In this document: positions 1 to 64,000 of the stretch, piece by piece
Layout of the letters: each line of letters starts with the position of its first letter
Position numbering within the stretch: position 1 is the stretch's first letter
NCBI GenBank assembly: GCA_977020255.1
Contig: CDROCS010000253.1
Coordinates: 3,100,001 to 3,164,000, forward strand
From: Obrimoposthia wandeli
Taxonomy: Eukaryota
Length of the DNA stretch: 64,000 nt
Reading direction: 5' to 3'
The notes under the pieces: generated by a model
What the model was told of the DNA's origin: nothing
Databases searched by the model: none
What the model saw: only the letters and a program-made list of their open reading frames with translations
Position numbers and translations under genes: made by a program

Positions 1-492
1 ATCTTGTTGCGCCAGCAGATCTTGTGGAAAACGATGATCCCAAGCGGCTTTTAAATGTTCTAGATATGCACAAGCAGCCGCCACGGGTGATAACTTACTC
101 ACTTCATCTGGGCTATTAAAAGGTAAAAAATCACTGTGGCGATCAACACCGCTATGACATAACCAACTTTTAGCACTCGCGATTAATCGCAAGGGCGTTT
201 TACTGCCTAAATGACGCGCCATTGCGCCAACAATCAAGCTTGGTTTTGATTGCCAAGGTAATGCGATGTCGCCCTCAGCTAATTCAGCTTCATGGGCTTG
301 GTAAATAAAAGAAGGTAATTGTGATTTTTCTTCAACGCTGCCCGGTGTGCTTAATTGCGGAATGGCTAATACTTGATGAGTTAATTGCTCTTCATCACTG
401 CTTAAGTCGACATACGAAAGCACACAATGTGTGGTACCGAGATCGATGCCAACACTATAATGCGCATTATTTTCAGTGATTAACTGACTCAT
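1..492 (-). CDS. Hsp70/DnaK-related protein, 5' part only (runs off the window edge)
   Basis: Not in the ORF track. Manual translation from the ATG at 492 (ATGA overlap with the upstream stop) gives MSQLITENNAHYSVGIDLGTTHCVLSYV..., the Hsp70 phosphate-1 motif GIDLGTT; open to position 1. Confidence 0.9.
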   Translation of the reverse strand, partial: MSQLITENNAHYSVGIDLGTTHCVLSYVDLSSDEEQLTHQVLAIPQLSTPGSVEEKSQLPSFIYQAHEAELAEGDIALPWQSKPSLIVGAMARHLGSKTPLRLIASAKSWLCHSGVDRHSDFLPFNSPDEVSKLSPVAAACAYLEHLKAAWDHRFPQDLLAQQD

Positions 493-1136
493 AGTTCCAC
501 CTCCGCAGGTGCTAGAATGCGGGTATTATGATCAACCGATAACTTAGGTAATCTAATATCAGTCACTTGCCAGCCACGATGGACCAACGTACCGTTAAAC
601 GGTGCCTGTCCCATGACATTGCCGGTTAAACGAACCTGTGAGGCATCAAAACCAACCGGTAAACTAATGCGACTTTCTTCTTCTTCGTCACGTACGGCGG
701 CAAAGCTAAAATAATCAGCCAGCACTTTATGACTACCACTGTGGATCACACGTGCTGCGGCACCAATTTCAGCATCGCCAAAACCAGATAAATCTTCTTG
801 GACAAAATCAATAAAACGCGCTTCTTGTTGTAATAAGGCTAACAATTGTAATGCGGCGTCTGGCGTTGCTTCTTTTAATGTTTTCTCGACTTCCTTGATC
901 ACTTCGACCGTTTTAATCACTTCAACTAGCTTTTCAACTTCTTTGATCACTTCAACCGTTTTGATGACTTCTACCGGTTTTTCAACTTCTATTTCCTTAG
1001 TTATTTCCTTTACCACCTCAACAGTTTTTTCACCGCCTTTAGTGATATAAAGAATAAAAAATATCAGGATGAAGACCATCAGCCCACCATGGCCCATATC
1101 GAGTGTGGTTGGTATCGCCATAAAATCAAAGTTCAT
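489..1136 (-). CDS. DUF2760-domain protein with N-terminal TM helix and repetitive VEVIK linker
   Basis: C-terminal LQLLALLQQEARFIDF...GTLVHRGW typical of DUF2760; translationally coupled to the Hsp70-like gene. Confidence 0.8.
   Translation of the reverse strand: MNFDFMAIPTTLDMGHGGLMVFILIFFILYITKGGEKTVEVVKEITKEIEVEKPVEVIKTVEVIKEVEKLVEVIKTVEVIKEVEKTLKEATPDAALQLLALLQQEARFIDFVQEDLSGFGDAEIGAAARVIHSGSHKVLADYFSFAAVRDEEEESRISLPVGFDASQVRLTGNVMGQAPFNGTLVHRGWQVTDIRLPKLSVDHNTRILAPAEVEL
882..977 (-). repeat. Two tandem 48-bp in-frame repeats (VEVIKTVEVIKEVEK)
   Basis: Peptide is duplicated exactly while the DNA copies differ at synonymous positions. Confidence 0.85.
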
Positions 1137-1502
1137 TGGTGTCTCTCACTGTAAAAAAATAATAAATAAACACGGCATGTGCTCGTTAACACAGATAAAA
1201 GTGATGCTAAACAGCCAAACCGTAAATTTTGCTAATTCTATCATGTCCCGCCCTAAGTCGCTCAAATCTTGTAAAAAGTACGTGCTATATTGTGACTATT
1301 TAACAAATTATCTTAAGGATGCGAGTAATTAATCAGCAACTCACGTTTTAGGTGGCATGGTTTTCAATCAATAACCGTCTATCTTTAAAACAGCGATGAA
1401 ACATTCGAATAATAAAGCAGCTAAAAAACATAGAATTTATCTATTTTATAATGCTTGCTGGTTCTTTTAAGGTATGATTATCCCCTTTTTTGCACAAAAT
1501 AA

Positions 1503-2567
1503 ATGTTGGCTAACCTGTCATCATTTGCACCGAGATACCGATTCTGTATGCTTTACAACGATAATTTACCTGTTAGATATCCAAAGTCTAAATTCGCCAT
1601 GTGGACTGCCTATAGTTTCACCTCCGCATCTGTTTTAACGTCCATCTTCTTTTCATTATTATTGTTTTTATCCATTGATGACGATCCCGTCATGAGAACA
1701 TTATTTGGTGGGCTCGCTATTATTTTTGAATTAGGTAAGTTTTTTGCCTGGTATGAAGTGGGTGAACGTAAATCGCGCCGCAATTATTCAGGGGCTTTTT
1801 CTGCTTTTATTTTCTATGGGATTTTAGCTGCGATTTCAATTGGTGGCTCGGTCGGTGGCATTAACAGTGCGACCAATAAAGCCCAAAACCATGTCAATAT
1901 TCAGCAAAGCCAAATTAATGCTTTTAATCGTCAAATTACGGGGATTGACCAGCAAATTGCATTAAATAACCAAGGCGCACAAAAATATATTGAATTAGAG
2001 CTTATTTCAACAGGTTTGAGGCGTATCCAAAAAGCAAACGATTCGTTACGCCAAGAGCAACAAACGCTCGCGCAGGAACGTGATAACTTGCCCGTGGTGA
2101 CACAAGGTTCGGTACTCGGCTTAATCGACAGTTTGGCTCGATCATTCAATATTGATTCACAAACAGCACAGCTTGGCTTAGTGGTGTTTCTTTCTGTCTT
2201 ACTCGATTTTTTTGCCGCCTTTTTTATTGGCCTGATTGGTGAAGAACAGCGATTTTGTCAGCGTTTCCGCCATACCAAGGCCGTCACGATTGAGACAGAC
2301 GAGGAGTCTGCACGACCAAAATTACTCACTCACCACGTTGGTGTCGACAATAAGACTGTTGAACCCATCACTAAAAGCTTATATGAACAGGCGGTTGAGG
2401 CGTTCGAGAACAAACATATTAATTGCAGTAAAAGAGCACTGATCCCTTTTTTAAATATCGATAGTGAACAGGCTCATGTGATTTTTGAGCAATTTATGGA
2501 TGAGGGTCTGGTCAGTAAAAAACCAAATCATCATTATCGCTGGCATGGTAAACCGATTGTAGTTTAA
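1503..2567 (+). CDS. Membrane protein: 4 TM + coiled coil + TM + C-terminal FtsK-gamma-like winged helix
   Basis: Hydrophobic segments, Q-rich coiled coil, C-terminus LYEQAV..S...L...L.I....A..I.EQ...EGLVS. Start codon uncertain (1503 or 1548). Confidence 0.65.
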   Translation: MLANLSSFAPRYRFCMLYNDNLPVRYPKSKFAMWTAYSFTSASVLTSIFFSLLLFLSIDDDPVMRTLFGGLAIIFELGKFFAWYEVGERKSRRNYSGAFSAFIFYGILAAISIGGSVGGINSATNKAQNHVNIQQSQINAFNRQITGIDQQIALNNQGAQKYIELELISTGLRRIQKANDSLRQEQQTLAQERDNLPVVTQGSVLGLIDSLARSFNIDSQTAQLGLVVFLSVLLDFFAAFFIGLIGEEQRFCQRFRHTKAVTIETDEESARPKLLTHHVGVDNKTVEPITKSLYEQAVEAFENKHINCSKRALIPFLNIDSEQAHVIFEQFMDEGLVSKKPNHHYRWHGKPIVV

Positions 2568-2637
2568 AGGATTAAGTCAGTATGACGAAGATAATAACTC
2601 TGTTGTACGGTAAATTCAGACGTTAATGGTTAGCCAA

Positions 2638-2674
2638 TAAACATCCCGCTGTTAAACACTCCGGGATTTTTATT
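2638..2674. terminator. Probable bidirectional intrinsic terminator
   Basis: ATCCCG...CGGGAT stem with T-runs on both strands. Confidence 0.55.
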
Positions 2675-2728
2675 ACTGCTATATTTTTCACTGCAACTGG
2701 TCTTATCACAACGTTATTTTGATTGCCG

Positions 2729-2856
2729 CTACCGCCTTATTTGCAATCGCTCGCACTGCTTCTGTTAATACTTCACTTTCTTCTTCTTTGACTCAGCGAC
2801 CAAGTATTTGTAGAGCAACATCACTTTATCGTTGCTGTGATTTATAATGGCGGTAG
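2729..2856 (-). ncRNA. Candidate multi-stem structured RNA (unassigned)
   Basis: Closing stem CTACCGCCTTAT/ATAATGGCGGTAG encloses three internal hairpins; no ORF of 60 aa or more here. Confidence 0.35.
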
Positions 2857-2919
2857 TTCGTCAGCTACTTATAAAGTAACTTAATTATCTAGGATCAAAC
2901 ACCTATTACAGGTTAAAAT

Positions 2920-2962
2920 AATAAAAAGCTAAATGGATTTATAATTCATTTAGCTTTTTATT
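2920..2962. terminator. 16-bp perfect AT-rich hairpin upstream of yafJ
   Basis: AATAAAAAGCTAAATG / CATTTAGCTTTTTATT. Confidence 0.5.
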
Positions 2963-3052
2963 TTCTATACGGCCTTTGTTACGGCCTCTGCTAACTTTTT
3001 TAATTGGTTTATTTTATTTTAATCAATTGAATAATAAAGGATTAATTGATTT

Positions 3053-3835
3053 ATGTGTGAGCTGTTAGCAATGAGTGCCAATGTGCCAACTGATATCTGT
3101 TTCAGTTTTAGTGGTTTAATGCAACGTGGTGGAAATACTGGGCCTCACAGTGACGGCTGGGGTGTGACGTTTTATGAAGGTAAGGGTTGTCGTAGTTTTA
3201 AAGACCCCATGCCAAGTGCACAATCTCCGATAGCCGAACTTCTGACAAAGTATCCGATGAAAAGTGAAGCGGTGATTTGTCATATTCGACAAGCTAATTC
3301 AGGTGAGGTTTGTCTGGAGAATACCCATCCTTTTGTTAGACAAATGTGGGGAAGAAACTGGACCTATGCCCATAATGGTCAATTAAAAGACTTTAATCAT
3401 GAGCTACCTATCCAATTTCATTTACCTATCGGTACAACCGATAGTGAACATGCCTTTTGCTGGATACTTGACCAATTACATCTTGAGTTTGGTGCCAAGC
3501 AAGTTGATGCTAAGCAGCTGTTTAGTTTTATTGCTTCACTCGCGGTAAAAATAGATAAGCTCGGTGTTGCTAATATTATTATCACTGATGGAGAATACTT
3601 GTTCGCGTATTGCTCTAATAATTTACATTGGCTTACGCGCAGAGCCCCTTTTGGTCAAGCAAGTCTTATCGATGCTGAAATGGCGGTCGACTTTCAAAAA
3701 GAAACCACCAGCAATGATGTTGTTACCGTTATTGCGACCAAGCCACTGACGGATAACGAAACTTGGCATAAAATGACCGCAGGTCAATGGCAACTGTTTT
3801 GCTTAGGGGAGCTCGTTGCTGGTGAGCGTTTTTAA
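3053..3835 (+). CDS. yafJ: Class II (Ntn) glutamine amidotransferase, YafJ family
   Basis: N-terminal MCELL nucleophile, DGWG, HIR, ENTHPF, HNG, GTTDSE motifs. Confidence 0.92.
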   Translation: MCELLAMSANVPTDICFSFSGLMQRGGNTGPHSDGWGVTFYEGKGCRSFKDPMPSAQSPIAELLTKYPMKSEAVICHIRQANSGEVCLENTHPFVRQMWGRNWTYAHNGQLKDFNHELPIQFHLPIGTTDSEHAFCWILDQLHLEFGAKQVDAKQLFSFIASLAVKIDKLGVANIIITDGEYLFAYCSNNLHWLTRRAPFGQASLIDAEMAVDFQKETTSNDVVTVIATKPLTDNETWHKMTAGQWQLFCLGELVAGERF

Positions 3836-4737
3836 TTAAGGTCGTAAAAGCTCCAAGCTATAAAGCGGCTTATCTTATTTCCTTGCGCCATGTTAATTAC
3901 TTTAACTTGCTTTGCATTAGACTTTTTTAAGTTAAGTTTAAGCTTGGATAGATGATCTTTTTTCGAGACTAAACAAGTAAACCAAAGTACTTGTTTTTGA
4001 TAAACTTTGCTTTCTTTAATCATTTTACCAATAAAGGCTAATTCACCACCTGGGCACCAAAGCTCTGCTTTTTGCCCACCAAAGTTGAGTGTTTTTTCCT
4101 GACTTTTAGAAGGTGGTTTCGCTTTATTTAAATTTCTCAATTTTCGCGTAGTGCCTTGGCTGGCTTCAGCCAAAGAACTGTGAAAGGGAGGGTTACATAG
4201 GGTTAAATGGTAAAACTCATCCTCAGCTATTATGCCGGTAAATATATGATTACTATTAGGTTGTAGTCGACAGTTAATCTTTTTATCTAACGATTTATCC
4301 GAGGATATAATGTGTTGTGCAACTTTTATTGAAACAGGATCAACATCTGAGGCAACAAAGTGCCAATCATATTCTCTTTGACCTAAAATAGGGTAAATAC
4401 AACTTGCCCCAGTACCTATGTCTAATACTTTGACGGGTGTTTTATTCGGTAGCAACATCTTTGGTGTTGTCGCTAACAAATCATTTAGATGATGGATATA
4501 ATCGGCTCTTCCAGGGATAGCTGGGCAGAGATAACCGTCGGGTATATCCCAAAAACCGACATGGTATTCGCTCTTTAATAAAGACAAATTAAGCGACTTT
4601 ACCGCCAAGGGATTGGCAAAATCTATGGTATCTTGATTATTATATTCATTTTTTATAATAAATTGTGATAAATCAGGGTGAGCTTTAACTAAAGCTGTAA
4701 AATTATATCCCTGTTTGTGGCGATTATTTTTATGCAA
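3832..4737 (-). CDS. rlmF: 23S rRNA m6A1618 methyltransferase
   Basis: LCPAIPGRADYIH, LDIGTGASCIYP, CNPPF, ELWCPGGE motifs. Confidence 0.95.
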   Translation of the reverse strand: MHKNNRHKQGYNFTALVKAHPDLSQFIIKNEYNNQDTIDFANPLAVKSLNLSLLKSEYHVGFWDIPDGYLCPAIPGRADYIHHLNDLLATTPKMLLPNKTPVKVLDIGTGASCIYPILGQREYDWHFVASDVDPVSIKVAQHIISSDKSLDKKINCRLQPNSNHIFTGIIAEDEFYHLTLCNPPFHSSLAEASQGTTRKLRNLNKAKPPSKSQEKTLNFGGQKAELWCPGGELAFIGKMIKESKVYQKQVLWFTCLVSKKDHLSKLKLNLKKSNAKQVKVINMAQGNKISRFIAWSFYDLN

Positions 4738-4781
4738 AGTAGGACCGTTGTAATAAAAGAATGATTTAAATAGCAGCTTGT

Positions 4782-5264
4782 TTAATTGCTACTTGGCTTT
4801 TGGCCAATTTTAAAATAGCCATTACTGGTAAATTGTACGGCTTGTTGGCGTTTCTTACCTAATAAAATAGGACCATCATCCATAAATAGAAAGTTTTTCC
4901 AACAGCGTTGGAATATTACCCAATTTGTTTCTATTATATTATCGCGTGAACTGCAGTAGTAAACGACGGTATTTTGATCCCAGTCTAAATGGCTTTCAAT
5001 TAATTCAGGTAGTGCCTGGTCGTTACTGTCCCAAAGACCTTCCCACTTTCCTTGCTCTAACCAGTTATTTTTATCTGCAGGCCAATCGCCTTTTTTGAAA
5101 AAGTCAGGGTGATCTACTTGACGAGAAATAAAAGTGTCCCAGACAATATTTGCTCGTTCAACACTCATAGGTTTTATTTTGACTAAGTCATTTTCTGTAA
5201 TGGGTAAACTTTTATGCTTAAAAATCCAAGCATTTTTTAAACTTTCTAACGGTAGGTAATTCAT
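4782..5264 (-). CDS. DUF2947-like conserved hypothetical protein
   Basis: Trp-rich 160-aa protein (WKNFLFMDDGPIL); family assignment from memory. Confidence 0.6.
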   Translation of the reverse strand: MNYLPLESLKNAWIFKHKSLPITENDLVKIKPMSVERANIVWDTFISRQVDHPDFFKKGDWPADKNNWLEQGKWEGLWDSNDQALPELIESHLDWDQNTVVYYCSSRDNIIETNWVIFQRCWKNFLFMDDGPILLGKKRQQAVQFTSNGYFKIGQKPSSN

Positions 5265-5405
5265 TCATATTGCTCAAAAAGGGAAACAAGTTAATTATAC
5301 CCAGCAATAGCCAAATACAAAAGCGACATAAGGTAACAGATGGCTACATATAACCAAAAGAGTGAAAATGCGTTGATAACTCAGCTGCTTTCTTATTTAT
5401 TATCA

Positions 5406-5756
5406 CTAATCAGTGATATTGTGAGTGCTTTTATTAGCAATCCTATAAGCATCAAATGCTGCAATTGCCCAAATAACTAACAGCAAATAGCCAATCGTCG
5501 TAAGGTTAGGGTTTTCTAATGCTCCTTGATCAATTAATGCTTGGCGGATGGCTGAAATCTCTATGGGGATTTCACCTCTAATTATACTATCAACGACTTG
5601 TTGAGTTTTATCATGTATCTCTTTAATAAGACCGACTAACAAATAAGTAAAACTAGCAATAAAGCCTATTGATATTGCATATTTTTTTAAAACTAAATGG
5701 CCAATTCCGGGGAAAACTAGTAATGATAATAAGGTAACTTTGGTGGTTTTTTTCAT
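5406..5756 (-). CDS. Small membrane protein
   Basis: S.L.FPG.GH motif followed by hydrophobic helices and AAFDAYR. Confidence 0.7.
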   Translation of the reverse strand: MKKTTKVTLLSLLVFPGIGHLVLKKYAISIGFIASFTYLLVGLIKEIHDKTQQVVDSIIRGEIPIEISAIRQALIDQGALENPNLTTIGYLLLVIWAIAAFDAYRIANKSTHNITD

Positions 5757-5813
5757 GTTTTGTCGCAGATAAGACTATCGAAGTAAGCAGTATCTTATCC
5801 TGATAAGTTAAGT

Positions 5814-6020
5814 TATACCAATTGGACTCATTTATTGACCACTGGGCGAGAATTAAAAGGCTTAGGGACAAGGCATTGATTGAATAGAATGGTGGTTCAG
5901 GAAAATATGCTCAGGATATTATTCCTGCATTATCTAATAACACCATCGATGTAGTACTCTTACAAATAGTTGCCATTATGTAGTCTTGCTGTTCAAGCGA
6001 TAATTTGATGGGGCCAAGCT
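5814..6020. repeat. Degenerate MITE-like intergenic repeat (TATACCAATT terminus) sharing the AGGCATTGATTGAA-AGAAT core with the ERIC-like copies
   Basis: Core matches the elements at 14652, 19071, 31522 and 40627; right end eroded, so the end coordinate is approximate. Confidence 0.6.
5899..5955 (-). mobile_element. Nested micro-element, longer variant
   Basis: Reverse complement ACTACATCGATGGTG-TTATTAGATAATGCAGG...AGCATATTTTCCT|GAAC aligns with the inserts at 14835 and 31702; same host site as 31702. Confidence 0.65.
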
Positions 6021-6075
6021 GTGCGATTTATTTGAACAAGAGAATCACTTTTGTTTAAAATAAATCGCCACTCAG

Positions 6076-8214
6076 TTATTTTTCGAATACTCGGCGAAAG
6101 GGCGGTAGTGAATCAAGTAACTGTTTCCCATAACGCTTAGTAACGACGCGTTTATCCAGCAAGGTAATAACACCTTCATCCATTTCATTTCGTAACAACC
6201 TACCGCATGCTTGTACTAATTTTTTTGATGTGTCTGGTACTGATAACGTCATAAACGGGTTGCCTCCTTTAGCGGTAACATACTCGGCCTGTGCTTGCTC
6301 AACAGGTGAAGTAGGTACCGAAAAAGGTAGTTTGGTAATAATTAGGTTATTGAGGTAATCACCAGGTAAATCTAGGCCCTCGGAGAAACTTTGTGTACCA
6401 AAAATGATACTTTCTTGTTTATCATCACAACGTTTTTTATGTTGCGCTATTATCTGTTGGCGCGACAACTCGCCTTGAACCATGATTTCAAGTTTATGCT
6501 CATCCCTTAATGATTCTGCAACCTTATTCATTTGCCAATAAGAAGAAAAAAGTACTAAACTTGCACTGCCTTGCTTGAGGTACTTTGGTAATTTTTCAAT
6601 GACTTCCTCAGTAAAGTTAGGAGCACTGGCTTCATTCTCCATCTTTGCGATAACGAGTTGAGAATTATTTTGATAATCAAATGGCGAGTCTACTTGCTGA
6701 TATTGACTACCATCATCATTTTTCAAACCTACTTGAAAACGAAAGTGATCAAAAGAGTTTAATGCACGTAATGTAGCGGAGCAAAGTACAGCGCCTTCAC
6801 ACTGACTCCACAACATATTTTCTAGCGTAAAACCAACTTCAATGGGCGATGCACTTAATAAATAATCTTGACGTTTGAGGGTGATTTTTTCTAACCAACG
6901 CGCCATTGGCGCACCTTTTTCACTATCTGTTTTGGCATACATAAACCAAAGTGATTGTAAATTCTCTAAACGCTGCAGCATAAAACCGGCTTCTGCAAGC
7001 AATGGCTCAGCGACATACATTTGTGTATCGCCATCCTTCACTGCCTCAATGAGTCCGTTATAAAGTTTATTTAAATGTGATAACGATTTTTTACTTAAAC
7101 TTTGTAAATCTTCAGCCCAGTTTTTTAACGTTTGAGGAATGATACCATTGTCGAATCGATAGACTTGCTCATCGTTTTTTGATTTGTTAGTAAAGTTATT
7201 ACTTTGCTGGCTTGAATCATTTTCCAAAAAGTAAACATTCGCATTAGCTTCAATAAAATTAAGCACTTTTTGCATTTCCATTAATAAATCTTGGCAATCA
7301 TCACCCAACTTTAATGCCGGAGAAATAGCATTTTTAGACTTAATCAATTTTGCCATTTTATCGCCGGTATCTCTGAGCTTAGTTAGCCATTCAATCGACC
7401 CCTTCAAGGTGATACTGGCACTTGAAAAGTCACGTGTCACCTTAGGTAAATGGTGTGCTTCGTCAATAATATAAAAAGTATCCTCAGGTGCAGAGAGTAT
7501 TTTGCCGCCACCTAACTCTAAATCCGCTAATAACAAACTATGATTGACGACTAATACATGGGCTTGATCCATGGTTTCACGTGCTTTATGAAATGGGCAG
7601 TGGCTATGCTCAGATAAGTTTTTTAAACAGCTATGTTTATCACTTTGAACTTGATGCCAAATATGTTGAGGTAAGTGTGTCTCCCAAGAATCTATATCGC
7701 CTAACCAGCTGCCATCAAGTAATGATTTATGCATTTTATTGAGGGTTCTAATATCTTTAGCATCTGGCTTTTCGGCAAAGGTAAACCCTGCTTGTGCAGG
7801 TTCATTACCTGAGCCTGTTGTAACCGCTTGTGTTAATTTTTGACGACAAACATAACGCTGTCTACCTTTTGCTAAGGTAAAGTCAAAATTAATCCCGGCA
7901 TACTTTTTGAGAAACGGTAAATCTTTATCAACTAACTGCTCTTGCAGTGCGACAGTCGCCGTTGAAATACACACTTTTTTATCATGAGAAAGAGCGAGCG
8001 GGATGGCGCCAAGACAATAAGCCAGTGACTTACCTGTTCCTGTACCCGCTTCAATGGCTATTATTTTTCTGTCTTTGCTGTATTCACCCGCTAAGGTCTT
8101 GGCAATTTCAGCGATCAGTAACGTTTGCTGCTTACGGGGATTAAAATGCGTTAAATTCTCGCCTATGGCTTTATATGCCTGACGAATTGTTTGTTTTAAC
8201 TTATCAGATAACAT
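6076..8214 (-). CDS. dinG: ATP-dependent DNA helicase DinG
   Basis: AEIAK Q-motif, EAGTGTGKS Walker A, DEAHH, SATL, GLDLPG, QACGRLLR. Confidence 0.95.
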   Translation of the reverse strand: MLSDKLKQTIRQAYKAIGENLTHFNPRKQQTLLIAEIAKTLAGEYSKDRKIIAIEAGTGTGKSLAYCLGAIPLALSHDKKVCISTATVALQEQLVDKDLPFLKKYAGINFDFTLAKGRQRYVCRQKLTQAVTTGSGNEPAQAGFTFAEKPDAKDIRTLNKMHKSLLDGSWLGDIDSWETHLPQHIWHQVQSDKHSCLKNLSEHSHCPFHKARETMDQAHVLVVNHSLLLADLELGGGKILSAPEDTFYIIDEAHHLPKVTRDFSSASITLKGSIEWLTKLRDTGDKMAKLIKSKNAISPALKLGDDCQDLLMEMQKVLNFIEANANVYFLENDSSQQSNNFTNKSKNDEQVYRFDNGIIPQTLKNWAEDLQSLSKKSLSHLNKLYNGLIEAVKDGDTQMYVAEPLLAEAGFMLQRLENLQSLWFMYAKTDSEKGAPMARWLEKITLKRQDYLLSASPIEVGFTLENMLWSQCEGAVLCSATLRALNSFDHFRFQVGLKNDDGSQYQQVDSPFDYQNNSQLVIAKMENEASAPNFTEEVIEKLPKYLKQGSASLVLFSSYWQMNKVAESLRDEHKLEIMVQGELSRQQIIAQHKKRCDDKQESIIFGTQSFSEGLDLPGDYLNNLIITKLPFSVPTSPVEQAQAEYVTAKGGNPFMTLSVPDTSKKLVQACGRLLRNEMDEGVITLLDKRVVTKRYGKQLLDSLPPFRRVFEK

Positions 8215-8253
8215 TATGGCTAGTTTCCAAAAAACAGGAGATCGGTTACACTG

Positions 8254-8269
8254 CTGTATATATTAACAG
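8254..8269. promoter_or_regulatory. LexA (SOS) box between divergent dinG and polB
   Basis: CTGTATATATTAACAG = CTGT-N8-ACAG; both genes are known SOS members. Confidence 0.9.
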
Positions 8270-8304
8270 GTTTGCTCGTGTCGCACGAAAAATTTAATGA
8301 TAAA

Positions 8305-10785
8305 ATGACAAATTTTAACACTACAGGCATACAGAATGGTTTTTTATTGACTCGACAAGTGCAAGATAAACGCACAGGGTTAGTAATAACCTTATGGCTG
8401 AAAACTGATGCAGGGCCCGTTAAGCTAGAAATAACCAATGAGTTAGCGGTATTCTTTGTCGAATTAGAGTATCTAGAAACGGCTAAAGCTATCTTAGCAG
8501 ACCAAAGAATAATGCTTGAAAAGCATCAAGTGTTATCGTTAAAAACCTTCAGCCAACGTGATGTTGCTGCCTTATATTTTATCAGTATGCGAAACTTCTA
8601 TCGCGCTAGAGATGCTCTAAAGTCTCAAAATATCAAATGTTATGAAGATGATATTCGCCCAGATGATCGATTTTTGATGGAGCGGCATATTACCGCCGAT
8701 ATTGATTACTTGGGTAATCATCAGTTATGCGGTGGCTACCAACTCACCAAACAAGCTAAATGTAAGGGAGCAGCAGTAAAGCATCAACATAGCTTAACTA
8801 TGCTGTCTATCGATATAGAGTGTTCAATGCAAGGCGAGTTATATTCTATCGGCTTGTATGCAAATAATAATCAGACAGTGTTCAAACAGGTGTTAATGAT
8901 TGGTGACCCGCAGCTAAATAGTGATAATTATATTCATTGGCAAGCGGATGAAAAAAAACTATTACAGCAATTTATTCGAGCAGTTAATTTATTCGATGCT
9001 GATATTTTTATTGGTTGGAATGTCATTGATTTTGATTTTATGCTTTTACAAAAACGTTGTGATCTTCACGGTATCCAATTTGCGATAGGACGTGATGGTA
9101 CCACGCCTTTCTGGCGAAAAAATAACAACAATACCGAGCAAAACTTCATTGAAATAGCGGGTCGTGTGGTCTTAGATGGCATCGACTTGTTGAAAACGGC
9201 TACTTATAACTTTAGCCGTTTTTCATTAGATAATGTCGCTCAAAGCTTACTTGGTTTAGGTAAAAAGGTGGCTGATGTTGACAACCGAGTACATGAAATC
9301 ACCGAGAATTTTCATCATAACAAAGCCGCGTTAGCCGCATATAACCTTGAAGACTGTCGTCTAGTGTGGCTTATTTTTGAAAAAACGCAGTTACTGGCTT
9401 TTGCGCAGTTAAGAGCGCAACTTACCGGTTTATCCATAGACAGAGTAGGTGGCTCAGTTGCTGCTTTTACTAATCTATATTTACCTAAATTACATCGAAG
9501 TGGCTACATAGCACCGAATATGGGCGATGGTGAATCTGGCTTAGTCTCGCCTGGTGGTTATGTTATGGACTCTAAACCGGGCTTGTACACGAATGTGCTA
9601 GTATTGGACTTTAAATCATTGTATCCGAGTATTATTCGCACCTTTAAAATTGATCCCATGGGATTAATTGAAGGGCTCAAAGCGGTAAGTGAACACAAGT
9701 TAGCTCATGATAAAGCTGATAATTTAACTAATAACTTAAACGAAACATTAAGCGATGATTGTTTTGACCATGTCATCAGTGGTTTTGACGGTGCTTATTT
9801 TTCTCGCAAGGCACATTTTTTACCTGATATCATCGAAGCCCTTTGGTTAGAAAGAGATAAAGCAAAACTGCAAAAGAATGCCGCCTTATCTCAAGCAATA
9901 AAAATAATCATGAGTAGTTTTTATGGTGTTTTAGGGTCAACAGGTTGTCGTTTCTTCGACCCTAGATTATCAGGCTCTATCACTAAAAGAAGTCATGAAA
10001 TTTTAAAGAAAACCAGTGTTTGGATTGAAAAGCTAGGGTATCAAGTCATTTATGGCGATACCGATTCACTTTTTGTTTCAATAGGTGCCGATAAAACTAA
10101 AACCCAGGCAAAGCAATTAGGTGCAGAGTTACGGTCATATATAAATGATAAGTGGCAAAATCGACTAAAGCGCGATTTTAACATTGAAAGTCAATTAGAT
10201 ATCGAATTTGAAACGCATTTCACTAAATTTTTGATGCCAACCATACGTGGACTTCATACGGTAAAAGATCAAAATAGTATTGGTACTAAAAAACGCTATG
10301 CAGGTGTTTCTGATGGTGAACTTGTATTTAAGGGCTTGGAAACTGTACGCAGTGACTGGACTGACTTAAGTAAAGATTTTCAGCAAGAGTTATACCGGTT
10401 GATATTTAATGATAAACCTATTGAGGGTTACATTAAAAAAATAGTTGATGAATTGAAGCAAGGGCTTTATGACGATAAGCTAATATATAAGAAAAAAATC
10501 AGACGAAAACTAAGTGATTATGTAAATACCCCGCCTCACATCAAAGCCGCATTATTAGCTAATCAAAAGCTTAAATCACTAGGCGAGAAGCCAAAATATA
10601 AACACAGAAGTCTAATAAGGTATATTATCACCCTTGATGGGGTTCAACCCCTAGAATTTAATACCAGCAAGCTCGATTATGATTTTTATGTCGAGAAACA
10701 ACTTAAACCGATAGCGGATGATATTTTGCCTTTTATTGGTAAAGACTTTGAGTCAATTGCCGGCGATCAGATGGGACTTTTTTAA
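8305..10785 (+). CDS. polB: DNA polymerase II (family B)
   Basis: Exo motifs DIEC, GWNVIDFD, YNLED; polymerase motifs DFKSLYP, KIIMSSFYG (variant), YGDTDS. ATG 8305 preferred over TTG/GTG 8272. Confidence 0.95.
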   Translation: MTNFNTTGIQNGFLLTRQVQDKRTGLVITLWLKTDAGPVKLEITNELAVFFVELEYLETAKAILADQRIMLEKHQVLSLKTFSQRDVAALYFISMRNFYRARDALKSQNIKCYEDDIRPDDRFLMERHITADIDYLGNHQLCGGYQLTKQAKCKGAAVKHQHSLTMLSIDIECSMQGELYSIGLYANNNQTVFKQVLMIGDPQLNSDNYIHWQADEKKLLQQFIRAVNLFDADIFIGWNVIDFDFMLLQKRCDLHGIQFAIGRDGTTPFWRKNNNNTEQNFIEIAGRVVLDGIDLLKTATYNFSRFSLDNVAQSLLGLGKKVADVDNRVHEITENFHHNKAALAAYNLEDCRLVWLIFEKTQLLAFAQLRAQLTGLSIDRVGGSVAAFTNLYLPKLHRSGYIAPNMGDGESGLVSPGGYVMDSKPGLYTNVLVLDFKSLYPSIIRTFKIDPMGLIEGLKAVSEHKLAHDKADNLTNNLNETLSDDCFDHVISGFDGAYFSRKAHFLPDIIEALWLERDKAKLQKNAALSQAIKIIMSSFYGVLGSTGCRFFDPRLSGSITKRSHEILKKTSVWIEKLGYQVIYGDTDSLFVSIGADKTKTQAKQLGAELRSYINDKWQNRLKRDFNIESQLDIEFETHFTKFLMPTIRGLHTVKDQNSIGTKKRYAGVSDGELVFKGLETVRSDWTDLSKDFQQELYRLIFNDKPIEGYIKKIVDELKQGLYDDKLIYKKKIRRKLSDYVNTPPHIKAALLANQKLKSLGEKPKYKHRSLIRYIITLDGVQPLEFNTSKLDYDFYVEKQLKPIADDILPFIGKDFESIAGDQMGLF

Positions 10786-10793
10786 CGAGTTAC

Positions 10794-10859
10794 TAAACAC
10801 TCCCTTCGCGATTAATATTAACTCTCAATAATTCATATTAATCGCGAAGGGAGTGTTTA
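10794..10859. terminator. 25-bp perfect inverted repeat after polB
   Basis: TAAACACTCCCTTCGCGATTAATAT - 16 nt loop - ATATTAATCGCGAAGGGAGTGTTTA. Confidence 0.7.
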
Positions 10860-10929
10860 TTTTCAAATATCACCTAACAATACCTAGCCAGTTGCGTCGA
10901 TTCAGGTTATAAATACACTATAAAGTTTT

Positions 10930-10945
10930 AGATGGCTAGATAGCT
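10930..10945. promoter_or_regulatory. Tandem MetJ boxes upstream of metC
   Basis: AGATGGCT-AGATAGCT, two contiguous 8-mers matching AGACGTCT at 6/8 and 5/8. Confidence 0.75.
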
Positions 10946-10994
10946 GAAAGTAACATTCATGCCGCTAAAGCTAAATCCCTTTAATGGAGTGAAT

Positions 10995-12176
10995 ATGAAA
11001 CAAGATACTAAAATAGTAAATGCTGGACGTAGCGCTAAATGGACTAATGGTGTGGTTAATCCGGCGGTAACTCGCGCCTCTACGGTGGTATTTAATACCG
11101 TGGCTGAAATGAACAATGCCGTGGCCAACCGACATAATCAAACCATGGTTTATGGTCGCCGAGGCACAACAACGTCTTTCGCTTTTAGCGATGCTATGAC
11201 TGAGTTAGAAGGGGGAGCGGGTTGTGCATTATACCCATCAGGTACCGCAGCAATTACCAATGCTATCCTAGCCTTTGTTAAACAGGGCGATCATATATTA
11301 ATGGTTGATAGTGCTTATGAGCCTACCCGTGATTATTGTGAGAAAATATTAGCTAAAATGGGCGTAACCACAACTTATTATGATCCTATGCTTGGCGCTG
11401 ATATTGAAGCCTTGATCCAAGATAATACCTGTCTGATTTTCTTAGAGTCTCCTGGTTCTATTACCATGGAAGTACAAGACGTTCCTGCTATTAGTGCTAT
11501 TGCGCATAAACATGATTGTATCGTTATGCTTGATAATACCTGGGGGGCAGGCATTAACTTTAAACCATTTGATTATGGTGTTGATGTAAGCATACAAGCA
11601 GCAACAAAATATATTGTTGGTCATTCTGATGTTATGTTGGGCACTGCGACAGCGGTAGAAAAATATTGGCCTCAACTGAGAGATTACAGTTATTTGATGG
11701 GACAATGTACCTCTCCTGATGATTTATACTTAGCGCTTCGTGGCATACGCACTCTTGGAGTAAGATTGAAGCAACATCAGAAAAGTGCAATTAAAGTCGC
11801 TCAATGGTTACAAGAACGTCCAGAAGTCGCCAAAATATTACATCCCGCGTTTGAGTCTTGTCCTGGTCATGAATTTTTCAAACGTGATTTTGAAGGTTCA
11901 AATGGTTTGTTCTCTTTTGTACTTAACTGCGGTAATAAACAAGCATTGACTGAGTTTTTAGATGGTTTAGATCATTTTAAAATGGGTTATTCATGGGGAG
12001 GCTTTGAAAGTTTAATTTTAGGTATCACTAATGTAAATGCTATTCGAAGTGCAACAACATTTGACTGTGAGTTTCCGCTCATTCGTCTGCATATCGGTTT
12101 AGAAGATGTCGACGATTTAATTGCGGATTTATCGAAAGGATTTGATCGCTTTAACCAAGTACTCGCCAAGTCATAA
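10995..12176 (+). CDS. metC: Cystathionine beta-lyase
   Basis: YGRRGT, ESPGS, DNTW, ATKYIVGHSD (PLP Lys), SWGGFES, RLHIGLED; SD GGAG precedes ATG 10995. Confidence 0.93.
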   Translation: MKQDTKIVNAGRSAKWTNGVVNPAVTRASTVVFNTVAEMNNAVANRHNQTMVYGRRGTTTSFAFSDAMTELEGGAGCALYPSGTAAITNAILAFVKQGDHILMVDSAYEPTRDYCEKILAKMGVTTTYYDPMLGADIEALIQDNTCLIFLESPGSITMEVQDVPAISAIAHKHDCIVMLDNTWGAGINFKPFDYGVDVSIQAATKYIVGHSDVMLGTATAVEKYWPQLRDYSYLMGQCTSPDDLYLALRGIRTLGVRLKQHQKSAIKVAQWLQERPEVAKILHPAFESCPGHEFFKRDFEGSNGLFSFVLNCGNKQALTEFLDGLDHFKMGYSWGGFESLILGITNVNAIRSATTFDCEFPLIRLHIGLEDVDDLIADLSKGFDRFNQVLAKS

Positions 12177-12198
12177 ACTCTATTTCCCTATTTTTAAC

Positions 12199-12231
12199 CT
12201 AGCTAAGCGCGGTATTTTTGCGCTTAGCTAG
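12199..12231. terminator. metC terminator hairpin
   Basis: 12-bp stem CTAGCTAAGCGC/GCGCTTAGCTAG. Confidence 0.7.
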
Positions 12232-12255
12232 TTATGGTCATTATACGAAGCCAAG

Positions 12256-12348
12256 TCAGATTGGGTCATTCGGTGTAGTGAATTACTTAGTCCATTGGTT
12301 GATAAATTAAAAATCAAGCTGCTTAGCCAACCAGTAATACATGCCGAA
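12256..12348 (+). pseudogene. IS66 tnpC relic (~31 codons)
   Basis: SDWVIRCSELLSPLVDKLKIKLLSQPVIHAE aligns at 15/31 identity with SSWMLRSAQLLEPLYMRLKEVLLAEPAIHAD of the TnpC at 41299-42828. Confidence 0.75.
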
Positions 12349-12407
12349 GGAAGTACTTTCTTGGTTTACTCAAGTTCTGGCTTTCTTAATTTATGGTAAA
12401 TTTTGAA

Positions 12408-13055
12408 CTAGTTAGCGCAGCTAATATAAACTGTACACTTGTCATCAGTTGTACAAACAAACTTACCTGTACATGTTGGACCAGAGTCATAACCCTTTAA
12501 TTTTAGGGAAACACCTAATTACTCAAAAAAAGTTTTTGCATCCATTGTATATTCAACTTCTGGATTATCCTTTGATGCGTAATCTTGGAATGCACCGACA
12601 AAATCACTTCTAGTTTGAGATGATTCTAGGGCATTAAATACACTTTTATAACTAAAATCTTCAGGCAATCGAATAGGAGTCTGATTACGTGCTGTACTCT
12701 TAATTTCCTCATTGATAGATGACATTTCAACTAAAAAGTTGTTGATTGCTAAAAGATCGCTTTCAGTAGAATAAACGTTAACTCGTGGTTGTGTTTCTTC
12801 ATCAGCTTCTTCCCAGGGATCAATTTCAGGCCAGTCTATAGTTATTCGTTTTGATACATTATTAACAACATCTAATATTGTATAGTTAGCATCAGAAGTA
12901 TTCGCAGCAGAAAGGGCCATAGACTTCATTTTAGTGACCGAACAATTATCACAATAAAGAACACCTTCTTTAATTGTGGCGTTCGCGTTATGGGTAATAA
13001 ATATACTTATAAGAGAGAGTAAATTTACGGCAGCTTTTTTTAGAAACGTTTTCAC
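12408..13055 (-). pseudogene. Secreted Cys-containing orphan protein, probably split by an in-frame TAA at 12519-12521
   Basis: Signal peptide (..HNANA|T), CDNC motif; the frame stays open for 36 more codons after the TAA (LGVSLKLKGYDSGPTCTGKFVCTTDDKCTVYISCAN*). Confidence 0.6.
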
Positions 13056-13402
13056 TCTATATCATTATTTAATTATAAATTATAAATTACGAAATTATTA
13101 AATGTCTTAGCTGTAACCCAACCTAAAGCAGCACCTCTGAGATATTCTTAGGCAAGTCTTGTTTGTTAACGGGTGATATTTTTCTTATATCGGCAGCAAT
13201 AGCAATATTGGTTGATAGGCGAATGCAGCTGAGCAAAGTTAATGTCGAGAAAAGTATAATAGAAGAGTTGTGTGTAAACATAAGGTACTAGAGAATTATA
13301 AAAAACGCGTAATTCTAATCAGCCATCTTTACTTTGTCTAGTTAGGGTTTATTGACAGAGAGTAAATTTAATAGACTACGCGCTCAAAAAATAATTTTTA
13401 TG

Positions 13403-14467
13403 TTATATATCAGCAGAAGATAACTTTACCACATAAAATAAACAGTCATTTATCGCTGTGTTTTTATTGGTTGTCGCTTTAAATAAACGTAAATTATGTC
13501 GGCAAACTAATTGATTTTCTCTAGCATAAAAATAGTCATTAAGTACATTTTTACCATTTTTATCAATGAGTAGTAGGTTATCAAGACCATTGCCGTCAAT
13601 CCAGCCGAGCATGTCATCTTGATGAGCACTGCCAAAGTTGAAGCATTCAATATTGTCTTTAAGGGTAACGCCACTGTAGCCTTCATCATGCTTAGCATAA
13701 GATAGTTCGGTGTCTTGCTTTAATCGTAATCTAAGTGGGCGATAAATGACTTCTACCGGTTTTTCTTGATGGATATAACCTATACTTTCGCACTGTGCAA
13801 CTTGAGAAATACCTGAAAAGGCAATTTCATGGGCTTGTTCATCTTGGCAACCACCACATTCAATAGTGATAAATGGGCAATCAAAATTTTGCTCCATTAT
13901 TGAGCCCATAGTCAAATCAGATAAGATTAAGGTTTGGCAAAAAAGTGACGCCAGTGACAATGTTTCAGTCGTCACGACTGAGCTAATAGCGAAAGTAGGA
14001 CCTGAGCTTGAAGAGTTGTGAAGATCGATCACCATCTCAGGGTTAACTTCTCTGATTGCTTGTTCAATCAATGATGCACGTTGACAATAACCTCTTTGCC
14101 CATCTTGACATTCAAATGAGCAATCTTTACCAAAACAACGATTAATATCGATGCCACCATTAATAAAACGCTTGCTAAACAAGGGTTTACTTGTGGCGGC
14201 TTCTACCGAACAGATGATAAATCGTAAATTCGTCGTAGGTTTTTCTTGTGCCAAAATTTCAGTTAAGTATCGATGCATGGCGATTAAACCAGAAGGCTCG
14301 TTACCGTGAAGTAACGTAATAAATACTCGACACTTGCTTTGATCATTCCCTGAAACATCAATAACGGTTGGACCTGTCATTGATAGAAGAAATTGTTCGT
14401 AGTCCGCATGTAAATCTTGCCATGTCGGATCTTTTAAATAGTTGATTTCGCTAAAATCTATATCCAT
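13403..14467 (-). CDS. Succinylglutamate desuccinylase/aspartoacylase family (M14) metallohydrolase
   Basis: LLHGNEPSG, DINR, DLHN, ECGG. Start placed at MDIDF (14467) because the track's extension runs into the repeat. Confidence 0.85.
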   Translation of the reverse strand: MDIDFSEINYLKDPTWQDLHADYEQFLLSMTGPTVIDVSGNDQSKCRVFITLLHGNEPSGLIAMHRYLTEILAQEKPTTNLRFIICSVEAATSKPLFSKRFINGGIDINRCFGKDCSFECQDGQRGYCQRASLIEQAIREVNPEMVIDLHNSSSSGPTFAISSVVTTETLSLASLFCQTLILSDLTMGSIMEQNFDCPFITIECGGCQDEQAHEIAFSGISQVAQCESIGYIHQEKPVEVIYRPLRLRLKQDTELSYAKHDEGYSGVTLKDNIECFNFGSAHQDDMLGWIDGNGLDNLLLIDKNGKNVLNDYFYARENQLVCRHNLRLFKATTNKNTAINDCLFYVVKLSSADI

Positions 14468-14607
14468 AATGCTACCTAAGTAATTTTTGTTTGATGTGTA
14501 AATCCTTTTAAAAGACAAGGATGCCACACTTACAGCAATTAGCATGTTGATTAAGGTCAATAAAGTGTAGTAAAGGGATGATTTATATTTATTTGGCAGT
14601 AAACTAC

Positions 14608-14653
14608 TATACCCGTTACCAATCAAGATATACTTGGAATGATAACGGGTATA
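14608..14653. repeat. 46-bp collapsed ERIC-like element (terminal repeats only)
   Basis: TATACCCGTTA...TAACGGGTATA; shares its terminal TA with the adjacent full copy. Confidence 0.75.
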
Positions 14654-14965
14654 TACCCGTTCCACTTGAAGATGCATGATTCCGCTGGAATTAGAAACGC
14701 CTTTAGGCAAGGCATTGATTGAAGAGAATAGTTATTCTATTGTCGAAATCAATAACGCAGCATAAAGCGTTTCTAAACCAGCCCCTTGGTGAAGGCTGAG
14801 CAAATCATACTCTGCGTTACCTTTCTTTTTAAGGACGCTACATGGAGGTAGCTTCTTAGAGAATGCAGGAGCACATTCTCCTGAATGACCCTTAATAAAA
14901 AATGCACCTTGATTATGAATCGCTCAGACTTCCTGAAACGAGCATCTTCAAGTGGAGTGGGTATA
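14652..14965 (+). mobile_element. ERIC-like MITE copy A (314 bp)
   Basis: TIRs TATACCCGTTCCACTTGAAGATGC / GCATCTTCAAGTGGAGTGGGTATA, TA ends; near-identical to copies B, C and D. Confidence 0.9.
14835..14882 (+). mobile_element. Nested 48-nt micro-element with two GGA-loop hairpins
   Basis: Absent at this position in copies B and C; followed by GAAT. Confidence 0.8.
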
Positions 14966-15000
14966 ATACTTTTGAACTGAACCTATATAGAGAGATTACT

Positions 15001-15351
15001 ATGAGTGAAGAAACCATTTTTTCTAAAATTATTCGTCAAGAAATTCCCACGCCATTGTTATATCAAGATGAATTAGTTACTGCATTTCGAGATGTTGCCC
15101 CCCGTGTTGATAGTCATATATTAATTGTTCCTAATAAACACATTGCGACTATTAATGATGTCACCAGTGAAGATGAATTAACCTTAGGCCGTATGATTAC
15201 TGTTGCCAAAAAGCTTGCCAAAGAAGAGGGTATTGATGAAAGTGGCTACCGATTAATTATCAATTGTAATCGTGATGGTGGACAAGAGGTTTATCATATT
15301 CATATGCATTTATTAGGTGGTCAACCTTTAGGCAATATGTTGCCTTTGTAG
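15001..15351 (+). CDS. hinT: HIT-family purine nucleoside phosphoramidase
   Basis: [11 protein letters not shown]..., HIHMH triad; true start at 15001 (track start lies inside the MITE). Confidence 0.92.
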
Positions 15352-15465
15352 AGACATAATAGATTCATTAACGAATGAAGTATGCGATAAGTCGCTAGAT
15401 TACTAAGGTCAAAGGCAATGTAATGCTGTAATTATTAGCGCATACTTCGTTATAGCATCCATTAA

Positions 15466-16551
15466 ATGGTTATTTTTGTGAATTGGAAAGAATTACTAGA
15501 AAATAGAAATCGTTTGTTTTGGCTAGCCCATACCGCCGGCTGGTTTGGCTTTGCTTTTGTGCATTACCTTGGCTCATTGCAACATGATTCGCGCGATATC
15601 TTCGTGGTAATTATCTTTCTTAACGCTTACGCTGGTTGGTTGTTTACGGTACCGCTGCGTTATATTTATCGAAAAGCATGGAACCTCCCCCCGATTAAGA
15701 TTGCCTTAGTGGTCATTCTTTCCTCGTATTTTACCGGCGTATTGTGGCAAATAGTTAAAAACATCAATCACTGGGAAATATATAAACATGGTTATGAGCC
15801 AGAATTTTGGTATATGTATACTCAAGCTAGCTTAGGGTCTTTTTATATTATCTTAAGTTGGAGTGGTTTGTATTTTGGTAGTAAATACTATCAAATGTTA
15901 CAAATAGAAAAACAAAATGTCTTAAAAGCGAATGCGGTTGCTCATCAAGCACAACTAAAAATGTTGCGTTATCAACTTAACCCGCATTTTTTGTTTAATA
16001 CCCTCAATGCTATTTCAACGCTTATTTTGATAGAAGAAAATAAAACGGCAAATACCATGGTAACTAAGCTCAGTGAGTTTTTACGTTATTCACTTGATAA
16101 AGATCCAATGAAAAAAGTGACCTTAGAATCTGAAATACAAGCATTACAGCTGTATCTTGCTATCGAACAAGTCCGCTTTGAAGATAGGTTACAACTTGAT
16201 TTTCAAATAAATGATAATTGTCAGCAGGCTTTAGTGCCAAGCATGATTTTACAGCCATTAGCTGAAAATGCGATAAAACATGCTATTGCCGTACAAGAGC
16301 AGGGCGGCCGTATTACTATTTCCGTTAATCGCTTTGCCGATGACTTATTGATAGAAATTGCCGATAATGGTCCCGGAGCAGATATTGTTAATGGTAACTT
16401 ACATCGAGAAAGTGGTGTCGGTTTAGTGAATACGAGAGAGCGGTTACAAGCGTTATATAATGAAAATTTTTCATTAGTTGTTTCCCATAATGAACCGTCT
16501 GGTGTTAAAGTAAATCTTCGTCTGCCATTCAATAGCAATGTAATTAATTAA
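15466..16551 (+). CDS. LytS/YpdA-like membrane sensor histidine kinase
   Basis: TM region, LRYQLNPHFLFNTLN, LQPLAENAIKH, DNGPG, GVGLVN. Confidence 0.9.
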   Translation: MVIFVNWKELLENRNRLFWLAHTAGWFGFAFVHYLGSLQHDSRDIFVVIIFLNAYAGWLFTVPLRYIYRKAWNLPPIKIALVVILSSYFTGVLWQIVKNINHWEIYKHGYEPEFWYMYTQASLGSFYIILSWSGLYFGSKYYQMLQIEKQNVLKANAVAHQAQLKMLRYQLNPHFLFNTLNAISTLILIEENKTANTMVTKLSEFLRYSLDKDPMKKVTLESEIQALQLYLAIEQVRFEDRLQLDFQINDNCQQALVPSMILQPLAENAIKHAIAVQEQGGRITISVNRFADDLLIEIADNGPGADIVNGNLHRESGVGLVNTRERLQALYNENFSLVVSHNEPSGVKVNLRLPFNSNVIN

Positions 16552-16644
16552 GGTTACAGCTTCTATTTTAAAAGAAGCAATGATCACTTTGTTAGTCTTG
16601 TCTGATCGCACCGTTTATGAGAATGAATTAATTAGGGATTTTTT

Positions 16645-17487
16645 ATGTCACTATCAACCATTATCGTTGATGATGAACCGCTGGCTCGTAAAGGATTGGC
16701 AATACGTTTAAAAGCACATGATGAAATTAACGTTATTGAGCAGTGCTGTAACGGTAGAGAAGCATTAGAAGCGATACGAGCTTACCAAGTTGATTTAATG
16801 TTTCTTGATATTCAAATGCCAGGCCTTAATGGCTTTCAGGTATTAGAAAGTATTATCGAGCAAGGGTTAACTATGCCTGTTGTCGTCTTTGTTACTGCCT
16901 TTGATCAATACGCGTTAAAAGCTTTTGAAGTACACGCGCTGGATTATTTATTAAAACCAGCAGATGAAGAAAGACTTGAGCAAACTATTGATAAAATACA
17001 GCATTACTTTCAAAGCAGTGCAGATACGGCACATAAGTCGAAACTAGTTCGTTTAGTGAGTGATGTTACCGGTAATGATTATCAGCAAATATTAACCGAG
17101 TTAGACAATGACCAAGAATTAACTTTATCTAACTATTCTGATGTATTAGCGATTAAAGATGCTGGTGAAGTGAACCGTGTCTCGGTAAAGGATATTCTTT
17201 GGATTGATGCTGCAGGCGATTATATGTGTGTACATACCTTGGAAACTAAACAAAACTTTCCTCAAGAAAATACCTATATTCTTAGAAAAACTATGAAAGA
17301 ATTAGAAGCCTGCTTAGATCCCAAACAATTTATTCGTAACCATAGATCGACCATAGTGAACAAAAATATCATTGATAAATTTTGTAGCCAAGTAAATGGC
17401 GAGTACTTTTTAGTATTGAAAAATGGTAAAGAATTAAAAGTGAGTCGTAGTTATAAGGATAAAGTAAAACAAGCAGTTAATAGCTAA
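16645..17487 (+). CDS. LytTR-family response regulator
   Basis: VDDEPLAR, FLDIQMPG, VTAFD, YLLKP; C-terminal FIRNHRSTIVN. Confidence 0.92.
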   Translation: MSLSTIIVDDEPLARKGLAIRLKAHDEINVIEQCCNGREALEAIRAYQVDLMFLDIQMPGLNGFQVLESIIEQGLTMPVVVFVTAFDQYALKAFEVHALDYLLKPADEERLEQTIDKIQHYFQSSADTAHKSKLVRLVSDVTGNDYQQILTELDNDQELTLSNYSDVLAIKDAGEVNRVSVKDILWIDAAGDYMCVHTLETKQNFPQENTYILRKTMKELEACLDPKQFIRNHRSTIVNKNIIDKFCSQVNGEYFLVLKNGKELKVSRSYKDKVKQAVNS

Positions 17488-17514
17488 TAGCTTAATGCCT
17501 AAGCTAAGAAAAAT

Positions 17515-17549
17515 AAAAAGGCCATATGTGGATAACATATGGCCTTTTT
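17515..17549. terminator. Bidirectional terminator between convergent lytTR and pykA
   Basis: AAAAAGGCCATATGT / ACATATGGCCTTTTT. Confidence 0.85.
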
Positions 17550-17588
17550 AACGTTAACTAGCGAAGTATTTCTTAAATAAAGTTGAAA

Positions 17589-19040
17589 TTATTTAAGATG
17601 CCTTTTAGCAACGGTTAAAATTTTCAAAGTATTTGAAGCACCAACGGTTTCCATCATATCACCATGAGTTAAAATAAGTTTATCACCTACTGCTAAATCA
17701 ATTTGACCACTGACCACTTTTAACATCTCATCAGATAAGTTGTCATTGTTTACGTGAGTTGAATCAAATTCAATCGGGTAAACACCACGGTATATTGCTG
17801 TTTTATTTAATGTTTTTGGATGGCGAGATAACGAGAATATAGGTAAACCTGAAGTAATACGTGACATTAACTTACTTGTTTGACCTGATTCGGTTAACGA
17901 TATAATCGCTTTAACACCCTCTAAATGGTTGGCAGCGTACATAGCCGATAGCGCAATTGTCTCTGACACTTCACTAAAAGTCAGTTCCATTCTGTGGTTT
18001 GAAATATTCACTGAACGATGCTGCTCAGCGCCGACACAAACATTAGCCATTGCGGTAACCGTTTCAACAGGATATTTACCTGCGGCAGTTTCTGCTGATA
18101 ACATGACCGCATCAGTACCATCTAATACGGCGTTTGCTACATCCATAACTTCAGCACGTGTTGGCATAGGCTGCTCAATCATGGTTTCCATCATCTGTGT
18201 GGCCGTGATAACAACACGATTTAATTGGCGAGAGCGAGTGATAATATGCTTTTGCTTACCAACCAATGCAGCATCACCAATTTCAACGCCTAAATCACCA
18301 CGGGCTACCATAACAACATCTGATGCTAAGATAATACCATCGAGAATTTTGTCATCATTAACTGCTTCAGCGCGTTCAATTTTAGAAACCAAACGAGCAT
18401 CACAGCCTGCTTCTTGTGCTAGTAAACGTGCTTCACGCATGTCTGCCGCATCACGAGGAAATGAAACCGCTAGAAAATCAACGTTGATTTTTGCGGCTAA
18501 TTTAATGTCTTCTTTATCTTTTGCGGTTAAGGCTGGGGCAGTTAAACCACCACCTTGGCGGTTAATACCTTTGTTATTTGATAACGGGCCACCAACAGTA
18601 ACTTCAGTGAACACCGAGTTATCAGAAGTCGATAATACTTTTAATTGTACACGTCCATCATCAAGTAATAAAATGTCACCAGTGTTAACATCTTGCACTA
18701 ATTTTTTATAATCAATGCCTACTTTTTCTTGGCAGCCTTCACCTTTTTCTAAGGTTGCATCTAATGTAAACTTATCACCAATGGCTAATTTAATCGGGCC
18801 ATCTTTAAACGTAGAAATACGGATTTTAGGGCCTTGTAAGTCTCCTAATATACCAACATAAATGCCAAGCTCTTTGGCTATTTTTCTGACATTGTTCGCT
18901 CTATCAATATGATCTTGTGGAATACCGTGAGAGAAATTGAGTCTAACCACGTTTACACCCGCAGCTAATACATTTCTTAAAATTTCAGTATCGTCTGTTG
19001 CAGGACCTAAGGTAGCAACAATTTTCGTTCTTCTAGGCAT
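17589..19040 (-). CDS. pykA: Pyruvate kinase II
   Basis: [43 protein letters not shown]. Confidence 0.95.
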
Positions 19041-19070
19041 TTTAATTCTCTTATGTTTTTAATTACGTTA

Positions 19071-19338
19071 TATACCCGTTCCACTTGAATATGCATGATT
19101 CAGCTGGAATTATAAACGCCTTTAGGCAAGGCATTGATTGAAGAGAATGGTTGTTCCCTTCTCAAAATCAATAACGCAGCATAAAGCGTTTCTAAACCAG
19201 CCCCTTGGGGGGAAGGCTGAGCAAATCATACTCTGCGTTACCTTTCTTTTTAAGGGATGACCCTTAATAAAAAAATGCGCCTTGATTATGAATCGCTCAG
19301 ACTTTCTGAAACGAGCATCTTCAAGTGGAGCGGGTATA
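19071..19338 (+). mobile_element. ERIC-like MITE copy B (268 bp, no insert)
   Basis: Same TIRs and body as copy A. Confidence 0.9.
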
Positions 19339-19359
19339 AATAGGTTTAGCGATTAATAA

Positions 19360-20208
19360 TTAGTCTTTTCTCTCGAAGCGTGAACTCCTTAAACTATCTT
19401 TTACTTTTTTCAGGTTGTCTCTAAATTTACTACCGCGACGTAAAGTAAAGCCAGTGGCTAAAACATCAATTAAGGCTAATTGCGCAATGCGTGATGACAT
19501 TGGCATATAAAGGTCAGTATCTTCACTGACATCAACCGAAAGTACTATGCTGCATTCTTTGGCAAGGGGCGTCCCCGTGGTAGTAATACCTATTACTGTG
19601 GCATCGTTTTCTTTGGCTAAACTAGCCACTTCAACAAGTGACTTAGTACGTCCAGTGTGCGAAATAACAACAACAACATCACCTTGGCGACTATTTATAG
19701 CACTCATACGTTGCATTAATATGTCATCAAAATAAACAACAGGCACATTGAAGCGAAAAAACTTATTTTGTGCATCATGAGCTACAATGGCTGAAGCACC
19801 TAAACCAAAAAATGAGATTTTATTGGCTTGGGTTAAAACATCGACAGAGCGATTGATATCATTTGAATCTAAACTTTTACGTGCTAATTCAAGACTCGCC
19901 ATGGTCGATTCAAATATCTTGGAAGTATATTCATCTGCAGTATCATTCTCATCTACATGGCGATTAACATAAGGCGTACCATTGGCTAAGCTTTGGGCTA
20001 AATGTAATTTAAAGTCAGGGTAACCCTTTGTGTCTAAGCGACGGCAAAAACGGTTAACTGTTGGCTCACTGATATTGGCTTGCTTGGCAAGTGCCGCAAT
20101 ACTTGAGTGAATAACGGTATTGGGTGATGCTAAAATAACTTCTGCCACTTTGCGCTCGGATTTACTGAGCATATCTAGTTCGTTAGTGATCTTTTCTAAA
20201 ATATTCAT
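19360..20208 (-). CDS. hexR: RpiR-family regulator HexR
   Basis: RpiR HTH (SEPTVNRFCRRL) plus SIS domain; divergent from zwf. Confidence 0.93.
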   Translation of the reverse strand: MNILEKITNELDMLSKSERKVAEVILASPNTVIHSSIAALAKQANISEPTVNRFCRRLDTKGYPDFKLHLAQSLANGTPYVNRHVDENDTADEYTSKIFESTMASLELARKSLDSNDINRSVDVLTQANKISFFGLGASAIVAHDAQNKFFRFNVPVVYFDDILMQRMSAINSRQGDVVVVISHTGRTKSLVEVASLAKENDATVIGITTTGTPLAKECSIVLSVDVSEDTDLYMPMSSRIAQLALIDVLATGFTLRRGSKFRDNLKKVKDSLRSSRFERKD

Positions 20209-20509
20209 TATGGTCTGATCCTAGATCTTATTTATCTATAGTTTGAAATAGAGTTTTAAACGATATTTCAATGATAACCTGCGTCAAATAGTAGGCTACT
20301 TTGTCTATACTGTAATTTATTTTCTGCTTAAGGAACAGAAAAAATGAAATTTTATTTCATAATCTAGTGTTGAAATAAGGAAAAATCATCAAAACTGGTC
20401 AATGTTTACTATTTAAACAACACTTGCTCAGTATAGCCCTCGCTAGTTTGCCGTTAATTACCTATATAATCTTCTCTGAAGTGTATTAACAGAATATAAA
20501 GTCACCTTA

Positions 20510-20524
20510 TGTAATAAAATTACA
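20510..20524. promoter_or_regulatory. HexR operator
   Basis: TGTAATAAAATTACA fits the tGTAAT-www-ATTACa palindrome. Confidence 0.85.
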
Positions 20525-20570
20525 AAAAGTTCTTTACTGTCGCTTAAACAAGCGCTAAATTAAGGTTATA

Positions 20571-20585
20571 TGTAGTTTAGTTACA
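20571..20585. promoter_or_regulatory. Second, degenerate HexR operator
   Basis: TGTAGTTTAGTTACA. Confidence 0.65.
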
Positions 20586-20675
20586 AGTATTTTTTACTGT
20601 TAGCTTATTTGTTTTGATGAATGAGTAAAGGTATGAGTAAAATTAAGCAATAAAATTTTATATAAGAGAAATTCT

Positions 20676-22145
20676 ATGAGTAATTTAGATTGTCAATCAG
20701 CGAGTGAAATCGTTATTTTTGGGGCTTTGGGTGATTTATCTCGCCGCAAACTACTCCCTGCATTATATCAACTAGAAGTGTGCGGTTTAATCAATAAAGA
20801 GAGTCGTATTGTTGGTGCGGGAAGACCAGAGCATAGTCTTGAAGAATTTAAAAATATTGTTTTAGAAAACTTAACTCACTTTGTTAAAGAGACCATAGAT
20901 GAAGAGGTGCTGGCACGTTTTATCAATCGATTGGTTTATCAGGCGTTAGACTTTAAAGAATATAGTTCATTTAAAAACTTAGCTGATGCACTAGCTAATG
21001 GCAACGATACCCGTGTTTATTACTTTTCAACACCTCCTGCTATATATGGTGATATTTGTAAGGGCTTAGATCATGCCAACTTAATTACCGATGCTGATCG
21101 TGTTGTGATGGAGAAACCTATTGGTCACTCACTTGAATCTTCTATTGAAATCAACAATCAAGTATCTGAATACTTCAAAGAAAACCAAACTTACCGCATA
21201 GATCACTATTTAGGTAAAGAAACAGTATTAAACCTATTGGTATTACGTTTTGCTAATTCGCTGTTTACCAATAACTGGGATCGCAATAGTATCGATCATG
21301 TACAAATTACGGTAGCAGAAAGTGTTGGTATTGAAGGGCGTTGGGGCTTTTATGACGAAGCAGGGCAACTGCGCGATATGGTGCAAAATCACCTATTGCA
21401 AATATTATCTCTTTTGGCGATGGAGCCACCCGCTGATTTAAGCGCTGAGAGTGTTCGTGCAGAAAAGCTTAAAGTCGTTAAAGCATTAAAAGCAATTAAC
21501 CGAGAAAATATTAAAGATAAAGTCGTGCGCGGACAATATAGCGACGGTTTCTTAAATGGTGTTTCAGTACCTGGATATTTAAATGAAGAAGATGCTAACG
21601 CTAATAGTAAAACAGAAACCTTTGTTGCGATAAAAGCAGAAATAGACAACTGGCGTTGGAAAGGTGTGCCATTTTACCTTCGTACTGGCAAGCGTATGCC
21701 GAAGAAGCACAGTGAAATAGTGGTACATTTTAAACAACAGCCTCATAATATTTTTAAAGACAGCTACAGTGATTTACCAGCCAATAAATTAACTATTCGT
21801 TTGCAACCTGATGAAGGGGTTGAATTACAAATGATGAATAAAATTCCAGGTATTGCTTCACAAATGCGTATTCAAGAAAACAAGTTAGATTTAAGTTTTT
21901 CTGATACTTATAACGACGAGCGTGTTGTTGATGCTTATGAACGCTTAATGTTAGAAGTATTAAATGGTAATCAATCATTATTTGTTAGTCGTGATGAAGT
22001 GGAAGCGGCTTGGATTTGGGCTGATAGCATCATTGAAGCGTGGCAGACAACGAATGAAGCACCTAAACCCTATGCAGCAGGGTCTTGGGGACCCGTATCT
22101 TCTATATCTCTAATTGCGCGTGATGATCGCCAGTGGGTAGAATAA
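20676..22145 (+). CDS. zwf: Glucose-6-phosphate 1-dehydrogenase
   Basis: GALGDLSRRKL, EKPIG, RIDHYLGKE, DMVQNH. Confidence 0.97.
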   Translation: MSNLDCQSASEIVIFGALGDLSRRKLLPALYQLEVCGLINKESRIVGAGRPEHSLEEFKNIVLENLTHFVKETIDEEVLARFINRLVYQALDFKEYSSFKNLADALANGNDTRVYYFSTPPAIYGDICKGLDHANLITDADRVVMEKPIGHSLESSIEINNQVSEYFKENQTYRIDHYLGKETVLNLLVLRFANSLFTNNWDRNSIDHVQITVAESVGIEGRWGFYDEAGQLRDMVQNHLLQILSLLAMEPPADLSAESVRAEKLKVVKALKAINRENIKDKVVRGQYSDGFLNGVSVPGYLNEEDANANSKTETFVAIKAEIDNWRWKGVPFYLRTGKRMPKKHSEIVVHFKQQPHNIFKDSYSDLPANKLTIRLQPDEGVELQMMNKIPGIASQMRIQENKLDLSFSDTYNDERVVDAYERLMLEVLNGNQSLFVSRDEVEAAWIWADSIIEAWQTTNEAPKPYAAGSWGPVSSISLIARDDRQWVE

Positions 22146-22147
22146 TT

Positions 22148-22843
22148 ATGTATAACTTAACAGAATTTACAGCACGTAACGATTTAGATAATGAATTAGC
22201 AAAAACCGTCAGTGATATTTTAGCTAACGCGATTAAAAATACGGGTAAAGCAAGTATTGCCGTATCAGGTGGTTCTACGCCGAAAGGTTTCTTTAGTGTG
22301 CTATCGCAAAGTGATATTGATTGGTCAAAAGTGACCATTACTTTAGCAGATGAACGCTGGGTTCCAATCGATAGCGATGCCAGTAATACCCGCCTAGTAC
22401 ATGAAAAATTACTACAAAAAAAGGCAGCAAAGGCTAAGTTTTTTCATCTTAAACAAGGTGATGAGTTAACCGATGAAGCCCTTGCTGACTTAAACGTGGC
22501 AGCAAGTAAAACATTATTACCCTTAGATGTATTGATTTTAGGCATGGGCGAAGACGGTCACACGGCTTCATTATTCCCCTGTAGCAACGAAATCAATGCT
22601 GGTCTTGATGAAACTAATACTGCAATACTACTGAAAGTTCAACCTAAAACAGCAGCGCATCAGCGCATCAGTTTTACTTTTGCTAGCTTAATCACCAGCA
22701 AAAATGTTTTCCTTCACTCATGCGGAGCAGGAAAGAAGACGGTATTAGCACAAGCGTTAAATGGCGATGACCCTTTTGAAATGCCGATCAGAGCATTTTT
22801 ACAACACCCTAGTGTAAACACTAAAATTTTTTGGGCACCATAA
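22148..22843 (+). CDS. pgl: 6-phosphogluconolactonase
   Basis: SGGSTP, ADERWV, LGMGEDGHTASLFP. Confidence 0.95.
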   Translation: MYNLTEFTARNDLDNELAKTVSDILANAIKNTGKASIAVSGGSTPKGFFSVLSQSDIDWSKVTITLADERWVPIDSDASNTRLVHEKLLQKKAAKAKFFHLKQGDELTDEALADLNVAASKTLLPLDVLILGMGEDGHTASLFPCSNEINAGLDETNTAILLKVQPKTAAHQRISFTFASLITSKNVFLHSCGAGKKTVLAQALNGDDPFEMPIRAFLQHPSVNTKIFWAP

Positions 22844-22906
22844 CTCACTTGGCAAATAAGTTTAAGTTTTAGATGAAAATTAAAAGTATATAAGTTGAGA
22901 TAACAA

Positions 22907-24721
22907 ATGAAACAGCAAATAGTAGATATTACCGACAGAATTATAAAACGTAGTGCTAAAACTCGTGCTGAATATTTAGCCAAGATTGATGCCGCAAAAT
23001 CTGACACAGTACATCGTGCCGGTTTATCCTGTGGTAACTTAGCACATGGCTTTGCTGCTTGCGGCAAAGAAGATAAAGCATCGTTACGCGGCATACAACA
23101 CTCAGATATCGCTATTGTTACCTCTTACAACGATATGCTTAGTGCGCATCAACCGTATCAAACGTATCCTGACATTATCAAAGCAGCAGTGAAAGACGCA
23201 GGTGGTGTGGCACAAGTTGCTGCCGGTGTTCCTGCCATGTGTGATGGTGTTACACAAGGGCAACCCGGTATGGATTTAAGCCTGATGAGCCGTGATGTTA
23301 TTGCCATGGCTACGGCTATTGGTTTATCTCATAACATGTTTGATGGCGCATTAATGTTAGGCATATGTGATAAAATCGTTCCGGGTTTATTGATTGCTAG
23401 TATGACATTTGGACACTTACCAACAGTATTTATTCCAGCAGGCCCAATGCCTTCAGGTCTGCCAAATAAAGAAAAAGCACGTGTGCGTCAGCAACATGCT
23501 AAAGGTGAAGTAGACGAAGAAGCCTTGCTTGAGGCAGAATCTGCATCATATCACTCTGCCGGTACTTGTACTTTCTTTGGCACAGCAAATTCCAACCAGT
23601 TAGTGGTTGAAGTGATGGGCTTACATTTACCAGGAGCTTCTTTTATTGCCCCTAATACACAACTGCGAGAAGAACTAACTAAAGCAGCAGCTAGACAGGC
23701 AACACGTCTAACGCAACAATCGGGCAATTATATGCCGATTGGTAAAATGGTTGATGAACGTTCGGTTGTTAATGCGATTGTAGCGTTACTTGCAACGGGT
23801 GGTTCAACTAACCTAACCATGCATATTATTGCTTTTGCCAAAGCGGCAGGTATTATTATTAACTTCCAAGACTTTAATGACCTTTCTGAAGCTGTTCCAC
23901 TCTTAACACGCATATATCCTAATGGTCACGCAGATATAAACCAATTCCAAGAAGCTGGCGGTATGGCGTTATTATTCCGTGAACTTATTGAAGGTGGACT
24001 AGTGTACGAAGATGTTGAAACCATCTGTGGTCGCGGCTTGTCTCGTTATACCAAGAAACCTGTTTTAGACAATGGTGAACTTAAGTGGGTTGATTGTGTT
24101 GAAAAATCACTTGATGACGAAATTATTGCAACGGTTGCTAAACCATTCAGCGATCATGGTGGTTTACGTGTGATGAAAGGTAATTTGGGTGTTGCTGTTA
24201 TTAAAACGTCATCACTTCGAGCAGGCAGCTTGGTCATTAAAGCACCCGCGGTTGTTTTTGAAGACCAACATGAATTACAGACTGCATTTGACGCAGGTGA
24301 ACTAGAAAAAGATTTTGTTGCCGTAGTTCGATTCCAGGGGCCTAAAGCGCGTGGTATGCCTGAATTACATAAATTAACGCCATTGCTAGGTGTACTGCAA
24401 GACAAAGGTTTTAAAGTAGCATTAGTTACTGACGGACGTATGTCTGGTGCTTCAGGTAAGGTACCAGCGGCAATTCACTTATGCCCGGAAGCACTTGATG
24501 GGGGGTTAATTGCCAAAGTTAACAGTGGCGACATGATCAACGTAGATGGCGAAACGGGTGAACTTACCTTATTAGTTGATGAAAAAGAATTAGCTGCTCG
24601 TGACATCGCACAATTCCAAGTAAATGGTCATCATGAAGGCATGGGTCGTGAGTTATTTGGCTTTATGCGCCGTAATTTGAGTTCAGCTGAAACAGGTGCA
24701 TGTTCGTTATTCGATTCATGA
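22907..24721 (+). CDS. edd: Phosphogluconate dehydratase
   Basis: [36 protein letters not shown]. Confidence 0.96.
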
Positions 24722-24763
24722 TCACTAGTAACTAGTAAAAAATAACAAGTAACAAATAACGAT

Positions 24764-24787
24764 TAAGGAGTCATATATGACTCCTTA
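24764..24787. other. 24-bp perfect palindrome between edd and eda
   Basis: TAAGGAGTCATATATGACTCCTTA; possible stabilizing or attenuating hairpin. Confidence 0.6.
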
Positions 24788-24858
24788 TTATTAATAGATA
24801 GAATTCAGCGTCTATTTAACCCTTGGGTTAAGTGCCGTCAAGAAAATAAAGAGGATTT

Positions 24859-25506
24859 ATGACAGTATCAAAAAATTGGCAAATCATGCCAAAGGACCTT
24901 TTCAACATGGGACCTATTGTTCCTGTATTAGTAATTAACAACGTTGAAGAAGCGTTACCCATTGCAGAAGCGCTATTAACTGCGGGTGTTAAAGTATTAG
25001 AAGTAACTTTACGCACAGCGGCAGCACTTGATGTTATCAGTGCCATCGCAAAAGAGTTGCCAGAAGCAATTGTAGGCTCAGGCACCGTTACTAACCGTCA
25101 GCAGTTACAACAGTCTTATGATGCAGGTGCTAAATTCGCTATTAGTCCAGGTTTAACAAAAGATTTATTACAAGCAGGTAATGAAAGCAATATCGCGTTA
25201 ATTCCAGGTATATCTTCTATTTCAGAGCTTATGGATGGTGCCGATTATGGTTACGATCATTTGAAATTCTTTCCAGCTGAAGCATCAGGTGGCGTTAATG
25301 CCATTAAATCAATTGGTGGACCTTTCCCGGACATACTTTTTTGTCCTACAGGAGGTATAAACCTAGGTAACGTTCGTGATTACTTAGCTTTACCTAATGT
25401 TGTTTGCTGTGGTGGCTCATGGTTAGTATCAAGTGAGATTGTTAATAATAAGAATTGGTCTGAAATTACGAAATTAGCCAAGCAAGCGTTAGCCCATGTA
25501 AAATAG
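24859..25506 (+). CDS. eda: KDPG aldolase
   Basis: LEVTLRT, GSGTV, ISPG, KFFPAE, PTGGI. Confidence 0.96.
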   Translation: MTVSKNWQIMPKDLFNMGPIVPVLVINNVEEALPIAEALLTAGVKVLEVTLRTAAALDVISAIAKELPEAIVGSGTVTNRQQLQQSYDAGAKFAISPGLTKDLLQAGNESNIALIPGISSISELMDGADYGYDHLKFFPAEASGGVNAIKSIGGPFPDILFCPTGGINLGNVRDYLALPNVVCCGGSWLVSSEIVNNKNWSEITKLAKQALAHVK

Positions 25507-25549
25507 AGTTCACGATAGTTTAACGATTTACCCGTAACCAAAAAAAAAT

Positions 25550-25584
25550 AAAAAGCCAGTCATTATTTTAATGACTGGCTTTTT
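25550..25584 (+). terminator. eda terminator
   Basis: AAAAAGCCAGTCATTA / TAATGACTGGCTTTTT. Confidence 0.8.
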
Positions 25585-25927
25585 ATTTGACAACTTAAGG
25601 ACTAGCTATAAGGATAGTCGACATGCTTTTATTATTTTTTGTGCCTTTGTTAAATGTTTAGTCATTGATAAAGGCTCATTTTTATCTTCTTTACTTCTAC
25701 TCTTTCAAATTCATCAATGCAATTAACAGGAACCTAATGAGTATAATCATTATTACTTTCTTATAAATCGATTAGTCTACTATTAAGTGACGATAACGAC
25801 CTATCTAATTTATCAATAATGGCTTACCTACTACTCTGTAATTTAACATTAACCGAAGACAACAGTAAGTCATTAAATAACGTAAACTCAAATAACAACT
25901 GTTATTAAAACAGGTAAAAATTAGACA

Positions 25928-25963
25928 AAAAAAAGCCAGTTATAATGTTTATAACTGGCTTTT
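25928..25963 (-). terminator. rne terminator
   Basis: AAAAGCCAGTTATAA / TTATAACTGGCTTTT. Confidence 0.8.
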
Positions 25964-25984
25964 AAGTTTACAGTACGCGTTTTT

Positions 25985-28900
25985 CTATGGCTTAGTTGCC
26001 ATCGCGTTACTACGGTTTACTACATCAGCAATAATAGCAGTCCTACCTGAGGACTGATGAACTAGTCGTTCACTATCTGCCATAAAGATTGTTGGAATAT
26101 CTTTAATGGTTGTGATTGTTTCCGTTTTTGTCATAGGTGCCGTTGCATGACCAGAAAGACGATTTGCTTTCTTAACTTGTCTTGCTAGCTTTTTATCTTT
26201 AGGCACTGCTTTCTTAGCCGCAGGAACAGTTTTCTTAACTGGTTTAACTGGTTTAACTGGTTTAACAGGAGCGACAACTTTATCTTCTTCAGTTGCGATA
26301 TCAGTAGCTGTAGTCTCAACGTCAATAGTCACTGGAGTAACCACATTTACTGTTGCTTGTTCTTCAACAACTACCGCTTCAACTTTAGCGACAACTTCAT
26401 CTGCTTTCACTTCAGGAGTTTTTTCTGCTGTTATAACAATGTTTTCTTTTTGTTCTAACGGTAACTCTTGCTGAACTTCAGTTACAGGTTCAGGAGTAAT
26501 TACAGAGGAAACTTCTTCAGCTTTAGTCGTATCAAGTTCTTTGACGTTATCTAACGGTACATCAACTACTGTTTCAGCAGGTGCAGTTGCCACTTTTTCA
26601 ATGACGACATCTGTCGCAACTTCTTCAGTTGGAGTAGGTGTTGCTTTTTGTTGCTCAGTAACTTCTGTAGTAACAGACGATGCAGTTGCAGGATAACGCG
26701 CCTCTACTGATTCATCGGTAGTTACCGTTTCAGCAGTTAATGCTTGGTCTTGTTGTGTCGCTTCAGTACCATTTTCAGCAGTATTATTACGACGACGACG
26801 TTGACCATTTGCTCTTAGGTGTCTTGGAGAACGTCTATTACGTGGTTTATCATCGTTATGCGCTACAGCCTCGACAACAGGAGTATTAACCTGTTCATTA
26901 TCAGTAGTAGTGACATCAGTAGTGCTCACTGCTGCTAATTTCTCAGTAGTATCGATAACTTTATCTGTTGATGTTACACGTATTTTTTTACGATTCGTTC
27001 TACGTTGACGACGCTCAGTGTTTTTTTCTTCTTTAACAACTTTTTCTTTATCTAACGTTTCAGTTTTACGAGGTTGTCTTTTAGGTTTATTTAGTTCTTC
27101 ATCACGGCTAGGACGGATATCTCTTGATTCATTTTCTTTATGAGTAGAGCGGTTGGTAGTCTCTTCGCCATTACGATCGTTACGGTTACGATTATTACCA
27201 CGATTGTTGCGACGCTTAGCTTGTTGATTTCCGCGTCTTTCTTGTGGTTGTTTAGGTTGTTCGTTAGTGCTTGTCTCTTGAATTTTTTCTTCAACAACCA
27301 CTTCTTCTGCAACAAAAAGACTCTTTAACCAAGCAAAGAATCCACTAGGTTTAGTTTGCTTTGCTACCGGAGTTTTTTCAGCTTTTACTGCAAGTTCATC
27401 AGGCTTAGGAGCACGTGTTGGCGAAGTCATTCCTTGAATCAAAGGTTCATCACGCTTAGCAGCTGCCTTATCAAACTTAGGCATTTTAGCCTCTTCAATT
27501 TCAGCTTGTTTTACTGGTAATTCATAACTTGCTTCTACGACAGTTTCATCATTCTTAACTCGCAGAACTTCGTATTGCGGAGTATCCATATGTGGATTAG
27601 GAATGATTAACACTCTTACATTATGATGTTTTTCAACATGCATAACTGAGCGACGTTTTTCGTTTAATAAGTAGGTTGCAACCGGTACAGGAACTTGCGC
27701 TTGTACATGTAACGTATTGTCCTTTATGGCTTCTTCTTCCATTAAGCGTAATATAGATAGCGCTAAAGACTCAACGCCACGTACATGACCAGTGCCACTA
27801 CAACGTGGACATACACCTTGGCTTGTTTCACCAATAGAAGGACGTAAACGTTGGCGAGACATCTCTAATAAACCAAAACGAGAGATTTTACCTAGTTGAA
27901 TACGTGCTCTATCCTGGTGAACTGAATCACGCATTCTGTTTTCTACTTCACGTTGATGACGAACAGGTGTCATATCGATAAAATCGATGACAACTAAGCC
28001 ACCTAAATCACGTAAACGTAGTTGACGAGCAATCTCTTCAGCAGCTTCTAAATTGGTATTAAAAGCCGTTTCTTCAATATCACTACCTTTAGTTGCACGC
28101 GCCGAGTTAATATCAATAGAAGTCATTGCTTCAGTAGGGTCAATAACTATTGAACCGCCAGAAGGTAAACGTACTTCACGTTGAAAGGCAGTTTCTATCT
28201 GAGTTTCAATTTGGTAATGCGTGAATAAAGGTACATCACTGGTATAAAGTTTGATCTTATTTAAGAAGTCAGGACGAACAACTTCAATGTGTTTTTTAAC
28301 ACTTTCAAACGTTTTAGGGCGATCAATTAATACCTCGCCAATATCACGACGTAAATAGTCACGAATGGCACGTAAAATTAGGTTTGTTTCTTGATGAATT
28401 AAGAATGGAGCAGGGCGACTTTTTCCTGCATCACTGATTGCTTGCCAGTGATGTAAAAGAACACTGAGATCCCATTTTAATTCTTCGTAATCTTTGCCAA
28501 CACCAGCGGTTCTAACAATTAAACCCATGCCTTTAGGTAAATCTAGCTTACTTAATGATGTTTTTAATTCAGTGCGTTCATCACCTTCAATGCGGCGAGA
28601 AATACCACCAGCACGTGGGTTATTAGGCATTAATACTAAATAACTACCAGCAAGGCTAATAAAAGTAGTAAGAGCAGCACCTTTTTGGCCACGTTCTTCT
28701 TTATCTATCTGAACGATAACCTCTTGGCCTTCATGTAATACTTCCTTAATGTTAGGGCGGCCTTGAAAAGTATAGCCTTTAGGAAAGTATTCACGAGCGA
28801 TTTCTTTCATTGGTAAGAAACCATGGCGATCGGCACCGTAATCAACAAAAGCGGCTTCTAAAGAAGGCTCGATACGGGTGATTTTTGCTTTATAAATATT

Positions 28901-29017
28901 AGATTTTTTTTGTTCATGACCAGGGCTTTCAATATCTAAATCGTAAAGTTTTTGGCCATCTACTAGTGCTACGCGCAATTCTTCTGATTGGGTAGCGTTA
29001 ATTAACATACGTTTCAT
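25985..29017 (-). CDS. rne: Ribonuclease E
   Basis: [17 protein letters not shown]1 domain, [12 protein letters not shown] Zn-link, amphipathic FFAWLKSLF, Arg-rich C-terminal half. Confidence 0.98.
26234..26269 (-). repeat. 9-bp in-frame tandem repeat (PVK) in the RNase E tail
   Basis: (TTTAACTGG)n encoding PVKPVKPVK. Confidence 0.7.
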
Positions 29018-29400
29018 AGTTTGTCGGACTCATTTTTAGTCACAACACACCATTTGCTTAAGACACAAAGCAATCTTTTTTTCTGGTAACAGCATATTGT
29101 CAACCTCACGGCTGTCACGGTTAACCTGTCATAAAACCAAGCTAAGCTGTTATAAATTCGGATTGTTTTTTATATCATCGCCCTTTATTTAAGTGGCAAT
29201 GCTAATTTATTTCTTTATGTGCTCAGCTTGTGTGCTGTGCAAAATACCAGTGCATTCTCGCTCCGGTATTATTTTTTATAATAATTGCTTTATGGTGCTG
29301 GGCTAATAACAAATCAAAATCAAAATGTTAAAACTGTTTATGATTTTTTGACAATCTACAACGGGTAATACATCAAAAGTGATGAGTTACTGTGTCAATT
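29018..29400 (-). promoter_or_regulatory. Long rne 5' leader (autoregulatory UTR)
   Basis: Contains AGCCGTGAGGTTGAC (29099-29113, minus strand), resembling the CCGUGAGGUUG segment of the E. coli rne leader as I recall it; extent approximate. Confidence 0.5.
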
Positions 29401-29712
29401 AATACAATAGGCCGTTCTATTAGTATGTCTTTTTTCTATTTTGTTAACGCTAAATAGGTGCAGTTAATAAAATAGAAGTTCGCATAAAAATGTGGCCGCA
29501 GTTTGCCTCTTACGTCTCTCTTTAAAGCTTCTAGGGTTAAAAGTGTTACGTTGATTAGCCTTGTGTGAATCTTTAATATGGCTGCTTAATACGCCGTTAG
29601 CGTTAAATATCAACTAATAACCCTCATATTATCCCACTATCTTTGTTGTTTAGCCAACAATAAAGGGAGTTAATTGCATTATTCGCTAAATAAAGTGTGT
29701 TAAACTGTAGCT

Positions 29713-30795
29713 ATGAAAGAAATTAAGACTAAAAAAGCCAAACACGTGCCTAAAATTAAATTAAAGACAAAACACCATTCAGTTGTAAAAAAGATCCAAC
29801 ACAAAAAAATTACGCCTGAAAAGCCCATTCAAGAGAAAATTGCTCCTGAGCCTGAAAAGCCAAAAGTGCGCTTTATCACTATCGATAGTGAGGATGCAGG
29901 GCAACGCATAGACAATTTTTTATTAAGAACGCTTAAAGGAGTCCCGAAAAGTCATCTTTACCGTTTATTGCGTAAAGGTGAGATAAGGGTTAATAAAAAG
30001 CGTATTAAACCTGTCTATAAATTATTGTTAAATGATGAAGTACGTATTGCGCCTATTAGAGTTTCAGAAGAAAAAGATGCTGTTTCTACTGGCCTAAATG
30101 TTGTTGCCAATTTAGAAAAACAAATACTTTTTGAAGATGATCGATTAATTGTTATTAATAAACCATCAGGTATGGCGGTACATGGCGGTAGCGGATTAAG
30201 CTTTGGATTAATTGAAGCACTACGTGCATTAAGACCTGATGCGCGAATGTTAGAACTTGTTCATCGCTTAGACCGAGATACTTCAGGTTGTTTACTCGTT
30301 GCTAAAAAACGTTCAACGTTGCGGCACTTACATGAACAATTTCGTGAAAAAAATGTACAGAAATTTTATCACGCTTTAGTGAAAGGTCATTGGCCGACTA
30401 AATTGACACGCGTTACTGAGTCACTTAAGAAAAACGATTTAAAGTCAGGCGAGCGCGTTGTCGTTGTTGATAATATAGATGGTAAAGAGTCTGAAACACG
30501 CTTTAGAGTCTTAGAACGCTATCGTGGTGCGACTTTAGTAAGGGCTTTTCCGGTAACCGGAAGGACACATCAAATACGTGTACATTGTCAAACGAGTGGT
30601 CACTCCATTGCGATGGATGCAAAATATGGCCATGAGGAGTTTGATGAGCAAATGAAGGATAAAGGATTAAAAAGACTTTTCTTACATGCCGCTAGTATTG
30701 AGTTCACTCACCCAAGTACAGAAGAGCGCTTAAAAATTGAAGCGCCGATGGAGACTAGCTTAGAGAAATTATTAACTAAGTTGGTTAAAGAATAA
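29713..30795 (+). CDS. rluC: 23S rRNA pseudouridine 955/2504/2580 synthase
   Basis: S4 domain GQRIDNFL, HRLDRDTSG, TGRTHQIRVH; divergent from rne; Lys-rich N-terminal extension. Confidence 0.95.
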   Translation: MKEIKTKKAKHVPKIKLKTKHHSVVKKIQHKKITPEKPIQEKIAPEPEKPKVRFITIDSEDAGQRIDNFLLRTLKGVPKSHLYRLLRKGEIRVNKKRIKPVYKLLLNDEVRIAPIRVSEEKDAVSTGLNVVANLEKQILFEDDRLIVINKPSGMAVHGGSGLSFGLIEALRALRPDARMLELVHRLDRDTSGCLLVAKKRSTLRHLHEQFREKNVQKFYHALVKGHWPTKLTRVTESLKKNDLKSGERVVVVDNIDGKESETRFRVLERYRGATLVRAFPVTGRTHQIRVHCQTSGHSIAMDAKYGHEEFDEQMKDKGLKRLFLHAASIEFTHPSTEERLKIEAPMETSLEKLLTKLVKE

Positions 30796-30800
30796 TCAAA

Positions 30801-31469
30801 ATGGCCGAGTACAAATTAGTTATTTTTGATTGGGACGGTACGTTGATGGACTCAATTGCTCGTATTGTTTCATCAATGCAAGCAGCAGCGCATCATTGTC
30901 AGCTAACTATACCGACAGTAAATAATGTAAAAAATATTATTGGCCTAAGTTTACCCAAAGCACTTGATATTTTATTCCCTGGAGCTTCTCAAACAGATAT
31001 AACCGCTTTGCTTGCGCAATACAAGTTTCAATATGTTGAAGGTGATAATACTCCTGCACCTTTATTTGAACATGCTCTGATGTTATTAAAGACACTTAAC
31101 GATAATAATAGACTGTTAGCTGTGGCAACAGGTAAAGGTCGCCAAGGTTTACAACGTGTCCTTTTAGATACCAAAACAGAACATTTTTTTCATGCGTCAT
31201 GCTGTGCCGATGAAGCTCGTTCTAAACCTGACCCTCAGATGTTATTAAGCTTATTAGCTGAGCTAGGGGTTACACCAGAGCAAGCCGTTATGATTGGCGA
31301 TACTAGCTATGATATGCAAATGGCTCAATCAGCTGGTGTTGATAGGATAGGTATTACTCTAGGCGTGCATGATAGGGACATATTAAACCGCTACCAGCCA
31401 GTAGCCATTGTTGACTCACTTGTTGAGTTGCAACAGTTATTATTACCCGTTTTAGTAGCGCACAGATAA
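30801..31469 (+). CDS. HAD-superfamily hydrolase (phosphoglycolate phosphatase-like)
   Basis: FDWDGTL, ATGK, KPDP, GDTSYD. Confidence 0.9.
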   Translation: MAEYKLVIFDWDGTLMDSIARIVSSMQAAAHHCQLTIPTVNNVKNIIGLSLPKALDILFPGASQTDITALLAQYKFQYVEGDNTPAPLFEHALMLLKTLNDNNRLLAVATGKGRQGLQRVLLDTKTEHFFHASCCADEARSKPDPQMLLSLLAELGVTPEQAVMIGDTSYDMQMAQSAGVDRIGITLGVHDRDILNRYQPVAIVDSLVELQQLLLPVLVAHR

Positions 31470-31485
31470 TGATGTAGTATTCTTT

Positions 31486-31517
31486 AAAAGAGGTAGCTAG
31501 TACTAGCTACCTCTTTT
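31486..31517. terminator. 32-bp perfect palindrome
   Basis: AAAAGAGGTAGCTAGT|ACTAGCTACCTCTTTT. Confidence 0.7.
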
Positions 31518-31521
31518 GATT

Positions 31522-31835
31522 TATACCCGTTCCACTTGAAGATGCTCGTTTCAGGACGTCTGAGCAATTTATATTTAAGGCGCATTTTTTTATTAAGGGT
31601 CATCTCTTAAAAAGAAAGGTAACGCAGAGTATTATTTGCTCAGCCTTCCCCAAGGGGCTGGTTTAGAAACGCTTTATACTGCGTTATTGATTTCGACAAT
31701 AACGCTACATGGATGTAGCTTATTAGAGAATGCAGGAGCATATTCTCCTGAATAACTATTCTCTTCAATCAATGTCTTACCTAAAGGCGTTTCTAATGCC
31801 AGCTGAATCATGTATCTTCAAGTGGAGCGGGTATA
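31522..31835 (-). mobile_element. ERIC-like MITE copy C (314 bp, inverted)
   Basis: Reverse complement of A/B with the same TIRs. Confidence 0.9.
31702..31749 (+). mobile_element. Nested 48-nt micro-element with two GGA-loop hairpins
   Basis: ACGCTACATGGATGTAGCTTATTAGAGAATGCAGGAGCATATTCTCCT|GAAT; removing it restores the copy A host sequence exactly. Confidence 0.85.
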
Positions 31836-31850
31836 TTACGTCGAAATGTA

Positions 31851-32453
31851 TTAATCAGCCAAGTTACTTTGCTCGGCTAATACATCGATACCGTGTTGCT
31901 TTAATAGTGCAACAAGCTTTATTAACGGTAGTCCTATTAAGGTATTTGGATCATCCCCTTCAAGTTTACTAAATAAACAGATACCTAAGCCTTCACTTTT
32001 AAAACTACCTGCACAATTATAAGGTTGCTCAGCATTGAGGTAATTGGCTATATCTTCTTGGCTCAGTTGATTGAAATGCACGATAAAAGGTTCAACTAAA
32101 GCAATTGCTTTATCTTTTTCACTGTCATAAACACACAGACCCGTATAGAAAGTAATACTTTTACCACTAAACTTACTTAATTGAACAACAGCATTATTAA
32201 AGTTATGAGGCTTCCCTAAAATCTCTCCTTCACATACAGCTACCTGATCTGACCCTATAATTAAAGCATTTGGATATTCTGCTTTAACCGCTTTTGCTTT
32301 TTCTATGGCGAGTCGTTCAACTAAACGTTGAGGTGATTCATCTTCTTTTTCTGTTTCATCAATATCAGGCTTTGCACAGTGAAAAGGTAAGTTGAGCTTT
32401 TCTAAAATAGTTTTACGAAATGGAGAAGTGGATCCAAGCACTAAGGTTTTCAT
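31851..32453 (-). CDS. yceF: Maf-family nucleotide pyrophosphatase (YceF)
   Basis: LGSTSPFR, IDE, EKA, GSDQV, GKP, CAGSFKSEG. Confidence 0.9.
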   Translation of the reverse strand: MKTLVLGSTSPFRKTILEKLNLPFHCAKPDIDETEKEDESPQRLVERLAIEKAKAVKAEYPNALIIGSDQVAVCEGEILGKPHNFNNAVVQLSKFSGKSITFYTGLCVYDSEKDKAIALVEPFIVHFNQLSQEDIANYLNAEQPYNCAGSFKSEGLGICLFSKLEGDDPNTLIGLPLIKLVALLKQHGIDVLAEQSNLAD

Positions 32454-32711
32454 ATTTACCTCTTATATAGATTCTTTTAAAGTAGTCCGTTTGCTATAAT
32501 ACCATTGGAATAAAGAAGTAAGCACTTTCTTATTACAAGTTAGTATTAAGTCGCTATAGTGGACAATATTGCTTACTTTAATCACGGTTGTTGTCTAAAC
32601 AAACAATTATTAGACAATTGTTGTTAATATTGAGTCTATCTTGAGCTTTTAAACAAAATAGTGCAATTTTCTTTTGACACTTGCCTGTAGGGACTATAAT
32701 ATGCGCGCCTT

Positions 32712-33224
32712 ATGCAGAATCTTAAACTTCCAATAACAATTAATCCATCCCGTAGCGCGCAACGCAGACTTGTGTGCGAGGGTGTGTGTCAATTGTCGGA
32801 TATGACTCGACTGCTTACTGAATGCGAAAGCAGAAGTGAGCATGTTCAAGTTAGTGTTAAGTTTGATGTAGATGAACGTGGTTTGACTGTAATGTCTGGT
32901 ACGAGCTCTACATTAGTTGCATTAACTTGTCAGCGGTGTAACGAAAATTTTGATCAGTTACTTGAAGTAGAGTTTACTTTTAGTCCGGCCAAAAATGAGG
33001 AAGCAGCTGAGAAAATTCCGTCATATTATGACGTAGTAGAATTAGATGAAAATGGCGAAGTAAACTTACGTGAATTAGTGGAAGAAGAGTTAATGCTCAT
33101 GATCCCATTAATTCCACGGCACAAAATTCAAGATTGTTCAGCAGCTGCTGATTCAGTTTGGGGCAAGTTGCCAGAAGAGGTTGAGAAGCCAAACCCATTT
33201 GATATATTAAAACAATTCAAATAG
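32712..33224 (+). CDS. yceD: 23S rRNA accumulation protein (DUF177)
   Basis: CQRC motif, NPF tail, directly upstream of rpmF. Confidence 0.92.
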   Translation: MQNLKLPITINPSRSAQRRLVCEGVCQLSDMTRLLTECESRSEHVQVSVKFDVDERGLTVMSGTSSTLVALTCQRCNENFDQLLEVEFTFSPAKNEEAAEKIPSYYDVVELDENGEVNLRELVEEELMLMIPLIPRHKIQDCSAAADSVWGKLPEEVEKPNPFDILKQFK

Positions 33225-33272
33225 TTAATAAGCATAAAGCCCTTTAACTTATAACCTGTTCAGGAGTAACTC

Positions 33273-33443
33273 ATGGCAGTACAAAAAAGTAAAAAATCGC
33301 GTTCAAGACGTGGCATGCGCCGTTCACATGATGCATTAACAGTAGAAAACTTATCAGTAGATCCAGTATCAGGTGAAACGCATCGTCGTCACCATATAAC
33401 TGCTGATGGCTTTTACAAAGGCGTTAAAGTAATCGCTGTATAG
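33273..33443 (+). CDS. rpmF: 50S ribosomal protein L32 (no Zn-ribbon cysteines)
   Basis: Below the track cutoff; [22 protein letters not shown]...[21 protein letters not shown]. Confidence 0.97.
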
Positions 33444-33484
33444 CGATTACTTCGTTATAGAAACATATTTTAAGCTTACCTCGT

Positions 33485-34534
33485 TTGAGCTTAAATAGTG
33501 ATCTAACCATAGCGTTAGATGTTATGGGGGGCGACCAAGGCCCCTTTATAACTATATCCTCAGCAATAATGGCTATTAATAAACAGCCTAATTTACACCT
33601 TATTCTTTGTGGTGATGAACCCATCATTACAGAAACCCTTGCCCACTTTGATATTTCCCAAGAAAATCTAGCTACTCATAAACAGTTAAGCCTTTTTCCG
33701 ACCACTCAAGTTGTTTTAATGTCGGATAAACCTATTGTCGCGCTAAGAACTAAAAAAAATTCATCAATGCGTAAAGCGCTTGATTTAGTTCATGAAGGCC
33801 GTGCACAGGCTTGTGTCAGTGCGGGCAATACTGGCGCACTATTATCTATGGCACATTTTGTGTTAAAGAATATCCCGGGAGTAGAACGCCCAGCATTAAT
33901 TTCATCATTACCTACCCATGATAAAGATAAACATGTTTTTATGCTTGATTTGGGCGCCAATGTTTTTTGTGACTCCCATGTATTATACCAATTTGGTGTG
34001 ATGGGCTCAGTAATGGCTGAACATGTGGATGGTATTAGTAAACCGCGTATTGCTTTACTTAATATGGGTGAAGAATCCATTAAAGGCAGCGATCATATAA
34101 AACTCGCGGCACTCGAATTGACTGAAAATAAAGATATTAACTATGTTGGTTTTATTGAAGGTTGTGACATTTTTTCCAATAAAGCCGATGTCATTGTCTG
34201 CGATGGTTTTGTCGGTAATGTGGCACTAAAAACTTGTGAAGGTGTCGCTCGGTTAGTTTATCAAAAATCTAAAACAGCTTTTAGTGCCAGCTTACTGGCT
34301 AAACTATTTGGCTCACTACTTAAACCAAGCTTCAAAAAACTGTTCAAAACCATGAACCCCGACCAGTACAACGGTGCAAGTTTGATAGGATTACGCGGTA
34401 TAGTAGTTAAGAGTCATGGGAATGCTAATTCAGGCGCTTTTTTAGCAGCAATAGAAGAAGCCGTAAAAGAAGTTGAAAGACAAGTGCCTGAGAGAATTAA
34501 AACCTCATTAGAACAAGGCTTTACTTGCCGCTAA
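33485..34534 (+). CDS. plsX: Phosphate acyltransferase PlsX
   Basis: ALDVMGGD, SAGNTGA, ERPAL, DLGAN, CDGFVGNVALK, KSHG. Confidence 0.95.
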   Translation: MSLNSDLTIALDVMGGDQGPFITISSAIMAINKQPNLHLILCGDEPIITETLAHFDISQENLATHKQLSLFPTTQVVLMSDKPIVALRTKKNSSMRKALDLVHEGRAQACVSAGNTGALLSMAHFVLKNIPGVERPALISSLPTHDKDKHVFMLDLGANVFCDSHVLYQFGVMGSVMAEHVDGISKPRIALLNMGEESIKGSDHIKLAALELTENKDINYVGFIEGCDIFSNKADVIVCDGFVGNVALKTCEGVARLVYQKSKTAFSASLLAKLFGSLLKPSFKKLFKTMNPDQYNGASLIGLRGIVVKSHGNANSGAFLAAIEEAVKEVERQVPERIKTSLEQGFTCR

Positions 34535-34795
34535 CCATGCTTTACTTAGTGGAAAATAATTTCTACTATATTATCTTTTCCCAAATTAATAATATCCAAA
34601 TCGACGTATTTAGACTGAACTCTGCTTAAGAGATAGTTAATGTATTGAATTATGATACTTAAGTTGCTTTAATATCTCTAGCTTGCCTATTACAAGTGCT
34701 TTTAACAAAGAAGTCAGTAAAATAGCTGCTAGAGAAATATTTATTAAGCAGCGTTCAGGTTATTTACTTAAAAAAAATTTAAATAGAGTATCAAT

Positions 34796-35734
34796 ATGCA
34801 AAATAAATTAGCCTTCATTTTTCCAGGGCAGGGCTCACAAACTGTTGCCATGCTCAGTGACTTTGCAGAAAATAGTATTGTACAAGCAACCTTTGAAGAA
34901 GCTTCAAAGGCCTTAGGTTATGATTTATGGCAATTAGTTGCTCAAGGTCCAGCAGAAAAACTTAATCAAACTAATTTCACCCAACCAGCATTATTAACTG
35001 CTAGTGTTGCTTTGTGGCGAGTGTGGCAAGCAGAGTCGACAGTGACACCTGATATTATGGCTGGCCATAGTTTAGGTGAGTATTCAGCGCTTGTGTGTGC
35101 AGGTGTATTTTCGCTCAGCGATGCGGTTGTATTAGTTGAAAAGCGTGGTGAGTTCATGCAAGCCTGTGTTCCTGCTGGTGTTGGTGCCATGGCTGCGGTT
35201 ATTGGTTTGGCTGATGAAGACATCATTAATGCTTGTGATAAGGCAAAGGAAACTCAAGTTGTTTCAGCAGTAAACTTTAATTCCCCAGGTCAGGTTGTTA
35301 TTGCGGGTCATAAAGAAGCCGTTGAACGTGCTGGAGTGTTATGTAAAGCCGCAGGGGCAAAGCGTGTTTTACCCTTGCCAGTAAGCGTACCATCGCATTG
35401 TGCTTTAATGAGCGACGCGGCGATTAAGTTGGCGGTTGAATTAGATAAGGTTACTTTTAATGAACCGGTAATTAATGTTGTTAACAATGTTAATGTAGCA
35501 AAAGAAACATCAAGTTCAGCAATAAAATCAGCACTAGTTAAGCAATTATATTCGCCTGTACGTTGGAGTGAAACTATTACTCTGCTAGCAAATGATGGTA
35601 TAGAGAAAGTGGTTGAAGTAGGCCCGGGTAAAGTATTACAAGGCTTGAACAAGCGTATAAATAAATCACTACGCAGTGTGAGCTTTAATACCACGGACTC
35701 GTTGCAACAGGCAAAAGATTTAATTAATAGTTAG
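34796..35734 (+). CDS. fabD: Malonyl-CoA:ACP transacylase
   Basis: FPGQGSQ, GHSLGEY, NFNSPGQ, PSHC. Confidence 0.97.
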   Translation: MQNKLAFIFPGQGSQTVAMLSDFAENSIVQATFEEASKALGYDLWQLVAQGPAEKLNQTNFTQPALLTASVALWRVWQAESTVTPDIMAGHSLGEYSALVCAGVFSLSDAVVLVEKRGEFMQACVPAGVGAMAAVIGLADEDIINACDKAKETQVVSAVNFNSPGQVVIAGHKEAVERAGVLCKAAGAKRVLPLPVSVPSHCALMSDAAIKLAVELDKVTFNEPVINVVNNVNVAKETSSSAIKSALVKQLYSPVRWSETITLLANDGIEKVVEVGPGKVLQGLNKRINKSLRSVSFNTTDSLQQAKDLINS

Positions 35735-35842
35735 GTTTTATTATAACTAAGTAATCATAAATCAGTTCAATAAAATTTACATCAATGATGCACTCTCTTG
35801 TATAGCAAGGCGCATTATAAAATAAAAATAGTAGGTAACAAT

Positions 35843-36589
35843 ATGTTTTCTTTAGAAGGTAAAGTCGCTTTAGTCACTGGTGCAAGCCGTGGTATTGGTA
35901 AAGCAATAGCAACACAATTACAGTCACTTGGTGCAACAGTCATTGGTACCGCGACATCAGAAAAGGGTGCCAATAACATAACTGAGTATTTAACTGCTGA
36001 TAACGGTAGTGGTATGGGTTTGGTACTAAACGTGACCAGTGATGAATCAATCGCTGAAATGTTTTTAGCTATTAAAGCAACACATGGCTCCATTGATATT
36101 CTAGTCAATAATGCTGGTATCACCCGTGATAATTTATTTATGCGTATGAAAGATGATGAGTGGTCAGACATTATTGAAACTAACTTAACGTCTGTTTTCA
36201 AAGTAAGTAAAGCTGCTATTCGTCCGATGATGAAGAAGCGCACTGGTCGTATTATCAATATCGGCTCTGTTGTAGGTACAATGGGTAATGCTGGCCAAGT
36301 TAACTATGCAACAGCTAAAGCGGGCTTGTTAGGTTTTACTAAAGCTTTAGCACGTGAAGTTGCTTCGCGTGGTATTACTGTCAATACAGTTTCACCAGGC
36401 TTTATAGATACAGATATGACACAAACGCTAACTGATGAACAAAAAGAAGGGATTTTTTCACAAGTTCCTGCTAATCGTTTAGGTAAGCCAGAAGAAATAG
36501 CGAGTACAGTGGCCTTTTTAGCATCCGATGCTGCTGCTTATGTTACTGGTGAAACAATCCACGTTAATGGTGGTATGTATATGGTGTAA
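35843..36589 (+). CDS. fabG: 3-oxoacyl-ACP reductase
   Basis: TGASRGIG, NNAGIT, YATAK; ATG at 35843. Confidence 0.97.
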   Translation: MFSLEGKVALVTGASRGIGKAIATQLQSLGATVIGTATSEKGANNITEYLTADNGSGMGLVLNVTSDESIAEMFLAIKATHGSIDILVNNAGITRDNLFMRMKDDEWSDIIETNLTSVFKVSKAAIRPMMKKRTGRIINIGSVVGTMGNAGQVNYATAKAGLLGFTKALAREVASRGITVNTVSPGFIDTDMTQTLTDEQKEGIFSQVPANRLGKPEEIASTVAFLASDAAAYVTGETIHVNGGMYMV

Positions 36590-36749
36590 GCCTTGTTTTT
36601 TAAGGCTTACATTGTTTTTTAATCATATTTTTCAATACTTCAACAGGTTAGACCAGCTTAAAAAAGTGAATTAGTTACTTGCATGGCAAGCTGTTGACGA
36701 ATACACTACATCCAATTTGAAAAAATGCACTTTCAGTAAAGGAAATAAA

Positions 36750-36983
36750 ATGAGTAATATCGAAGAACGCGTAAAAAAAATCACAGTTGAACAGCTAGGT
36801 GTTAGTGAAGCAGAAGTAAAAATTGATTCATCATTTGTTGATGACTTAGGTGCTGACTCATTAGACACTGTTGAATTAGTTATGGCGTTAGAAGAAGAAT
36901 TTGATACTGAAATTCCTGACGAAGAAGCTGAAAAAATTACAACAGTTCAAGCAGCAATTGATTACGTTACTGCTAACCAGTAA
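36750..36983 (+). CDS. acpP: Acyl carrier protein
   Basis: [10 protein letters not shown]...[14 protein letters not shown]. Confidence 0.98.
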
Positions 36984-37023
36984 TTGTTAATAAGTTCGAT
37001 ATTATCGGGCTTAGTAAAATAAT

Positions 37024-37063
37024 AAAAGCGGTATACTTAATTGCAAGTGACCGCTTTTTTTTT
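37024..37063 (+). terminator. acpP terminator
   Basis: AAAAGCGGT...ACCGCTTTTTTTTT. Confidence 0.75.
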
Positions 37064-37355
37064 ATCTTTAAGATGACGATATTACTCAATAGAAGATAAA
37101 TCCCCCGCATAAATAATTCTCGCTAAATGCGCATTTTTATAAGGGTTGGTATAATATTGAGTAATACCATTTGGATTAATTAAGGTTACAGAATTCAATG
37201 AGAATAAATTTTCAAGAACAAGACGCTTGATTGAGCAATAGCTAGCTATTGGAATTGAAAGCAACAACGTTATTGGATATTTAGGTCATTTGAAAATGTT
37301 CACTTAGTTGGTGCTATTGGTATAATACATTTAATTTTTCGGAGGCCGCTCTGTT

Positions 37356-38594
37356 ATGAGACGTGTAGTAGTTACTGGCATTGGCATGCTTAGCCCATTA
37401 GCCAACACCGCAGAAGAAACATGGCAAAACCTGCTACTTGGTAAAAGTGGTATAGCTAATATTGATCATTTTGATACCACAGATTATCCTACTAAATTTG
37501 CTGGCTTAGTAAAAGACTTTGATGCCCAAAATTATATGGAACGAAAAGAAGCCAAAAAAATGGATCTTTTCATTCAATATGGTATTGCAGCGGGTGTACA
37601 AGCTTTTAAAGACTCAGGTCTTGAAGTTACGGAACAAAATGCACCACGTATTGGTGTTGCTATTGGCTCTGGCATTGGCGGTTTAGGCTTAATTGAGCAA
37701 AACCATAACAAGCTGATTAAAGCAGAAGGTAATCCACGTAAGTTATCACCATTTTTTGTGCCATCAACTATTATTAATATGATTGCGGGTCACTTATCAA
37801 TTATGTTTGGTCTACAAGGTCCTAATATTGCGATAACGACTGCATGTACTAGTGGCGTTCATAACATTGGCCATGCTGCCCGTATGATTGCTTACGGTGA
37901 TGCTGATGCTGTTGTTGCCGGTGGTGCTGAAAAAGCTTCCACTACCTTAGGTATGGGCGGCTTTGGTGCTGCACGCGCTTTATCTCGTCGAAATGATGAC
38001 CCTGAAGCGGCATCTCGTCCTTGGGACAAAGACCGTGATGGTTTTGTTCTTGGTGATGGCGCTGGTGTTATCGTTGTTGAAGAATATGAACACGCTAAAG
38101 CCCGTGGCGCAAAAATTTATGCTGAGCTTGTTGGTTTTGGTATGAGTGGCGATGCTTATCATATGACATCACCACCTGAAAATGGTGATGGCGCAGCACG
38201 TGCTATGCAAAATGCAATTAACGATGCAAAAGTAAATATTAGCAAAATTGGTTACATCAATGCTCACGGTACTTCTACACAAGCGGGTGATATGGCAGAA
38301 ACTAATGCGGTTAAAACTGTATTTGGTGCTGGTGCATACGATGTTATGATGGGTTCTACCAAGTCAATGACGGGGCATTTGTTAGGCGCAGCAGGCGCTG
38401 TTGAAGCTATTTTCAGCATCCAAGCACTAATGAACAACCAAGTTCCACCAACAATTAATTTAGATAACCCTGATAAAGGCTGTGATCTAGACTATATTGC
38501 GGGTGCAGCACGTGATGTTGAGCTTGAATATGTGCTTTGTAATTCATTTGGCTTTGGCGGCACAAACGGCTCATTAATATTTAAGAAAATTTAA
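37356..38594 (+). CDS. fabF: 3-oxoacyl-ACP synthase II
   Basis: [30 protein letters not shown]. Confidence 0.97.
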
Positions 38595-38747
38595 TTTTCT
38601 TAAATTTTTTAAGTCTCTTTGTTCACAAGTCGTTTAAACGATTTTATAAAGAATGAGTAAGCCTGAATACGAACCTCTATGGCGAGGAAGTCTTCAGGCT
38701 TTTTTATGTCAATTAATTTTATATTATAAATAATGTAGTGACACTCA

Positions 38748-39554
38748 ATGAAATATTGCTCGGTAAATGGTCAACAACAATTAGATATAGCGGTTACTGA
38801 AAGAGGGCTAGCTTATGGTGATGGCCTATTTACCACTGCTAAAATCGTTAATGGCAAAGTGGTCTTATTAGAAAAACATATTGAGCGATTAGCCAAGGGT
38901 TGCCAGCAATTAAAAATTCAAGCACCATCTCTTAATAGTTTAAGAAAACAGTTGGGATCAGTTGCTAAAGATTATTCGCTAGCGGTATTAAAGGTGATGA
39001 TCACTGCAGGCAGTGGTGGCAGAGGCTACTCCCGTGTAGGGTTAAGTGAGAGTGCTACAAACATAATTATCATGATATCTGATTTCCCTAATCATTATGA
39101 AAACCTCGCCTATCAGGGCGTTAACTTAGGTGATAGTCAACAGCAGATTGCGACTAGTTCAATGCTAGGAGGAATTAAACATCTTAATAGACTTGAGCAA
39201 GTATTATTAAGAACTGAACTTGATGAGCGCAGCGAAGATGATCTCATTGTTACTAATTGCCAAGGTAATGTTATTGAGGCGACAAGTTCAAATTTATTCT
39301 ATTGGCTGAACGAACAGTTATCCACCCCTGAAATATCAACATCAGGCGTTGATGGTATTATCAGGCAGACGATTATAACTAATAACCCTCAAGTAAAAGT
39401 ATGCCAAACTAATCTTGATGATCTTAAACAAGCACACGCCATGTTTATCTGTAATTCTTTGATGGGCATCATACCGGTAAAAACGTACAATAATCGCCTA
39501 CTTGCTGTTGATGTTGTCTTGAAGCTTCAAAGACAAATGAAAGGGTTTATCTAA
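38748..39554 (+). CDS. pabC: Aminodeoxychorismate lyase
   Basis: RGLAYGDGLFTT, GSGGRGY, KHLNRLEQV; syntenic. Confidence 0.93.
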   Translation: MKYCSVNGQQQLDIAVTERGLAYGDGLFTTAKIVNGKVVLLEKHIERLAKGCQQLKIQAPSLNSLRKQLGSVAKDYSLAVLKVMITAGSGGRGYSRVGLSESATNIIIMISDFPNHYENLAYQGVNLGDSQQQIATSSMLGGIKHLNRLEQVLLRTELDERSEDDLIVTNCQGNVIEATSSNLFYWLNEQLSTPEISTSGVDGIIRQTIITNNPQVKVCQTNLDDLKQAHAMFICNSLMGIIPVKTYNNRLLAVDVVLKLQRQMKGFI

Positions 39555-39602
39555 CCGACTTTTTTAGTCGTTTTTATAGTCATTATTTATTAAGGACAAA
39601 GC

Positions 39603-40610
39603 GTGCTCAAAAAACTTATTATTATTACTTTGTTAGTACTACTTGGCGCAGTAGCTACCTTAACTTATCAATTTGATCAGGCGTTACAAACTCCTTTAGC
39701 GATTGAGAAAAATAGTTTTTTAAAAGTAAAACCGGGTAGCTCTATTAGCTCATTTTCCAAGCAATTAGAACAAGAGCAATGGATAGCTACTCGTTTTTGG
39801 CTTAGAAATTATGGCCGTCTATTTCCACAAAAAGCAAATATTAAAACGGGTACCTACCTGATCGTCAAAGGTTCAACCTTAGCGCAATTATTAGTGCAGT
39901 TAACTAAGGGAAGAGAGCATCAATTCTCTATTACCTTTATTGAAGGCACACGTTTTAAAGATGCTTTAACTATACTCGCTGCGCATCCTTATATTAAACA
40001 AACGGTTAACGATAAATCGATTGATGAAATAGCGGAACAACTCACTATTAACGTAGCAAACCCAGAAGGGTGGTTATTTCCTGATACTTATGCGTTCACT
40101 GCTGATACTCAAGATATAACACTATTAAAACGCGCCTACGTAAATATGCAAACACAATTAAATAAGTTATGGCAGCACAGAGCGGATAACTTACCTTATA
40201 AAACACCTTATCAAGCGTTGATTATGGCCTCGATCATCGAAAAAGAAACAAGTTATATTGCCGAGCAGCCAATGATATCTTCAGTTTTTGTCAATCGCTT
40301 ACGAAAGCGCATGCGTTTGCAAACCGACCCAACGGTTATTTATGGTTTAGGCGATCGTTATCAAGGTGATATAACCCGTGCACATCTACGTGAAAAAACA
40401 GCTTACAATACCTACCGAATTAATGGATTGCCACCTACACCTATTGCAATGGCAGGCCTGTCAGCCCTGCAAGCTACATTAAATCCAGTAACGAGTGATT
40501 ACTTTTATTTTGTTAGTGGCGGTGATGGCAAACATGTTTTTAGTAAAACGCTGGCAGAACATAATATTGCCGTGCAAGATTATTTAAAAAAACAAAGACA
40601 AAAGAGATAG
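39603..40610 (+). CDS. mltG: Endolytic transglycosylase MltG (YceG)
   Basis: EGWLFPDTY, ASIIEKET, LQTDPTV, YNTY..GLPPTPI. Confidence 0.95.
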   Translation: MLKKLIIITLLVLLGAVATLTYQFDQALQTPLAIEKNSFLKVKPGSSISSFSKQLEQEQWIATRFWLRNYGRLFPQKANIKTGTYLIVKGSTLAQLLVQLTKGREHQFSITFIEGTRFKDALTILAAHPYIKQTVNDKSIDEIAEQLTINVANPEGWLFPDTYAFTADTQDITLLKRAYVNMQTQLNKLWQHRADNLPYKTPYQALIMASIIEKETSYIAEQPMISSVFVNRLRKRMRLQTDPTVIYGLGDRYQGDITRAHLREKTAYNTYRINGLPPTPIAMAGLSALQATLNPVTSDYFYFVSGGDGKHVFSKTLAEHNIAVQDYLKKQRQKR

Positions 40611-40626
40611 CAGAAAACATAAGCTA

Positions 40627-40796
40627 TATACCCGCTCCACTTGAAGATGCAGGATTCAGCTGGAATTAGAAACGCCTTTAGGCAAGGCATTGATTGAAGA
40701 GAATAGTTATTCTATGGTCGAAATCAATAACGCAGTATAAAGCGTTTATAAACCAGCCCTTTGGGGAAAAACAGAGCAAAAAATACCCGTCGTTAC
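40627..40796 (+). mobile_element. ERIC-like MITE copy D, truncated (right ~100 bp and right TIR missing)
   Basis: Left TIR and body match A/B to ~40766, diverge to ~40796, then become unrelated. Confidence 0.85.
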
Positions 40797-40917
40797 ATTC
40801 GTTGCTAAGCATTATGTTTGAGACTGGGATCATATTGACGTACCTGATATTCAATCAGCAATCCTAATCTAATGATAATTTTGTGTACTTTTACGAACGG
40901 CAAGATCATTATAAATC

Positions 40918-40947
40918 ATGCCTATGCCTATGCCTATGCCTATGCCT
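40918..40947 (+). repeat. (ATGCCT)x5 expansion inside the IS1595 terminal IR
   Basis: The other three related IRs in the window have a single unit. Confidence 0.9.
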
Positions 40948-41298
40948 ATGCACTTGGCTCAGGACGATTTTACAGGCACATGAATTATTGCTAATTTTAA
41001 CAACCTGTTGGGTATCTGTTTTTCGATAAATCGACGATTGAACCGATAACAGAACTCATCTAAGTATTCTTGTAGGTATTTTCCTGATACGCCATGAAAG
41101 GTAGCCATTCATCAACTAAATAACTCGGTGTTACTCTCGCTTCATAGTTTTGTGTTTGGTCAATTATATTCAATGCGGGTAATGCATCTGAATGAACTTT
41201 TTGACCTCGCTTGCCTTTTTTCTACCGCCAACAAGCGCGTCATCTAGTTCAATTGTGTCACTTAATTGATACAAGCGTAAGCGTATAGCTAACGGCAC

Positions 41299-42828
41299 CT
41301 AGCAGCGCTCAATATCCCATGGTAACAGCGATTCAAGATTGTTTGGCTGCTCAGCGAGATGCTGCAAGCATCTTGATATATAGTCATGCACGACTAAGCC
41401 ATTAGCCTTAGCCGTTTCAACGAGACTATAGAGAATAGCACTCGCATGAGCACCATTACAGGTATTTGAAAACAGCCATGCCTTGCGCCCTATCACAAAC
41501 GGTTTTATTGCCCGCTCGGCTCGATTGTTATCAATAGATAACCTACCATCTTCAAGGTAGCGTTGGAATTTATCAAACTGATTTAGACTGTAACTTATTG
41601 CCTCACCCAGTTTGCTTTTCGGTGGGATTTTATCTTTGTGCTTTATCAGCCAAGCATGTAGTTCTTTTACTATTGGCTTAGCGTGAGACTGTCGGATTTT
41701 GAATCTATCCTCTATCGATTTTTCTTTGAGCTGTTGCTCTAACCCATAGAGCTTGCCGATTAAGTTTAAGGCTACATCAACTTTGCCCGTCCTCGATTTC
41801 GCTTGTATCTTCTTTACATCAACGAATTTACGACGAATATGTGCAAGACAGGCGACTAATTTAGCTTGCGTTAGACCATAAGCTTGATAGCCATCAACAT
41901 GCATATAACCTTGGTAGCCATCAAGAAAATCAATCGCACATTGTGCTGCGCGACTGTTGTGATAATCGTATAAAACGATATTAGTTTTTTCACTGGCGCT
42001 ATCACTACCGCAGCAATATACCCACATATAGCTAGTCGCTTTCTCAGCCTTGATAACTTTTAAGGGGGTTTCATCCGCATGAATGGCAGGCTCTGCGAGC
42101 AATACTTCTTTTAAGCGCATATACAGTGGCTCAAGTAATTGAGCACTGCGCAACATCCAACTCGACATCGTTTGACGACTCAATTCAAGTCCAATATCAC
42201 TAAACATCGTTTCTTGACGGTTTAATGGTAAGCCAAATTGATATTTACACGAGATGATTTGGCTGAGTAAGCTGGAAGTTGCAATACTTTTGGGTATTGG
42301 CGTTGCTGGCATCAAGGCGGTTTTCACCACACTTTCAATCCCGTTACGCTCACATTGACGACATGTATATTTGGGCCGAATGGTTTTAATGACGTTGATA
42401 TGAGCAGGGACAAATTCTAGCGCTTCGCTGCTACTTTCACCCATTTTGTGCAACGGGTTTTGGCAGCAATCACAGACTTTATCTTCCTCATCAATATCTA
42501 CCACGACTTCTTTACGCGGCAGCGCTTGAGGTAAAGGCTTACGTTTTGGCTTAGCTTTCGTTGACGTCTCAATATTTGAATCGCCCAGAAGCTTTTTGTC
42601 GTGTTCATCAAGCACTGATTCTGCTTCATTGAATACTTCATCAGCACCAGGCATTTCCTCTGATTTTTTACCGTATTCATTGGCAAGCTTGAGATTATAG
42701 CGCTCAAGCAAGGCTTGATAAGCGAGATCTTTTTCTGCTAACGCTTCATCCATACGTTGCTGCAACTCAAGCAACATTTGCTTAAGTTGTTCAGGGTCAT
42801 TGGGTAAGGCGTTCGTATTGAATTTCAT
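41299..42828 (-). CDS. tnpC: IS66 DDE transposase
   Basis: Leucine zipper, CDCC/CRQC, HADETP, VDGYQAY, DNNRAERAIKP. Confidence 0.96.
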   Translation of the reverse strand: MKFNTNALPNDPEQLKQMLLELQQRMDEALAEKDLAYQALLERYNLKLANEYGKKSEEMPGADEVFNEAESVLDEHDKKLLGDSNIETSTKAKPKRKPLPQALPRKEVVVDIDEEDKVCDCCQNPLHKMGESSSEALEFVPAHINVIKTIRPKYTCRQCERNGIESVVKTALMPATPIPKSIATSSLLSQIISCKYQFGLPLNRQETMFSDIGLELSRQTMSSWMLRSAQLLEPLYMRLKEVLLAEPAIHADETPLKVIKAEKATSYMWVYCCGSDSASEKTNIVLYDYHNSRAAQCAIDFLDGYQGYMHVDGYQAYGLTQAKLVACLAHIRRKFVDVKKIQAKSRTGKVDVALNLIGKLYGLEQQLKEKSIEDRFKIRQSHAKPIVKELHAWLIKHKDKIPPKSKLGEAISYSLNQFDKFQRYLEDGRLSIDNNRAERAIKPFVIGRKAWLFSNTCNGAHASAILYSLVETAKANGLVVHDYISRCLQHLAEQPNNLESLLPWDIERC

Positions 42829-42933
42829 CCGCTGATTTTAACAAAGTATTCAACCAAATACGGCTTGTAACCGAAATGACGACAAGCGTTTGTGTCAATG
42901 ATCGTTGACTGTGAAAAACTCAATACTCGGCAA

Positions 42934-43281
42934 TTAGATCATCGATTGATAATGTAATTCTTGATGACCAAGGACATCATATCCACAGAGTAACCAATCA
43001 AGTTGCTCAGCCGTTAATGTAAATTCATGCGCGTTGAGCTTGCTAGGCCATTTGAATCTTTGTTTTTCTAAGCGTTTTTGCCAAAGCGTAAAACCTGTTT
43101 TATCCCAGTACAGTATTTTCAATTTATCTTTCGCTTTATTGCAAAAAACGAATAACGCTCCCGTATAAGCATCACGGTTTAACTCATCTTCAACTAGTGC
43201 GGCAAGTCCATTTATTGCCTTGCGAAAGTCGACAAAATCTCGATGTAGGAAAACCGCTGAAGGCTCAACAAACATCTTCAT
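42934..43281 (-). CDS. tnpB: IS66 accessory protein
   Basis: VDFRKAINGL, LFVFCN, LKILYWD..GF. Confidence 0.95.
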   Translation of the reverse strand: MKMFVEPSAVFLHRDFVDFRKAINGLAALVEDELNRDAYTGALFVFCNKAKDKLKILYWDKTGFTLWQKRLEKQRFKWPSKLNAHEFTLTAEQLDWLLCGYDVLGHQELHYQSMI

Positions 43282-43577
43282 ACAATAAGCTCGCGTAACA
43301 ATTGACTGAGGTAAGTAACAGGGGTTGATGCAGGTAAACTGACGTTGGCATTGCCTAATGTTATCGTTATGGCTGCACGCTTTTCAACGAACTCCACTTG
43401 ATGTGTTATTTTGGCGTGAACAAAGTTGTCTGACGACAAACCGAGTTTATTTCTAAAGGCATAAAAGCTAGAAGTTGCTAATTTCTGCTGCTGACAATAA
43501 TCAATAATGGTTAAGCCGCTGGCTTGTTGATCTTCAATGATGGTTTGCCATTGCTCTTGGCTACGTGTGATTCCCAT
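43278..43577 (-). CDS. tnpA: IS66 accessory protein (HTH)
   Basis: W..II..Q..SGLTI..YC; ATGA overlap with tnpB. Confidence 0.9.
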   Translation of the reverse strand: MGITRSQEQWQTIIEDQQASGLTIIDYCQQQKLATSSFYAFRNKLGLSSDNFVHAKITHQVEFVEKRAAITITLGNANVSLPASTPVTYLSQLLRELIV

Positions 43578-44178
43578 GGTTATCTCCTAAATTAAGTGAG
43601 GAAATAAGGTACCTGAGATCAATAGCTAACGTCAGGTGCCGTTAGCTATACGCTTACATACAAGCTATCTCTGTGTCTCATAGCAGCTCTAACTTTCTTT
43701 AAAATAAGCCTCGCTGTTCGCCAATTGACTTCTATTAACTTACTTAGTCTCAGGGCTGATATGCTCCCTTTATCCGAGCCAATAAAATAAATAGCCCAAA
43801 ACCACTGGATTAAGGTAATACGACTACCATGAAAAAGCGTACCTGCTGTAACTGATGTTTGTTTTTTACATTGTGTACATTCGTATAAATGACGACGTCT
43901 AATTTCATAGCTATGGTCATTACCACAGCGAGGGCAAATAAAGCCGTTTTGCCACTTCATCAGTTTCAAATACTCTAAACAATCACCTTCGGTACTAAAC
44001 TGTTGTTGCCAAGTTAAAAAGCTTGCTTCTGGCATGTTCATGATAATGTCTACCTATACAGCGTGTTTATATGTACAGTTTAGTTCAGTCCTGAGTTATC
44101 TGCATAGGCATGTTATAAATTGCATTAATGTTGTAGCTGTTATCAAATCAATGCCTAACAAAGCATTGGTTTCCCAGT

Positions 44179-44797
44179 ATGAGCACTACTTTTTTAAAAC
44201 ATTTTGAATCAATAACTGATCCACGAATTGAGCGTTGTAAAAAACATAACTTACTCGATATCCTTTTACTGGCTATCAGTGCCGTATTATCTGGCGCACA
44301 AGGTTGGGAAGATATTGAGGACTTTGGTCACTTGAAGCTTGATTGGCTGAGAAAACATCGCGATTTTGAGGCGGGTATCCCCAAGCACGATACGATTGCC
44401 AGAGTTATCTGTCGCTTAAAGGCAGACGAGATAGAGCATGCCTTTCAGTCATGGATATCTTCTCTTGTCAAAGTCACAGGATGCGATGTCATTGCGATTG
44501 ATGGCAAAACAGCTAGACGCTCTTTTACGACGAAAGATAGAAAGAATGCACTTCATACAGTAAGTGCTTGGAGTTGCCAACATCAATTAGTTTTAGGGCA
44601 AATGGCAGTCAGCAAAAAAAGTAATGAAATCACTGCTATTCCCGAGTTATTGAGCATGCTAGATATTGAAAATAGCGATGGCGCTATTTAAGCAAGATGA
44701 AAAAAAGTCAGTAAGTATAGCGAGGAAAAAGAAGATGGCAGGGTTAGACGATGAATATCGGTCAACCTTGTTAGAGTCAGGGATTAAAATGCGCTAG
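44179..44797 (+). pseudogene. ISAs1 transposase with large internal deletion
   Basis: DPR..RCKKH.L.DILL, IAIDGKT, SNEITAIPELL, then an out-of-frame C-terminal tail RKKKMAGLDDEYRSTLL. Confidence 0.88.
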
Positions 44798-44832
44798 CCG
44801 TTGCCATACTGGGCATTAAAATTAAAAATAAT

Positions 44833-44992
44833 CATGCCTATGCACTTGGCTCAGGTGGTGTAATAATAACACCAATAAATCCTATAAATAGATGACTTAA
44901 GTAATACCAAGAGCATAAGTTCAGGTATTAACGACTTAAGTGTCACACTGATCCATTTTCCATACATTTCCTGAGCTAACTGCATAGGCATG
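44833..44992. mobile_element. 160-bp non-autonomous MITE with IS1595-type IRs
   Basis: CATGCCTATGCACTTGGCTCAGG ... CCTGAGCTAACTGCATAGGCATG; 8-bp TSD AAAATAAT on both sides. Confidence 0.9.
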
Positions 44993-45108
44993 AAAATAAT
45001 TGACTTTTCCCTTCATTTTAGTCTCTTAATGAGGAATTATACTTTAAAATACATAACACTTAATTTACAAATTAAATGAGTTATTTCAATAATTAGGATA
45101 ATAAATAT

Positions 45109-45534
45109 ATGCTTGCAGTATTTCTAATAAATAGTTTAATTATTACTCTAGCAGTGCTTATTCATTATGAGTTTTTATTTCGGATATCTATTGTTCTTCC
45201 AAAAATGAAAATAAAACACCGTTTCATAATTGTTTTTGGTGTTTTTGGTGCTTTAGCCGCTCATAGCATTGAGATATGGCTTTTTGCTATTGCCTATTAT
45301 TTACTTCCCCAAATTCAGAGTTCGGGATATTTAGCAGGCAACTTTGACGGATCATTAATGGATTGCGTCTATTTTTCATATACTACATTTACAACTTTGG
45401 GTTTTGGAGATATAGAGCCTCATGGCCATATAAAACATCTTGTAGGGCTTGAATCTTTAACGGGGCTTCTTTTAATTACTTGGACAGCTTCATTTTTATA
45501 TTATGAAATGCAACGCTACTGGGATATTGCATGA
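45109..45534 (+). CDS. Small potassium-channel-family protein
   Basis: YFS.TTFTTLGFGDI pore signature with a GFG filter. Confidence 0.85.
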   Translation: MLAVFLINSLIITLAVLIHYEFLFRISIVLPKMKIKHRFIIVFGVFGALAAHSIEIWLFAIAYYLLPQIQSSGYLAGNFDGSLMDCVYFSYTTFTTLGFGDIEPHGHIKHLVGLESLTGLLLITWTASFLYYEMQRYWDIA

Positions 45535-45573
45535 TCAAAAAGCATTACAAATCGTTAAACTAGTGATTAAAAG

Positions 45574-45792
45574 ATGTTTAATCTTTCTGTCACGGATTAA
45601 GATAAGGATTTAACGGGCCAACACTTACTTGATATCTTTCGCATATTCAATAGGGCGAAAGAAGTAAGCTCTAACATTCAAGGGATAGGTTTAGCAATAC
45701 CTAAATCTAAAATTGAACAAATGGCTCGGAAAATTACTGTTATAAGTGAGGTTGGTAATGGAAGCTTTTTTAGCTCAACCCCCTTTGTTTAA
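45574..45792 (+). pseudogene. Histidine kinase HATPase_c C-terminal relic
   Basis: SVTD*...IFRIFNR...NIQGIGLAIPKSKIEQMARKITVISEVGNGSFF matches degenerate G1/F/G2 boxes; in-frame stops upstream. Confidence 0.6.
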
Positions 45793-46123
45793 AACGACTG
45801 CTTGTAGTCATATGATAATATGAATGAGAAAGGATACAAATATATCGAAAGTAATTATGGCGTAAAATCCTAATTATTCACTGATTTTAGTTAACTATGT
45901 AGTATATCAATACAACATAGAATCCAAATAATCTTTCATACATACGCTAGTAAAGACGCACGCTAATACAGCCTACAAAAAATGCTAACACGAGAACTAT
46001 TATTTTGAATTCCTCATAAGTTAAAATAAATAATTGTTTTTTAATGGGTAATATTTTCACTCCACTGTATTGTTAATAGTTGTCTGAGTGTCCTAATAAT
46101 TATACTAATAGGCATAATGAGAT

Positions 46124-47032
46124 CTATTCTTGACATATTTCAATAGATACATGTGAGAGCTGTGGCAAGATCCCCTTTAAAATACTTTCATATTCGTCTG
46201 AATTTAGTGGCTCAGTTGATGTTACTTTAAGAATTGCCGCTTGGTGAGCTGTGGCAATTTTCCATACATGAATATCGTTAATCACTGTATTTCTTTTACT
46301 TAAGGCATCTGAAATTTTATCCATGGTTGGTTGTTTTATCGACTTATCGAGAAGCACTTCACTTGATTCCTTAATTAACCCATAAGACCAACGTAAGATC
46401 ACTATGGCACCCACAATCCCCATTAATGGGTCCATCCAGAGTAAACCAATGTATTTTCCTACCAGTAAAGCAACAATAGCTAATAAGGACGTTAAGGTAT
46501 CCGCTAATACGTGAAAATAGGCTGCCTTCATATTATGGTCGTGATCATGGTGGTGGTGCTCTCCATGATGGTGATGATGATCATCATGAAGGATAAAAAC
46601 AGAGGCAACATTAACGACTAAACCTATAATCGCAACAATAATTGCTTCGTTGAAATGAATGGATTGTGGCTCGACTAATCGTAGAACAGATTCTATTATC
46701 ATCATTAATGCGACTATCGCTAATGCAATAGCACTGGCAAAACCACCTAAAGAACTTACCTTCCCTGTTCCAAAGCTAAAGTCTTTATTGTTCGCGTGCT
46801 TTTTAGCATAAGAGTAGGCAAATAGTGCAATAAGAAATGCGGCAGAGTGAGTTCCCATATGCCAACCGTCAGCAAGAAGAGCCATAGAGCCTGACCAGGT
46901 GCCAGCGGTAATTTCAAGTACCATAATGACAGTAGTTAACCAAAAAACACTTTTTACTTTGTTTTCATGGAGCTTACTGTCTACGCCAAAATCATGAGAA
47001 TGTTCCCATTGAATACTAGTATCGTTTTTCAT
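46124..47032 (-). CDS. dmeF: CDF-family Co/Ni efflux transporter with His-rich loop
   Basis: ALLADGWHMGTH, FSFGTGK, HDDHHHHHGEHHHHDHDHN, HVLAD. Confidence 0.88.
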   Translation of the reverse strand: MKNDTSIQWEHSHDFGVDSKLHENKVKSVFWLTTVIMVLEITAGTWSGSMALLADGWHMGTHSAAFLIALFAYSYAKKHANNKDFSFGTGKVSSLGGFASAIALAIVALMMIIESVLRLVEPQSIHFNEAIIVAIIGLVVNVASVFILHDDHHHHHGEHHHHDHDHNMKAAYFHVLADTLTSLLAIVALLVGKYIGLLWMDPLMGIVGAIVILRWSYGLIKESSEVLLDKSIKQPTMDKISDALSKRNTVINDIHVWKIATAHQAAILKVTSTEPLNSDEYESILKGILPQLSHVSIEICQE

Positions 47033-47092
47033 TAAACATCCTAAAATATAGCTTCATGCTACTTATGAATAGCATCTATTTACACTTTGAAA

Positions 47093-47111
47093 TATACTAT
47101 ACCCTAGTATA
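47093..47111. promoter_or_regulatory. RcnR/CsoR-type operator between the divergent dmeF and repressor genes
   Basis: TATACT-ATACCCT-AGTATA = TACT-N7-AGTA, the spacing of the RcnR operator. Confidence 0.7.
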
Positions 47112-47135
47112 CTACTTATCAAGTGAAGGAAATTT

Positions 47136-47411
47136 ATGTCACATACCATCGCAGGTAAAAAAAAGCTCCTCAGTCGTGTTAGACGAATAAAAGGTCAATC
47201 ACTCGCCTTAGAGACTGCTTTAGAGGGAGAGCCAAATTGTATGGCTTTTTTACAACAGGTAGCTGCGATTAAAGGTGCGGTTAATGGGCTGATGAAGGAG
47301 GTATTAGAAGCTCATTTGAGAGAGCATTTAGGTGTAGAAGATTTGACAAAAGAGCAACGACTAGAAGAAGTCGAAGAAGTTATTTCTATTCTTAAAAGCT
47401 ACCTAAAATAG
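47136..47411 (+). CDS. RcnR/CsoR/FrmR-family metal-sensing repressor (DmeR-like)
   Basis: MSH N-terminus, RVRRIKGQ, C..FLQQVAA..GA, H.REH. Confidence 0.9.
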   Translation: MSHTIAGKKKLLSRVRRIKGQSLALETALEGEPNCMAFLQQVAAIKGAVNGLMKEVLEAHLREHLGVEDLTKEQRLEEVEEVISILKSYLK

Positions 47412-47430
47412 AATATTTAGTGGAACAAAG

Positions 47431-47459
47431 CTAAAAACCGATTGCCTCTCGGTTTTTAG
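47431..47459. promoter_or_regulatory. Palindrome AAAAACCGA-nnGCCnn-TCGGTTTTT, copy 1 (terminator or operator)
   Basis: 11-bp arms; a second copy lies at 48934-48958. Confidence 0.55.
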
Positions 47460-47501
47460 TGTGACAATATCACAATACTTAAATAGGGTAGTGAAAAGTC
47501 T

Positions 47502-47891
47502 ATGCAACTCGGTGAACTAGAAAAACAAGTATTGGAATACCTTTGGAAGGCAAAGCCTGCTGATGCTAAGCAGGTACATAGCTATTTCGAAAAAAATCGA
47601 GGCGGCTCTCTTAATACTATTCAAAGCACGTTAGAACGCTTATTTAAAAAAGACCTGTTAAGTAGGGTAAAGAACGGCCACGCATATCAATATTTTCCTA
47701 AAGTTGCTCGCCAAGAATTGATAGGCCAACTAATCAAAAATGTTACTCATGATTTTGTTGTTGAAGATGAAAACAGCGTTGTCGCGGCTTTTTCTTCTAT
47801 TTCATCTGATCTCGATGAGGATCAGTTAGATAAACTGGAAGCTATGATTGAGCAACAGCGCCAAAAATTACAAGCTAAGACTGAAAGATGA
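47502..47891 (+). CDS. BlaI/MecI/CopY-family repressor
   Basis: LGELE..VLEYLW, NTIQSTLERLFKK.LL.R...G.AY.Y. Confidence 0.92.
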   Translation: MQLGELEKQVLEYLWKAKPADAKQVHSYFEKNRGGSLNTIQSTLERLFKKDLLSRVKNGHAYQYFPKVARQELIGQLIKNVTHDFVVEDENSVVAAFSSISSDLDEDQLDKLEAMIEQQRQKLQAKTER

Positions 47892-48856
47892 TTTATGGTC
47901 AATGGGCGTTAGCATTTAATCTACTTACGATTGCCGTATTAGCCTTTATCATTGCCAATGTTTTTGTTTCGATTGTTATTTGCTCTGTAAAAAATAACAT
48001 TCAACGTTATACGGTATCTACTCGTAAATCGTTACTCTGGTTATCTGTGCTCTTACCTTGGATTATTGCCCTATCTACAAGCCTGTTATTTGGACCTTTT
48101 TTCCAATCAGGCACTACTTTTATCTGGTTAACAGAATTAACGCATTGGCATCATCCCGATATTTATTATTTTCTAAGCTGGCATAGTATTAGTTTGATTG
48201 TTTTTTTCGGTTTCAGTTTCACTATTGCTGTTCGAAGCCTAGTTGTCGCTTACAAAAATCACTATCAGATAATTTTGTTGCGCACTTTAGCGACAAAGAA
48301 AAGTGAGAACGTTTTTATAATAGATTCATCGATCCCGACAGCATTCACAGGTGGATTAATTAAACCATCGTGTTTTATATCTACAGGCTTGATGGAGCAA
48401 TTAGATGCAGATGACATTGAAATAATCATTCAACATGAACTTGCTCACTTACACTATGCTGACCCGCTAAAAAAGTGGGTGTTTTCATTATTGTCTTCTT
48501 ATTTTTCACCTAATGTTAAGAAAATATTGAAATCGATGATGGCAATTACCATGGAGCAAGCGGCTGATTCTTTCTTCGTAAAAACTCAACAACAGGCGCA
48601 CAATGTTGCTAGTACGTTAGTGAGATTTACTAAGTTAGCGGCTAAATATTCCATACATGAACAGTTCAAAAGTGAATTACTCGTTCACTTTTGTCGCCAA
48701 TCCATTGAACAAAGAGTATTAGAGTTGCTCAATGATACTCAACTCAAAGCTTTTCCAATGAAAGTGGTTTTACTCACAATAATACTATTAGCCGTCATAT
48801 CAATGACATCAGTAGATAGCCTCCATCACGCTATTGAAACGCTTTTCGATCATTAA
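47888..48856 (+). CDS. M56 (BlaR1-like) membrane zinc protease lacking the penicillin-binding sensor domain
   Basis: AFTGGL..P, HELAH (HEXXH), EQAAD; ATGA-coupled to the repressor; 322 aa. Confidence 0.88.
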   Translation: MIYGQWALAFNLLTIAVLAFIIANVFVSIVICSVKNNIQRYTVSTRKSLLWLSVLLPWIIALSTSLLFGPFFQSGTTFIWLTELTHWHHPDIYYFLSWHSISLIVFFGFSFTIAVRSLVVAYKNHYQIILLRTLATKKSENVFIIDSSIPTAFTGGLIKPSCFISTGLMEQLDADDIEIIIQHELAHLHYADPLKKWVFSLLSSYFSPNVKKILKSMMAITMEQAADSFFVKTQQQAHNVASTLVRFTKLAAKYSIHEQFKSELLVHFCRQSIEQRVLELLNDTQLKAFPMKVVLLTIILLAVISMTSVDSLHHAIETLFDH

Positions 48857-48902
48857 AGCATCATTAAAATAATAATTTAAGGCTTACTCTAAGGTAATAA
48901 TA

Positions 48903-50315
48903 ATGAAACTATTTACTCAATCATTTACAAATAAAAAACCGACCGCCAATCGGTTTTTATCAAGGCGTTATTTAAAGTTTAGCTTAAAATTTAGCGCTGC
49001 TGTGCTGATGATCACTTCAACCATCTCAGGTTACGCTTACTCAGAAGAAAGCGCCCTGAAATCGGTTGACTTATCTACGGCAATATCTCAAACAATGAGT
49101 ATGCACCCAGAGCTAAAAGTATTTGCTAATCAAGCTGATATTTATAAGGGGTATGCACAACAAGTTGGTATTCAGGTTAGACCAGAAATTGGACTTACCA
49201 TCGAGGATGCACTGGGTACGGGTGATCATAGTGGCTTTAAAAGTGCTCAATCCACACTATCGATCTCATGGGTTTTAGATAACGATCTAGTAAAAAACAG
49301 AGTGGAAAATGCTAAGATTCAGGGAGCAACCGTTGCATTCGCACGAGAAATTAAGGCACTAGATTTAGCTGCACAAACAGCAAAATATTTTATCCAAGTA
49401 CTAGTCAATGAAGAGCGACTAAAACTGTCAAAAATGAGCTTAAAGCAAGCGGTTAAGTCATTTGAAGCAGTCACTAAACGTGTAAATGCAGGAAAGTCTT
49501 CTTTAGTTGATAAACTAAAATCACAAGCTGAAGTCGCTAAACGAGAATTAGTTGTTGAAGATTTAACCCATGAAGTAGATGCCAGTAAATATCAGTTATT
49601 GGCCCAGTGGCAAGGACAGGGGCAAAGCGAGCAACATAAAGAAACTAACATCATTGGCTCATTATTATCGTTACCCCAGTTACCTTTAAGTAATAGCAGC
49701 GATGTTGATTCATTATTTACTCATCTAAAACAAGTGCCTTCGGTCAGTCTTTTCGCTACAAAACAGCGAATTGCTCAGTCTGAGATTGAACTTGCTCGTA
49801 TTGAAACTAAACCCCTATGGAAATTTACAACGGGATTAAGACGTTACGAAACAACCGATGATTTTGGTTTAGTCGCTGGAATTTCAATACCTTTTGGTGA
49901 TAGCAATCAAAATCAAGGGAAAATAAATGCGCTACGTGCTTCCCAAAGCGAATTAGAAACAGCGTCACAAGCACTCGTTCATCAATTGAATACACAGCTA
50001 TATGTGCTTATTGAACAAATGAAACACAGCCAACATGTCATTGATGCTATGACTGAAAACCTTATACCTGTGCTTGAACACGCTTTTGTTGAGGCTGAAA
50101 AAGCTTACAAGATTGGCCGATATAGCTATACCGAGTGGACGAATACTCAACAAGAATTATTAGATGCGCAGTCAGACTTGATTGCTGCTTATCAAAATGC
50201 CCATTTAAACAATATTGAAATAGAGCGATTAACAGGTACGTCCCTATTTGCCATTAATAAAAACGCTAATGCATCTTTGAACGCGCATTCTATTGAAAAA
50301 AATAACGAGAAATAA
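48903..50315 (+). CDS. czcC: Outer-membrane efflux protein, CzcC-like
   Basis: TolC-family repeats; first gene of the RND triplet. Confidence 0.82.
   Translation: MKLFTQSFTNKKPTANRFLSRRYLKFSLKFSAAVLMITSTISGYAYSEESALKSVDLSTAISQTMSMHPELKVFANQADIYKGYAQQVGIQVRPEIGLTIEDALGTGDHSGFKSAQSTLSISWVLDNDLVKNRVENAKIQGATVAFAREIKALDLAAQTAKYFIQVLVNEERLKLSKMSLKQAVKSFEAVTKRVNAGKSSLVDKLKSQAEVAKRELVVEDLTHEVDASKYQLLAQWQGQGQSEQHKETNIIGSLLSLPQLPLSNSSDVDSLFTHLKQVPSVSLFATKQRIAQSEIELARIETKPLWKFTTGLRRYETTDDFGLVAGISIPFGDSNQNQGKINALRASQSELETASQALVHQLNTQLYVLIEQMKHSQHVIDAMTENLIPVLEHAFVEAEKAYKIGRYSYTEWTNTQQELLDAQSDLIAAYQNAHLNNIEIERLTGTSLFAINKNANASLNAHSIEKNNEK
48934..48958. promoter_or_regulatory. Palindrome AAAAACCGA-nnGCCnn-TCGGTTTTT, copy 2, inside the czcC 5' coding region
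   Basis: Same 9-bp arms and central GCC as copy 1. Confidence 0.5.
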
Positions 50316-50317
50316 TC

Positions 50318-51553
50318 ATGAAATCAACATTTAAAATATTAACACTAATAAGCACATTGTGCTTTGTTAGCTTGAGTACAAGTTTCTCTAGCTTTGCCGT
50401 TTCAGAGCAAAAGGTCGAAGAAGCCGAGCCAGAGAAAGGGCCAAATCGGGGACGCATGTTGAAAAAAGATAATTTTGCCATTGAACTATCCATTTTTGAA
50501 ACGGGCGTCCCACCTGAGTTTCGTGTGTGGGCAACTGAGGATGGAAAAGCTATTGACCCAGCGAAAGTAGAGCTTAACGTGAAATTGACCCGACTAGGTG
50601 ATGGTGTCGATGACATCAATTTTTTTCAAGAAGGCCAGTATCTTCGTGGTGATATGGTTATCTACGAACCTCACTCATTTATTGTCTCTTTAACCGCTAA
50701 ATATCAGGGAAAAACTTACAGTTGGCAATATGACAATTTTGAAGGTCGAACAAGTATTGATGAGAAAATTGCAGAGGCAATGAAAATTAGTACTGAAGTT
50801 GTCGGGCCATCAACATTCCATGAAAGCATTGAAGTGTTTGGAAAGTTAACGTTACCAGCCGATGCTACCAGTAATGTTTATGCGCGATTCGATGGCTTGG
50901 TTAAAAAAGTTCACGTCAAACTAGGTGATGCAATTAAAAAAGGTCAATTGTTACTCACACTGGAAAGTAATGAAAGTTTGCAATCTTATCAGGTGACATC
51001 AGCTCAAAAAGGCATTGTCAGTGCGGTTAACGTGACTTCGGGTGAGCAATCTAAAGGCCGAATATTACTTGCGGTGACTAATGATGAAACCTTAGTTGCT
51101 GAGCTAGCCGTTTTTCCTTTGGATTTAGCCAAAGTTAATATTGGCGCAAAAACAACGCTTAACATTAATGGTGTTGAAGAACAGTACACAACTAGAATTG
51201 ATAGCCGAGTATTAAAAGTTAGGAATGATCAGGCGAAGCTATTTCGTGTCTTAGTAAACAATAGTGATTCCTTATTATCTGAAGGCTCTTTTGTGACGGC
51301 AAAGATTGAAATTGGCTCATTTGACGTAGGGATGGCGGTAAAGCGTAACGGATTGCAGAGCTTTCGTGATTTTACCGTAGTTTATGCCAAGGTTGGCAAT
51401 GAATATGAAGTAAGAATGCTTGAATTAGGCCGCATAGTGGGTGATGAAATTGAAGTGTTAGGCGGTATATCTGTAGGCACTGAATATGTCACTGAGAATA
51501 GCTATATCCTAAAAGCAGATGTTGAAAAATCTGGCGCATCACACGATCACTAA
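50318..51553 (+). CDS. czcB: RND membrane-fusion protein, CzcB-like
   Basis: Lipoyl-like G..IKKGQ.L, C-terminal KSGASHDH. Confidence 0.85.
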   Translation: MKSTFKILTLISTLCFVSLSTSFSSFAVSEQKVEEAEPEKGPNRGRMLKKDNFAIELSIFETGVPPEFRVWATEDGKAIDPAKVELNVKLTRLGDGVDDINFFQEGQYLRGDMVIYEPHSFIVSLTAKYQGKTYSWQYDNFEGRTSIDEKIAEAMKISTEVVGPSTFHESIEVFGKLTLPADATSNVYARFDGLVKKVHVKLGDAIKKGQLLLTLESNESLQSYQVTSAQKGIVSAVNVTSGEQSKGRILLAVTNDETLVAELAVFPLDLAKVNIGAKTTLNINGVEEQYTTRIDSRVLKVRNDQAKLFRVLVNNSDSLLSEGSFVTAKIEIGSFDVGMAVKRNGLQSFRDFTVVYAKVGNEYEVRMLELGRIVGDEIEVLGGISVGTEYVTENSYILKADVEKSGASHDH

Positions 51554-51611
51554 GGGTTTCCCTTTTAATTATAATGGTTAGTAAAAAGGTTTACTCCTTA
51601 AAGGAAAGATA

Positions 51612-54600
51612 ATGCTCGAATATTTACTCAGATTTTCTATTCGTAGAAACTCAATTATTATGTTGGCGGTACTCGCCTTTGCTGGATTGGGTCTTTGGAA
51701 TTTTACCAAGTTGCCGATTGATGCCGTCCCTGATATCACCAACATTCAGGTAATGATCAACACCGAAGCGGCAGGGTATACGCCGCTTGAAGTAGAACAA
51801 CGGGTTACTTACCCATTAGAGACTGCATTGGCAGGGCTACCAAATTTAGTCAGTACACGCTCTGTTTCACGTTATGGTTTATCGCAAGTCACCGCCATTT
51901 TTAGTGATGATACTGATATTTACTTTGCCAGACAATTAGTGAATGAACGCTTAGTCTCAGCAAAGTCAGATTTACCTTTTGGATTAGAGCCAGAGCTTGG
52001 ACCAATCGCTACGGGGTTAGGTGAAATATTCATGTTTACCGTGAATGCAGAGCCTAATGCCCGTAATGATGAAGGGAAGTTAATAACAGCGACAGATTTA
52101 AGAACGGTTCATGATTGGATTATTCGCCCTCAATTAATGCAAGTGGAAGGTGTGGTTGAAGTTAACCCTATTGGTGGTTTTAAACGTGAAATTCTTGTTG
52201 CCTTTGAGCCTAAAAAGCTACTGGAATTTGGTCTTAATCAGCAAGACATTATTCAAGCAATCGAAAATAATAATGACAATAAAGGTGCTGGGTTTATAGA
52301 AAAAAATGGCGCTCAATGGTTATTACGTATTCCCGGACAGGTAGAAAGTTTAGAGGCTATCGCTAATATTCCTGTTAGGACCACTGAAGGTAGTGTAATT
52401 CGAATTTCTGATGTCGCTAAAGTACAAGAAGGAAAAGAATTAAGAACAGGTGCTGCAACCCAAAATGGTAGAGAAGTTGTGATGAGTACCGTTTTCATGC
52501 TTATTGGTGAAAACAGTCGAAATGTTGCTAAAGCGGTTGGTATAAAGTTAGACGAAGTTAAAGCGAGTTTACCCATCGGTATTACCGTTACCGCTGTGTA
52601 TGACCGCACTACCTTAGTTGAAAAGACACTCGATACAGTAAAAATGAACCTCTTTGAAGGGGCGTTATTGGTTATTGTCGTGTTGTTTTTATTACTAGGT
52701 AATATGAGAGCGGCATTGCTTACTGCTGCGGTTATCCCATTTGCGATGTTAATGACTGTAACGGGCATGGTACAAGTAGGTGTTAGTGCCAATCTGATGA
52801 GTTTAGGGGCGTTAGATTTTGGACTACTCGTTGATGGTGCCATTATCATCGTTGAGAATTGTCTAAGAAAGCTCAGTTCGGCATCGCTCAATGGTCGCAC
52901 CATGCCTGTTAATGAACGATTAGCACTGGTATATGAAGCGACCAAAGAAGTCATCCGTCCAGCATTATTTGGCGTATTTATTATAACTGCCGTATATTTA
53001 CCTATTTTTGCGCTAACGGGTGTCGAAGGGAAAATGTTTCACCCTATGGCAATAACCGTTGTTATAGCCTTATGTTGTGCAATGTTCTTATCAGTAACTT
53101 TTGTTCCGGCAGCTATTGCTATTTTGTTCAAAGGGCCTGTAAAAGAAAAAGAAAATATCATTATAAAATCATCTTTAGCGCTTTATCGTCCTTCTTTAAC
53201 GTTTGCGCTTAAAGTTCGCTGGTTTGTTGTGGTTTTCGCTGTTGGACTTGTCGGCTTAGCTGGATTTTCTGCCAATAAACTCGGTAGCGAATTTGTGCCA
53301 AACCTTGATGAAGGTGATATCGCCATGCATGCCTTGCGTATTCCTGGCACGTCATTATCGCAAGCTGTCGCGTTACAAAAAGTCTTAGAAGAAAAAATCA
53401 ATCAAATGCCAGAGGTTGAACGTGTCTTTGCAAAAATTGGTACAGCCGATGTTGCAACAGATGCCGTACCACCAAGTGTTGCCGATAATTTTATTATCTT
53501 AAAACCTCGTAGCGAATGGCCAAATCCTAACAAACCTAAAACGCAATTTGTAGAAGAATTAGCAGCTGTAGTAGAGCCTATACCGGGTAATCGATATGAA
53601 TTCTTACAACCAATACAAATGCGCTTTAATGAGTTGTTATCAGGGGTTCGTGCAGAGTTGGCTATCAAAGTGTTTGGCGATGATTTCGAGACCTTAAGTG
53701 CGTTAGGAAAGAGCATAAACACAGCTATTATTAATGTTGAGGGAATTGCTGATATTCAAGTAGAGAGAACGACAGGTTTACCTCTAATGACGATTAATCC
53801 AAAACTTGCCCAGCTAGCAAAATATGGAATAAGCGTGAAACAACTACAAGATCAACTTTCCACAGCATTAGGTGGCACCATTGCCGGCAAGTTCTATCAA
53901 GGCGATCAACGTGCCGACATAGTAGTACGTCTTCCAGAAGCGCTAAGAAGCGATGTTGATGCCTTAGCTTACTTACCCATACAGATGTTCGATAACAGTT
54001 ATGTTCCGTTACAGGAGGTAGCTGAATTGGTATTAGTTGAGGGCGCAAACCAAGTCAATAGAGAAAATGGCAAACGTAGAGTGGTTGTTACCGCTAACGT
54101 TCGAGGCAGAGATTTAGGCTCATTTGTTCAGGATATTCAAGCGTCAATTGATGAGTCTGTTGAAATACCTGCGGGTTACTGGATTGAATATGGCGGCACC
54201 TACCAAAAGTTACAATCCGCATCAGAGCGCCTAGCTATCGTGGTTCCTATTACGTTAGTGATGATTATTGGTTTGCTCTTCTTGGCTTTAGGCTCATTTA
54301 AAGATTCTATGATTATTTTCACGGGTGTACCATTAGCCTTAACCGGGGGCATTTTTGCTTTATTGTTGAGAGATATTCCTTTTTCAATATCAGCCGCTGT
54401 TGGTTTTATCGCTTTATCAGGTATCGCTATTTTAAATGGCTTGGTTATGGTCTCGTTTATACGAGAACTTAGGCGAGAAGGCGCTGCGTTAGATACGGCT
54501 ATTATTGAAGGTGCATTGACAAGACTTCGACCTGTGCTAACAACCGCGCTTGTTGCTTCATTAGGTTTTGTGCCTATGGCGCTTAATACAGGCATTGGCT

Positions 54601-54758
54601 CTGAGGTTCAACGCCCACTAGCAACTGTGGTGATCGGAGGGGTTATTTCATCTACCATTTTAACATTGTTTGTTTTACCTGCTTTGTATCGTTTACTACA
54701 CAATAGCAAAAAAACTTTCACTAAAACAACTCACCCAAAGGAAACCGTTAATGTCTAA
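51612..54758 (+). CDS. czcA: HME-RND heavy-metal efflux pump, CzcA-like (divalent)
   Basis: PIDAVPDITN, DFGLLVDGAIIIVEN proton-relay motif, RLRPVL. Confidence 0.92.
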   Translation: MLEYLLRFSIRRNSIIMLAVLAFAGLGLWNFTKLPIDAVPDITNIQVMINTEAAGYTPLEVEQRVTYPLETALAGLPNLVSTRSVSRYGLSQVTAIFSDDTDIYFARQLVNERLVSAKSDLPFGLEPELGPIATGLGEIFMFTVNAEPNARNDEGKLITATDLRTVHDWIIRPQLMQVEGVVEVNPIGGFKREILVAFEPKKLLEFGLNQQDIIQAIENNNDNKGAGFIEKNGAQWLLRIPGQVESLEAIANIPVRTTEGSVIRISDVAKVQEGKELRTGAATQNGREVVMSTVFMLIGENSRNVAKAVGIKLDEVKASLPIGITVTAVYDRTTLVEKTLDTVKMNLFEGALLVIVVLFLLLGNMRAALLTAAVIPFAMLMTVTGMVQVGVSANLMSLGALDFGLLVDGAIIIVENCLRKLSSASLNGRTMPVNERLALVYEATKEVIRPALFGVFIITAVYLPIFALTGVEGKMFHPMAITVVIALCCAMFLSVTFVPAAIAILFKGPVKEKENIIIKSSLALYRPSLTFALKVRWFVVVFAVGLVGLAGFSANKLGSEFVPNLDEGDIAMHALRIPGTSLSQAVALQKVLEEKINQMPEVERVFAKIGTADVATDAVPPSVADNFIILKPRSEWPNPNKPKTQFVEELAAVVEPIPGNRYEFLQPIQMRFNELLSGVRAELAIKVFGDDFETLSALGKSINTAIINVEGIADIQVERTTGLPLMTINPKLAQLAKYGISVKQLQDQLSTALGGTIAGKFYQGDQRADIVVRLPEALRSDVDALAYLPIQMFDNSYVPLQEVAELVLVEGANQVNRENGKRRVVVTANVRGRDLGSFVQDIQASIDESVEIPAGYWIEYGGTYQKLQSASERLAIVVPITLVMIIGLLFLALGSFKDSMIIFTGVPLALTGGIFALLLRDIPFSISAAVGFIALSGIAILNGLVMVSFIRELRREGAALDTAIIEGALTRLRPVLTTALVASLGFVPMALNTGIGSEVQRPLATVVIGGVISSTILTLFVLPALYRLLHNSKKTFTKTTHPKETVNV

Positions 54759-55437
54759 TATTTTGCAGCGATATGGCTTGTTGAGTGTTATTGCTTTACT
54801 TGCCATATGGTTACCTATTGAGGTCTTTGCTCATGGTGTCGATGAAAGCACAAGAGCATTTTTACTACAAAACACTGGCGTACAAATCATCCCATTTTTG
54901 TATATCGGTGCTAAGCATATGGTGACGGGGTACGATCATTTATTGTTCTTAGTGGGTGTACTGTTCTTTTTATATAAAAGTCGTGATGTTTTATTGTATG
55001 TCAGTATGTTTACCCTAGGACACAGCATAACCTTATTGTTTGGCGTGGCGTGCACATTACATGCTTGTCACCGACACACGGTATTGCTATCAGTGGTGTA
55101 TAAGGGCTTTGATAATTTAGGTGGTTTTAATCGACTCTTTGGTAAATCACCCAATGCAAAGCTTGCGGTATTGATTTTTGGTCTGTTTCACGGTTTTGGC
55201 TTAGCAACCAAGTTACAAGAGTTTCAACTTCCTGATGACGGCTTAATTGCCGGGATAATGCCATGCTGGAGCGGCAGGGTCAGTCAGTTTACCGCCTTGG
55301 CCTTTATTCTTTTAGTGATTAATTTTTGGCGTAAACACAGCAGCTTCAATCGATTTGCGACAAACACGAATTGTTTGTTAATGAGTGCAGGATTTATGTT
55401 GGTAGGCTTTCAACTAACAGGTTATTTCATTAACTAA
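54751..55437 (+). pseudogene. HupE/UreJ-family metal permease with two scrambled patches
   Basis: HGVD, GYDHLLF, HSITL, GLFHGFGLA retained; ~55043-55090 and ~55245-55290 do not resemble the family. Frame stays open, so the pseudogene call is uncertain. Confidence 0.65.
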
Positions 55438-55445
55438 ATAGCTAA

Positions 55446-56051
55446 CTTAATCAATTTTACTTAATAAACCTTTACCCTGGTTTTAAGAGAGCCAACAAAG
55501 CAGAAGCTATCACATTAACGAGTGCTGCACTGATCAAATATACGTTATTCAGTTTAGTATTCGCAACCGTGACCCTATTTACAATTATATTACCTGCGGA
55601 ATACAACATCGATCCAACAGGTATCGGGCATAAGCTTGGATTAACCGTCTTTAATGATGTACAAACAGTTAGTGTAAAAACAGAAATGGCAGCCGTACCT
55701 TTATCACAAGAAGTTGCCAAAAATTCAAAAGAGACTGAAGTAGCAATAGAAGTGATCGTTCCTGCGGATCGCGGTGTAGAGTATAAATTTGTTATGGAAC
55801 AATATCAAAAGCTGGAATACGAGTGGATAACCGATAGCACACCACTGTATTTCGATTTACATGGCGAACCAAAAGGCGATACGACGGGATATTTTGAAAG
55901 TTATGTCATCGCAACCGTAAAAGAAATGAAAGGAAGTTTTACCACACCTTTTGCTGGTTCTCATGGCTGGTATTGGAAGAATACAACTGATGCTCCGGTA
56001 ACTGTTCAGTTAATCGTAAAAGGTGAATATACGAAACATGGCCTTAAGTAA
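55446..56051 (+). CDS. Membrane-anchored periplasmic protein; start codon not identifiable
   Basis: ILPAEYNIDPTGIG, YFDLHGE, GSHGWYW. The TM helix LIKYTLFSLVFATV lies in frame upstream of the GTG at 55569 with no ATG. Confidence 0.65.
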   Translation, partial: LNQFYLINLYPGFKRANKAEAITLTSAALIKYTLFSLVFATVTLFTIILPAEYNIDPTGIGHKLGLTVFNDVQTVSVKTEMAAVPLSQEVAKNSKETEVAIEVIVPADRGVEYKFVMEQYQKLEYEWITDSTPLYFDLHGEPKGDTTGYFESYVIATVKEMKGSFTTPFAGSHGWYWKNTTDAPVTVQLIVKGEYTKHGLK

Positions 56052-56203
56052 TTATCATAAAATTAAGAAAATACTTTTTAAAATTAATTTTTATAATATG
56101 TTGAGGGTTACAATGAAAAAACTAATCGTTATTCTCAAATGTTGTCTATTTTGTGATATGACAAGTTGCTTTATTTAAGTCAATTATTGACACTTCAAAA
56201 AGT

Positions 56204-56229
56204 AAGTTTTAAGTTTTAAGTTTTAAGTT
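56204..56229 (+). repeat. (AAGTTTT)x3.7 simple repeat upstream of the copper cluster
   Basis: Read directly from the sequence. Confidence 0.8.
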
Positions 56230-56304
56230 GAGTTGTAATTCTATTGATAAAAAACATGGACTATGACACCATCCGAGGTAAGTATAATATTTTGTTGATT
56301 TCTT

Positions 56305-56691
56305 GTGAATTTTAACTTCTCTAAAACATTAATGGTGTTGCTAATATGTATGTCCTTCGTTGGACAGACAATGGCGTCTACTATTATGTCTTATCATATG
56401 ATGAGTATGAAGGGAATGAATGGACAAGAGCAATCACAAAATATGTCAATGATGGATCACAGCCAACACAATATGGCTCCTGAGACTTCTGATGATTCAA
56501 ATACATCAGATGATTGTTGTTCTAAAACATGTAACTGCTTTACTGGTGGTTGCTCAAGTGTTGCTGCGTTCATGAAGGACGCCGCAGATAATTACCCAAT
56601 CGTTGATTTATCATCTAAAATACTTTCCTATTCTAGTTTGGCGCTAAGCCAACAATCTACCTCATTATATCGTCCCCCAATATTAAGCTAA
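56305..56691 (+). CDS. Secreted Met/His/Cys-rich metal-binding protein, CopL/DUF2946-like
   Basis: Signal peptide, MSMMDHSQHNM, DCCSKTCNC..GGC, terminal YRPPI. Confidence 0.7.
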   Translation: MNFNFSKTLMVLLICMSFVGQTMASTIMSYHMMSMKGMNGQEQSQNMSMMDHSQHNMAPETSDDSNTSDDCCSKTCNCFTGGCSSVAAFMKDAADNYPIVDLSSKILSYSSLALSQQSTSLYRPPILS

Positions 56692-56843
56692 ATACAGAAT
56701 AAATGTGTCCAAAATTTGGTTCATTTAAATAACTATCTTTCTGTATTAGGCTTTTTTGATCTCGTTTTTTAGAAATACTTTCTAACTTCATCAAAATAAC
56801 CTAATTAATTAAAAAATTAATTGATATCCCTATTGGGGGGGTT

Positions 56844-57368
56844 ATGTTTTCAAATAAACTTACTTTAAAAGTTCTCGCTACCTTTGTATTAGTAATCACA
56901 CTTGCAAGTTGCTCTGACGACGAAGCAATACCTAATTCTACTCAATCACAAAGTGCGAAATCACAATCTATTGTCCTAGATGTATACAAGAGTCCTACAT
57001 GTGGCTGCTGTAAAAAGTGGATAAATCACATCAACAAAAATGGATTTGAATCGAAGGTCCACAACAGAAGCAATATTTTTGTGATTAAAGATAAAAAAGG
57101 AGTTGAACCACGTTATCGCTCCTGTCATACCGCTATTTCAAAAGATGGTTATGCCTTTGAAGGCCATGTACCTGCGAAATTCATCCAACAATTCATGCAA
57201 GAAACTCACGCTAAGAACGTTATCGGTTTGTCCGTTCCAGGGATGCCTGTAGGGTCACCGGGAATGGAAGTTAAGGACAAATTTCAGCCATACAAGGTTT
57301 TACTTTTGAAGTCAGATGGCACGTATGAAATTTATGCCAATATTCATTCCTATGAGGAGCAGTTCTAA
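56844..57368 (+). CDS. copG: DUF411/CopG-family periplasmic copper lipoprotein
   Basis: Lipobox LASC, YKSPTCGCC..W, SCHT, EGHVP, PGMP.GSPGM. Confidence 0.85.
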   Translation: MFSNKLTLKVLATFVLVITLASCSDDEAIPNSTQSQSAKSQSIVLDVYKSPTCGCCKKWINHINKNGFESKVHNRSNIFVIKDKKGVEPRYRSCHTAISKDGYAFEGHVPAKFIQQFMQETHAKNVIGLSVPGMPVGSPGMEVKDKFQPYKVLLLKSDGTYEIYANIHSYEEQF

Positions 57369-58825
57369 TGAATAAGCTAAATGATAATAGCAAGCTTCGC
57401 ATGAAATGCGGTGCAGGAATTATAGCTTTAACTATTTTTTCTATTAGTGCCGCTGAGTTTCAAGTGACTAAAGCTAACCCACCTTTATCTTTTGAAATGG
57501 CAGTCAAAGCAGCTCAAAAAAATGATCCTTGGTTAACGGGGAATGTTCATAAACAACGATCCATCGAATTGATGAGTACTGCGGTAAATACGTTGCCTGA
57601 TCCAAAAATGTCAATTGGTCTAGCAAACATGCCAACAGATGGCTTTGATTTTGGCCAAGAAGGGATGACACAGGCTAAAGTGGGCATTTCACAAATGTTC
57701 CCTCGTGGAGATACCTTAGCTATTAAAAGCCAACAACTCAAAATTCAAAGTGAAGCGTTTCCCTACCAAAGGAAAGACAGGGAATCAAAAGTAGCAGTTA
57801 CCGTAGGAAGTTTATGGCTGGATGCCTATCGAGTTCAGCAAAGTATCGCATTAATTGAAAAAAACAGATCACTGTTTGAACAGTTAGCCGATGTAGCTGA
57901 AGCAAGTTATTCATCAGCTTTAGGTAAAACCCGTCAGCAAGATATTGTGCGAGCACAACTAGAGTTAACACGTTTAGAAGATAGGTTAGACAAATTAGCA
58001 CAACAGAAAAATCGTTATGAAGGAATGCTTTCACAATGGCTAACCAAGTTTTCTACAGGAAATAGCGCGATAGTTGAAGCGTCATTAGTCAGTGATTTTT
58101 CTTTACATAATATAGTCCTTAGTCAGCAACTACCTCAAATAGACCTACTTAATCGTGATTTAGTCTATAAAGAAAGTTGGCTTAAGGCAGGGGTGCTTCT
58201 CCGGTATTTCTCAAGTCATCCTTCTGTTGTCGCGGTAGAAAAGAAAGTCAATGCGACTAAAACAGGGATTAAGTTAGCGAAGCAAAAATACAAACCTGAA
58301 TGGGGAGTAAACGCAAGCTATGGCTATCGTGCTGATGATCCGATGGGGAGAAGTCGAGCTGATTTATTTTCTGTTGGTGTGACGTTTGATTTACCACTTT
58401 TTACTGAAAACCGACAAGATAAAGAAGTTCAATCAGCTATTTCTAAAACTGAGGCGGTGAAAACTGAAAAGTTACTCTTACTTAGGCAATTGCTCGGCTC
58501 TTATTCGAGTGCAAAAGGAAGGTTGCTTCGTTTAAAAGACAGACAAAACCTGTACAAATCAAAGTTATTACCTCAAATACATGACCAAGCAGAAGCCTCT
58601 TTGACCGCTTATACCAATGATGATGGCGATTTTTCAGAAGTTGTTCGTTCACGTATTGCTGTGTTAAATGCCGAAATAGACGATCTAACACTAAACGTAG
58701 AAGAGCAGAAAATACTGCTAGAACTTAATTACCTCTTTATAGGTAGTATCAATTCTACAATCTCACAAAACAAAATAAATTTAGCAAATAGCAATCAATT
58801 TACTGCTATTTCAGGAGAAAAATAA
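57368..58825 (+). CDS. Outer-membrane efflux protein, CusC-like
   Basis: TolC family; LPDP, F.QEGMTQ...ISQMFP; coupled to copG and cusB. Confidence 0.85.
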   Translation: MNKLNDNSKLRMKCGAGIIALTIFSISAAEFQVTKANPPLSFEMAVKAAQKNDPWLTGNVHKQRSIELMSTAVNTLPDPKMSIGLANMPTDGFDFGQEGMTQAKVGISQMFPRGDTLAIKSQQLKIQSEAFPYQRKDRESKVAVTVGSLWLDAYRVQQSIALIEKNRSLFEQLADVAEASYSSALGKTRQQDIVRAQLELTRLEDRLDKLAQQKNRYEGMLSQWLTKFSTGNSAIVEASLVSDFSLHNIVLSQQLPQIDLLNRDLVYKESWLKAGVLLRYFSSHPSVVAVEKKVNATKTGIKLAKQKYKPEWGVNASYGYRADDPMGRSRADLFSVGVTFDLPLFTENRQDKEVQSAISKTEAVKTEKLLLLRQLLGSYSSAKGRLLRLKDRQNLYKSKLLPQIHDQAEASLTAYTNDDGDFSEVVRSRIAVLNAEIDDLTLNVEEQKILLELNYLFIGSINSTISQNKINLANSNQFTAISGEK

Positions 58826-60627
58826 TGAGCAATAGTCTTAAACCAATAATTGTTGGCATGATCATCGGCGGTATCCTCACTTTTGGTGCAACTAATTTCA
58901 TCGTTCCTTCTGGTAGTGACCAAGTAAATAGCACTGCATCTGATGAGAAGAAGCCGATTTATTGGGTAGCACCAATGGATGCAAATTATAAGAGAGATAA
59001 GCCAGGTAAATCGCCAATGGGGATGGATTTAGTACCCGTTTATGATGATGGAGGAAAAGGACCGGATGAAGGCCCAGGCACAATCCGTATCTCACCTGAT
59101 GTTGTTAATAACCTCGGAGTACGTACCACAACAGCAAGTTACAAGTCATTACATACTGAAATAAGCACCGTGGGTTATGTTACTTACAATGAAGATAAAG
59201 TTGTTCATATTCACCCTCGTGTTCAAGGATGGGTTGAGAAGCTATATGTTAAGGCTGTTGGAGATCCTGTTAAAAAGAACCAACCTTTATACGACATCTA
59301 TTCTCCTGAATTAGTAAATGCTCAAGAAGAGTTGTTATTGGCATTAGATAGAAAAAATAGTCGATTAATCACTGCTGCGGAAAATAGATTAGCAGCACTA
59401 CAGTTACCTAAATCAGCCATTGTAAGACTTAAAGAAACTAGAAAAGTTCAGCAGAGAATAACGTTCTATTCACCACAGAATGGGGTTGTTGAAAACCTTA
59501 AAATACGTGAAGGATTCTTCGTTAAACCGGGTACAACGTTGATGTCAATTGCTGACCTTTCAGAAGTTTGGGTTGAAGCTGAAGTTTTTGAAAGACAGGC
59601 AGGCCAAGTTAAAACGGCTACACCCGTCACTATGACTCTTGATTATTTACCGGGTAAAACGTGGAAGGGTCAAGTGGATTATATCTATCCAACGCTTGAT
59701 GCTAAAACACGTACTGTGAAAGTACGTTTACGCTTCAATAATGAAAAGGGTGACTTTAAGCCTAATATGTTTGCACAAATTGCCATTCATACCACGGGTG
59801 ATGAACAAGCGCTACTTATTCCAAAAGAAGCCCTGATTAGAACGGGTAAACAAGACAGAGTGGTGCTTGCATTAGGTGAAGGTAGCTTCAAATCTGTTGA
59901 GGTTTCTGTGGGTCGTTATGACAGCGAAAGCGTTGAAATACTTAAAGGGCTTAGTGAGGGCGAAAAAGTTGTCAGTTCAGCACAATTTTTACTTGATTCA
60001 GAATCAAGCAAGTCATCTGATTTCAAGCGTATGAATAATAAAGGTGAAAGTAATGCTGTAATGCCTAGCTCTGTTTGGGTGCAGGCCACAATTCAAAGCA
60101 TGATGGCAGATCACAAAATGCTGACACTAGTGCATGATGCTATACCTGAATGGGATTGGCCAGAGATGACAATGGATTTTATAGCAACTGATACTGTTGA
60201 TTTCTCGCAGCTTAAAGAAGGTCTTAGTTTACATGTTGAAGTCACCAAAACAGCTAGTGGTGATTATCAAGTGAGTAATATCCATGTACCTGATGAAAGT
60301 AATGCGGCAATGCCTAGCTCTCAAGATAACGATAAAAAAGTTGCCACAGTAACAGGCACTATCAATTCACTAATGATTGATCATGGCATGATTAATATTA
60401 GCCGTTCAGCGATAGAAAAGTGGAACAGACCTGCTGCTACAATCGACTTCATTGTTGATAAAGCTGTCAGTTTGGCTGAGTTTAGCCAAGGTATGGAAGT
60501 GAAATTTACTTTTGAAATACGTGATGGAGACTTTATCATCACCAACATTGCGCAATTGTCTGAAGATGAACAATCAGCCGTTAAATCTTCTATTGAAGAA
60601 ACGCCTGTTGATCATTCAAACCACTAA
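58825..60627 (+). CDS. cusB: CusB-like membrane-fusion protein with N-terminal metal-binding domain and two C-terminal CusF-like domains
   Basis: YWVAPMD...KSPMGMDLVP, LYDIYSPEL, KPNMFA; HDAIPEWDWPEMTMDF. Confidence 0.88.
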   Translation: MSNSLKPIIVGMIIGGILTFGATNFIVPSGSDQVNSTASDEKKPIYWVAPMDANYKRDKPGKSPMGMDLVPVYDDGGKGPDEGPGTIRISPDVVNNLGVRTTTASYKSLHTEISTVGYVTYNEDKVVHIHPRVQGWVEKLYVKAVGDPVKKNQPLYDIYSPELVNAQEELLLALDRKNSRLITAAENRLAALQLPKSAIVRLKETRKVQQRITFYSPQNGVVENLKIREGFFVKPGTTLMSIADLSEVWVEAEVFERQAGQVKTATPVTMTLDYLPGKTWKGQVDYIYPTLDAKTRTVKVRLRFNNEKGDFKPNMFAQIAIHTTGDEQALLIPKEALIRTGKQDRVVLALGEGSFKSVEVSVGRYDSESVEILKGLSEGEKVVSSAQFLLDSESSKSSDFKRMNNKGESNAVMPSSVWVQATIQSMMADHKMLTLVHDAIPEWDWPEMTMDFIATDTVDFSQLKEGLSLHVEVTKTASGDYQVSNIHVPDESNAAMPSSQDNDKKVATVTGTINSLMIDHGMINISRSAIEKWNRPAATIDFIVDKAVSLAEFSQGMEVKFTFEIRDGDFIITNIAQLSEDEQSAVKSSIEETPVDHSNH

Positions 60628-60644
60628 TTAGGAGCTAAATACGT

Positions 60645-63600
60645 ATGATTACTTCTATTATTCGTTGGTCCGTTGGCAATCGATTTTTTGTCTTGCTAGC
60701 GACACTTTTACTTGTTGCTGCTGGATTATATTCAGTCAGTAAAACACCTATTGATGCACTGCCTGATCTATCTGATGTGCAAGTGATAATTAAAACAAGC
60801 TACCCAGGTCAAGCACCGCAAGTTGTTGAAGATCAGGTCACTTATCCCATGACTACTGCCATGCTGTCAGTGCCAGGTGCTGTTACCGTACGAGGTTATT
60901 CATTTTTTGGCGACTCCTATGTTTACGTTATTTTTGATGAAGATACTGACCTTTACTGGGCACGTTCAAGGGTACTTGAGTATTTAAGTCAAGTTGCCCC
61001 CAATTTACCTAGCGCTGCAAGACCTCAATTGGGTCCCGATGCTACAGGCGTTGGCTGGGTCTATTTATATGCCCTTACCGATAAAACAGGTCAACATGAT
61101 TTAAGTCAATTACGTAGTCTACAAGATTGGTTTTTAAAGTTTGAGTTACAGACTGTCCCTGGCGTATCAGAAGTTTCTGCACTTGGCGGTATGGTTAAGC
61201 AATATCAAGTGAGAATTGACCCAGATAAGTTACGTGCTTTTGGTATACCTCTTTCGCTTATTCAAACAGCGATTAAACAAGGTAATCAGGAAATAGGTGC
61301 ATCCGTTGTTGAGATGGCCGAAGCTGAGTACATGGTGAGAACTACGGGTTACATCAAAAGTGTTGAAGACTTAGAAAATATTCCATTAGGGGTTAACGAA
61401 AATGGCACGCCATTACTGTTAAAGGATGTTGCCGATATTGGTACGGGACCACAAATGCGTCGTGGTGTCGCTGAGCTTAATGGCGAAGGCGAAACTGTTG
61501 GCGGTATAGTCGTGATGCGTTTTGGTGAAAACGCTCAGCAAGTGATAAAAAATGTCAAAGAGAAACTTGAACAGCTTAAAAAAGGGTTGCCAGAAGGCGT
61601 TGAAATAGTGCCTGTTTATGACCGCTCTGCCTTGATTGAACGGGCAGTCGATAACCTGGCGTATAAGCTATTAGAAGAGTTCGGTGTAGTAGCGTTAGTT
61701 TGTATCATTTTCTTATTCCATGTTCGCTCTTCTTTAGTCGCCATTGTCAGTTTACCCGTAGGTATCTTGACCGCTTTTATTATTATGCATATGCAAGGTT
61801 TAAATGCCAACATTATGTCGCTAGGGGGCATTGCTATTGCCATTGGTGCGATGATTGATGGTGCTATCGTCATGATCGAAAACATGCATAAGCATATGGA
61901 GAAAACACCTTTAACCAATGAAAACCGTTGGCAAATCGTGACTGAATCGGCTAGTGAAGTAGGTCCTGCATTATTCTTTAGTTTATTAATTATTACGGTT
62001 AGTTTTGTTCCTGTATTTACCTTAGAAGCACAAGAAGGACGCATGTTTGCACCGCTGGCATTTACCAAAACGTATGCAATGGCTGCTTCTGCTGCATTGG
62101 CTATTACGTTAGTACCTGTACTGATGGGGTATTTTATTCGAGGTAAAGTGCTACCTGAACATAAAAATCCAGTAAACAGATTTTTGACCTTTATCTATGT
62201 ACCTGCTTTGAAAACCGTTTTACGTTTTCCAAAAATGACGTTAGTCGCCGCATTAGCTGTTCTTGCTATTGGGATATATCCACTGGATAAAATAGGTAGC
62301 GAGTTCATTCCACCGCTTGATGAAGGTGATTTGATGTATATGCCCACAACCTATCCTGGTATTTCGATAGGTCAGGCTCGTCAACTTCTACAGCAAACAG
62401 ATAAACTGATCAAAAGCGTTCCCGAAGTACAAACCGTATTTGGTAAAGTGGGTCGTGCTGAAACAGCGACAGATCCAGCGCCACTTACCATGATAGAGAC
62501 TTTCATCCAGCTAAAACCACACGACCAATGGCGAGAAGGCGTAACAACTGAAAGCTTGAAAAAAGAGTTAGATGCTTTAGTTAAACTGCCAGGAGTAACT
62601 AACGCTTGGGTTATGCCAATTAAGACACGTATTGATATGTTAGCAACAGGGATTAAAACACCTGTAGGAATCAAAATTGCGGGTCCTAAACTAGAAGTTA
62701 TTCAAGAAATAGGTAAGCAAATAGAGGTCATTTTAGCCGATGTACCTGGCACTGCGTCAGTTTATTCAGAGCGTGTTGCTGGTGGTCGATATGTCAAAGT
62801 TGATATTCAACGGGCAAAAGCCGCACGTTATGGTTTAAATATCGCTGAAATACAGCAAGTGGTGGCTACCGCTATTGGCGGTATGAATGTTACCCAAACT
62901 GTTGAAGGTTTAGAACGTTATCTGTGAAGTCTTACGTTATCTAAGTTATAGTCTCACCTGAAATATCTCTCTATTACCTATAGATTTTGCCTAATGGCAA
63001 CGAATCTCGATGGGAATGTTGCTAATATTAGTATGAAGATGGTTACTCAGACATCATCCCCTGAAAGCCGGTAAATGGTTGGGCCTTTGTTGATATCGAT
63101 GGAGTTGATGTTGGAACCTATGTTGTTGCTGCTCAGAAAGTCGTGGCAGATAAGCTCAAACTTCCTGCTGGCTACTCAATCGCTTGGGCAGGGCAGTATG
63201 AATACATGCAGCGTGCTAAAGCTAAGCTGACTTACGTTGTGCCATTAACCTTATTTATTATCGTCATTTTACTTTATCTTAACTTCCGTAATGTTATTGA
63301 AGTAGCGATGATCATGGGCACTTTACCGCTAGCGATGGTCGGTAGCATATGGTTGATGTATATAGAAGGTTATAACTTCTCTGTGGCTGTCGGTGTTGGG
63401 TTTATCGCGCTCGCAGGTGTTGCGGTAGAGATTGGTGTCATTATGCTGGTTTATTTAAATCAAGCTTATCAAGCAATGCTGAGTGAACATCGTTTAAAGG
63501 ATATTGCTACCACAAAAGAAGATGTACTACAGGCCGTTTTACATGGCGCGGGAATGCGTGTTCGCCCAGTGATGATGACAGCAGCCGCTATTATTGTTGG

Positions 63601-63772
63601 CTTATTACCTATTTTGTACGGAACAGGCACTGGCTCTGAGGTCATGAGTCGTATTGCTGCGCCAATGGTTGGCGGCATGTTAAGTGCGGTCATTTTAACC
63701 TTACTTGTGTTACCGGCATTATTTTATTTATGGCGTTCGTCATCGATAAAAAGTACAGCGTCAAAAGCATAG
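60645..63772 (+). pseudogene. cusA: CusA-like Cu/Ag RND pump, broken by a scrambled ~150-bp patch (62920-63073)
   Basis: [39 protein letters not shown]; the frame resumes at 63074 (NGWAFVDIDG...) and continues into ORF 63143-63772. Confidence 0.85.
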
Positions 63773-63869
63773 TGACATGAAGTTATAAAAACGAAGAACA
63801 TTAATGTAAATAACATTGCATTTGATGAATTCACCTAGAAAACCTTAATAACTAACGTAGGAGTAAACC

Positions 63870-64000
63870 ATGAAAACAGCATTACTTAAAAAAGTCAGTA
63901 AAATCGCTTTGGTATTAATACCAACCATTACTTTATCAATGGCAGCTACAGCACATGATCCCAGTATGCATGTAAAAAAGGCTGGAAAAGCTGATTGTAG
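63870..64000 (+). CDS. Secreted protein, 5' fragment
   Basis: SD AGGAG; MKTALLKKVSKIALVLIPTITLSMAATAHDPSMHVKK..., signal peptide followed by His/Met. Confidence 0.6.
   Translation, partial: MKTALLKKVSKIALVLIPTITLSMAATAHDPSMHVKKAGKADC

Follow-up and report, generated by a model that had tools for sequence, protein, structure and literature searches.

Does a sequence of about 48 nucleotides that fills some copies of a bacterial MITE and is missing from others move in its own right, or is it an optional part of the MITE? The question arises from the window analysed here, a stretch of 64,000 nucleotides that corresponds to C253:3100001-3164000 of a 4,677,312-bp bacterial contig in a large mixed assembly and has a G+C content of 38%. 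An exact search with the second hairpin of the small sequence, hereafter the module, returned more than 120 matching stretches, all from Colwellia species except for one Alteromonadaceae MAG, and the chromosome is therefore attributed to Colwellia. The MITE family is about 270 bp long, with inverted ends TATACCC.., and is represented by five copies or fragments within the window and by at least 203 candidate copies in the assembly. It occurs in two length classes: 31 of 40 scored copies have the short form and 9 of 40 are 315-319 nt long. The relevant features of the window are the following.

5856-5898 (-): right arm of the hairpin unit that hosts the 5899-5957 module, gaaccaccattc..caatcaatgccttg.
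5899-5957 (-): degenerate relative of the module, a collapsed nested pair.
5899-5912 (-): 14-nt tail GAGCATATTTTCCT of the outer module, with the junction TCCT|GAGCAT.
5913-5957 (-): hairpin 1, linker and variant hairpin 2 (GATAAT..ATATC).
14650-14966 (+): MITE A, ERIC-like, with TATACCC.. inverted ends; unit 2 filled, apex of unit 1 empty at 14737|14738.
14835-14882 (+): module in MITE A, with hairpin 1 GCTAC..GTAGC, linker CTTCTTAG and hairpin 2 GAGAATG..CATTCTC, placed at the apex of unit 2 as TTTTTAAGG|module|GAATGACCC.
19069-19341 (+): MITE B, both apices empty.
19156|19157: empty apex of MITE B, reading GAGAAGG|GAACAAC on the reverse strand.
19255|19256: empty apex of MITE B, reading TTTAAGG|GATGACC.
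31519-31841 (-): MITE C, unit 1 filled.
31604|31605: empty apex of unit 2 of MITE C, reading TTTTTAAGA|GATGACCC on the reverse strand.
31702-31749 (+): module in MITE C, at the apex of unit 1 and on the opposite MITE strand, CGACAATA|module|GAATAAC.
40625-40809 (+): MITE D, partial; apex of unit 1 empty at 40712|40713, no module.

The copies at 14835-14882 and 31702-31749, both on the plus strand, are identical at 45 of 48 positions and differ at 3, with 0 such matches expected by chance. A 48-mer identical to the 31702-31749 copy is found at seven further loci of the chromosome. The modules are the sole difference between MITEs A and C and otherwise 92-98% identical copies, and MITEs A, B and C, at least 92% alike, display three different fill states. 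As the earlier note had stated, MITE B is empty at both positions and the sequenced part of MITE D is devoid of a module; its statement that excising the 31702 copy gives exactly the sequence of MITE A, GTTATTC|TATTGTC at 14737|14738, was also confirmed. The one-nucleotide ambiguity that it had reported at the 14835 junction proved to be a polymorphism of the host. The filled site of MITE A reads AAGG-module-GAATGACC, its counterpart in MITE B reads AAGG|GATGACC, and in a related species an empty MITE has AAGG|GAATAACCC. Since this empty MITE corresponds exactly to the flanks of the module, the module borders at 14835 are exact. The count of three related copies has to be amended in one respect: the third, on the minus strand, is the collapsed nested pair at 5899-5957 and not a plain copy.

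Some observations concern the surroundings of these MITEs. Contigs from two public runs, which consist of short unitigs breaking inside the repeat, join 19069 to 19346 and so indicate a minor co-occurring variant without MITE B, that is, a MITE insertion polymorphism; no insertion or excision of a module was caught in these unitigs. The junction between MITE A and its flank gave no match in a metagenome scan. MITE D ends abruptly exactly at the apex of unit 2, after GTTGCTAAG (40809); unrelated DNA lies beyond the break, followed by an ATGCCT microsatellite near 40900-40960. A mini-element of 46 nt at 14608-14653, TATACCCGTTA...TAACGGGTATA, comprises little beyond both MITE inverted ends and directly abuts MITE A. 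At 883-996 of the window, three tandem 48-nt direct repeats of 60-79% identity occupy apparent coding sequence and are unrelated to the module.

The module is 46-49 nt long and folds into two short hairpins, with a linker of the TTATTAG type between them. The sequence of hairpin 1 is GCTACA-UGGA-UGUAGC and that of hairpin 2 is GAGAAUG-CAGGAGCA-CAUUCUC; the two differ and each folds independently. The module ends are ACG.. and ..CCT, without terminal inverted repeats, and hairpin 2 begins 1-2 nt inside the module border. Among 94 distinct copies, 95.4% of the stem cells are paired. Cells in which both partners have changed number 35, compared to 5.6±2.1 in shuffled controls (0 of 500 reach 35) and to at most 13 when the structure is slid by 1-3 columns. 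Typically, pair 6-15 has gone from A-T to G-C, as in 15 sequences, or pair 27-44 from G-C to C-G. Compensatory changes keep both stems. The loops are near-invariant, with a GGA in each that is at least 90% conserved. At linker position 21, a C is observed only after the left host flank AAGG and an A always after AATA, a comparison uncorrected for relatedness of the copies. A hammerhead-like reading of the three-way junction was rejected, the core motifs being absent and Rfam silent.

The two host positions occupied in the window lie at the tips of two hairpin units of one ERIC-like MITE; the units are homologous and inverted relative to each other. Alignment of unit 1 with unit 2 gives z=3.1 in the inverted orientation (11 of 2000 shuffles as good) and z=0.0 in the direct orientation, and in both units the site is preceded by CGTTA at a distance of 15 nt and followed by GCCTTG at 24-25 nt. 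The position and orientation of the module are therefore constant relative to the unit; judged by flank similarity, this applies to 129 of 150 copies, which belong to one unit family. It had been claimed that the copies sit at two host positions in opposite orientations. This is true of the MITEs, since A and C are filled at different positions, but both are the same site of a duplicated and inverted hairpin unit, which weakens the claim of two independent target positions. The distance between CGTTA and CCTTG is bimodal: 38-39 nt in 107 empty units and 86-87 nt in 96 filled units, with almost none between. The filled spacing thus exceeds the empty one by exactly 47-48 nt, so that the target is neither duplicated nor lost. 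The earlier description of an element without terminal inverted repeats and without a consistent target duplication is thus confirmed; direct repeats are likewise absent at the module borders.

The left flanks differ between module copies. On the 3′ side, GA follows the module in 139 of 147 copies, 55/62 in this assembly and 84/85 in other Colwellia, the latter set consisting of the 85 copies with usable flanks (score ≥30) from 80 fetched loci. The module had been said to insert always 5′ of GAA. GAA is indeed the majority flank (50/62 in this assembly and 71/85 in other Colwellia), but the near-invariant flank is GA. The extended flank is GAAT in 42/62 and 56/85 copies and GAAC in 7/62 and 14/85, and the junction reads G|GA in 40/62 and 78/85. 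As empty sites retain one GA, the dinucleotide belongs to the target. Its assignment to the element itself, or to a 2-nt duplication, was rejected, as only one GA is present at empty sites and the left flank has no terminal GA. Integron attC sites (core GTTRRRY) and dif-like sites were also rejected as models, because the flank GAAYAAC does not fit them. Most insertions split a GGA at the 5′ edge of an apical loop. The known targets are the apical loop of the Colwellia MITE hairpin unit (AAGG|GAAYAAC), the loop of the module's own hairpin 2 (GCAG|GAGCA), a hairpin-1-like loop (CATG|GATG) and a few unrelated hairpins.

Can the distribution of filled sites be explained by the amplification of filled MITEs? 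Pairwise identity reaches 90% between modules and 57-59% between their 24+24-nt flanks, and one exact 48/48 module sequence is present in three host classes. MITE amplification alone would have made the flanks uniform as well. Moreover, a diverged subfamily of 46 nt, ACGGTACAGGAAGTACC..GATAAT..ATTATCCT, in which both hairpins are kept via compensatory changes, is nested in the hairpin-2 loop of resident modules at 9 loci, always between ..CAG and GAGCA. Two of these loci are on this chromosome (L079 and L087), one is in another species (L135), and the junction pattern retrieved the other six from metagenome contigs. Each outer module has the variant typical of its host class; the classes represented are alpha2, delta, beta, leader-type and ttatgttac-type. 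Because five host classes are involved, the nestings represent separate events and not a single composite that was copied. On this chromosome the nested-junction pattern occurs at five sites, one of them the 5899 copy. The description of the nested subfamily is based on loci other than junction site C253:4390013 and seven variant-subfamily (X') hairpin-2 matches with no detectable outer tail (C253: 1581263, 1766895, 3881771, 4093143, 1665124 and 2746395; C1117: 54922).

Further copies lie outside the MITE unit. Orphan modules are found in unrelated hairpins at L070, L086, L090 and L080; at L070 the module interrupts, at G|GA, a hairpin-1-like GGA loop made by the flanks CACAAGCATG|..|GATGCTTGTG. 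In a leader set (L136 5270-7080, L114, L168, L185 and L270), a 26-nt sequence, GTCATTCCCGAGGTGTTTTAATCGG, replaces the MITE arm and is followed by the module and then by GAATCTC. The stem of hairpin 1 is altered in this set, to GTGGCAT..ATGCTAC or GTCACAT..ATGTGAC, and three copies of the leader-set repeat are located inside 2 kb of one MAG.

Recombination has also acted around the modules. Like 5899-5957, the loci L083 and L089 contain hairpin 1, the linker, the subfamily hairpin 2 and the outer tail. Such a collapsed form is the expected result of a deletion between the two CTTATTAGA linkers of a nested pair. The arms around 5899-5957 differ in unit type, the left one resembling 'tttgtaagg' units and the right one being of the 'caatcaatgccttg' type. 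These unlike arms at 5856-6000 suggest recombination between modules residing in different MITEs. At L002 (C253:1578661 region), the module is directly followed by GAAACGAACATCTTC of the MITE right end, the intervening sequence having been deleted between two TCCTGAA repeats, of which one arose at the 3′ junction of the module.

Taken together, these observations make it likely that the module, which has no gene, is an independent insertion element. Independent, site-specific and duplication-free insertion is well supported, and we consider it quite probable. The earlier proposal of a tiny non-autonomous mobile element is thus retained in the sense of a separate unit that inserts at a fixed 3′ target and duplicates nothing, but finds no support as regards an HUH transposase as its mover. 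The number of independent target contexts is only about ten, since about 86% of the copies lie in one homologous hairpin-unit family. Purifying selection on the module, for instance for CsrA binding, could partly mimic recent spread.

The census, based on searches with the full 48-mer at up to 3 mismatches (21 matches), with two half-patterns (49 and 52 matches) and with a profile over fetched loci, gave about 60 module copies on the chromosome and a few more on small contigs of the same assembly. Among 401 sampled genomes of the family, 30 carry the second hairpin. The module occurs across Colwellia and in some related genomes, with a patchy copy number of 0 to 49 within Colwellia. Whole genomes have their own compensatory variant: GACAATG..CATTGTC characterises some, and every listed copy of another genome reads GAGAACG..CGTTCTC. 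The MITE or its hairpin unit was also found in two Colwellia genomes that have no module. In the plasmid collection no module was detected; the only matches (H1-H4) were in Pseudoalteromonas chromids, which carry the left half of the MITE (inverted end and first unit) at 76-83% identity and no module. The empty unit, present in both settings, therefore exists independently of the module. Viral contigs yielded no copy of the module, and a literature search returned no published description of Colwellia MITEs or of CsrA-type repeats in mobile elements.

The comparison of filled and empty orthologous sites that had been proposed earlier did not yield a strictly orthologous pair, either for MITE C in the five closest genomes or for the MITE upstream of hinT. 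MITE C is absent from all five of these genomes. The hinT-upstream MITE is empty in the related species mentioned above (G003, AAGG|GAATAACCC), the only close relative with a MITE at this place. Its ends differ, which makes its orthology doubtful and leaves room for an independent insertion.

Which enzyme could move such an element? The earlier note had proposed an HUH-type transposase; for IS91, IS200/IS605 and RAYT enzymes, the matching of ends and the co-occurrence across Colwellia both fail to sustain this suggestion. The only Y1 gene of the chromosome encodes a RAYT of 154 aa (L108 2974-3438, C253:2376573-2377037). It sits between two near-identical flagellin genes, and its flanking REPs, GTAGGGGCGACTTTAGTCGCC, are unrelated to the module. 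The chromosome also contains two intact IS91-like Y2 genes and some fragments. A search for transposases flanked by the ends of the module, as had been recommended, was negative: the module profile detected nothing near 16 fetched Y1 or Y2 loci, among them six Y2 loci examined to a distance of 1.5 kb (E>1), and in none of the half-pattern matches is a gene enclosed by two half-modules. No autonomous relative sharing the ends of the module and no intermediate came to light. In a comparison of 55 Colwellia genomes, Y2 was missing from those carrying 40, 27, 17 and 15 modules, and four Y2 hits came from a genome that has no module at all. Genomes carrying 26 and 14 modules lack Y1, which does occur in four genomes devoid of the module. 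The orientation of the modules showed no replication-arm bias (145 of 300 permutations as extreme), a test blurred by the fact that most copies ride in MITEs; a mechanism using single-stranded DNA of the lagging strand might be expected to produce one. The module resembles PATEs in having hairpins near both ends, no inverted ends, no duplication and a one-sided fixed flank; the hallmarks of classical DDE MITEs, terminal inverted repeats and target-site duplication, are both missing from it. HUH-type nicking and joining of single-stranded hairpins would be the best analogy, with no known family implicated.

We propose that the module is mobilised, by copying or by movement, in single-stranded form, and that the enzyme responsible is structure-specific and supplied in trans. 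This enzyme would read the two conserved hairpins as the ends of the element and a GA-bearing hairpin loop as its target, as HUH enzymes do. Entry itself has been repeated, in one orientation and with no duplication or loss at the target, between N and GA (mostly G|GA), at or beside the tip of a pre-existing hairpin. Once in a MITE, the module would also spread passively with MITE transposition. A bolder form of this proposal is that the element of roughly 48 nt is the smallest self-targeting mobile DNA known so far, that the enzyme takes GGA-loop hairpins both as ends and as target, and that nested CsrA-type arrays in MITEs could seed sponge RNAs; we regard it as speculative and unlikely. If it were true, each insertion would split one GGA loop and add two.

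Several other explanations were weighed against independent insertion. The module might be an optional part of the MITE hairpin unit, with a single origin, kept for a structural or RNA function and without mobility of its own, a view to which we give a low probability. It would have spread by MITE transposition and gene conversion between homologous units and been lost by precise deletion at the hairpin tip, a route that seems equally doubtful. The 129 of 150 copies at one position and orientation of a single homologous unit family are what this view predicts, as are the homology of the two MITE positions and the constraint on stems and GGA loops; the chimeric hosts and microhomology deletions at 5899-5957 and L002 show that recombination does act. 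However, identical modules are present in host classes whose flanks are about 57% alike, too little for homologous exchange, and the borders have no direct repeats that would favour repeated exact deletion. Nested and orphan copies are without flanking homology to the MITE unit, and the unit persists in module-free genomes, which also speaks against it. A polymerase could alternatively switch template at stalled hairpin tips, in a quasipalindrome-like manner, and copy a tip into another hairpin with no enzyme dedicated to the process. That hairpin tips are the targets, that MITE D is broken exactly at an apex and that microhomology deletions occur around the module (L002) would all fit, but nucleotide-exact borders in contexts sharing only G|GA, a constant orientation and a nested subfamily specific to one loop make this highly improbable.

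The remaining alternative is that the module is a non-autonomous derivative of the IS91, IS200/IS605 or RAYT/REP type, moved by a transposase encoded elsewhere. Duplication-free insertion without inverted ends is typical of what it would require, and so are hairpins at both ends and a one-sided fixed flank, which on the reverse strand amounts to insertion 3′ of (T)TC. Y1 and Y2 genes are both present on the chromosome, and nested REPIN clusters are known (PMC3116915). Against it, the sole chromosomal Y1 is a RAYT with different REPs, no module-like sequence was found near any fetched Y1 or Y2 gene, no split half-sites bracket a gene, and neither Y1 nor Y2 is common to all module-rich genomes, both being found in module-free ones. 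Only a minority of copies (7/62 and 14/85) are flanked by GAAC, at which IS91 inserts; hairpin 2 lies 1-2 nt from the border and leaves no space for an IS608-type guide; and a replication-arm bias is lacking, most copies riding in MITEs. We consider this derivation unlikely. Independent insertion of the module into hairpin loops is thus the reading that we prefer.

The hairpins also resemble binding sites for CsrA, whose SELEX consensus is RUACARGGAUGU with fully conserved ACA, GGA and GU (PMC7652899). Hairpin 1, CUACAUGGAUGU, matches this consensus in the invariant ACA, GGA and GU, and the loop of hairpin 2 displays CAGGAGC. About 24 nt separate the two GGA sites, and the chromosome has a csrA gene. 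In an Rfam scan of the MITE A region nothing rose above noise, and neither hammerhead nor CsrB/Rsm models matched. Between tandem genes, the modules are co-oriented with their neighbours in 37 cases and anti-oriented in 35, as expected at random. This absence of a bias fits a constraint at the DNA level rather than at the RNA level, and we therefore read the conservation of the hairpins mainly as a requirement of the mobilising machinery. CsrA binding by the module is a resemblance in sequence only. Should the module be mobile, regulatory RNA motifs would be multiplied and scattered through the genome, because each module carries two near-consensus CsrA sites. As in sponge RNA hairpins of the CsrB/RsmZ type, a GGA is exposed in the loop of both hairpins and the CsrA consensus is matched; unlike these, the modules are dispersed DNA inserts and not an sRNA gene, with no Rfam match and a random orientation relative to neighbouring genes.

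Among known systems, REP/REPIN-RAYT elements share with the module a tiny, gene-less, hairpin-forming and extragenic nature, compensatory stem changes, lineage-specific variants and self-nesting; REPINs can lie inside REPINs (PMC3116915). A REPIN, in contrast, is an inverted doublet of one REP beside its RAYT gene, whereas the module is made of two mutually unrelated hairpins. In addition, the REPs beside the RAYT of this chromosome are different ones, Y1 can be missing where modules are abundant, and the module targets a hairpin loop. IS200/IS605 elements and PATEs also have no inverted ends, cause no duplication and possess hairpins near both ends and a short one-sided fixed flank. They have an autonomous partner with the same ends, for which the Y1/Y2 loci fetched here offered no equivalent, and guide tetranucleotides 5′ of each hairpin, whereas the 48-nt module has its hairpin 1-2 nt from the border and shows no replication-strand bias in the test mentioned above, which the copies riding in MITEs blur. 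IS91 inserts without duplication beside a fixed GAAC/CAAG, similar to the GAAY flank of the module. The main flank of the module is GAAT, however, with only GA near-invariant; no similarity of the ends was found, and Y2 is missing in several module-rich genomes.

The host of the module is an ERIC-like MITE. ERIC repeats have internal insertions of about 70 bp at fixed sites, and BOX-type repeats are modular. In these repeats, as here, a palindromic, MITE-like sequence comes in two lengths, the longer one containing a small additional palindrome at a fixed internal position. The module differs in that it also occurs in unrelated hosts and nested in itself, and has a defined G|GA loop target; to our knowledge, none of these three properties has been described for ERIC. 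If the module is truly mobile, it would offer a way to explain why ERIC-like repeats exist in a short and a long form, for which an explanation has been wanting. It would also push down the lower size limit of bacterial mobile DNA and establish as target rule the hairpin loop, its own included. As no described transposase family explains such a rule, it would point to a new enzyme, or to a known enzyme with an activity not yet described. The module is best filed with the miniature gene-less hairpin elements, such as REPINs and PATEs, from which its size, its loop target and its self-nesting set it apart.

Follow-up and report, generated by a model that had tools for sequence, protein, structure and literature searches.

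Small hairpin repeats such as REP, ERIC, Correia and BOX are common in bacteria. Correia elements of Neisseria carry an internal indel of ~50 bp, and the enterobacterial ERIC/IRU repeats have inserts whose internal positions are fixed. In the mitochondria of fungi and algae, double-hairpin elements and GC clusters are ~50 nt long, form two stem-loops, spread within their genome, and insert in non-coding DNA and in each other; to our knowledge, no enzyme has been assigned to them. The concept of such elements in mitochondrial genomes has been described previously (PMC7218506, PMC4478555, PMC2800124). Hairpins that present GGA in a short loop are also the hallmark of CsrA/RsmA binding sites, as found in sRNAs of the CsrB/RsmZ type and in mRNA leaders. 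SELEX gave the CsrA consensus RUACARGGAUGU, in which ACA and GGA do not vary and the GGA lies in the loop of a hairpin (PMC4347634), and the structural consensus for RsmE is A/U-CANGGANG-U/A (PMC6849547).

Here we compare these systems with a 48-nt element found in a window of 64,000 nt on the 4.68-Mb Colwellia contig C253. Copy B of the element occupies positions 31702-31749 of the forward strand (ACGCTACATGGATGTAGCTTATTAGAGAATGCAGGAGCATATTCTCCT), begins with ACG, ends with CCT, and lies at the tip of palindromic module 1 of a host MITE, between ...ACAATA and GAATAAC. Its boundaries were set by an empty module 1 at 14720-14745 and by an orthologous empty site. Copy A, at 14835-14882 on the same strand, lies in module 2 of another MITE copy and differs from copy B at 3 positions. 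The third copy, at 5897-5954 on the reverse strand, is a decayed composite described below. Every copy in the window sits within a ~270-bp, TA-flanked MITE with inverted ends TATACCCGTTCCACTTGAAGATGC. The host of copy B (31519-31839, reverse strand) shows these terminal inverted repeats and flanks together with two long palindromic modules inverted to each other, and the host of copy A (14650-14969, forward strand) has module 1 empty and module 2 filled. A MITE with both tips empty at 19069-19342 (forward strand; AAGG|GATGACC, and GAGAAGG|GAACAACC on the other strand) served as the reference for the unoccupied target, and a partial MITE copy with module 1 empty is located at 40625-40810 (forward strand). 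Two smaller features adjoin these repeats. A 43-bp mini-element at 14609-14651, directly beside a full MITE, consists of only the two inverted MITE ends (TATACCCGTTACCAATCAAG...CTTGGAATGATAACGGGTATA) and is missing at the orthologous locus of another species. Just downstream of the partial MITE, at 40920-40952, the hexanucleotide ATGCCT is repeated in tandem about five times.

In this genome the MITE family numbers at least 203 candidate copies, and other Colwellia carry hundreds of them. Among 40 MITEs scored in this genome, ~30 were empty (~270 bp) and ~10 carried one insert (~318 bp). Each module reads, in order, 5' arm, CGTT(A/G), an inner stem ending in AAGG, tip, ATAACC..., GCCTTG and 3' arm, and in MITEs the 48 nt were always found at the module tip with constant polarity relative to the module. 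The module stems covary between subfamilies, and the junction motifs CGTT(A/G) and GCCTTG are conserved. The element was found in at least six MITE subfamilies with diverged stems and inverted ends, and in other Colwellia the same insert also occurs in unrelated small hairpins that are not MITEs. The host MITE resembles the Correia and ERIC/IRU repeats in being a long palindromic TA-flanked repeat that is intergenic, often transcribed, and present in two size classes differing by an internal piece of ~50 bp. Unlike in those repeats, the Colwellia insert is an element itself: it is found in several unrelated stems and non-MITE hairpins, nests in itself, and has its own G|GA target and its own conserved structure. 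As a separate observation, positions 31770-31790 of the window and other module-1 3' arms read AATCAATGCCTTG, which we take to fit the IHF consensus WATCAANNNNTTR; Correia elements likewise carry an IHF site.

Scanning the assembly for the 44-nt core of the element with up to 3 mismatches returned 35 matches, against none for the reversed control, and the 44-nt pattern found no match in 100 shuffles of the window. Half-pattern scans raised the number to about 49 to 55 element copies in the assembly, with about 50 on contig C253. An exact-pattern scan of reference genomes identified at least 120 loci, nearly all of them in Colwellia species, indicating that the organism of the window is a Colwellia. 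Across the genus the element is patchily distributed, being present in 42 of 55 Colwellia genomes and absent from the other 13, with 0 to 92 copies per genome, and its copy number tracks the MITE load. We also considered a larger autonomous element bounded by both hairpins; this was rejected, as all half-pattern matches in the genome were decayed, nested or truncated copies. The whole assembly (1.35 Gb, 6912 contigs) has csrA genes of several kinds, as well as CsrB-like loci, on contigs other than C253, and therefore behaves as metagenome-like. Colwellia MITEs are also present on contigs C2253, C4138, C4567, C5197, C6140 and C6288, which may represent other strains. In a Colwellia MAG (L058:5100-7300), the spacers between genes of a secretion/pilus-type cluster contain three copies of a variant of the element (ACGTGGCATGGATGCTAC...). 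Every one of them has GTCATTCCCGAGGTG before it and a further small repeat (AGACCTCCGATT...CCACGGAGGTGACG) after it, and their host repeat differs from the MITE.

The 48-nt unit is a distinct mobile unit, autonomous of the MITE, as established by its precise presence and absence at an orthologous MITE. At the hinT locus of another Colwellia species (L195), an orthologous MITE lies between the same two genes with its module-2 tip empty (AAGG|GAAT). The filled site of the window has precisely 48 nt more than this empty site, and insertion neither duplicated nor removed a base. In most other species there is no MITE whatever at the hinT locus, where the divergent intergenic region is very short. 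Within the genome, empty tips (AAGG|GATGACC, GAGAAGG|GAACAACC and ACAATA|GAATAAC) coexist with filled ones. The unit itself has neither inverted ends nor a target duplication and so is not a MITE, while its host, with TATACCCG... inverted repeats and TA flanks, is one. A preliminary description of this DNA had called the insert possibly mobile, and both the precise empty site and the nesting described next agree with this.

Aligning 47 distinct insertion contexts defined the target as N-N-G|G-A-(A/G)-(T/C), where position -1 is G in 40 contexts, position +1 is G in 45, and position +2 is A in 42. Insertion thus divides a GGA triplet, in most cases where a hairpin loop begins on its 5' side. 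Some contexts share nothing beyond G|GA(A/G), among them the hairpin-2 loop of the element itself and the hairpins TCGG|GAATCT, GCTG|GAATCC and CATG|GATGCT. Self-insertion is exemplified by a diverged 'beta' variant (ACGGTACAGGAAGTACC TTATTA GATAATGCAGGAGCAATTATC CT; 7 copies), which at two loci (L160 and L169) has entered hairpin 2 of an alpha copy and lies within its AG|GA loop. In the decayed copy at 5897-5954, a beta-type element runs into an alpha hairpin 2 of which the 3' half is present (…ATCCTGA GCATATTTTCCTGA), and the first GGA is mutated to CGA, the loss of the first GGA noted in the preliminary description. Compared with the intact nested copies, this remnant is, by its sequence, derived from a beta-in-alpha composite.

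Could such gains arise without any dedicated machinery or function? Passive spread would proceed by breakage of MITE hairpin tips, for example through hairpin-nuclease cleavage 5' of the loop, followed by repair that copies a filled tip via the short arms (AAGG / GAATAACC); the uniformity of the copies would then reflect recent spread and gene conversion. Insertion without target duplication, at the 5' margin of the loop that caps a long palindrome, is consistent with this scenario, as is the finding that the tip-adjacent arms are the most conserved part of the otherwise diverged MITE subfamilies. Further support comes from a filled MITE that occupies the same site in this genome (L021:1101-1830) and in one distant species, with two closer relatives empty (L209, L207 and L208 compared; alignment A4). 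It was the one orthologous filled pair obtained when purifying selection on filled copies was looked for. The filled MITEs of the two carriers are ~95% identical, against 81-83% for the flanking genes; being more conserved than its flanking genes, this MITE suggests recent arrival or exchange, hot-spot re-insertion or gene conversion. Our failure to find a candidate enzyme also fits passive spread. However, the contexts that share only G|GA(A/G), including the element's own hairpin-2 loop and the unrelated hairpins, offer almost no homology for templated repair. Nor does passive spread predict the compensatory stem changes, the strand excess of G·U pairs, or the invariant loop positions beside free neighbours that are described below. 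We consider it unlikely as the explanation of the whole pattern.

The element was predicted to form two hairpins. Hairpin 1 of copy B spans 31704-31719 of the forward strand, GCUAC(A)-UGGA-(U)GUAGC, with GGA at 31711-31713, and is of the CsrA/RsmE type (CANGGANG) on the evidence of fold, covariation and conservation. RNAfold placed GGA in its loop in both alpha and beta variants. An alignment of 90 distinct copies from many species (A2) was used for covariation and conservation. In the hairpin-1 stem (positions 3-7 with 14-18), double-sided changes were present at 4 of 5 pairs, and 97% of cells remained paired. This covariation score was reached by none of 500 shuffles and by no register shift. 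The stem GCUAC/GUAGC is replaced by GCUGC/GCAGC, GUGGC/GCUAC, GUCAC/GUGAC, GGUAC/GUACC and others. Read on the GGA strand, single transitions in the stem yielded G·U in 26 cases and A·C in 3 (~20 against 3 when only distinct hairpin sequences were counted). The 26:3 count, like the shuffle controls, overstates significance because many copies share ancestry through MITE amplification. The copies are random with respect to genes and replication (see below), so the G·U excess is not a mutational strand effect, and one particular strand must fold. In a two-strand comparison of fold energies, dominated by loop and bulge terms for the element and by family structure for the flanks, the flanking palindrome arms folded slightly better on the strand opposite the GGA strand.

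Conservation by position is uneven. Among the 90 copies, A8 never changed, G10, G11 and A12 changed 3, 3 and 2 times, and G14 changed twice; by comparison, 19 changes fell on N9, 12 on N13, 28 on linker base 21 and 24 on bulge base 40. A common variant, ACACGGAUGU, gives the loop ACGGAU, and the loop of beta copies is C-AGGAA-G; alpha and beta differ in their stems, and both keep GGA loops. Judged from these substitution patterns, hairpin 1 is under selection for folding on the GGA strand, with the core C-A-N-G-G-A-N-G. The check set out in the preliminary description, namely that GGA loops be conserved and stems covary over the copies, is thus borne out for this hairpin: its loop is conserved and its stem covaries across the 90 copies.

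The second hairpin is ambiguous. In the fold of the preliminary description it spans 31726-31747 of the forward strand, GAGAAUGC-AGGA-GC(AU)AUUCUC, with GGA at 31735-31737 in the loop. Two pairs in the outer stem of this fold covary, 27-44 (G:C to C:G or U:A) and 29-42, and the compensatory variants GACAAT/ATTGTC, GATAAT/ATTATC and GAGGAT/ATTCCC fit it. In the alternative fold, CAGGAG at 31733-31738 pairs with CUCCUG at 31745-31750 of the same strand, and the second GGA falls in the stem. This is the minimum-energy structure given by RNAfold for the isolated 50-mer, accounting for 44% of the ensemble, but it shows no covariation: its sixth pair (37-44) is lost in 7 of the 90 copies without any compensating change, and the partner with which position 44 covaries is 27. 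Almost no variation is seen in the 3' end UCCUG, although it is unpaired in the fold with the GGA loop, and this near-invariance leaves room for the alternative fold. The second GGA may therefore be sequestered in a stem, as modeled. Of the two GGA-loop hairpins originally proposed, the first holds on fold and covariation, and the second has covariation in favor of a GGA loop and a minimum-energy fold that buries its GGA.

The CAGGAG/CUCCUG pairing also bears on whether the element might serve another MITE-borne RNA role, as a processing or stability signal, as a hairpin that sequesters Shine-Dalgarno and anti-Shine-Dalgarno sequences (CAGGAG/CUCCUG), or through a short antisense ORF (AGGAGAAUAUG...). 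The minimum-energy fold and the almost invariant 3' UCCUG are compatible with such a role, and the antisense strand does read AGGAG-AAU-AUG. Yet the uncompensated breaks at pair 37-44 and the covariation of position 44 with 27 argue against a hairpin maintained for this pairing; the antisense ATG is GTG in many copies, with an ORF that continues into variable flanks; and a role of this kind is further weakened by the lack of an Rfam family match and of any orientation bias. We regard this explanation as highly improbable. Rfam 15 gave no family match over the whole window at gathering score, and at E ≤10 around copy B it returned only chance hairpin matches on the neighboring terminator. A hammerhead or other small ribozyme, considered for the CUGA(A)UGA at the 3' joint, was without Rfam support.

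Consistent with the preliminary description, hairpin 1 (CUACAUGGAUGU) agrees with the SELEX consensus RUACARGGAUGU at 10 of 12 positions, both mismatches falling on R positions, and its pattern of conserved and free positions reproduces A/U-CANGGANG-U/A. Copy A, as also stated there, retains an ANGGA loop on a stem (AUGGAG). Like CsrA/RsmA hairpins of CsrB/RsmZ-type sRNAs and mRNA leaders, the element thus presents GGA in the loop of a short hairpin, fits the consensus and has two sites. Being indistinguishable from a high-affinity CsrA/RsmA site, hairpin 1 makes it very probable that sense transcripts would bind CsrA; binding of the sense element RNA by CsrA in vitro is likely, judging from its sequence. 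The two GGAs of the element are 24 nt apart, a spacing within the range that a CsrA dimer can bridge. The bivalent pair of GGA sites proposed earlier thus has a suitable spacing, and the GGA of its second member may be buried in a stem.

csrA is encoded on the same chromosome as the element, and so are two GGA-dense CsrB-like RNAs in tandem (C253:4222362-4222752 and 4223257-4223599; loci L233 and L234), whose hairpins, GUGGU-AGGAU-GCCAC, AAGC-AGGAU-GCUU and AUGGAUG, are resembled by those of the element. The Rfam CsrB model produced no match above cut-off in three Colwellia genomes, and one weak match led to the CsrB-like genes. With the Rfam CsrB model, these sRNA genes do not reach the gathering threshold (23 bits in one reference genome; L157:1350-1850), and they are probably unannotated.

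These similarities raise the possibility that the insert is a mobile post-transcriptional module, with two true CsrA sites for one dimer and with hairpins kept by selection for CsrA binding, either as a sponge or for control in cis, for instance of hinT. The match to both consensus sequences, including the ACGGAU loop of the ACACGGAUGU variant, speaks for this interpretation, as do the preservation of the stem on the strand that would be the RNA-sense (GGA) strand, the 24-nt spacing, and the presence of csrA and the two CsrB-like RNAs on the chromosome. Insertion itself splits the tip GGA and leaves up to three, and hence multiplies such sites. In metatranscriptomes of related strains, both MITE and element sequences were found as contigs, which give no strand, ends or level. 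Additionally, copy A lies in the sense strand between a hinT-like gene and the place where the ancestral promoter region must lie, its MITE splitting a short divergent intergenic region. The gene, at 15001-15351 on the forward strand, encodes a HIT domain (Pfam PF01230, E 2.8e-27), and copy A ends 116-118 nt upstream of its ATG at 15001, in agreement with the ~120 nt given in the preliminary description.

The placement of the copies at large argues against such a module. Orientation was scored in co-directional gene pairs, where it is informative, and the element was sense in 44 and antisense in 42 (11/10 in this genome and 33/32 elsewhere); the strand bias relative to genes that had been suggested as a check is thus not seen. 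A replication-strand bias as in IS200/IS605 was likewise looked for and found absent: GC skew switches near 1.15 and 3.35 Mb, and the orientation of the element in the two halves is 16+/14- and 14+/13-. Copies lie at least 100 nt from the MITE ends, inside long hairpins, and consequently overlap no ribosome-binding or Shine-Dalgarno site and keep at least that distance from start codons. Sense placement in a leader or at a ribosome-binding site, as would characterize CsrA sites, is not found, copy A alone fitting a leader position. Copy B is situated between convergent genes, a HAD hydrolase gene (forward strand) and maf (reverse strand), just after a terminator-like hairpin, and is in no leader. 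In these respects the element is unlike known CsrA/RsmA sites: its predicted sites ride on a 48-nt mobile insertion with 0-92 copies per genome, they are random with respect to genes without overlapping ribosome-binding sites, and the second may be in a stem. The 13 of 55 congeners without the element, the dependence of copy number on MITE load, the roughly three quarters of host MITEs that are empty, and the minimum-energy fold hiding the second GGA also weigh against selection for CsrA binding. The earlier suggestion that copies put neighboring mRNAs under Csr control is not supported by this distribution, and a Csr regulatory or sponge role of the element is unproven. We therefore regard a dedicated post-transcriptional module as rather unlikely.

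Among strand-specific mobile DNA built on hairpins, the IS200/IS605 derivatives and the REP/BIME sequences with RAYT (Y1 HUH) provide a close parallel. Like them, the element has no inverted terminal repeats and causes no target duplication, is very small, has two subterminal hairpins of which one is bulged, and requires one particular strand to fold. Hairpins and strand specificity are present; the left flank is just N-N-G, with a constant GA on the right. Unlike IS200/IS605 and REP elements, it shows no conserved tetra- or pentanucleotide on the left and no GTAG motif, and its two hairpins differ in sequence. With only 2 nt 5' of hairpin 1, it also has too few for a guide of the IS608 type. 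A Y1 transposase was considered as the mobilizer, and the phyletic pattern is against it: PF01797 is present in two of three Colwellia genomes and absent from the third (G002), which has 34 element copies. No candidate for the mobilizing enzyme was found, Y1 enzymes of IS200/IS605/RAYT type being absent from that genome. In size, the two stem-loops, self-insertion and the absence of a known enzyme, the element is similar to the mitochondrial double-hairpin elements. The latter, unlike the Colwellia element, are organellar and of unrelated sequence, and have no GGA-loop signature or targeting of MITE tips.

On balance, we favor the interpretation that the 48 nt are a non-autonomous micro-mobile element that propagates for itself, to which we assign a probability of about one half. 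The element inserts between the G and GA of G|GA(A/G)(T/C), nearly always at or next to a hairpin tip, with the two long palindromic modules of the ~270-bp TA-flanked MITE as its chief landing sites, and after landing would spread mostly by riding on that MITE. Propagation would involve a single-stranded intermediate of fixed polarity, either ssDNA or RNA, and the GGA-loop hairpins, on the element and at the target, would be recognized by the mobilizing machinery. Recognition of this kind would explain why the loops are conserved despite random orientation relative to genes. CsrA binding would then be a side effect or, at individual loci (the hinT leader, for example), possibly an exaptation, rather than the raison d'être of the element. 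Collectively, the strand-specific selection on the hairpin, the conserved loops, the GGA tip target, self-nesting, patchy and load-dependent spread, and random orientation fit selection at the level of the element better than selection by the host on each copy.

Several observations count against this selfish interpretation. No mobilizing enzyme came to light, the left flank lacks the constant tetranucleotide on which IS200/IS605 depend, and under a purely DNA-level view the fit to the CsrA/RsmE consensus is an unexplained coincidence. Precise gains without target site duplication could equally come from a passive process at the hairpin tips, by templated repair or by gene conversion. Finally, the copies are non-independent, and for the palindrome arms it is the opposite strand that folds slightly better. 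In a further reading, the element would be a micro-transposon of two CsrA-type hairpins that homes into tip GGAs, and thereby seeks and multiplies CsrA-type sites. CsrA, or an RNA intermediate bound by CsrA, would then take part in its life cycle, or the dispersed copies would extend the Csr regulon or sponge of Colwellia in mobile form. We put this idea forward as a speculative one that is probably incorrect. The selfish interpretation remains the one that we prefer.

Our data thus describe a real and apparently undescribed micro-mobile element of Colwellia. Searches of full texts on Colwellia MITEs and on CsrA linked to MITEs yielded nothing relevant, and we found no earlier description of a self-moving, self-nesting 48-nt unit that has no terminal repeats, duplicates no target bases and enters a set trinucleotide at the tips of hairpins. 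The element offers a very small substrate for finding a new mechanism of single-strand or hairpin-directed insertion, and isolates with 30 to 90 copies exist, for example C. piezophila and C. demingiae. Its conserved core is the CsrA/RsmE motif on the selected strand, which raises the question of whether selfish DNA can seed or titrate a global post-transcriptional regulator. Should CsrA bind, each copy transcribed in the sense direction would be an input to the Csr system, and regulons could be rewired by transposition.

What the first reader, a model, noticed from the sequence alone, without database searches (positions are those of the whole stretch)
47502..48856. Sensor-less BlaI/BlaR1-type proteolytic switch heading a czcCBA operon: candidate metal-triggered signalling system
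A BlaI/CopY repressor is ATGA-coupled to a 322-aa M56 protease (HELAH, EQAAD) that lacks the beta-lactam-binding domain. The protease instead has His clusters (THWHHPD..SWH between TM helices; C-terminal SLHHAIETLFDH). czcC starts 46 bp downstream, and no CzcRS two-component pair is present in the window. Established: BlaR1 cleaves BlaI to derepress bla genes, CopY is a metal-responsive member of the same repressor family, and short M56 partners exist (mycobacterial BlaR/BlaI). Inference: periplasmic Zn/Co/Cd activates the protease and derepresses czc.
Basis: partly seen in the sequence, partly recalled or inferred. Interest (0 to 1): 0.7.

Follow-up and report, generated by a model that had tools for sequence, protein, structure and literature searches.

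The report
Protease-repressor switch guarding metal pump
A small repressor and a membrane protease of the beta-lactam-sensing BlaI/BlaR1 type, with the antibiotic sensor replaced by an invariant histidine-rich surface facing the periplasm, head a heavy-metal efflux operon. The whole cassette, including its own conserved operator DNA, travels between marine bacteria and onto conjugative plasmids, and it probably works as a metal-triggered proteolytic switch like the cyanobacterial copper switch PetR/PetP.

Summary
A Cys-free BlaI-family repressor (47502-47891) overlaps by ATGA a 322-aa M56/M48 protease (47888-48856) that lacks the penicillin-binding domain. A czcCBA-type divalent-metal RND operon follows, then hupE and an unknown gene.

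New evidence:
- The gene order is conserved in about 40 species (Colwellia to Shewanella, Pseudoalteromonas and Methylophaga) and on conjugative plasmids, including an IncC Salmonella plasmid.
- Both His clusters (HWHH, SWH, and the C-terminal D-xx-HH-xx-E-x4-H followed by the stop) are invariant down to 27% identity, and topology places them in the periplasm.
- A 21-bp palindrome, AAACCGATTGnCAATCGGTTT, occurs almost only upstream of blaI (over the -35) and just inside the first gene after the protease. It behaves as a protein operator, not an RNA hairpin.
- The repressor keeps an invariant AAFSS motif at the position where BlaI/MecI is cut.

This is therefore a new variant of a known kind. 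It uses His instead of Met ligands and controls an efflux pump.

Metal triggering, the identity of the metal (Ni/Co or Zn/Cd) and repressor cleavage remain inferred. The scan holds no earlier finding of this on other DNA.

The parts
47435..47455 (.). Operator box 1, AAACCGATTGCCTCTCGGTTT. It encloses the -35-like TTGCCT (47442-47447) of the blaI promoter. It also forms the hairpin that the terminator scan flagged downstream of rcnR.
   Evidence: A box lies upstream of blaI in essentially every locus. In the two-box clade, box 1 carries TTGAC(G/A), followed 17 nt later by TACATT.
47462..47470 (+). Candidate extended -10 element (TG-a-CAATAT), 17 nt after TTGCCT.
   Evidence: Read from the sequence. 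The position is conserved in the Colwellia clade and in the plasmid copies (TG-n-CACTAT). It is weak by consensus and was not listed by the promoter scan. Inferred.
47502..47891 (+). BlaI/MecI/CopY-family winged-helix repressor, 129 aa, with no Cys.
   Evidence: Pfam PF03965, 90.8 bits. It aligns end to end with MecI, BlaI and M. tuberculosis BlaI structures. It is below the CopY equivalog cut-off (48.5 against 121.95).
47784..47798 (+). Codons for A95-A96-F97-S98-S99, the presumed scissile region (A96|F97).
   Evidence: Aligned with MecI NSLVL-N|F. The BlaI cut at N101|F102 comes from PMC9834060. AAFSS is invariant in 39 unique orthologues.
47888..48856 (+). Sensor-less M56/M48 membrane zinc protease, 322 aa, 4 TM helices.
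   Evidence: AF2 model: pLDDT 86.8, pTM 0.86, long helices at 5-34, 43-68, 98-134 and 291-319. The top fold hits are S. aureus BlaR1 8exs/8exq, probability 1.00.
48143..48184 (+). Periplasmic loop motif H86-W-H88-H89 ... S97-W-H99. It sits at the junction of the EL1-equivalent loop and TM3.
   Evidence: W87, H88, H89, W98 and H99 are invariant; H86 is kept in 37 of 38 sequences. The loop has 0.4 K+R against 3.5 in loop 1. It aligns to the end of BlaR1 EL1 and the start of alpha3.
48434..48448 (+). Catalytic HELAH (H183, E184, H187).
   Evidence: Invariant. Aligned to BlaR1 H201-E202-xx-H205.
48554..48568 (+). E223-QAA-D227. The Glu is the third zinc ligand of the ExxxD motif.
   Evidence: E223, A226 and D227 are invariant. 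The motif is named.
48815..48853 (+). Periplasmic C-terminal tail D310-xx-H313-H314-xx-E317-x4-H322, followed by the stop codon.
   Evidence: D310, H314, E317 and H322 are invariant; H313 is kept in 37 of 38 sequences. The protein ends exactly on the last His in all but one of the orthologues examined, including the plasmid copies. The tail is predicted as a helical continuation of TM4.
48936..48956 (.). Operator box 2, AAACCGACCGCCAATCGGTTT. It starts 33 nt after the first base of the czcC start codon.
   Evidence: A box occupies the same position and reading frame in the first gene after M56 in all loci, whether that gene is czcC or hupE.
48903..50315 (+). Outer-membrane factor (CzcC/TolC type).
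   Evidence: PF02321. The best NCBIfam match is IhpA, below cut-off.
50318..51553 (+). Periplasmic adaptor (CzcB type).
   Evidence: HlyD_D23 and HlyD_3. IhpB and the CzcB/NccB subfamily match below cut-off.
51612..54758 (+). HME-RND pump (CzcA type) with DFGLLVDGAIIIVEN in TM4.
   Evidence: TIGR00914, 1428.7 bits. The motif is invariant in all orthologues. The nearest solved structures are ZneA and CusA.
54751..55437 (+). HupE/UreJ_2 membrane protein. Its start overlaps the pump's stop codon.
   Evidence: PF13795, 123 bits. It is conserved after the pump in most loci, and lies directly after M56 in L017, L034 and L040.
55569..56051 (+). Conserved unknown protein 'U160' with a single N-terminal TM helix. 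The true start in this genome is unclear.
   Evidence: Co-conserved with hupE. No Pfam or PDB match. PGAP calls the 176-aa ANA-3 homologue 'hypothetical protein'.

Best explanation
This is a PetR/PetP-like regulated-proteolysis switch of the BlaI/BlaR1 type without a penicillin-binding sensor. It controls a mobile divalent-metal resistance cassette: czcCBA-type RND pump, hupE, and an unknown membrane-anchored protein.

Step 1, strongly supported by comparative evidence. The BlaI-family repressor binds as a dimer to a 21-bp palindrome, AAACC(G/T)A(T/C)-N5-(A/G)T(C/A)GGTTT. One copy lies over the -35 of its own promoter. Another lies 24-33 nt inside the first structural gene. Binding keeps the operon off.

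Step 2, inferred from homology. The co-translated M56 protease sits in the inner membrane with its HExxH...E domain in the cytoplasm. When activated it cuts the repressor at the conserved AAF|SS site, which is equivalent to N101|F102 of BlaI. This destroys the dimer and derepresses the operon.

Step 3, inferred. The activating signal is a periplasmic divalent metal. The metal would be bound by the invariant His/Asp/Glu set formed by the TM2-TM3 loop (H86, H88, H89, H99) and the 13-residue C-terminal tail (D310, H313, H314, E317, H322). That tail takes the place of the beta-lactam sensor domain. Binding would move TM3, as displacement of loop EL1 does in BlaR1.

The metal is probably Ni/Co or Zn/Cd and cannot be identified from sequence.
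For: Synteny: blaI, M56, OMF, MFP, RND, hupE and U160 keep their order in about 35 of 44 loci from about 12 genera, even where M56 identity falls to 27-37%. The same cassette is on conjugative plasmids of Shewanella, Glaciecola and Pseudoalteromonas and on an IncC Salmonella plasmid.

Operator: 123 of 126 boxes lie in the 5.7% of sequence flanking blaI and M56. The window has 2 hits against 0.02 expected. The half-site cores are invariant with no compensatory changes. Positions 6/16 and 8/14 fail to pair in 27-32% of 91 unique boxes. The paired upstream boxes fold at only -3 to -5 kcal/mol. The box encloses the -35 hexamer. In pump-less loci the box moves with its position onto hupE. Its core GA(C/T)-N5-(G/A)TC matches the PetR operator GAC-N5-GTC.

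Protease competence: HExxH, ExxxD, F268 (aligned to the BlaR1 autocleavage P1' F284) and R276 (aligned next to R293/R294) are all invariant. The fold matches BlaR1.

Substrate: AAFSS is invariant and aligns with the MecI/BlaI scissile bond.

Sensor: the seven His plus Asp and Glu are invariant or nearly so. Charge census and BlaR1 homology place them in the periplasm. The only sequence that changes H86 is also the only one that changes H313. D310, H313, H314 and E317 fall on one face of a predicted helix.

The repressor has no conserved Cys or His, so it is not a direct CopY-type metal sensor.

Metal context: the pump carries the invariant DFG-x3-DGA-x3-VEN motif, which on my recollection of Nies's classification marks divalent-cation HME pumps. 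dmeF/rcnR lie upstream and a cus-like system downstream.

Precedent: PetP degrades PetR in a copper-dependent way. PetP has the same overlapping genes and 4-TM sensor-less architecture, and its proposed ligands lie in the same TM2-TM3 loop.
Against: There is no experimental or expression evidence. The RNA runs held only short contigs from relatives. EL1 has low model confidence (pLDDT 61-64). The H86/H313 coupling rests on a single lineage. HupE-family proteins are known as Ni/Co importers, which fits awkwardly in an operon induced by metal excess. An operator inside a coding region is unusual. The downstream boxes could also act as RNA hairpins (-7 to -8.5 kcal/mol). The promoter proposed in this window is weak by consensus. 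Other sensor-less BlaR/BlaI pairs (mycobacteria, P. aeruginosa PvmSR) are not known to respond to metals.
Confidence: 0.55

Rival explanations
1. The pair is a genuine BlaI/BlaR-type switch for the cassette, but the trigger is not a periplasmic metal. It could be envelope or membrane stress, a pump-related signal, pH, or a partner protein such as U160 or HupE. In this reading the His clusters are structural or form a protein-protein or dimer interface.
For: Sensor-less BlaR homologues with non-metal or unknown signals exist. EL1 has low model confidence. BlaR1 is a domain-swapped dimer whose loops are stabilised at the interface. U160 and HupE always co-occur with the pair.
Against: Nine invariant His/Asp/Glu residues on the periplasmic face, with HxHH and D-xx-HH-xx-E spacing, are typical metal ligands. 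Every regulated or neighbouring gene is metal-related. The closest functional precedent responds to metal.
Confidence: 0.2
2. The conserved 21-nt palindrome acts mainly as an RNA element. It would be a terminator or attenuator hairpin after rcnR and M56 and in the czcC leader, rather than the repressor's operator. The repressor's true site would lie elsewhere.
For: In this window both copies form perfect 8-9-bp hairpins flanked by A and T runs, and the terminator scan flagged them. Single and downstream boxes fold at -7 to -8.7 kcal/mol. One copy lies inside a transcribed coding region.
Against: The arms are conserved in sequence with no compensatory changes. About 30% of unique boxes have non-pairing bases in mid-stem. 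Paired upstream boxes fold at only -3.4 to -4.8 kcal/mol, and about 80% are weaker than -6. The centre is also palindromic and holds the -35 hexamer. The core resembles the PetR operator. A dual role is not excluded.
Confidence: 0.1
3. The M56 protein is a housekeeping or quality-control membrane protease of the HtpX type that is merely co-transcribed. The repressor would be released by some other route, such as direct ligand binding or another protease.
For: NCBIfam's best scores are to HtpX models, all far below cut-off. The Pfam M48 match is nearly as good as the M56 match.
Against: The pair is translationally coupled or separated by only a few bases in every locus. The gene order and coupling are the same as in BlaI/BlaR1 and PetR/PetP. 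The top fold hits are BlaR1, not HtpX or Ste24. The repressor keeps a conserved P1' Phe at the BlaI cut site, and the protease keeps the autocleavage Phe. The repressor has no conserved ligand residues.
Confidence: 0.08

Closest known systems
PetR/PetP of Synechocystis sp. PCC 6803 (Garcia-Canas et al. 2021; bioRxiv 10.1101/2020.07.31.226407; commentary PMC7896320)
   Same: A BlaI-like repressor gene whose stop overlaps the start of an M48/M56 protease gene. The protease has four TM helices, a cytoplasmic HExxH domain and no C-terminal sensor domain. Repressor degradation is metal-dependent. The candidate metal ligands lie in the TM2-TM3 loop. The operator core is GAC-N5-GTC, close to GA(C/T)-N5-(G/A)TC here.
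   Different: PetP senses copper, and two Met residues in a 14-residue loop are the proposed ligands. Here the loop has about 30 residues with four conserved His, and there is also a His/Asp/Glu C-terminal tail. The PetRP regulon consists of photosynthetic electron carriers (petE, petJ), not an efflux pump, and petRP mRNA does not change with copper. Here the repressor's own promoter carries the box. The hosts are heterotrophic gammaproteobacteria and plasmids, not cyanobacteria. I did not align this family against PetP itself, because no referenced sequence was available.
BlaR1/BlaI and MecR1/MecI of Staphylococcus aureus (PMC9834060; PDB 8exp-8ext, 1okr, 1sd4)
   Same: Same protein families and fold. 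HExxH...E, the autocleavage-loop Phe and the repressor's P1' Phe are conserved. The extracellular loop before alpha3 is the signalling element.
   Different: There is no penicillin-binding sensor domain with SxxK. The operator is not the TACA/TGTA type. The regulated genes are metal transporters. The host is Gram-negative.
CopY/TcrY copper repressors of Firmicutes
   Same: Same repressor family (PF03965). CopY is a metal-responsive member of it.
   Different: CopY binds metal itself through a C-terminal CxCx4CxC motif and needs no protease. The repressor here has no Cys and scores 48.5 against the CopY equivalog cut-off of 121.95. The cop box is TACAnnTGTA, which is not the box found here.
CnrYXH/NccYXH and CzcRS control of HME-RND pumps in Cupriavidus (from my own knowledge)
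   Same: The logic is analogous. A periplasmic His-rich metal site signals across the inner membrane and switches on a czc/cnr-type RND operon.
   Different: The proteins are unrelated (anti-sigma/ECF sigma, or histidine kinase/response regulator). No such genes occur in this island.
Sensor-less BlaR/BlaI pairs of mycobacteria and P. aeruginosa PvmSR (bioRxiv 10.64898/2026.08.03.742534)
   Same: Short M56 proteases that lack the sensor domain and are paired with BlaI-family regulators.
   Different: Their signals are unknown or not metal-related, and their regulons differ (beta-lactamase and cell division in one case, virulence in the other). No His-rich loop or tail, and no RND linkage, has been reported for them.

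Membership tests
Peptidase M56 (BlaR1-type membrane zinc protease) | Pfam PF05569 above the gathering score | tested here: met
   40.6 bits against a cut-off of 31. All 48 homologues carry PF05569.
Peptidase M56 (BlaR1-type membrane zinc protease) | HExxH plus the downstream Glu of ExxxD as zinc ligands | tested here: met
   H183, E184, H187, E223 and D227 are invariant in 38 sequences. HExxH aligns to BlaR1 H201-H205.
Peptidase M56 (BlaR1-type membrane zinc protease) | Four TM helices with the protease domain between TM3 and TM4 on the cytoplasmic side, and a BlaR1-like fold | tested here: met
   The AF2 model has helices at 5-34, 43-68, 98-134 and 291-319. Foldseek's top five hits are BlaR1, probability 1.00. 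The positive-inside census agrees. Topology is predicted, not measured.
Canonical BlaR1/MecR1 beta-lactam sensor-transducer | C-terminal extracellular penicillin-binding domain with SxxK | tested here: not met
   The protein ends 13 residues after TM4. The blaR1_generic model scores 21.1 against a cut-off of 400.
BlaI/MecI/CopY repressor family | Penicillinase_R winged-helix domain plus a C-terminal dimerisation helix region | tested here: met
   PF03965, 90.8 bits, profile positions 1-115 of 115. It aligns to MecI residues 8-120 and M. tuberculosis BlaI residues 6-117.
BlaI/MecI/CopY repressor family | Scissile site with P1' Phe in the dimerisation region (BlaI N101|F102) | tested here: inconclusive
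   F97 aligns with MecI F102, and AAFSS is invariant. P1 is Ala, not Asn. Cleavage itself cannot be tested here.
CopY/TcrY copper sensor | C-terminal CxCx4CxC (or CxC) metal site, and the TIGR02698 equivalog score | tested here: not met
   No Cys in the window protein and none conserved in 39 orthologues. The score is 48.5 against a cut-off of 121.95.
PetR/PetP-type metal-triggered switch | Sensor-less M48/M56 protease translationally coupled to a BlaI-like repressor | tested here: met
   ATGA overlap.
PetR/PetP-type metal-triggered switch | Metal-dependent degradation of the repressor by the protease | not testable with these tools
   This needs a western blot or an in vitro assay.
PetR/PetP-type metal-triggered switch | Conserved Met pair in the TM2-TM3 loop, and orthology to PetP | tested here: not met
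   The loop here has invariant His and Trp but no invariant Met. It was not aligned against PetP itself. This is a different branch that works alike, not a PetP orthologue.
HME-RND (CzcA-type divalent-cation pump) | TIGR00914 above cut-off, and the TM4 motif DFG-x3-DGA-x3-VEN | tested here: met
   1428.7 bits against a cut-off of 701.45. The motif is invariant in all orthologues. Reading the motif as a sign of divalent cations rests on my own knowledge.
CzcRS-type two-component control | An OmpR-family regulator plus a HisKA kinase adjacent to the pump | tested here: not met
   None in the island. The only two-component pair in the window is of the LytS/LytTR type at 15466-17487.

The most novel reading that the evidence does not exclude
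A membrane protease family has swapped the 250-residue antibiotic-sensing domain of BlaR1 for a minimal periplasmic metal site. That site would be built from the signalling loop (HWHH...SWH) and a 13-residue C-terminal tail (D-xx-HH-xx-E-x4-H). This would be the first regulated-proteolysis control of a heavy-metal RND efflux system, using neither a two-component system nor an ECF sigma factor. It comes with a defined 21-bp operator and is packaged as a self-contained cassette that has already moved from Shewanella plasmids onto an IncC plasmid in Salmonella.
Probability: 0.5. Interest if true: 0.72.

Novelty: new variant of a known kind. Interest (0 to 1): 0.62.

Why it matters
How sensor-less BlaR-type proteases perceive their signal is unresolved. 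For PetP the copper ligands are only guessed. A 2023 survey of marine bacteria says the role of BlaR homologues in Alteromonas and other heterotrophs 'remains to be elucidated'.

This family makes the question directly testable. It offers nine invariant candidate ligands on a predicted periplasmic face, a defined scissile motif, a defined operator, and an obvious read-out in pump expression. Culturable hosts such as Shewanella sp. ANA-3 carry it.

If confirmed, it adds a third regulatory logic for HME-RND pumps beside CzcRS and CnrYXH. It would also supply a compact metal-responsive switch for biosensor design, and it would explain a self-regulated metal-resistance module that spreads on conjugative plasmids.

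Tried and rejected
- I first read the TGTGA-N5-TCACA palindrome at 47459-47473 as the operator. It is not conserved even within Colwellia and more likely overlaps the extended -10.
- I first read the hairpin at 47431-47459 as rcnR's terminator. Comparison across loci showed it is the conserved box.
- Measuring His-His distances in the AF2 model was not possible, because no coordinates are exposed to scripts.
- RNA evidence was not informative. Only small shares of the stretch occur in metatranscriptome contigs. One 113-nt contig bridges the M56 stop to czcC, but that does not show a single transcript.
- Seven literature searches found no paper that links a BlaI/M56 pair to czc or RND pumps. 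Hits in the Cupriavidus and Marinomonas papers were irrelevant.
- U160 has no Pfam or PDB relative.
- The extra box-like hit at 21230 lies inside the glucose-6-phosphate dehydrogenase gene, has two mismatches, and is taken as chance.
- The cassette is absent from complete E. coli genomes.
- I did not run the large representative search or the metagenome scan, because the claim does not rest on an absence of relatives.
- Earlier scan notes hold nothing on this system apart from the finding itself.
Full report
**1. Observation**

A 129-aa protein is encoded at 47502-47891 and a 322-aa protein at 47888-48856, and the two genes overlap by ATGA.

- Pfam assigns the first to Penicillinase_R (90.8 bits). 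It assigns the second to Peptidase_M56 (40.6 bits, cut-off 31) and Peptidase_M48.
- HELAH, EQAAD, THWHHPD..SWH and the C-terminal DSLHHAIETLFDH are all present.
- The protein stops 13 residues after its last hydrophobic helix, so it has no penicillin-binding domain. NCBIfam's BlaR1 model scores 21 against a cut-off of 400.
- czcC starts 46 nt downstream. It is followed by an adaptor and a CusA/CzcA-family pump (TIGR00914, 1428.7 bits), and then by a HupE/UreJ_2 protein and an unknown 160-aa ORF.
- I scanned every ORF of at least 100 aa. The only two-component pair is a LytS/LytTR type at 15466-17487, 30 kb away and outside the IS-bounded metal island. 'No CzcRS' therefore holds.

The genome is a Colwellia. 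The best protein hits are named Colwellia sp. 12G3 and C. hornerae.

**2. Conservation of the linkage**

A pattern-plus-tblastn scan of one genome per species returned 44 loci. The order blaI, M56, OMF, adaptor, RND, hupE, U160 recurs in Colwellia, Cognaticolwellia, Litorilituus, Thalassotalea, Thalassomonas, Pseudoalteromonas, Psychrobium, Alteromonas, Paraneptunicella, Shewanella and Methylophaga. This holds even though M56 identity falls to 27-37%.

Three loci (L017, L034, L040) lack the pump, and there the pair sits directly on hupE and U160. The dmeF/rcnR pair upstream is a neighbour in only part of the family.

The cassette is also on conjugative megaplasmids of Shewanella (including strain ANA-3), Glaciecola and Pseudoalteromonas. 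It is on an IncC plasmid of Salmonella enterica from pork whose copy is 99.3% identical to one on a Shewanella baltica plasmid. It is absent from complete E. coli genomes.

**3. The protease**

In a 38-sequence alignment the following are invariant:

- Loop: W87, H88, H89, W98, H99.
- Catalytic and cytoplasmic residues: H183, E184, H187, D192, E223, A226, D227, F268, R276.
- Tail: D310, H314, E317, H322.

H86 and H313 are each kept in 37 of 38 sequences. The single sequence that changes H86 (to D) is also the one that changes H313 (to L). This is one coupled event linking loop and tail, and it is only suggestive.

In all but one of the orthologues examined, including the plasmid copies, the protein ends exactly on the last His.

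The AF2 model is confident (pLDDT 86.8, pTM 0.86). It has four long helices, and the tail continues TM4 as a helix. This places D310, H313, H314 and E317 on one helical face. The best structural matches are the S. aureus BlaR1 cryo-EM structures.

A family profile aligns to BlaR1 as follows:

- HExxH aligns with H201-H205.
- F268 aligns with the autocleavage P1' residue F284.
- R276 aligns next to R293/R294.
- HWHH aligns with the end of loop EL1 and the start of helix alpha3.

In BlaR1, EL1 sits in the sensor's active site. Its displacement by a beta-lactam moves alpha3 and activates the protease (PMC9834060).

The charge census gives 3.5 K+R in loop 1, against 0.4 in the His loop and 0.1 in the tail. 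This supports the BlaR1 topology, with both His clusters in the periplasm. I could not measure distances, because model coordinates are not exposed.

**4. The repressor**

It aligns over its whole length with MecI, BlaI and M. tuberculosis BlaI. The MecI segment NSLVL-NF, which contains the N101|F102 bond cut by BlaR1, aligns with NSVVA-AF here. The motif AAFSS is invariant in 39 unique orthologues.

There is no conserved Cys or His, and the CopY equivalog score is far below its cut-off. The repressor is therefore not a CopY-type direct metal sensor.

**5. The operator (new)**

The hairpin I first took for rcnR's terminator is a 21-bp palindrome with the consensus AAACCGATTGnCAATCGGTTT.

- **Specificity.** With up to two substitutions it occurs 126 times in 850 kb of loci. 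Of these, 123 lie either upstream of blaI or just downstream of M56, which together make up 5.7% of the sequence. In the window it occurs at 47435-47455 and 48936-48956, two hits against 0.02 expected.
- **Upstream site.** Upstream of blaI the box encloses the -35 hexamer. This is TTGCCT here, and TTGAC(G/A) followed 17 nt later by TACATT in other clades. Many genera have a second box 33-36 bp downstream, over the start region.
- **Downstream site.** After M56 there are one or two boxes. The last one always lies 24-33 nt inside the first coding region, in one reading frame, whether that gene is czcC or hupE. NCBI's own gene starts on the ANA-3 plasmid agree.
- **Operator, not hairpin.** The arms are conserved as sequence, with no compensatory change. 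The variable positions fail to pair in 27-32% of unique boxes. The paired upstream boxes fold at only -3.4 to -4.8 kcal/mol. This is how a protein operator behaves, not a conserved RNA hairpin, although the downstream copies (-7 to -8.5 kcal/mol) might also fold.
- **Family resemblance.** The core GA(C/T)-N5-(G/A)TC matches the PetR operator GAC-N5-GTC.

The BlaI-like protein is the only transcription factor that always travels with the box.

**6. What is known**

Sensor-less BlaR/BlaI pairs are described in mycobacteria and in P. aeruginosa (PvmSR), without a metal link.

The decisive precedent is PetR/PetP of Synechocystis:

- A BlaI-like regulator gene overlaps an M48/M56 protease gene.
- The protease has four TM helices and no sensor domain.
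- It degrades the regulator in vivo and in extracts only when copper is present.
- Two conserved Met residues in the TM2-TM3 loop are the proposed ligands.

A 2023 survey noted BlaR homologues in Alteromonas and other marine heterotrophs whose role 'remains to be elucidated'. Seven full-text searches found no report of such a pair controlling a czc/RND pump.

**7. Mechanism and confidence**

- **Best supported, about 0.85.** The repressor binds the box and controls its own promoter and the czc/hupE genes.
- **Likely, about 0.7.** The protease inactivates the repressor by cutting at AAF|SS.
- **Plausible, about 0.55.** The trigger is a periplasmic divalent metal held by the loop and tail residues. 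This would be a His-based counterpart of PetP's proposed Met site, with the tail standing where the beta-lactam sensor stands in BlaR1.

The metal is open. The pump's DFG-x3-DGA-x3-VEN motif points to divalent cations, on my recollection of Nies's classification. HupE relatives, the dmeF/rcnR neighbours and the His-rich chemistry fit Ni/Co as well as Zn/Cd.

Three points remain unexplained:

- why the operator sits inside the coding region;
- what HupE, U160 and, on plasmids, DUF6488 do;
- whether czcC in this genome has its own promoter, or is read from the blaI promoter through the internal box.

**8. Verdict**

The cassette is conserved and mobile.

It is a new variant of a known kind (a PetRP-like switch), not a new category. 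Interest is moderately high, because the system gives an unusually clean, testable handle on how sensor-less BlaR-type proteases sense their signal, and because it would add a third regulatory logic for metal RND pumps.

Noticed in passing
window 46124-47411: A divergent dmeF (CDF Co/Ni exporter with a long His run) and rcnR/frmR-like repressor pair lies immediately upstream. It accompanies the cassette only in the Colwellia clade and in L033 and L042.
   Followed up: partly
window 56305-63772: A second metal system lies downstream. It comprises a Met/His/Cys-rich small secreted protein (56305-56691), a DUF411 protein, an OMF, a CusB-like adaptor fused to CusF and HMBD domains (58825-60627), and a CusA-like pump. 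The pump gene is split into 60645-62927 and 63143-63772 by an insert of about 140 nt at roughly 62928-63070.
   Followed up: partly
window 54751-55437: Compared with C. hornerae and Colwellia sp. 12G3, hupE in this genome has an 8-nt plus a 1-nt deletion and a 3-nt deletion. These give short scrambled stretches in an otherwise open frame. The cause could be gene decay, strain variation or assembly error.
   Followed up: partly
window 55466-56051: The conserved unknown gene U160 encodes its N-terminal TM helix upstream of the first ATG/GTG/TTG (GTG at 55569). The true start is unclear. The 176-aa ANA-3 homologue starts with ATG.
   Followed up: partly
window 41299-44691: An IS66 transposase with its TnpB, plus fragments of two other transposases, bound the metal island on its left side. 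Together with the plasmid copies, this suggests acquisition by transfer.
   Followed up: no
window 15466-17487: A LytS-type histidine kinase and a LytTR response regulator form the only two-component pair in the window. They are unrelated to the island.
   Followed up: no
L046 (NZ_CP100354.1) 8500-16400; NZ_CP051530.1: The whole cassette on an IncC conjugative plasmid of Salmonella enterica from pork is 99.3% identical to the copy on a Shewanella baltica plasmid from mackerel gut. This indicates recent transfer from Shewanella into Enterobacteriaceae.
   Followed up: partly
L017 10963-11408; L030 10984-11095: These are remnants of the czcC leader. In the pump-less C. psychrerythraea locus the short leader ORF with the box now has an in-frame stop. 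In the Methylophaga locus, which has no OMF gene, a roughly 30-codon ORF still carries the box ahead of the adaptor gene.
   Followed up: no
L035 10001-10957: The M56 gene of Shewanella sp. OPT22 has an internal stop at codon 51, while the rest of the cassette and its boxes are intact.
   Followed up: no
window 48849-48868: There is a direct repeat ATCATTAAA with an 11-nt period between the M56 stop and czcC. One metatranscriptome contig from a relative lacks one copy.
   Followed up: no
L045 2198-2548 and L046 8166-8525: On the plasmids a DUF3147 gene is transcribed divergently from blaI, with the operator box between the two genes. It may therefore belong to the regulon there.
   Followed up: no
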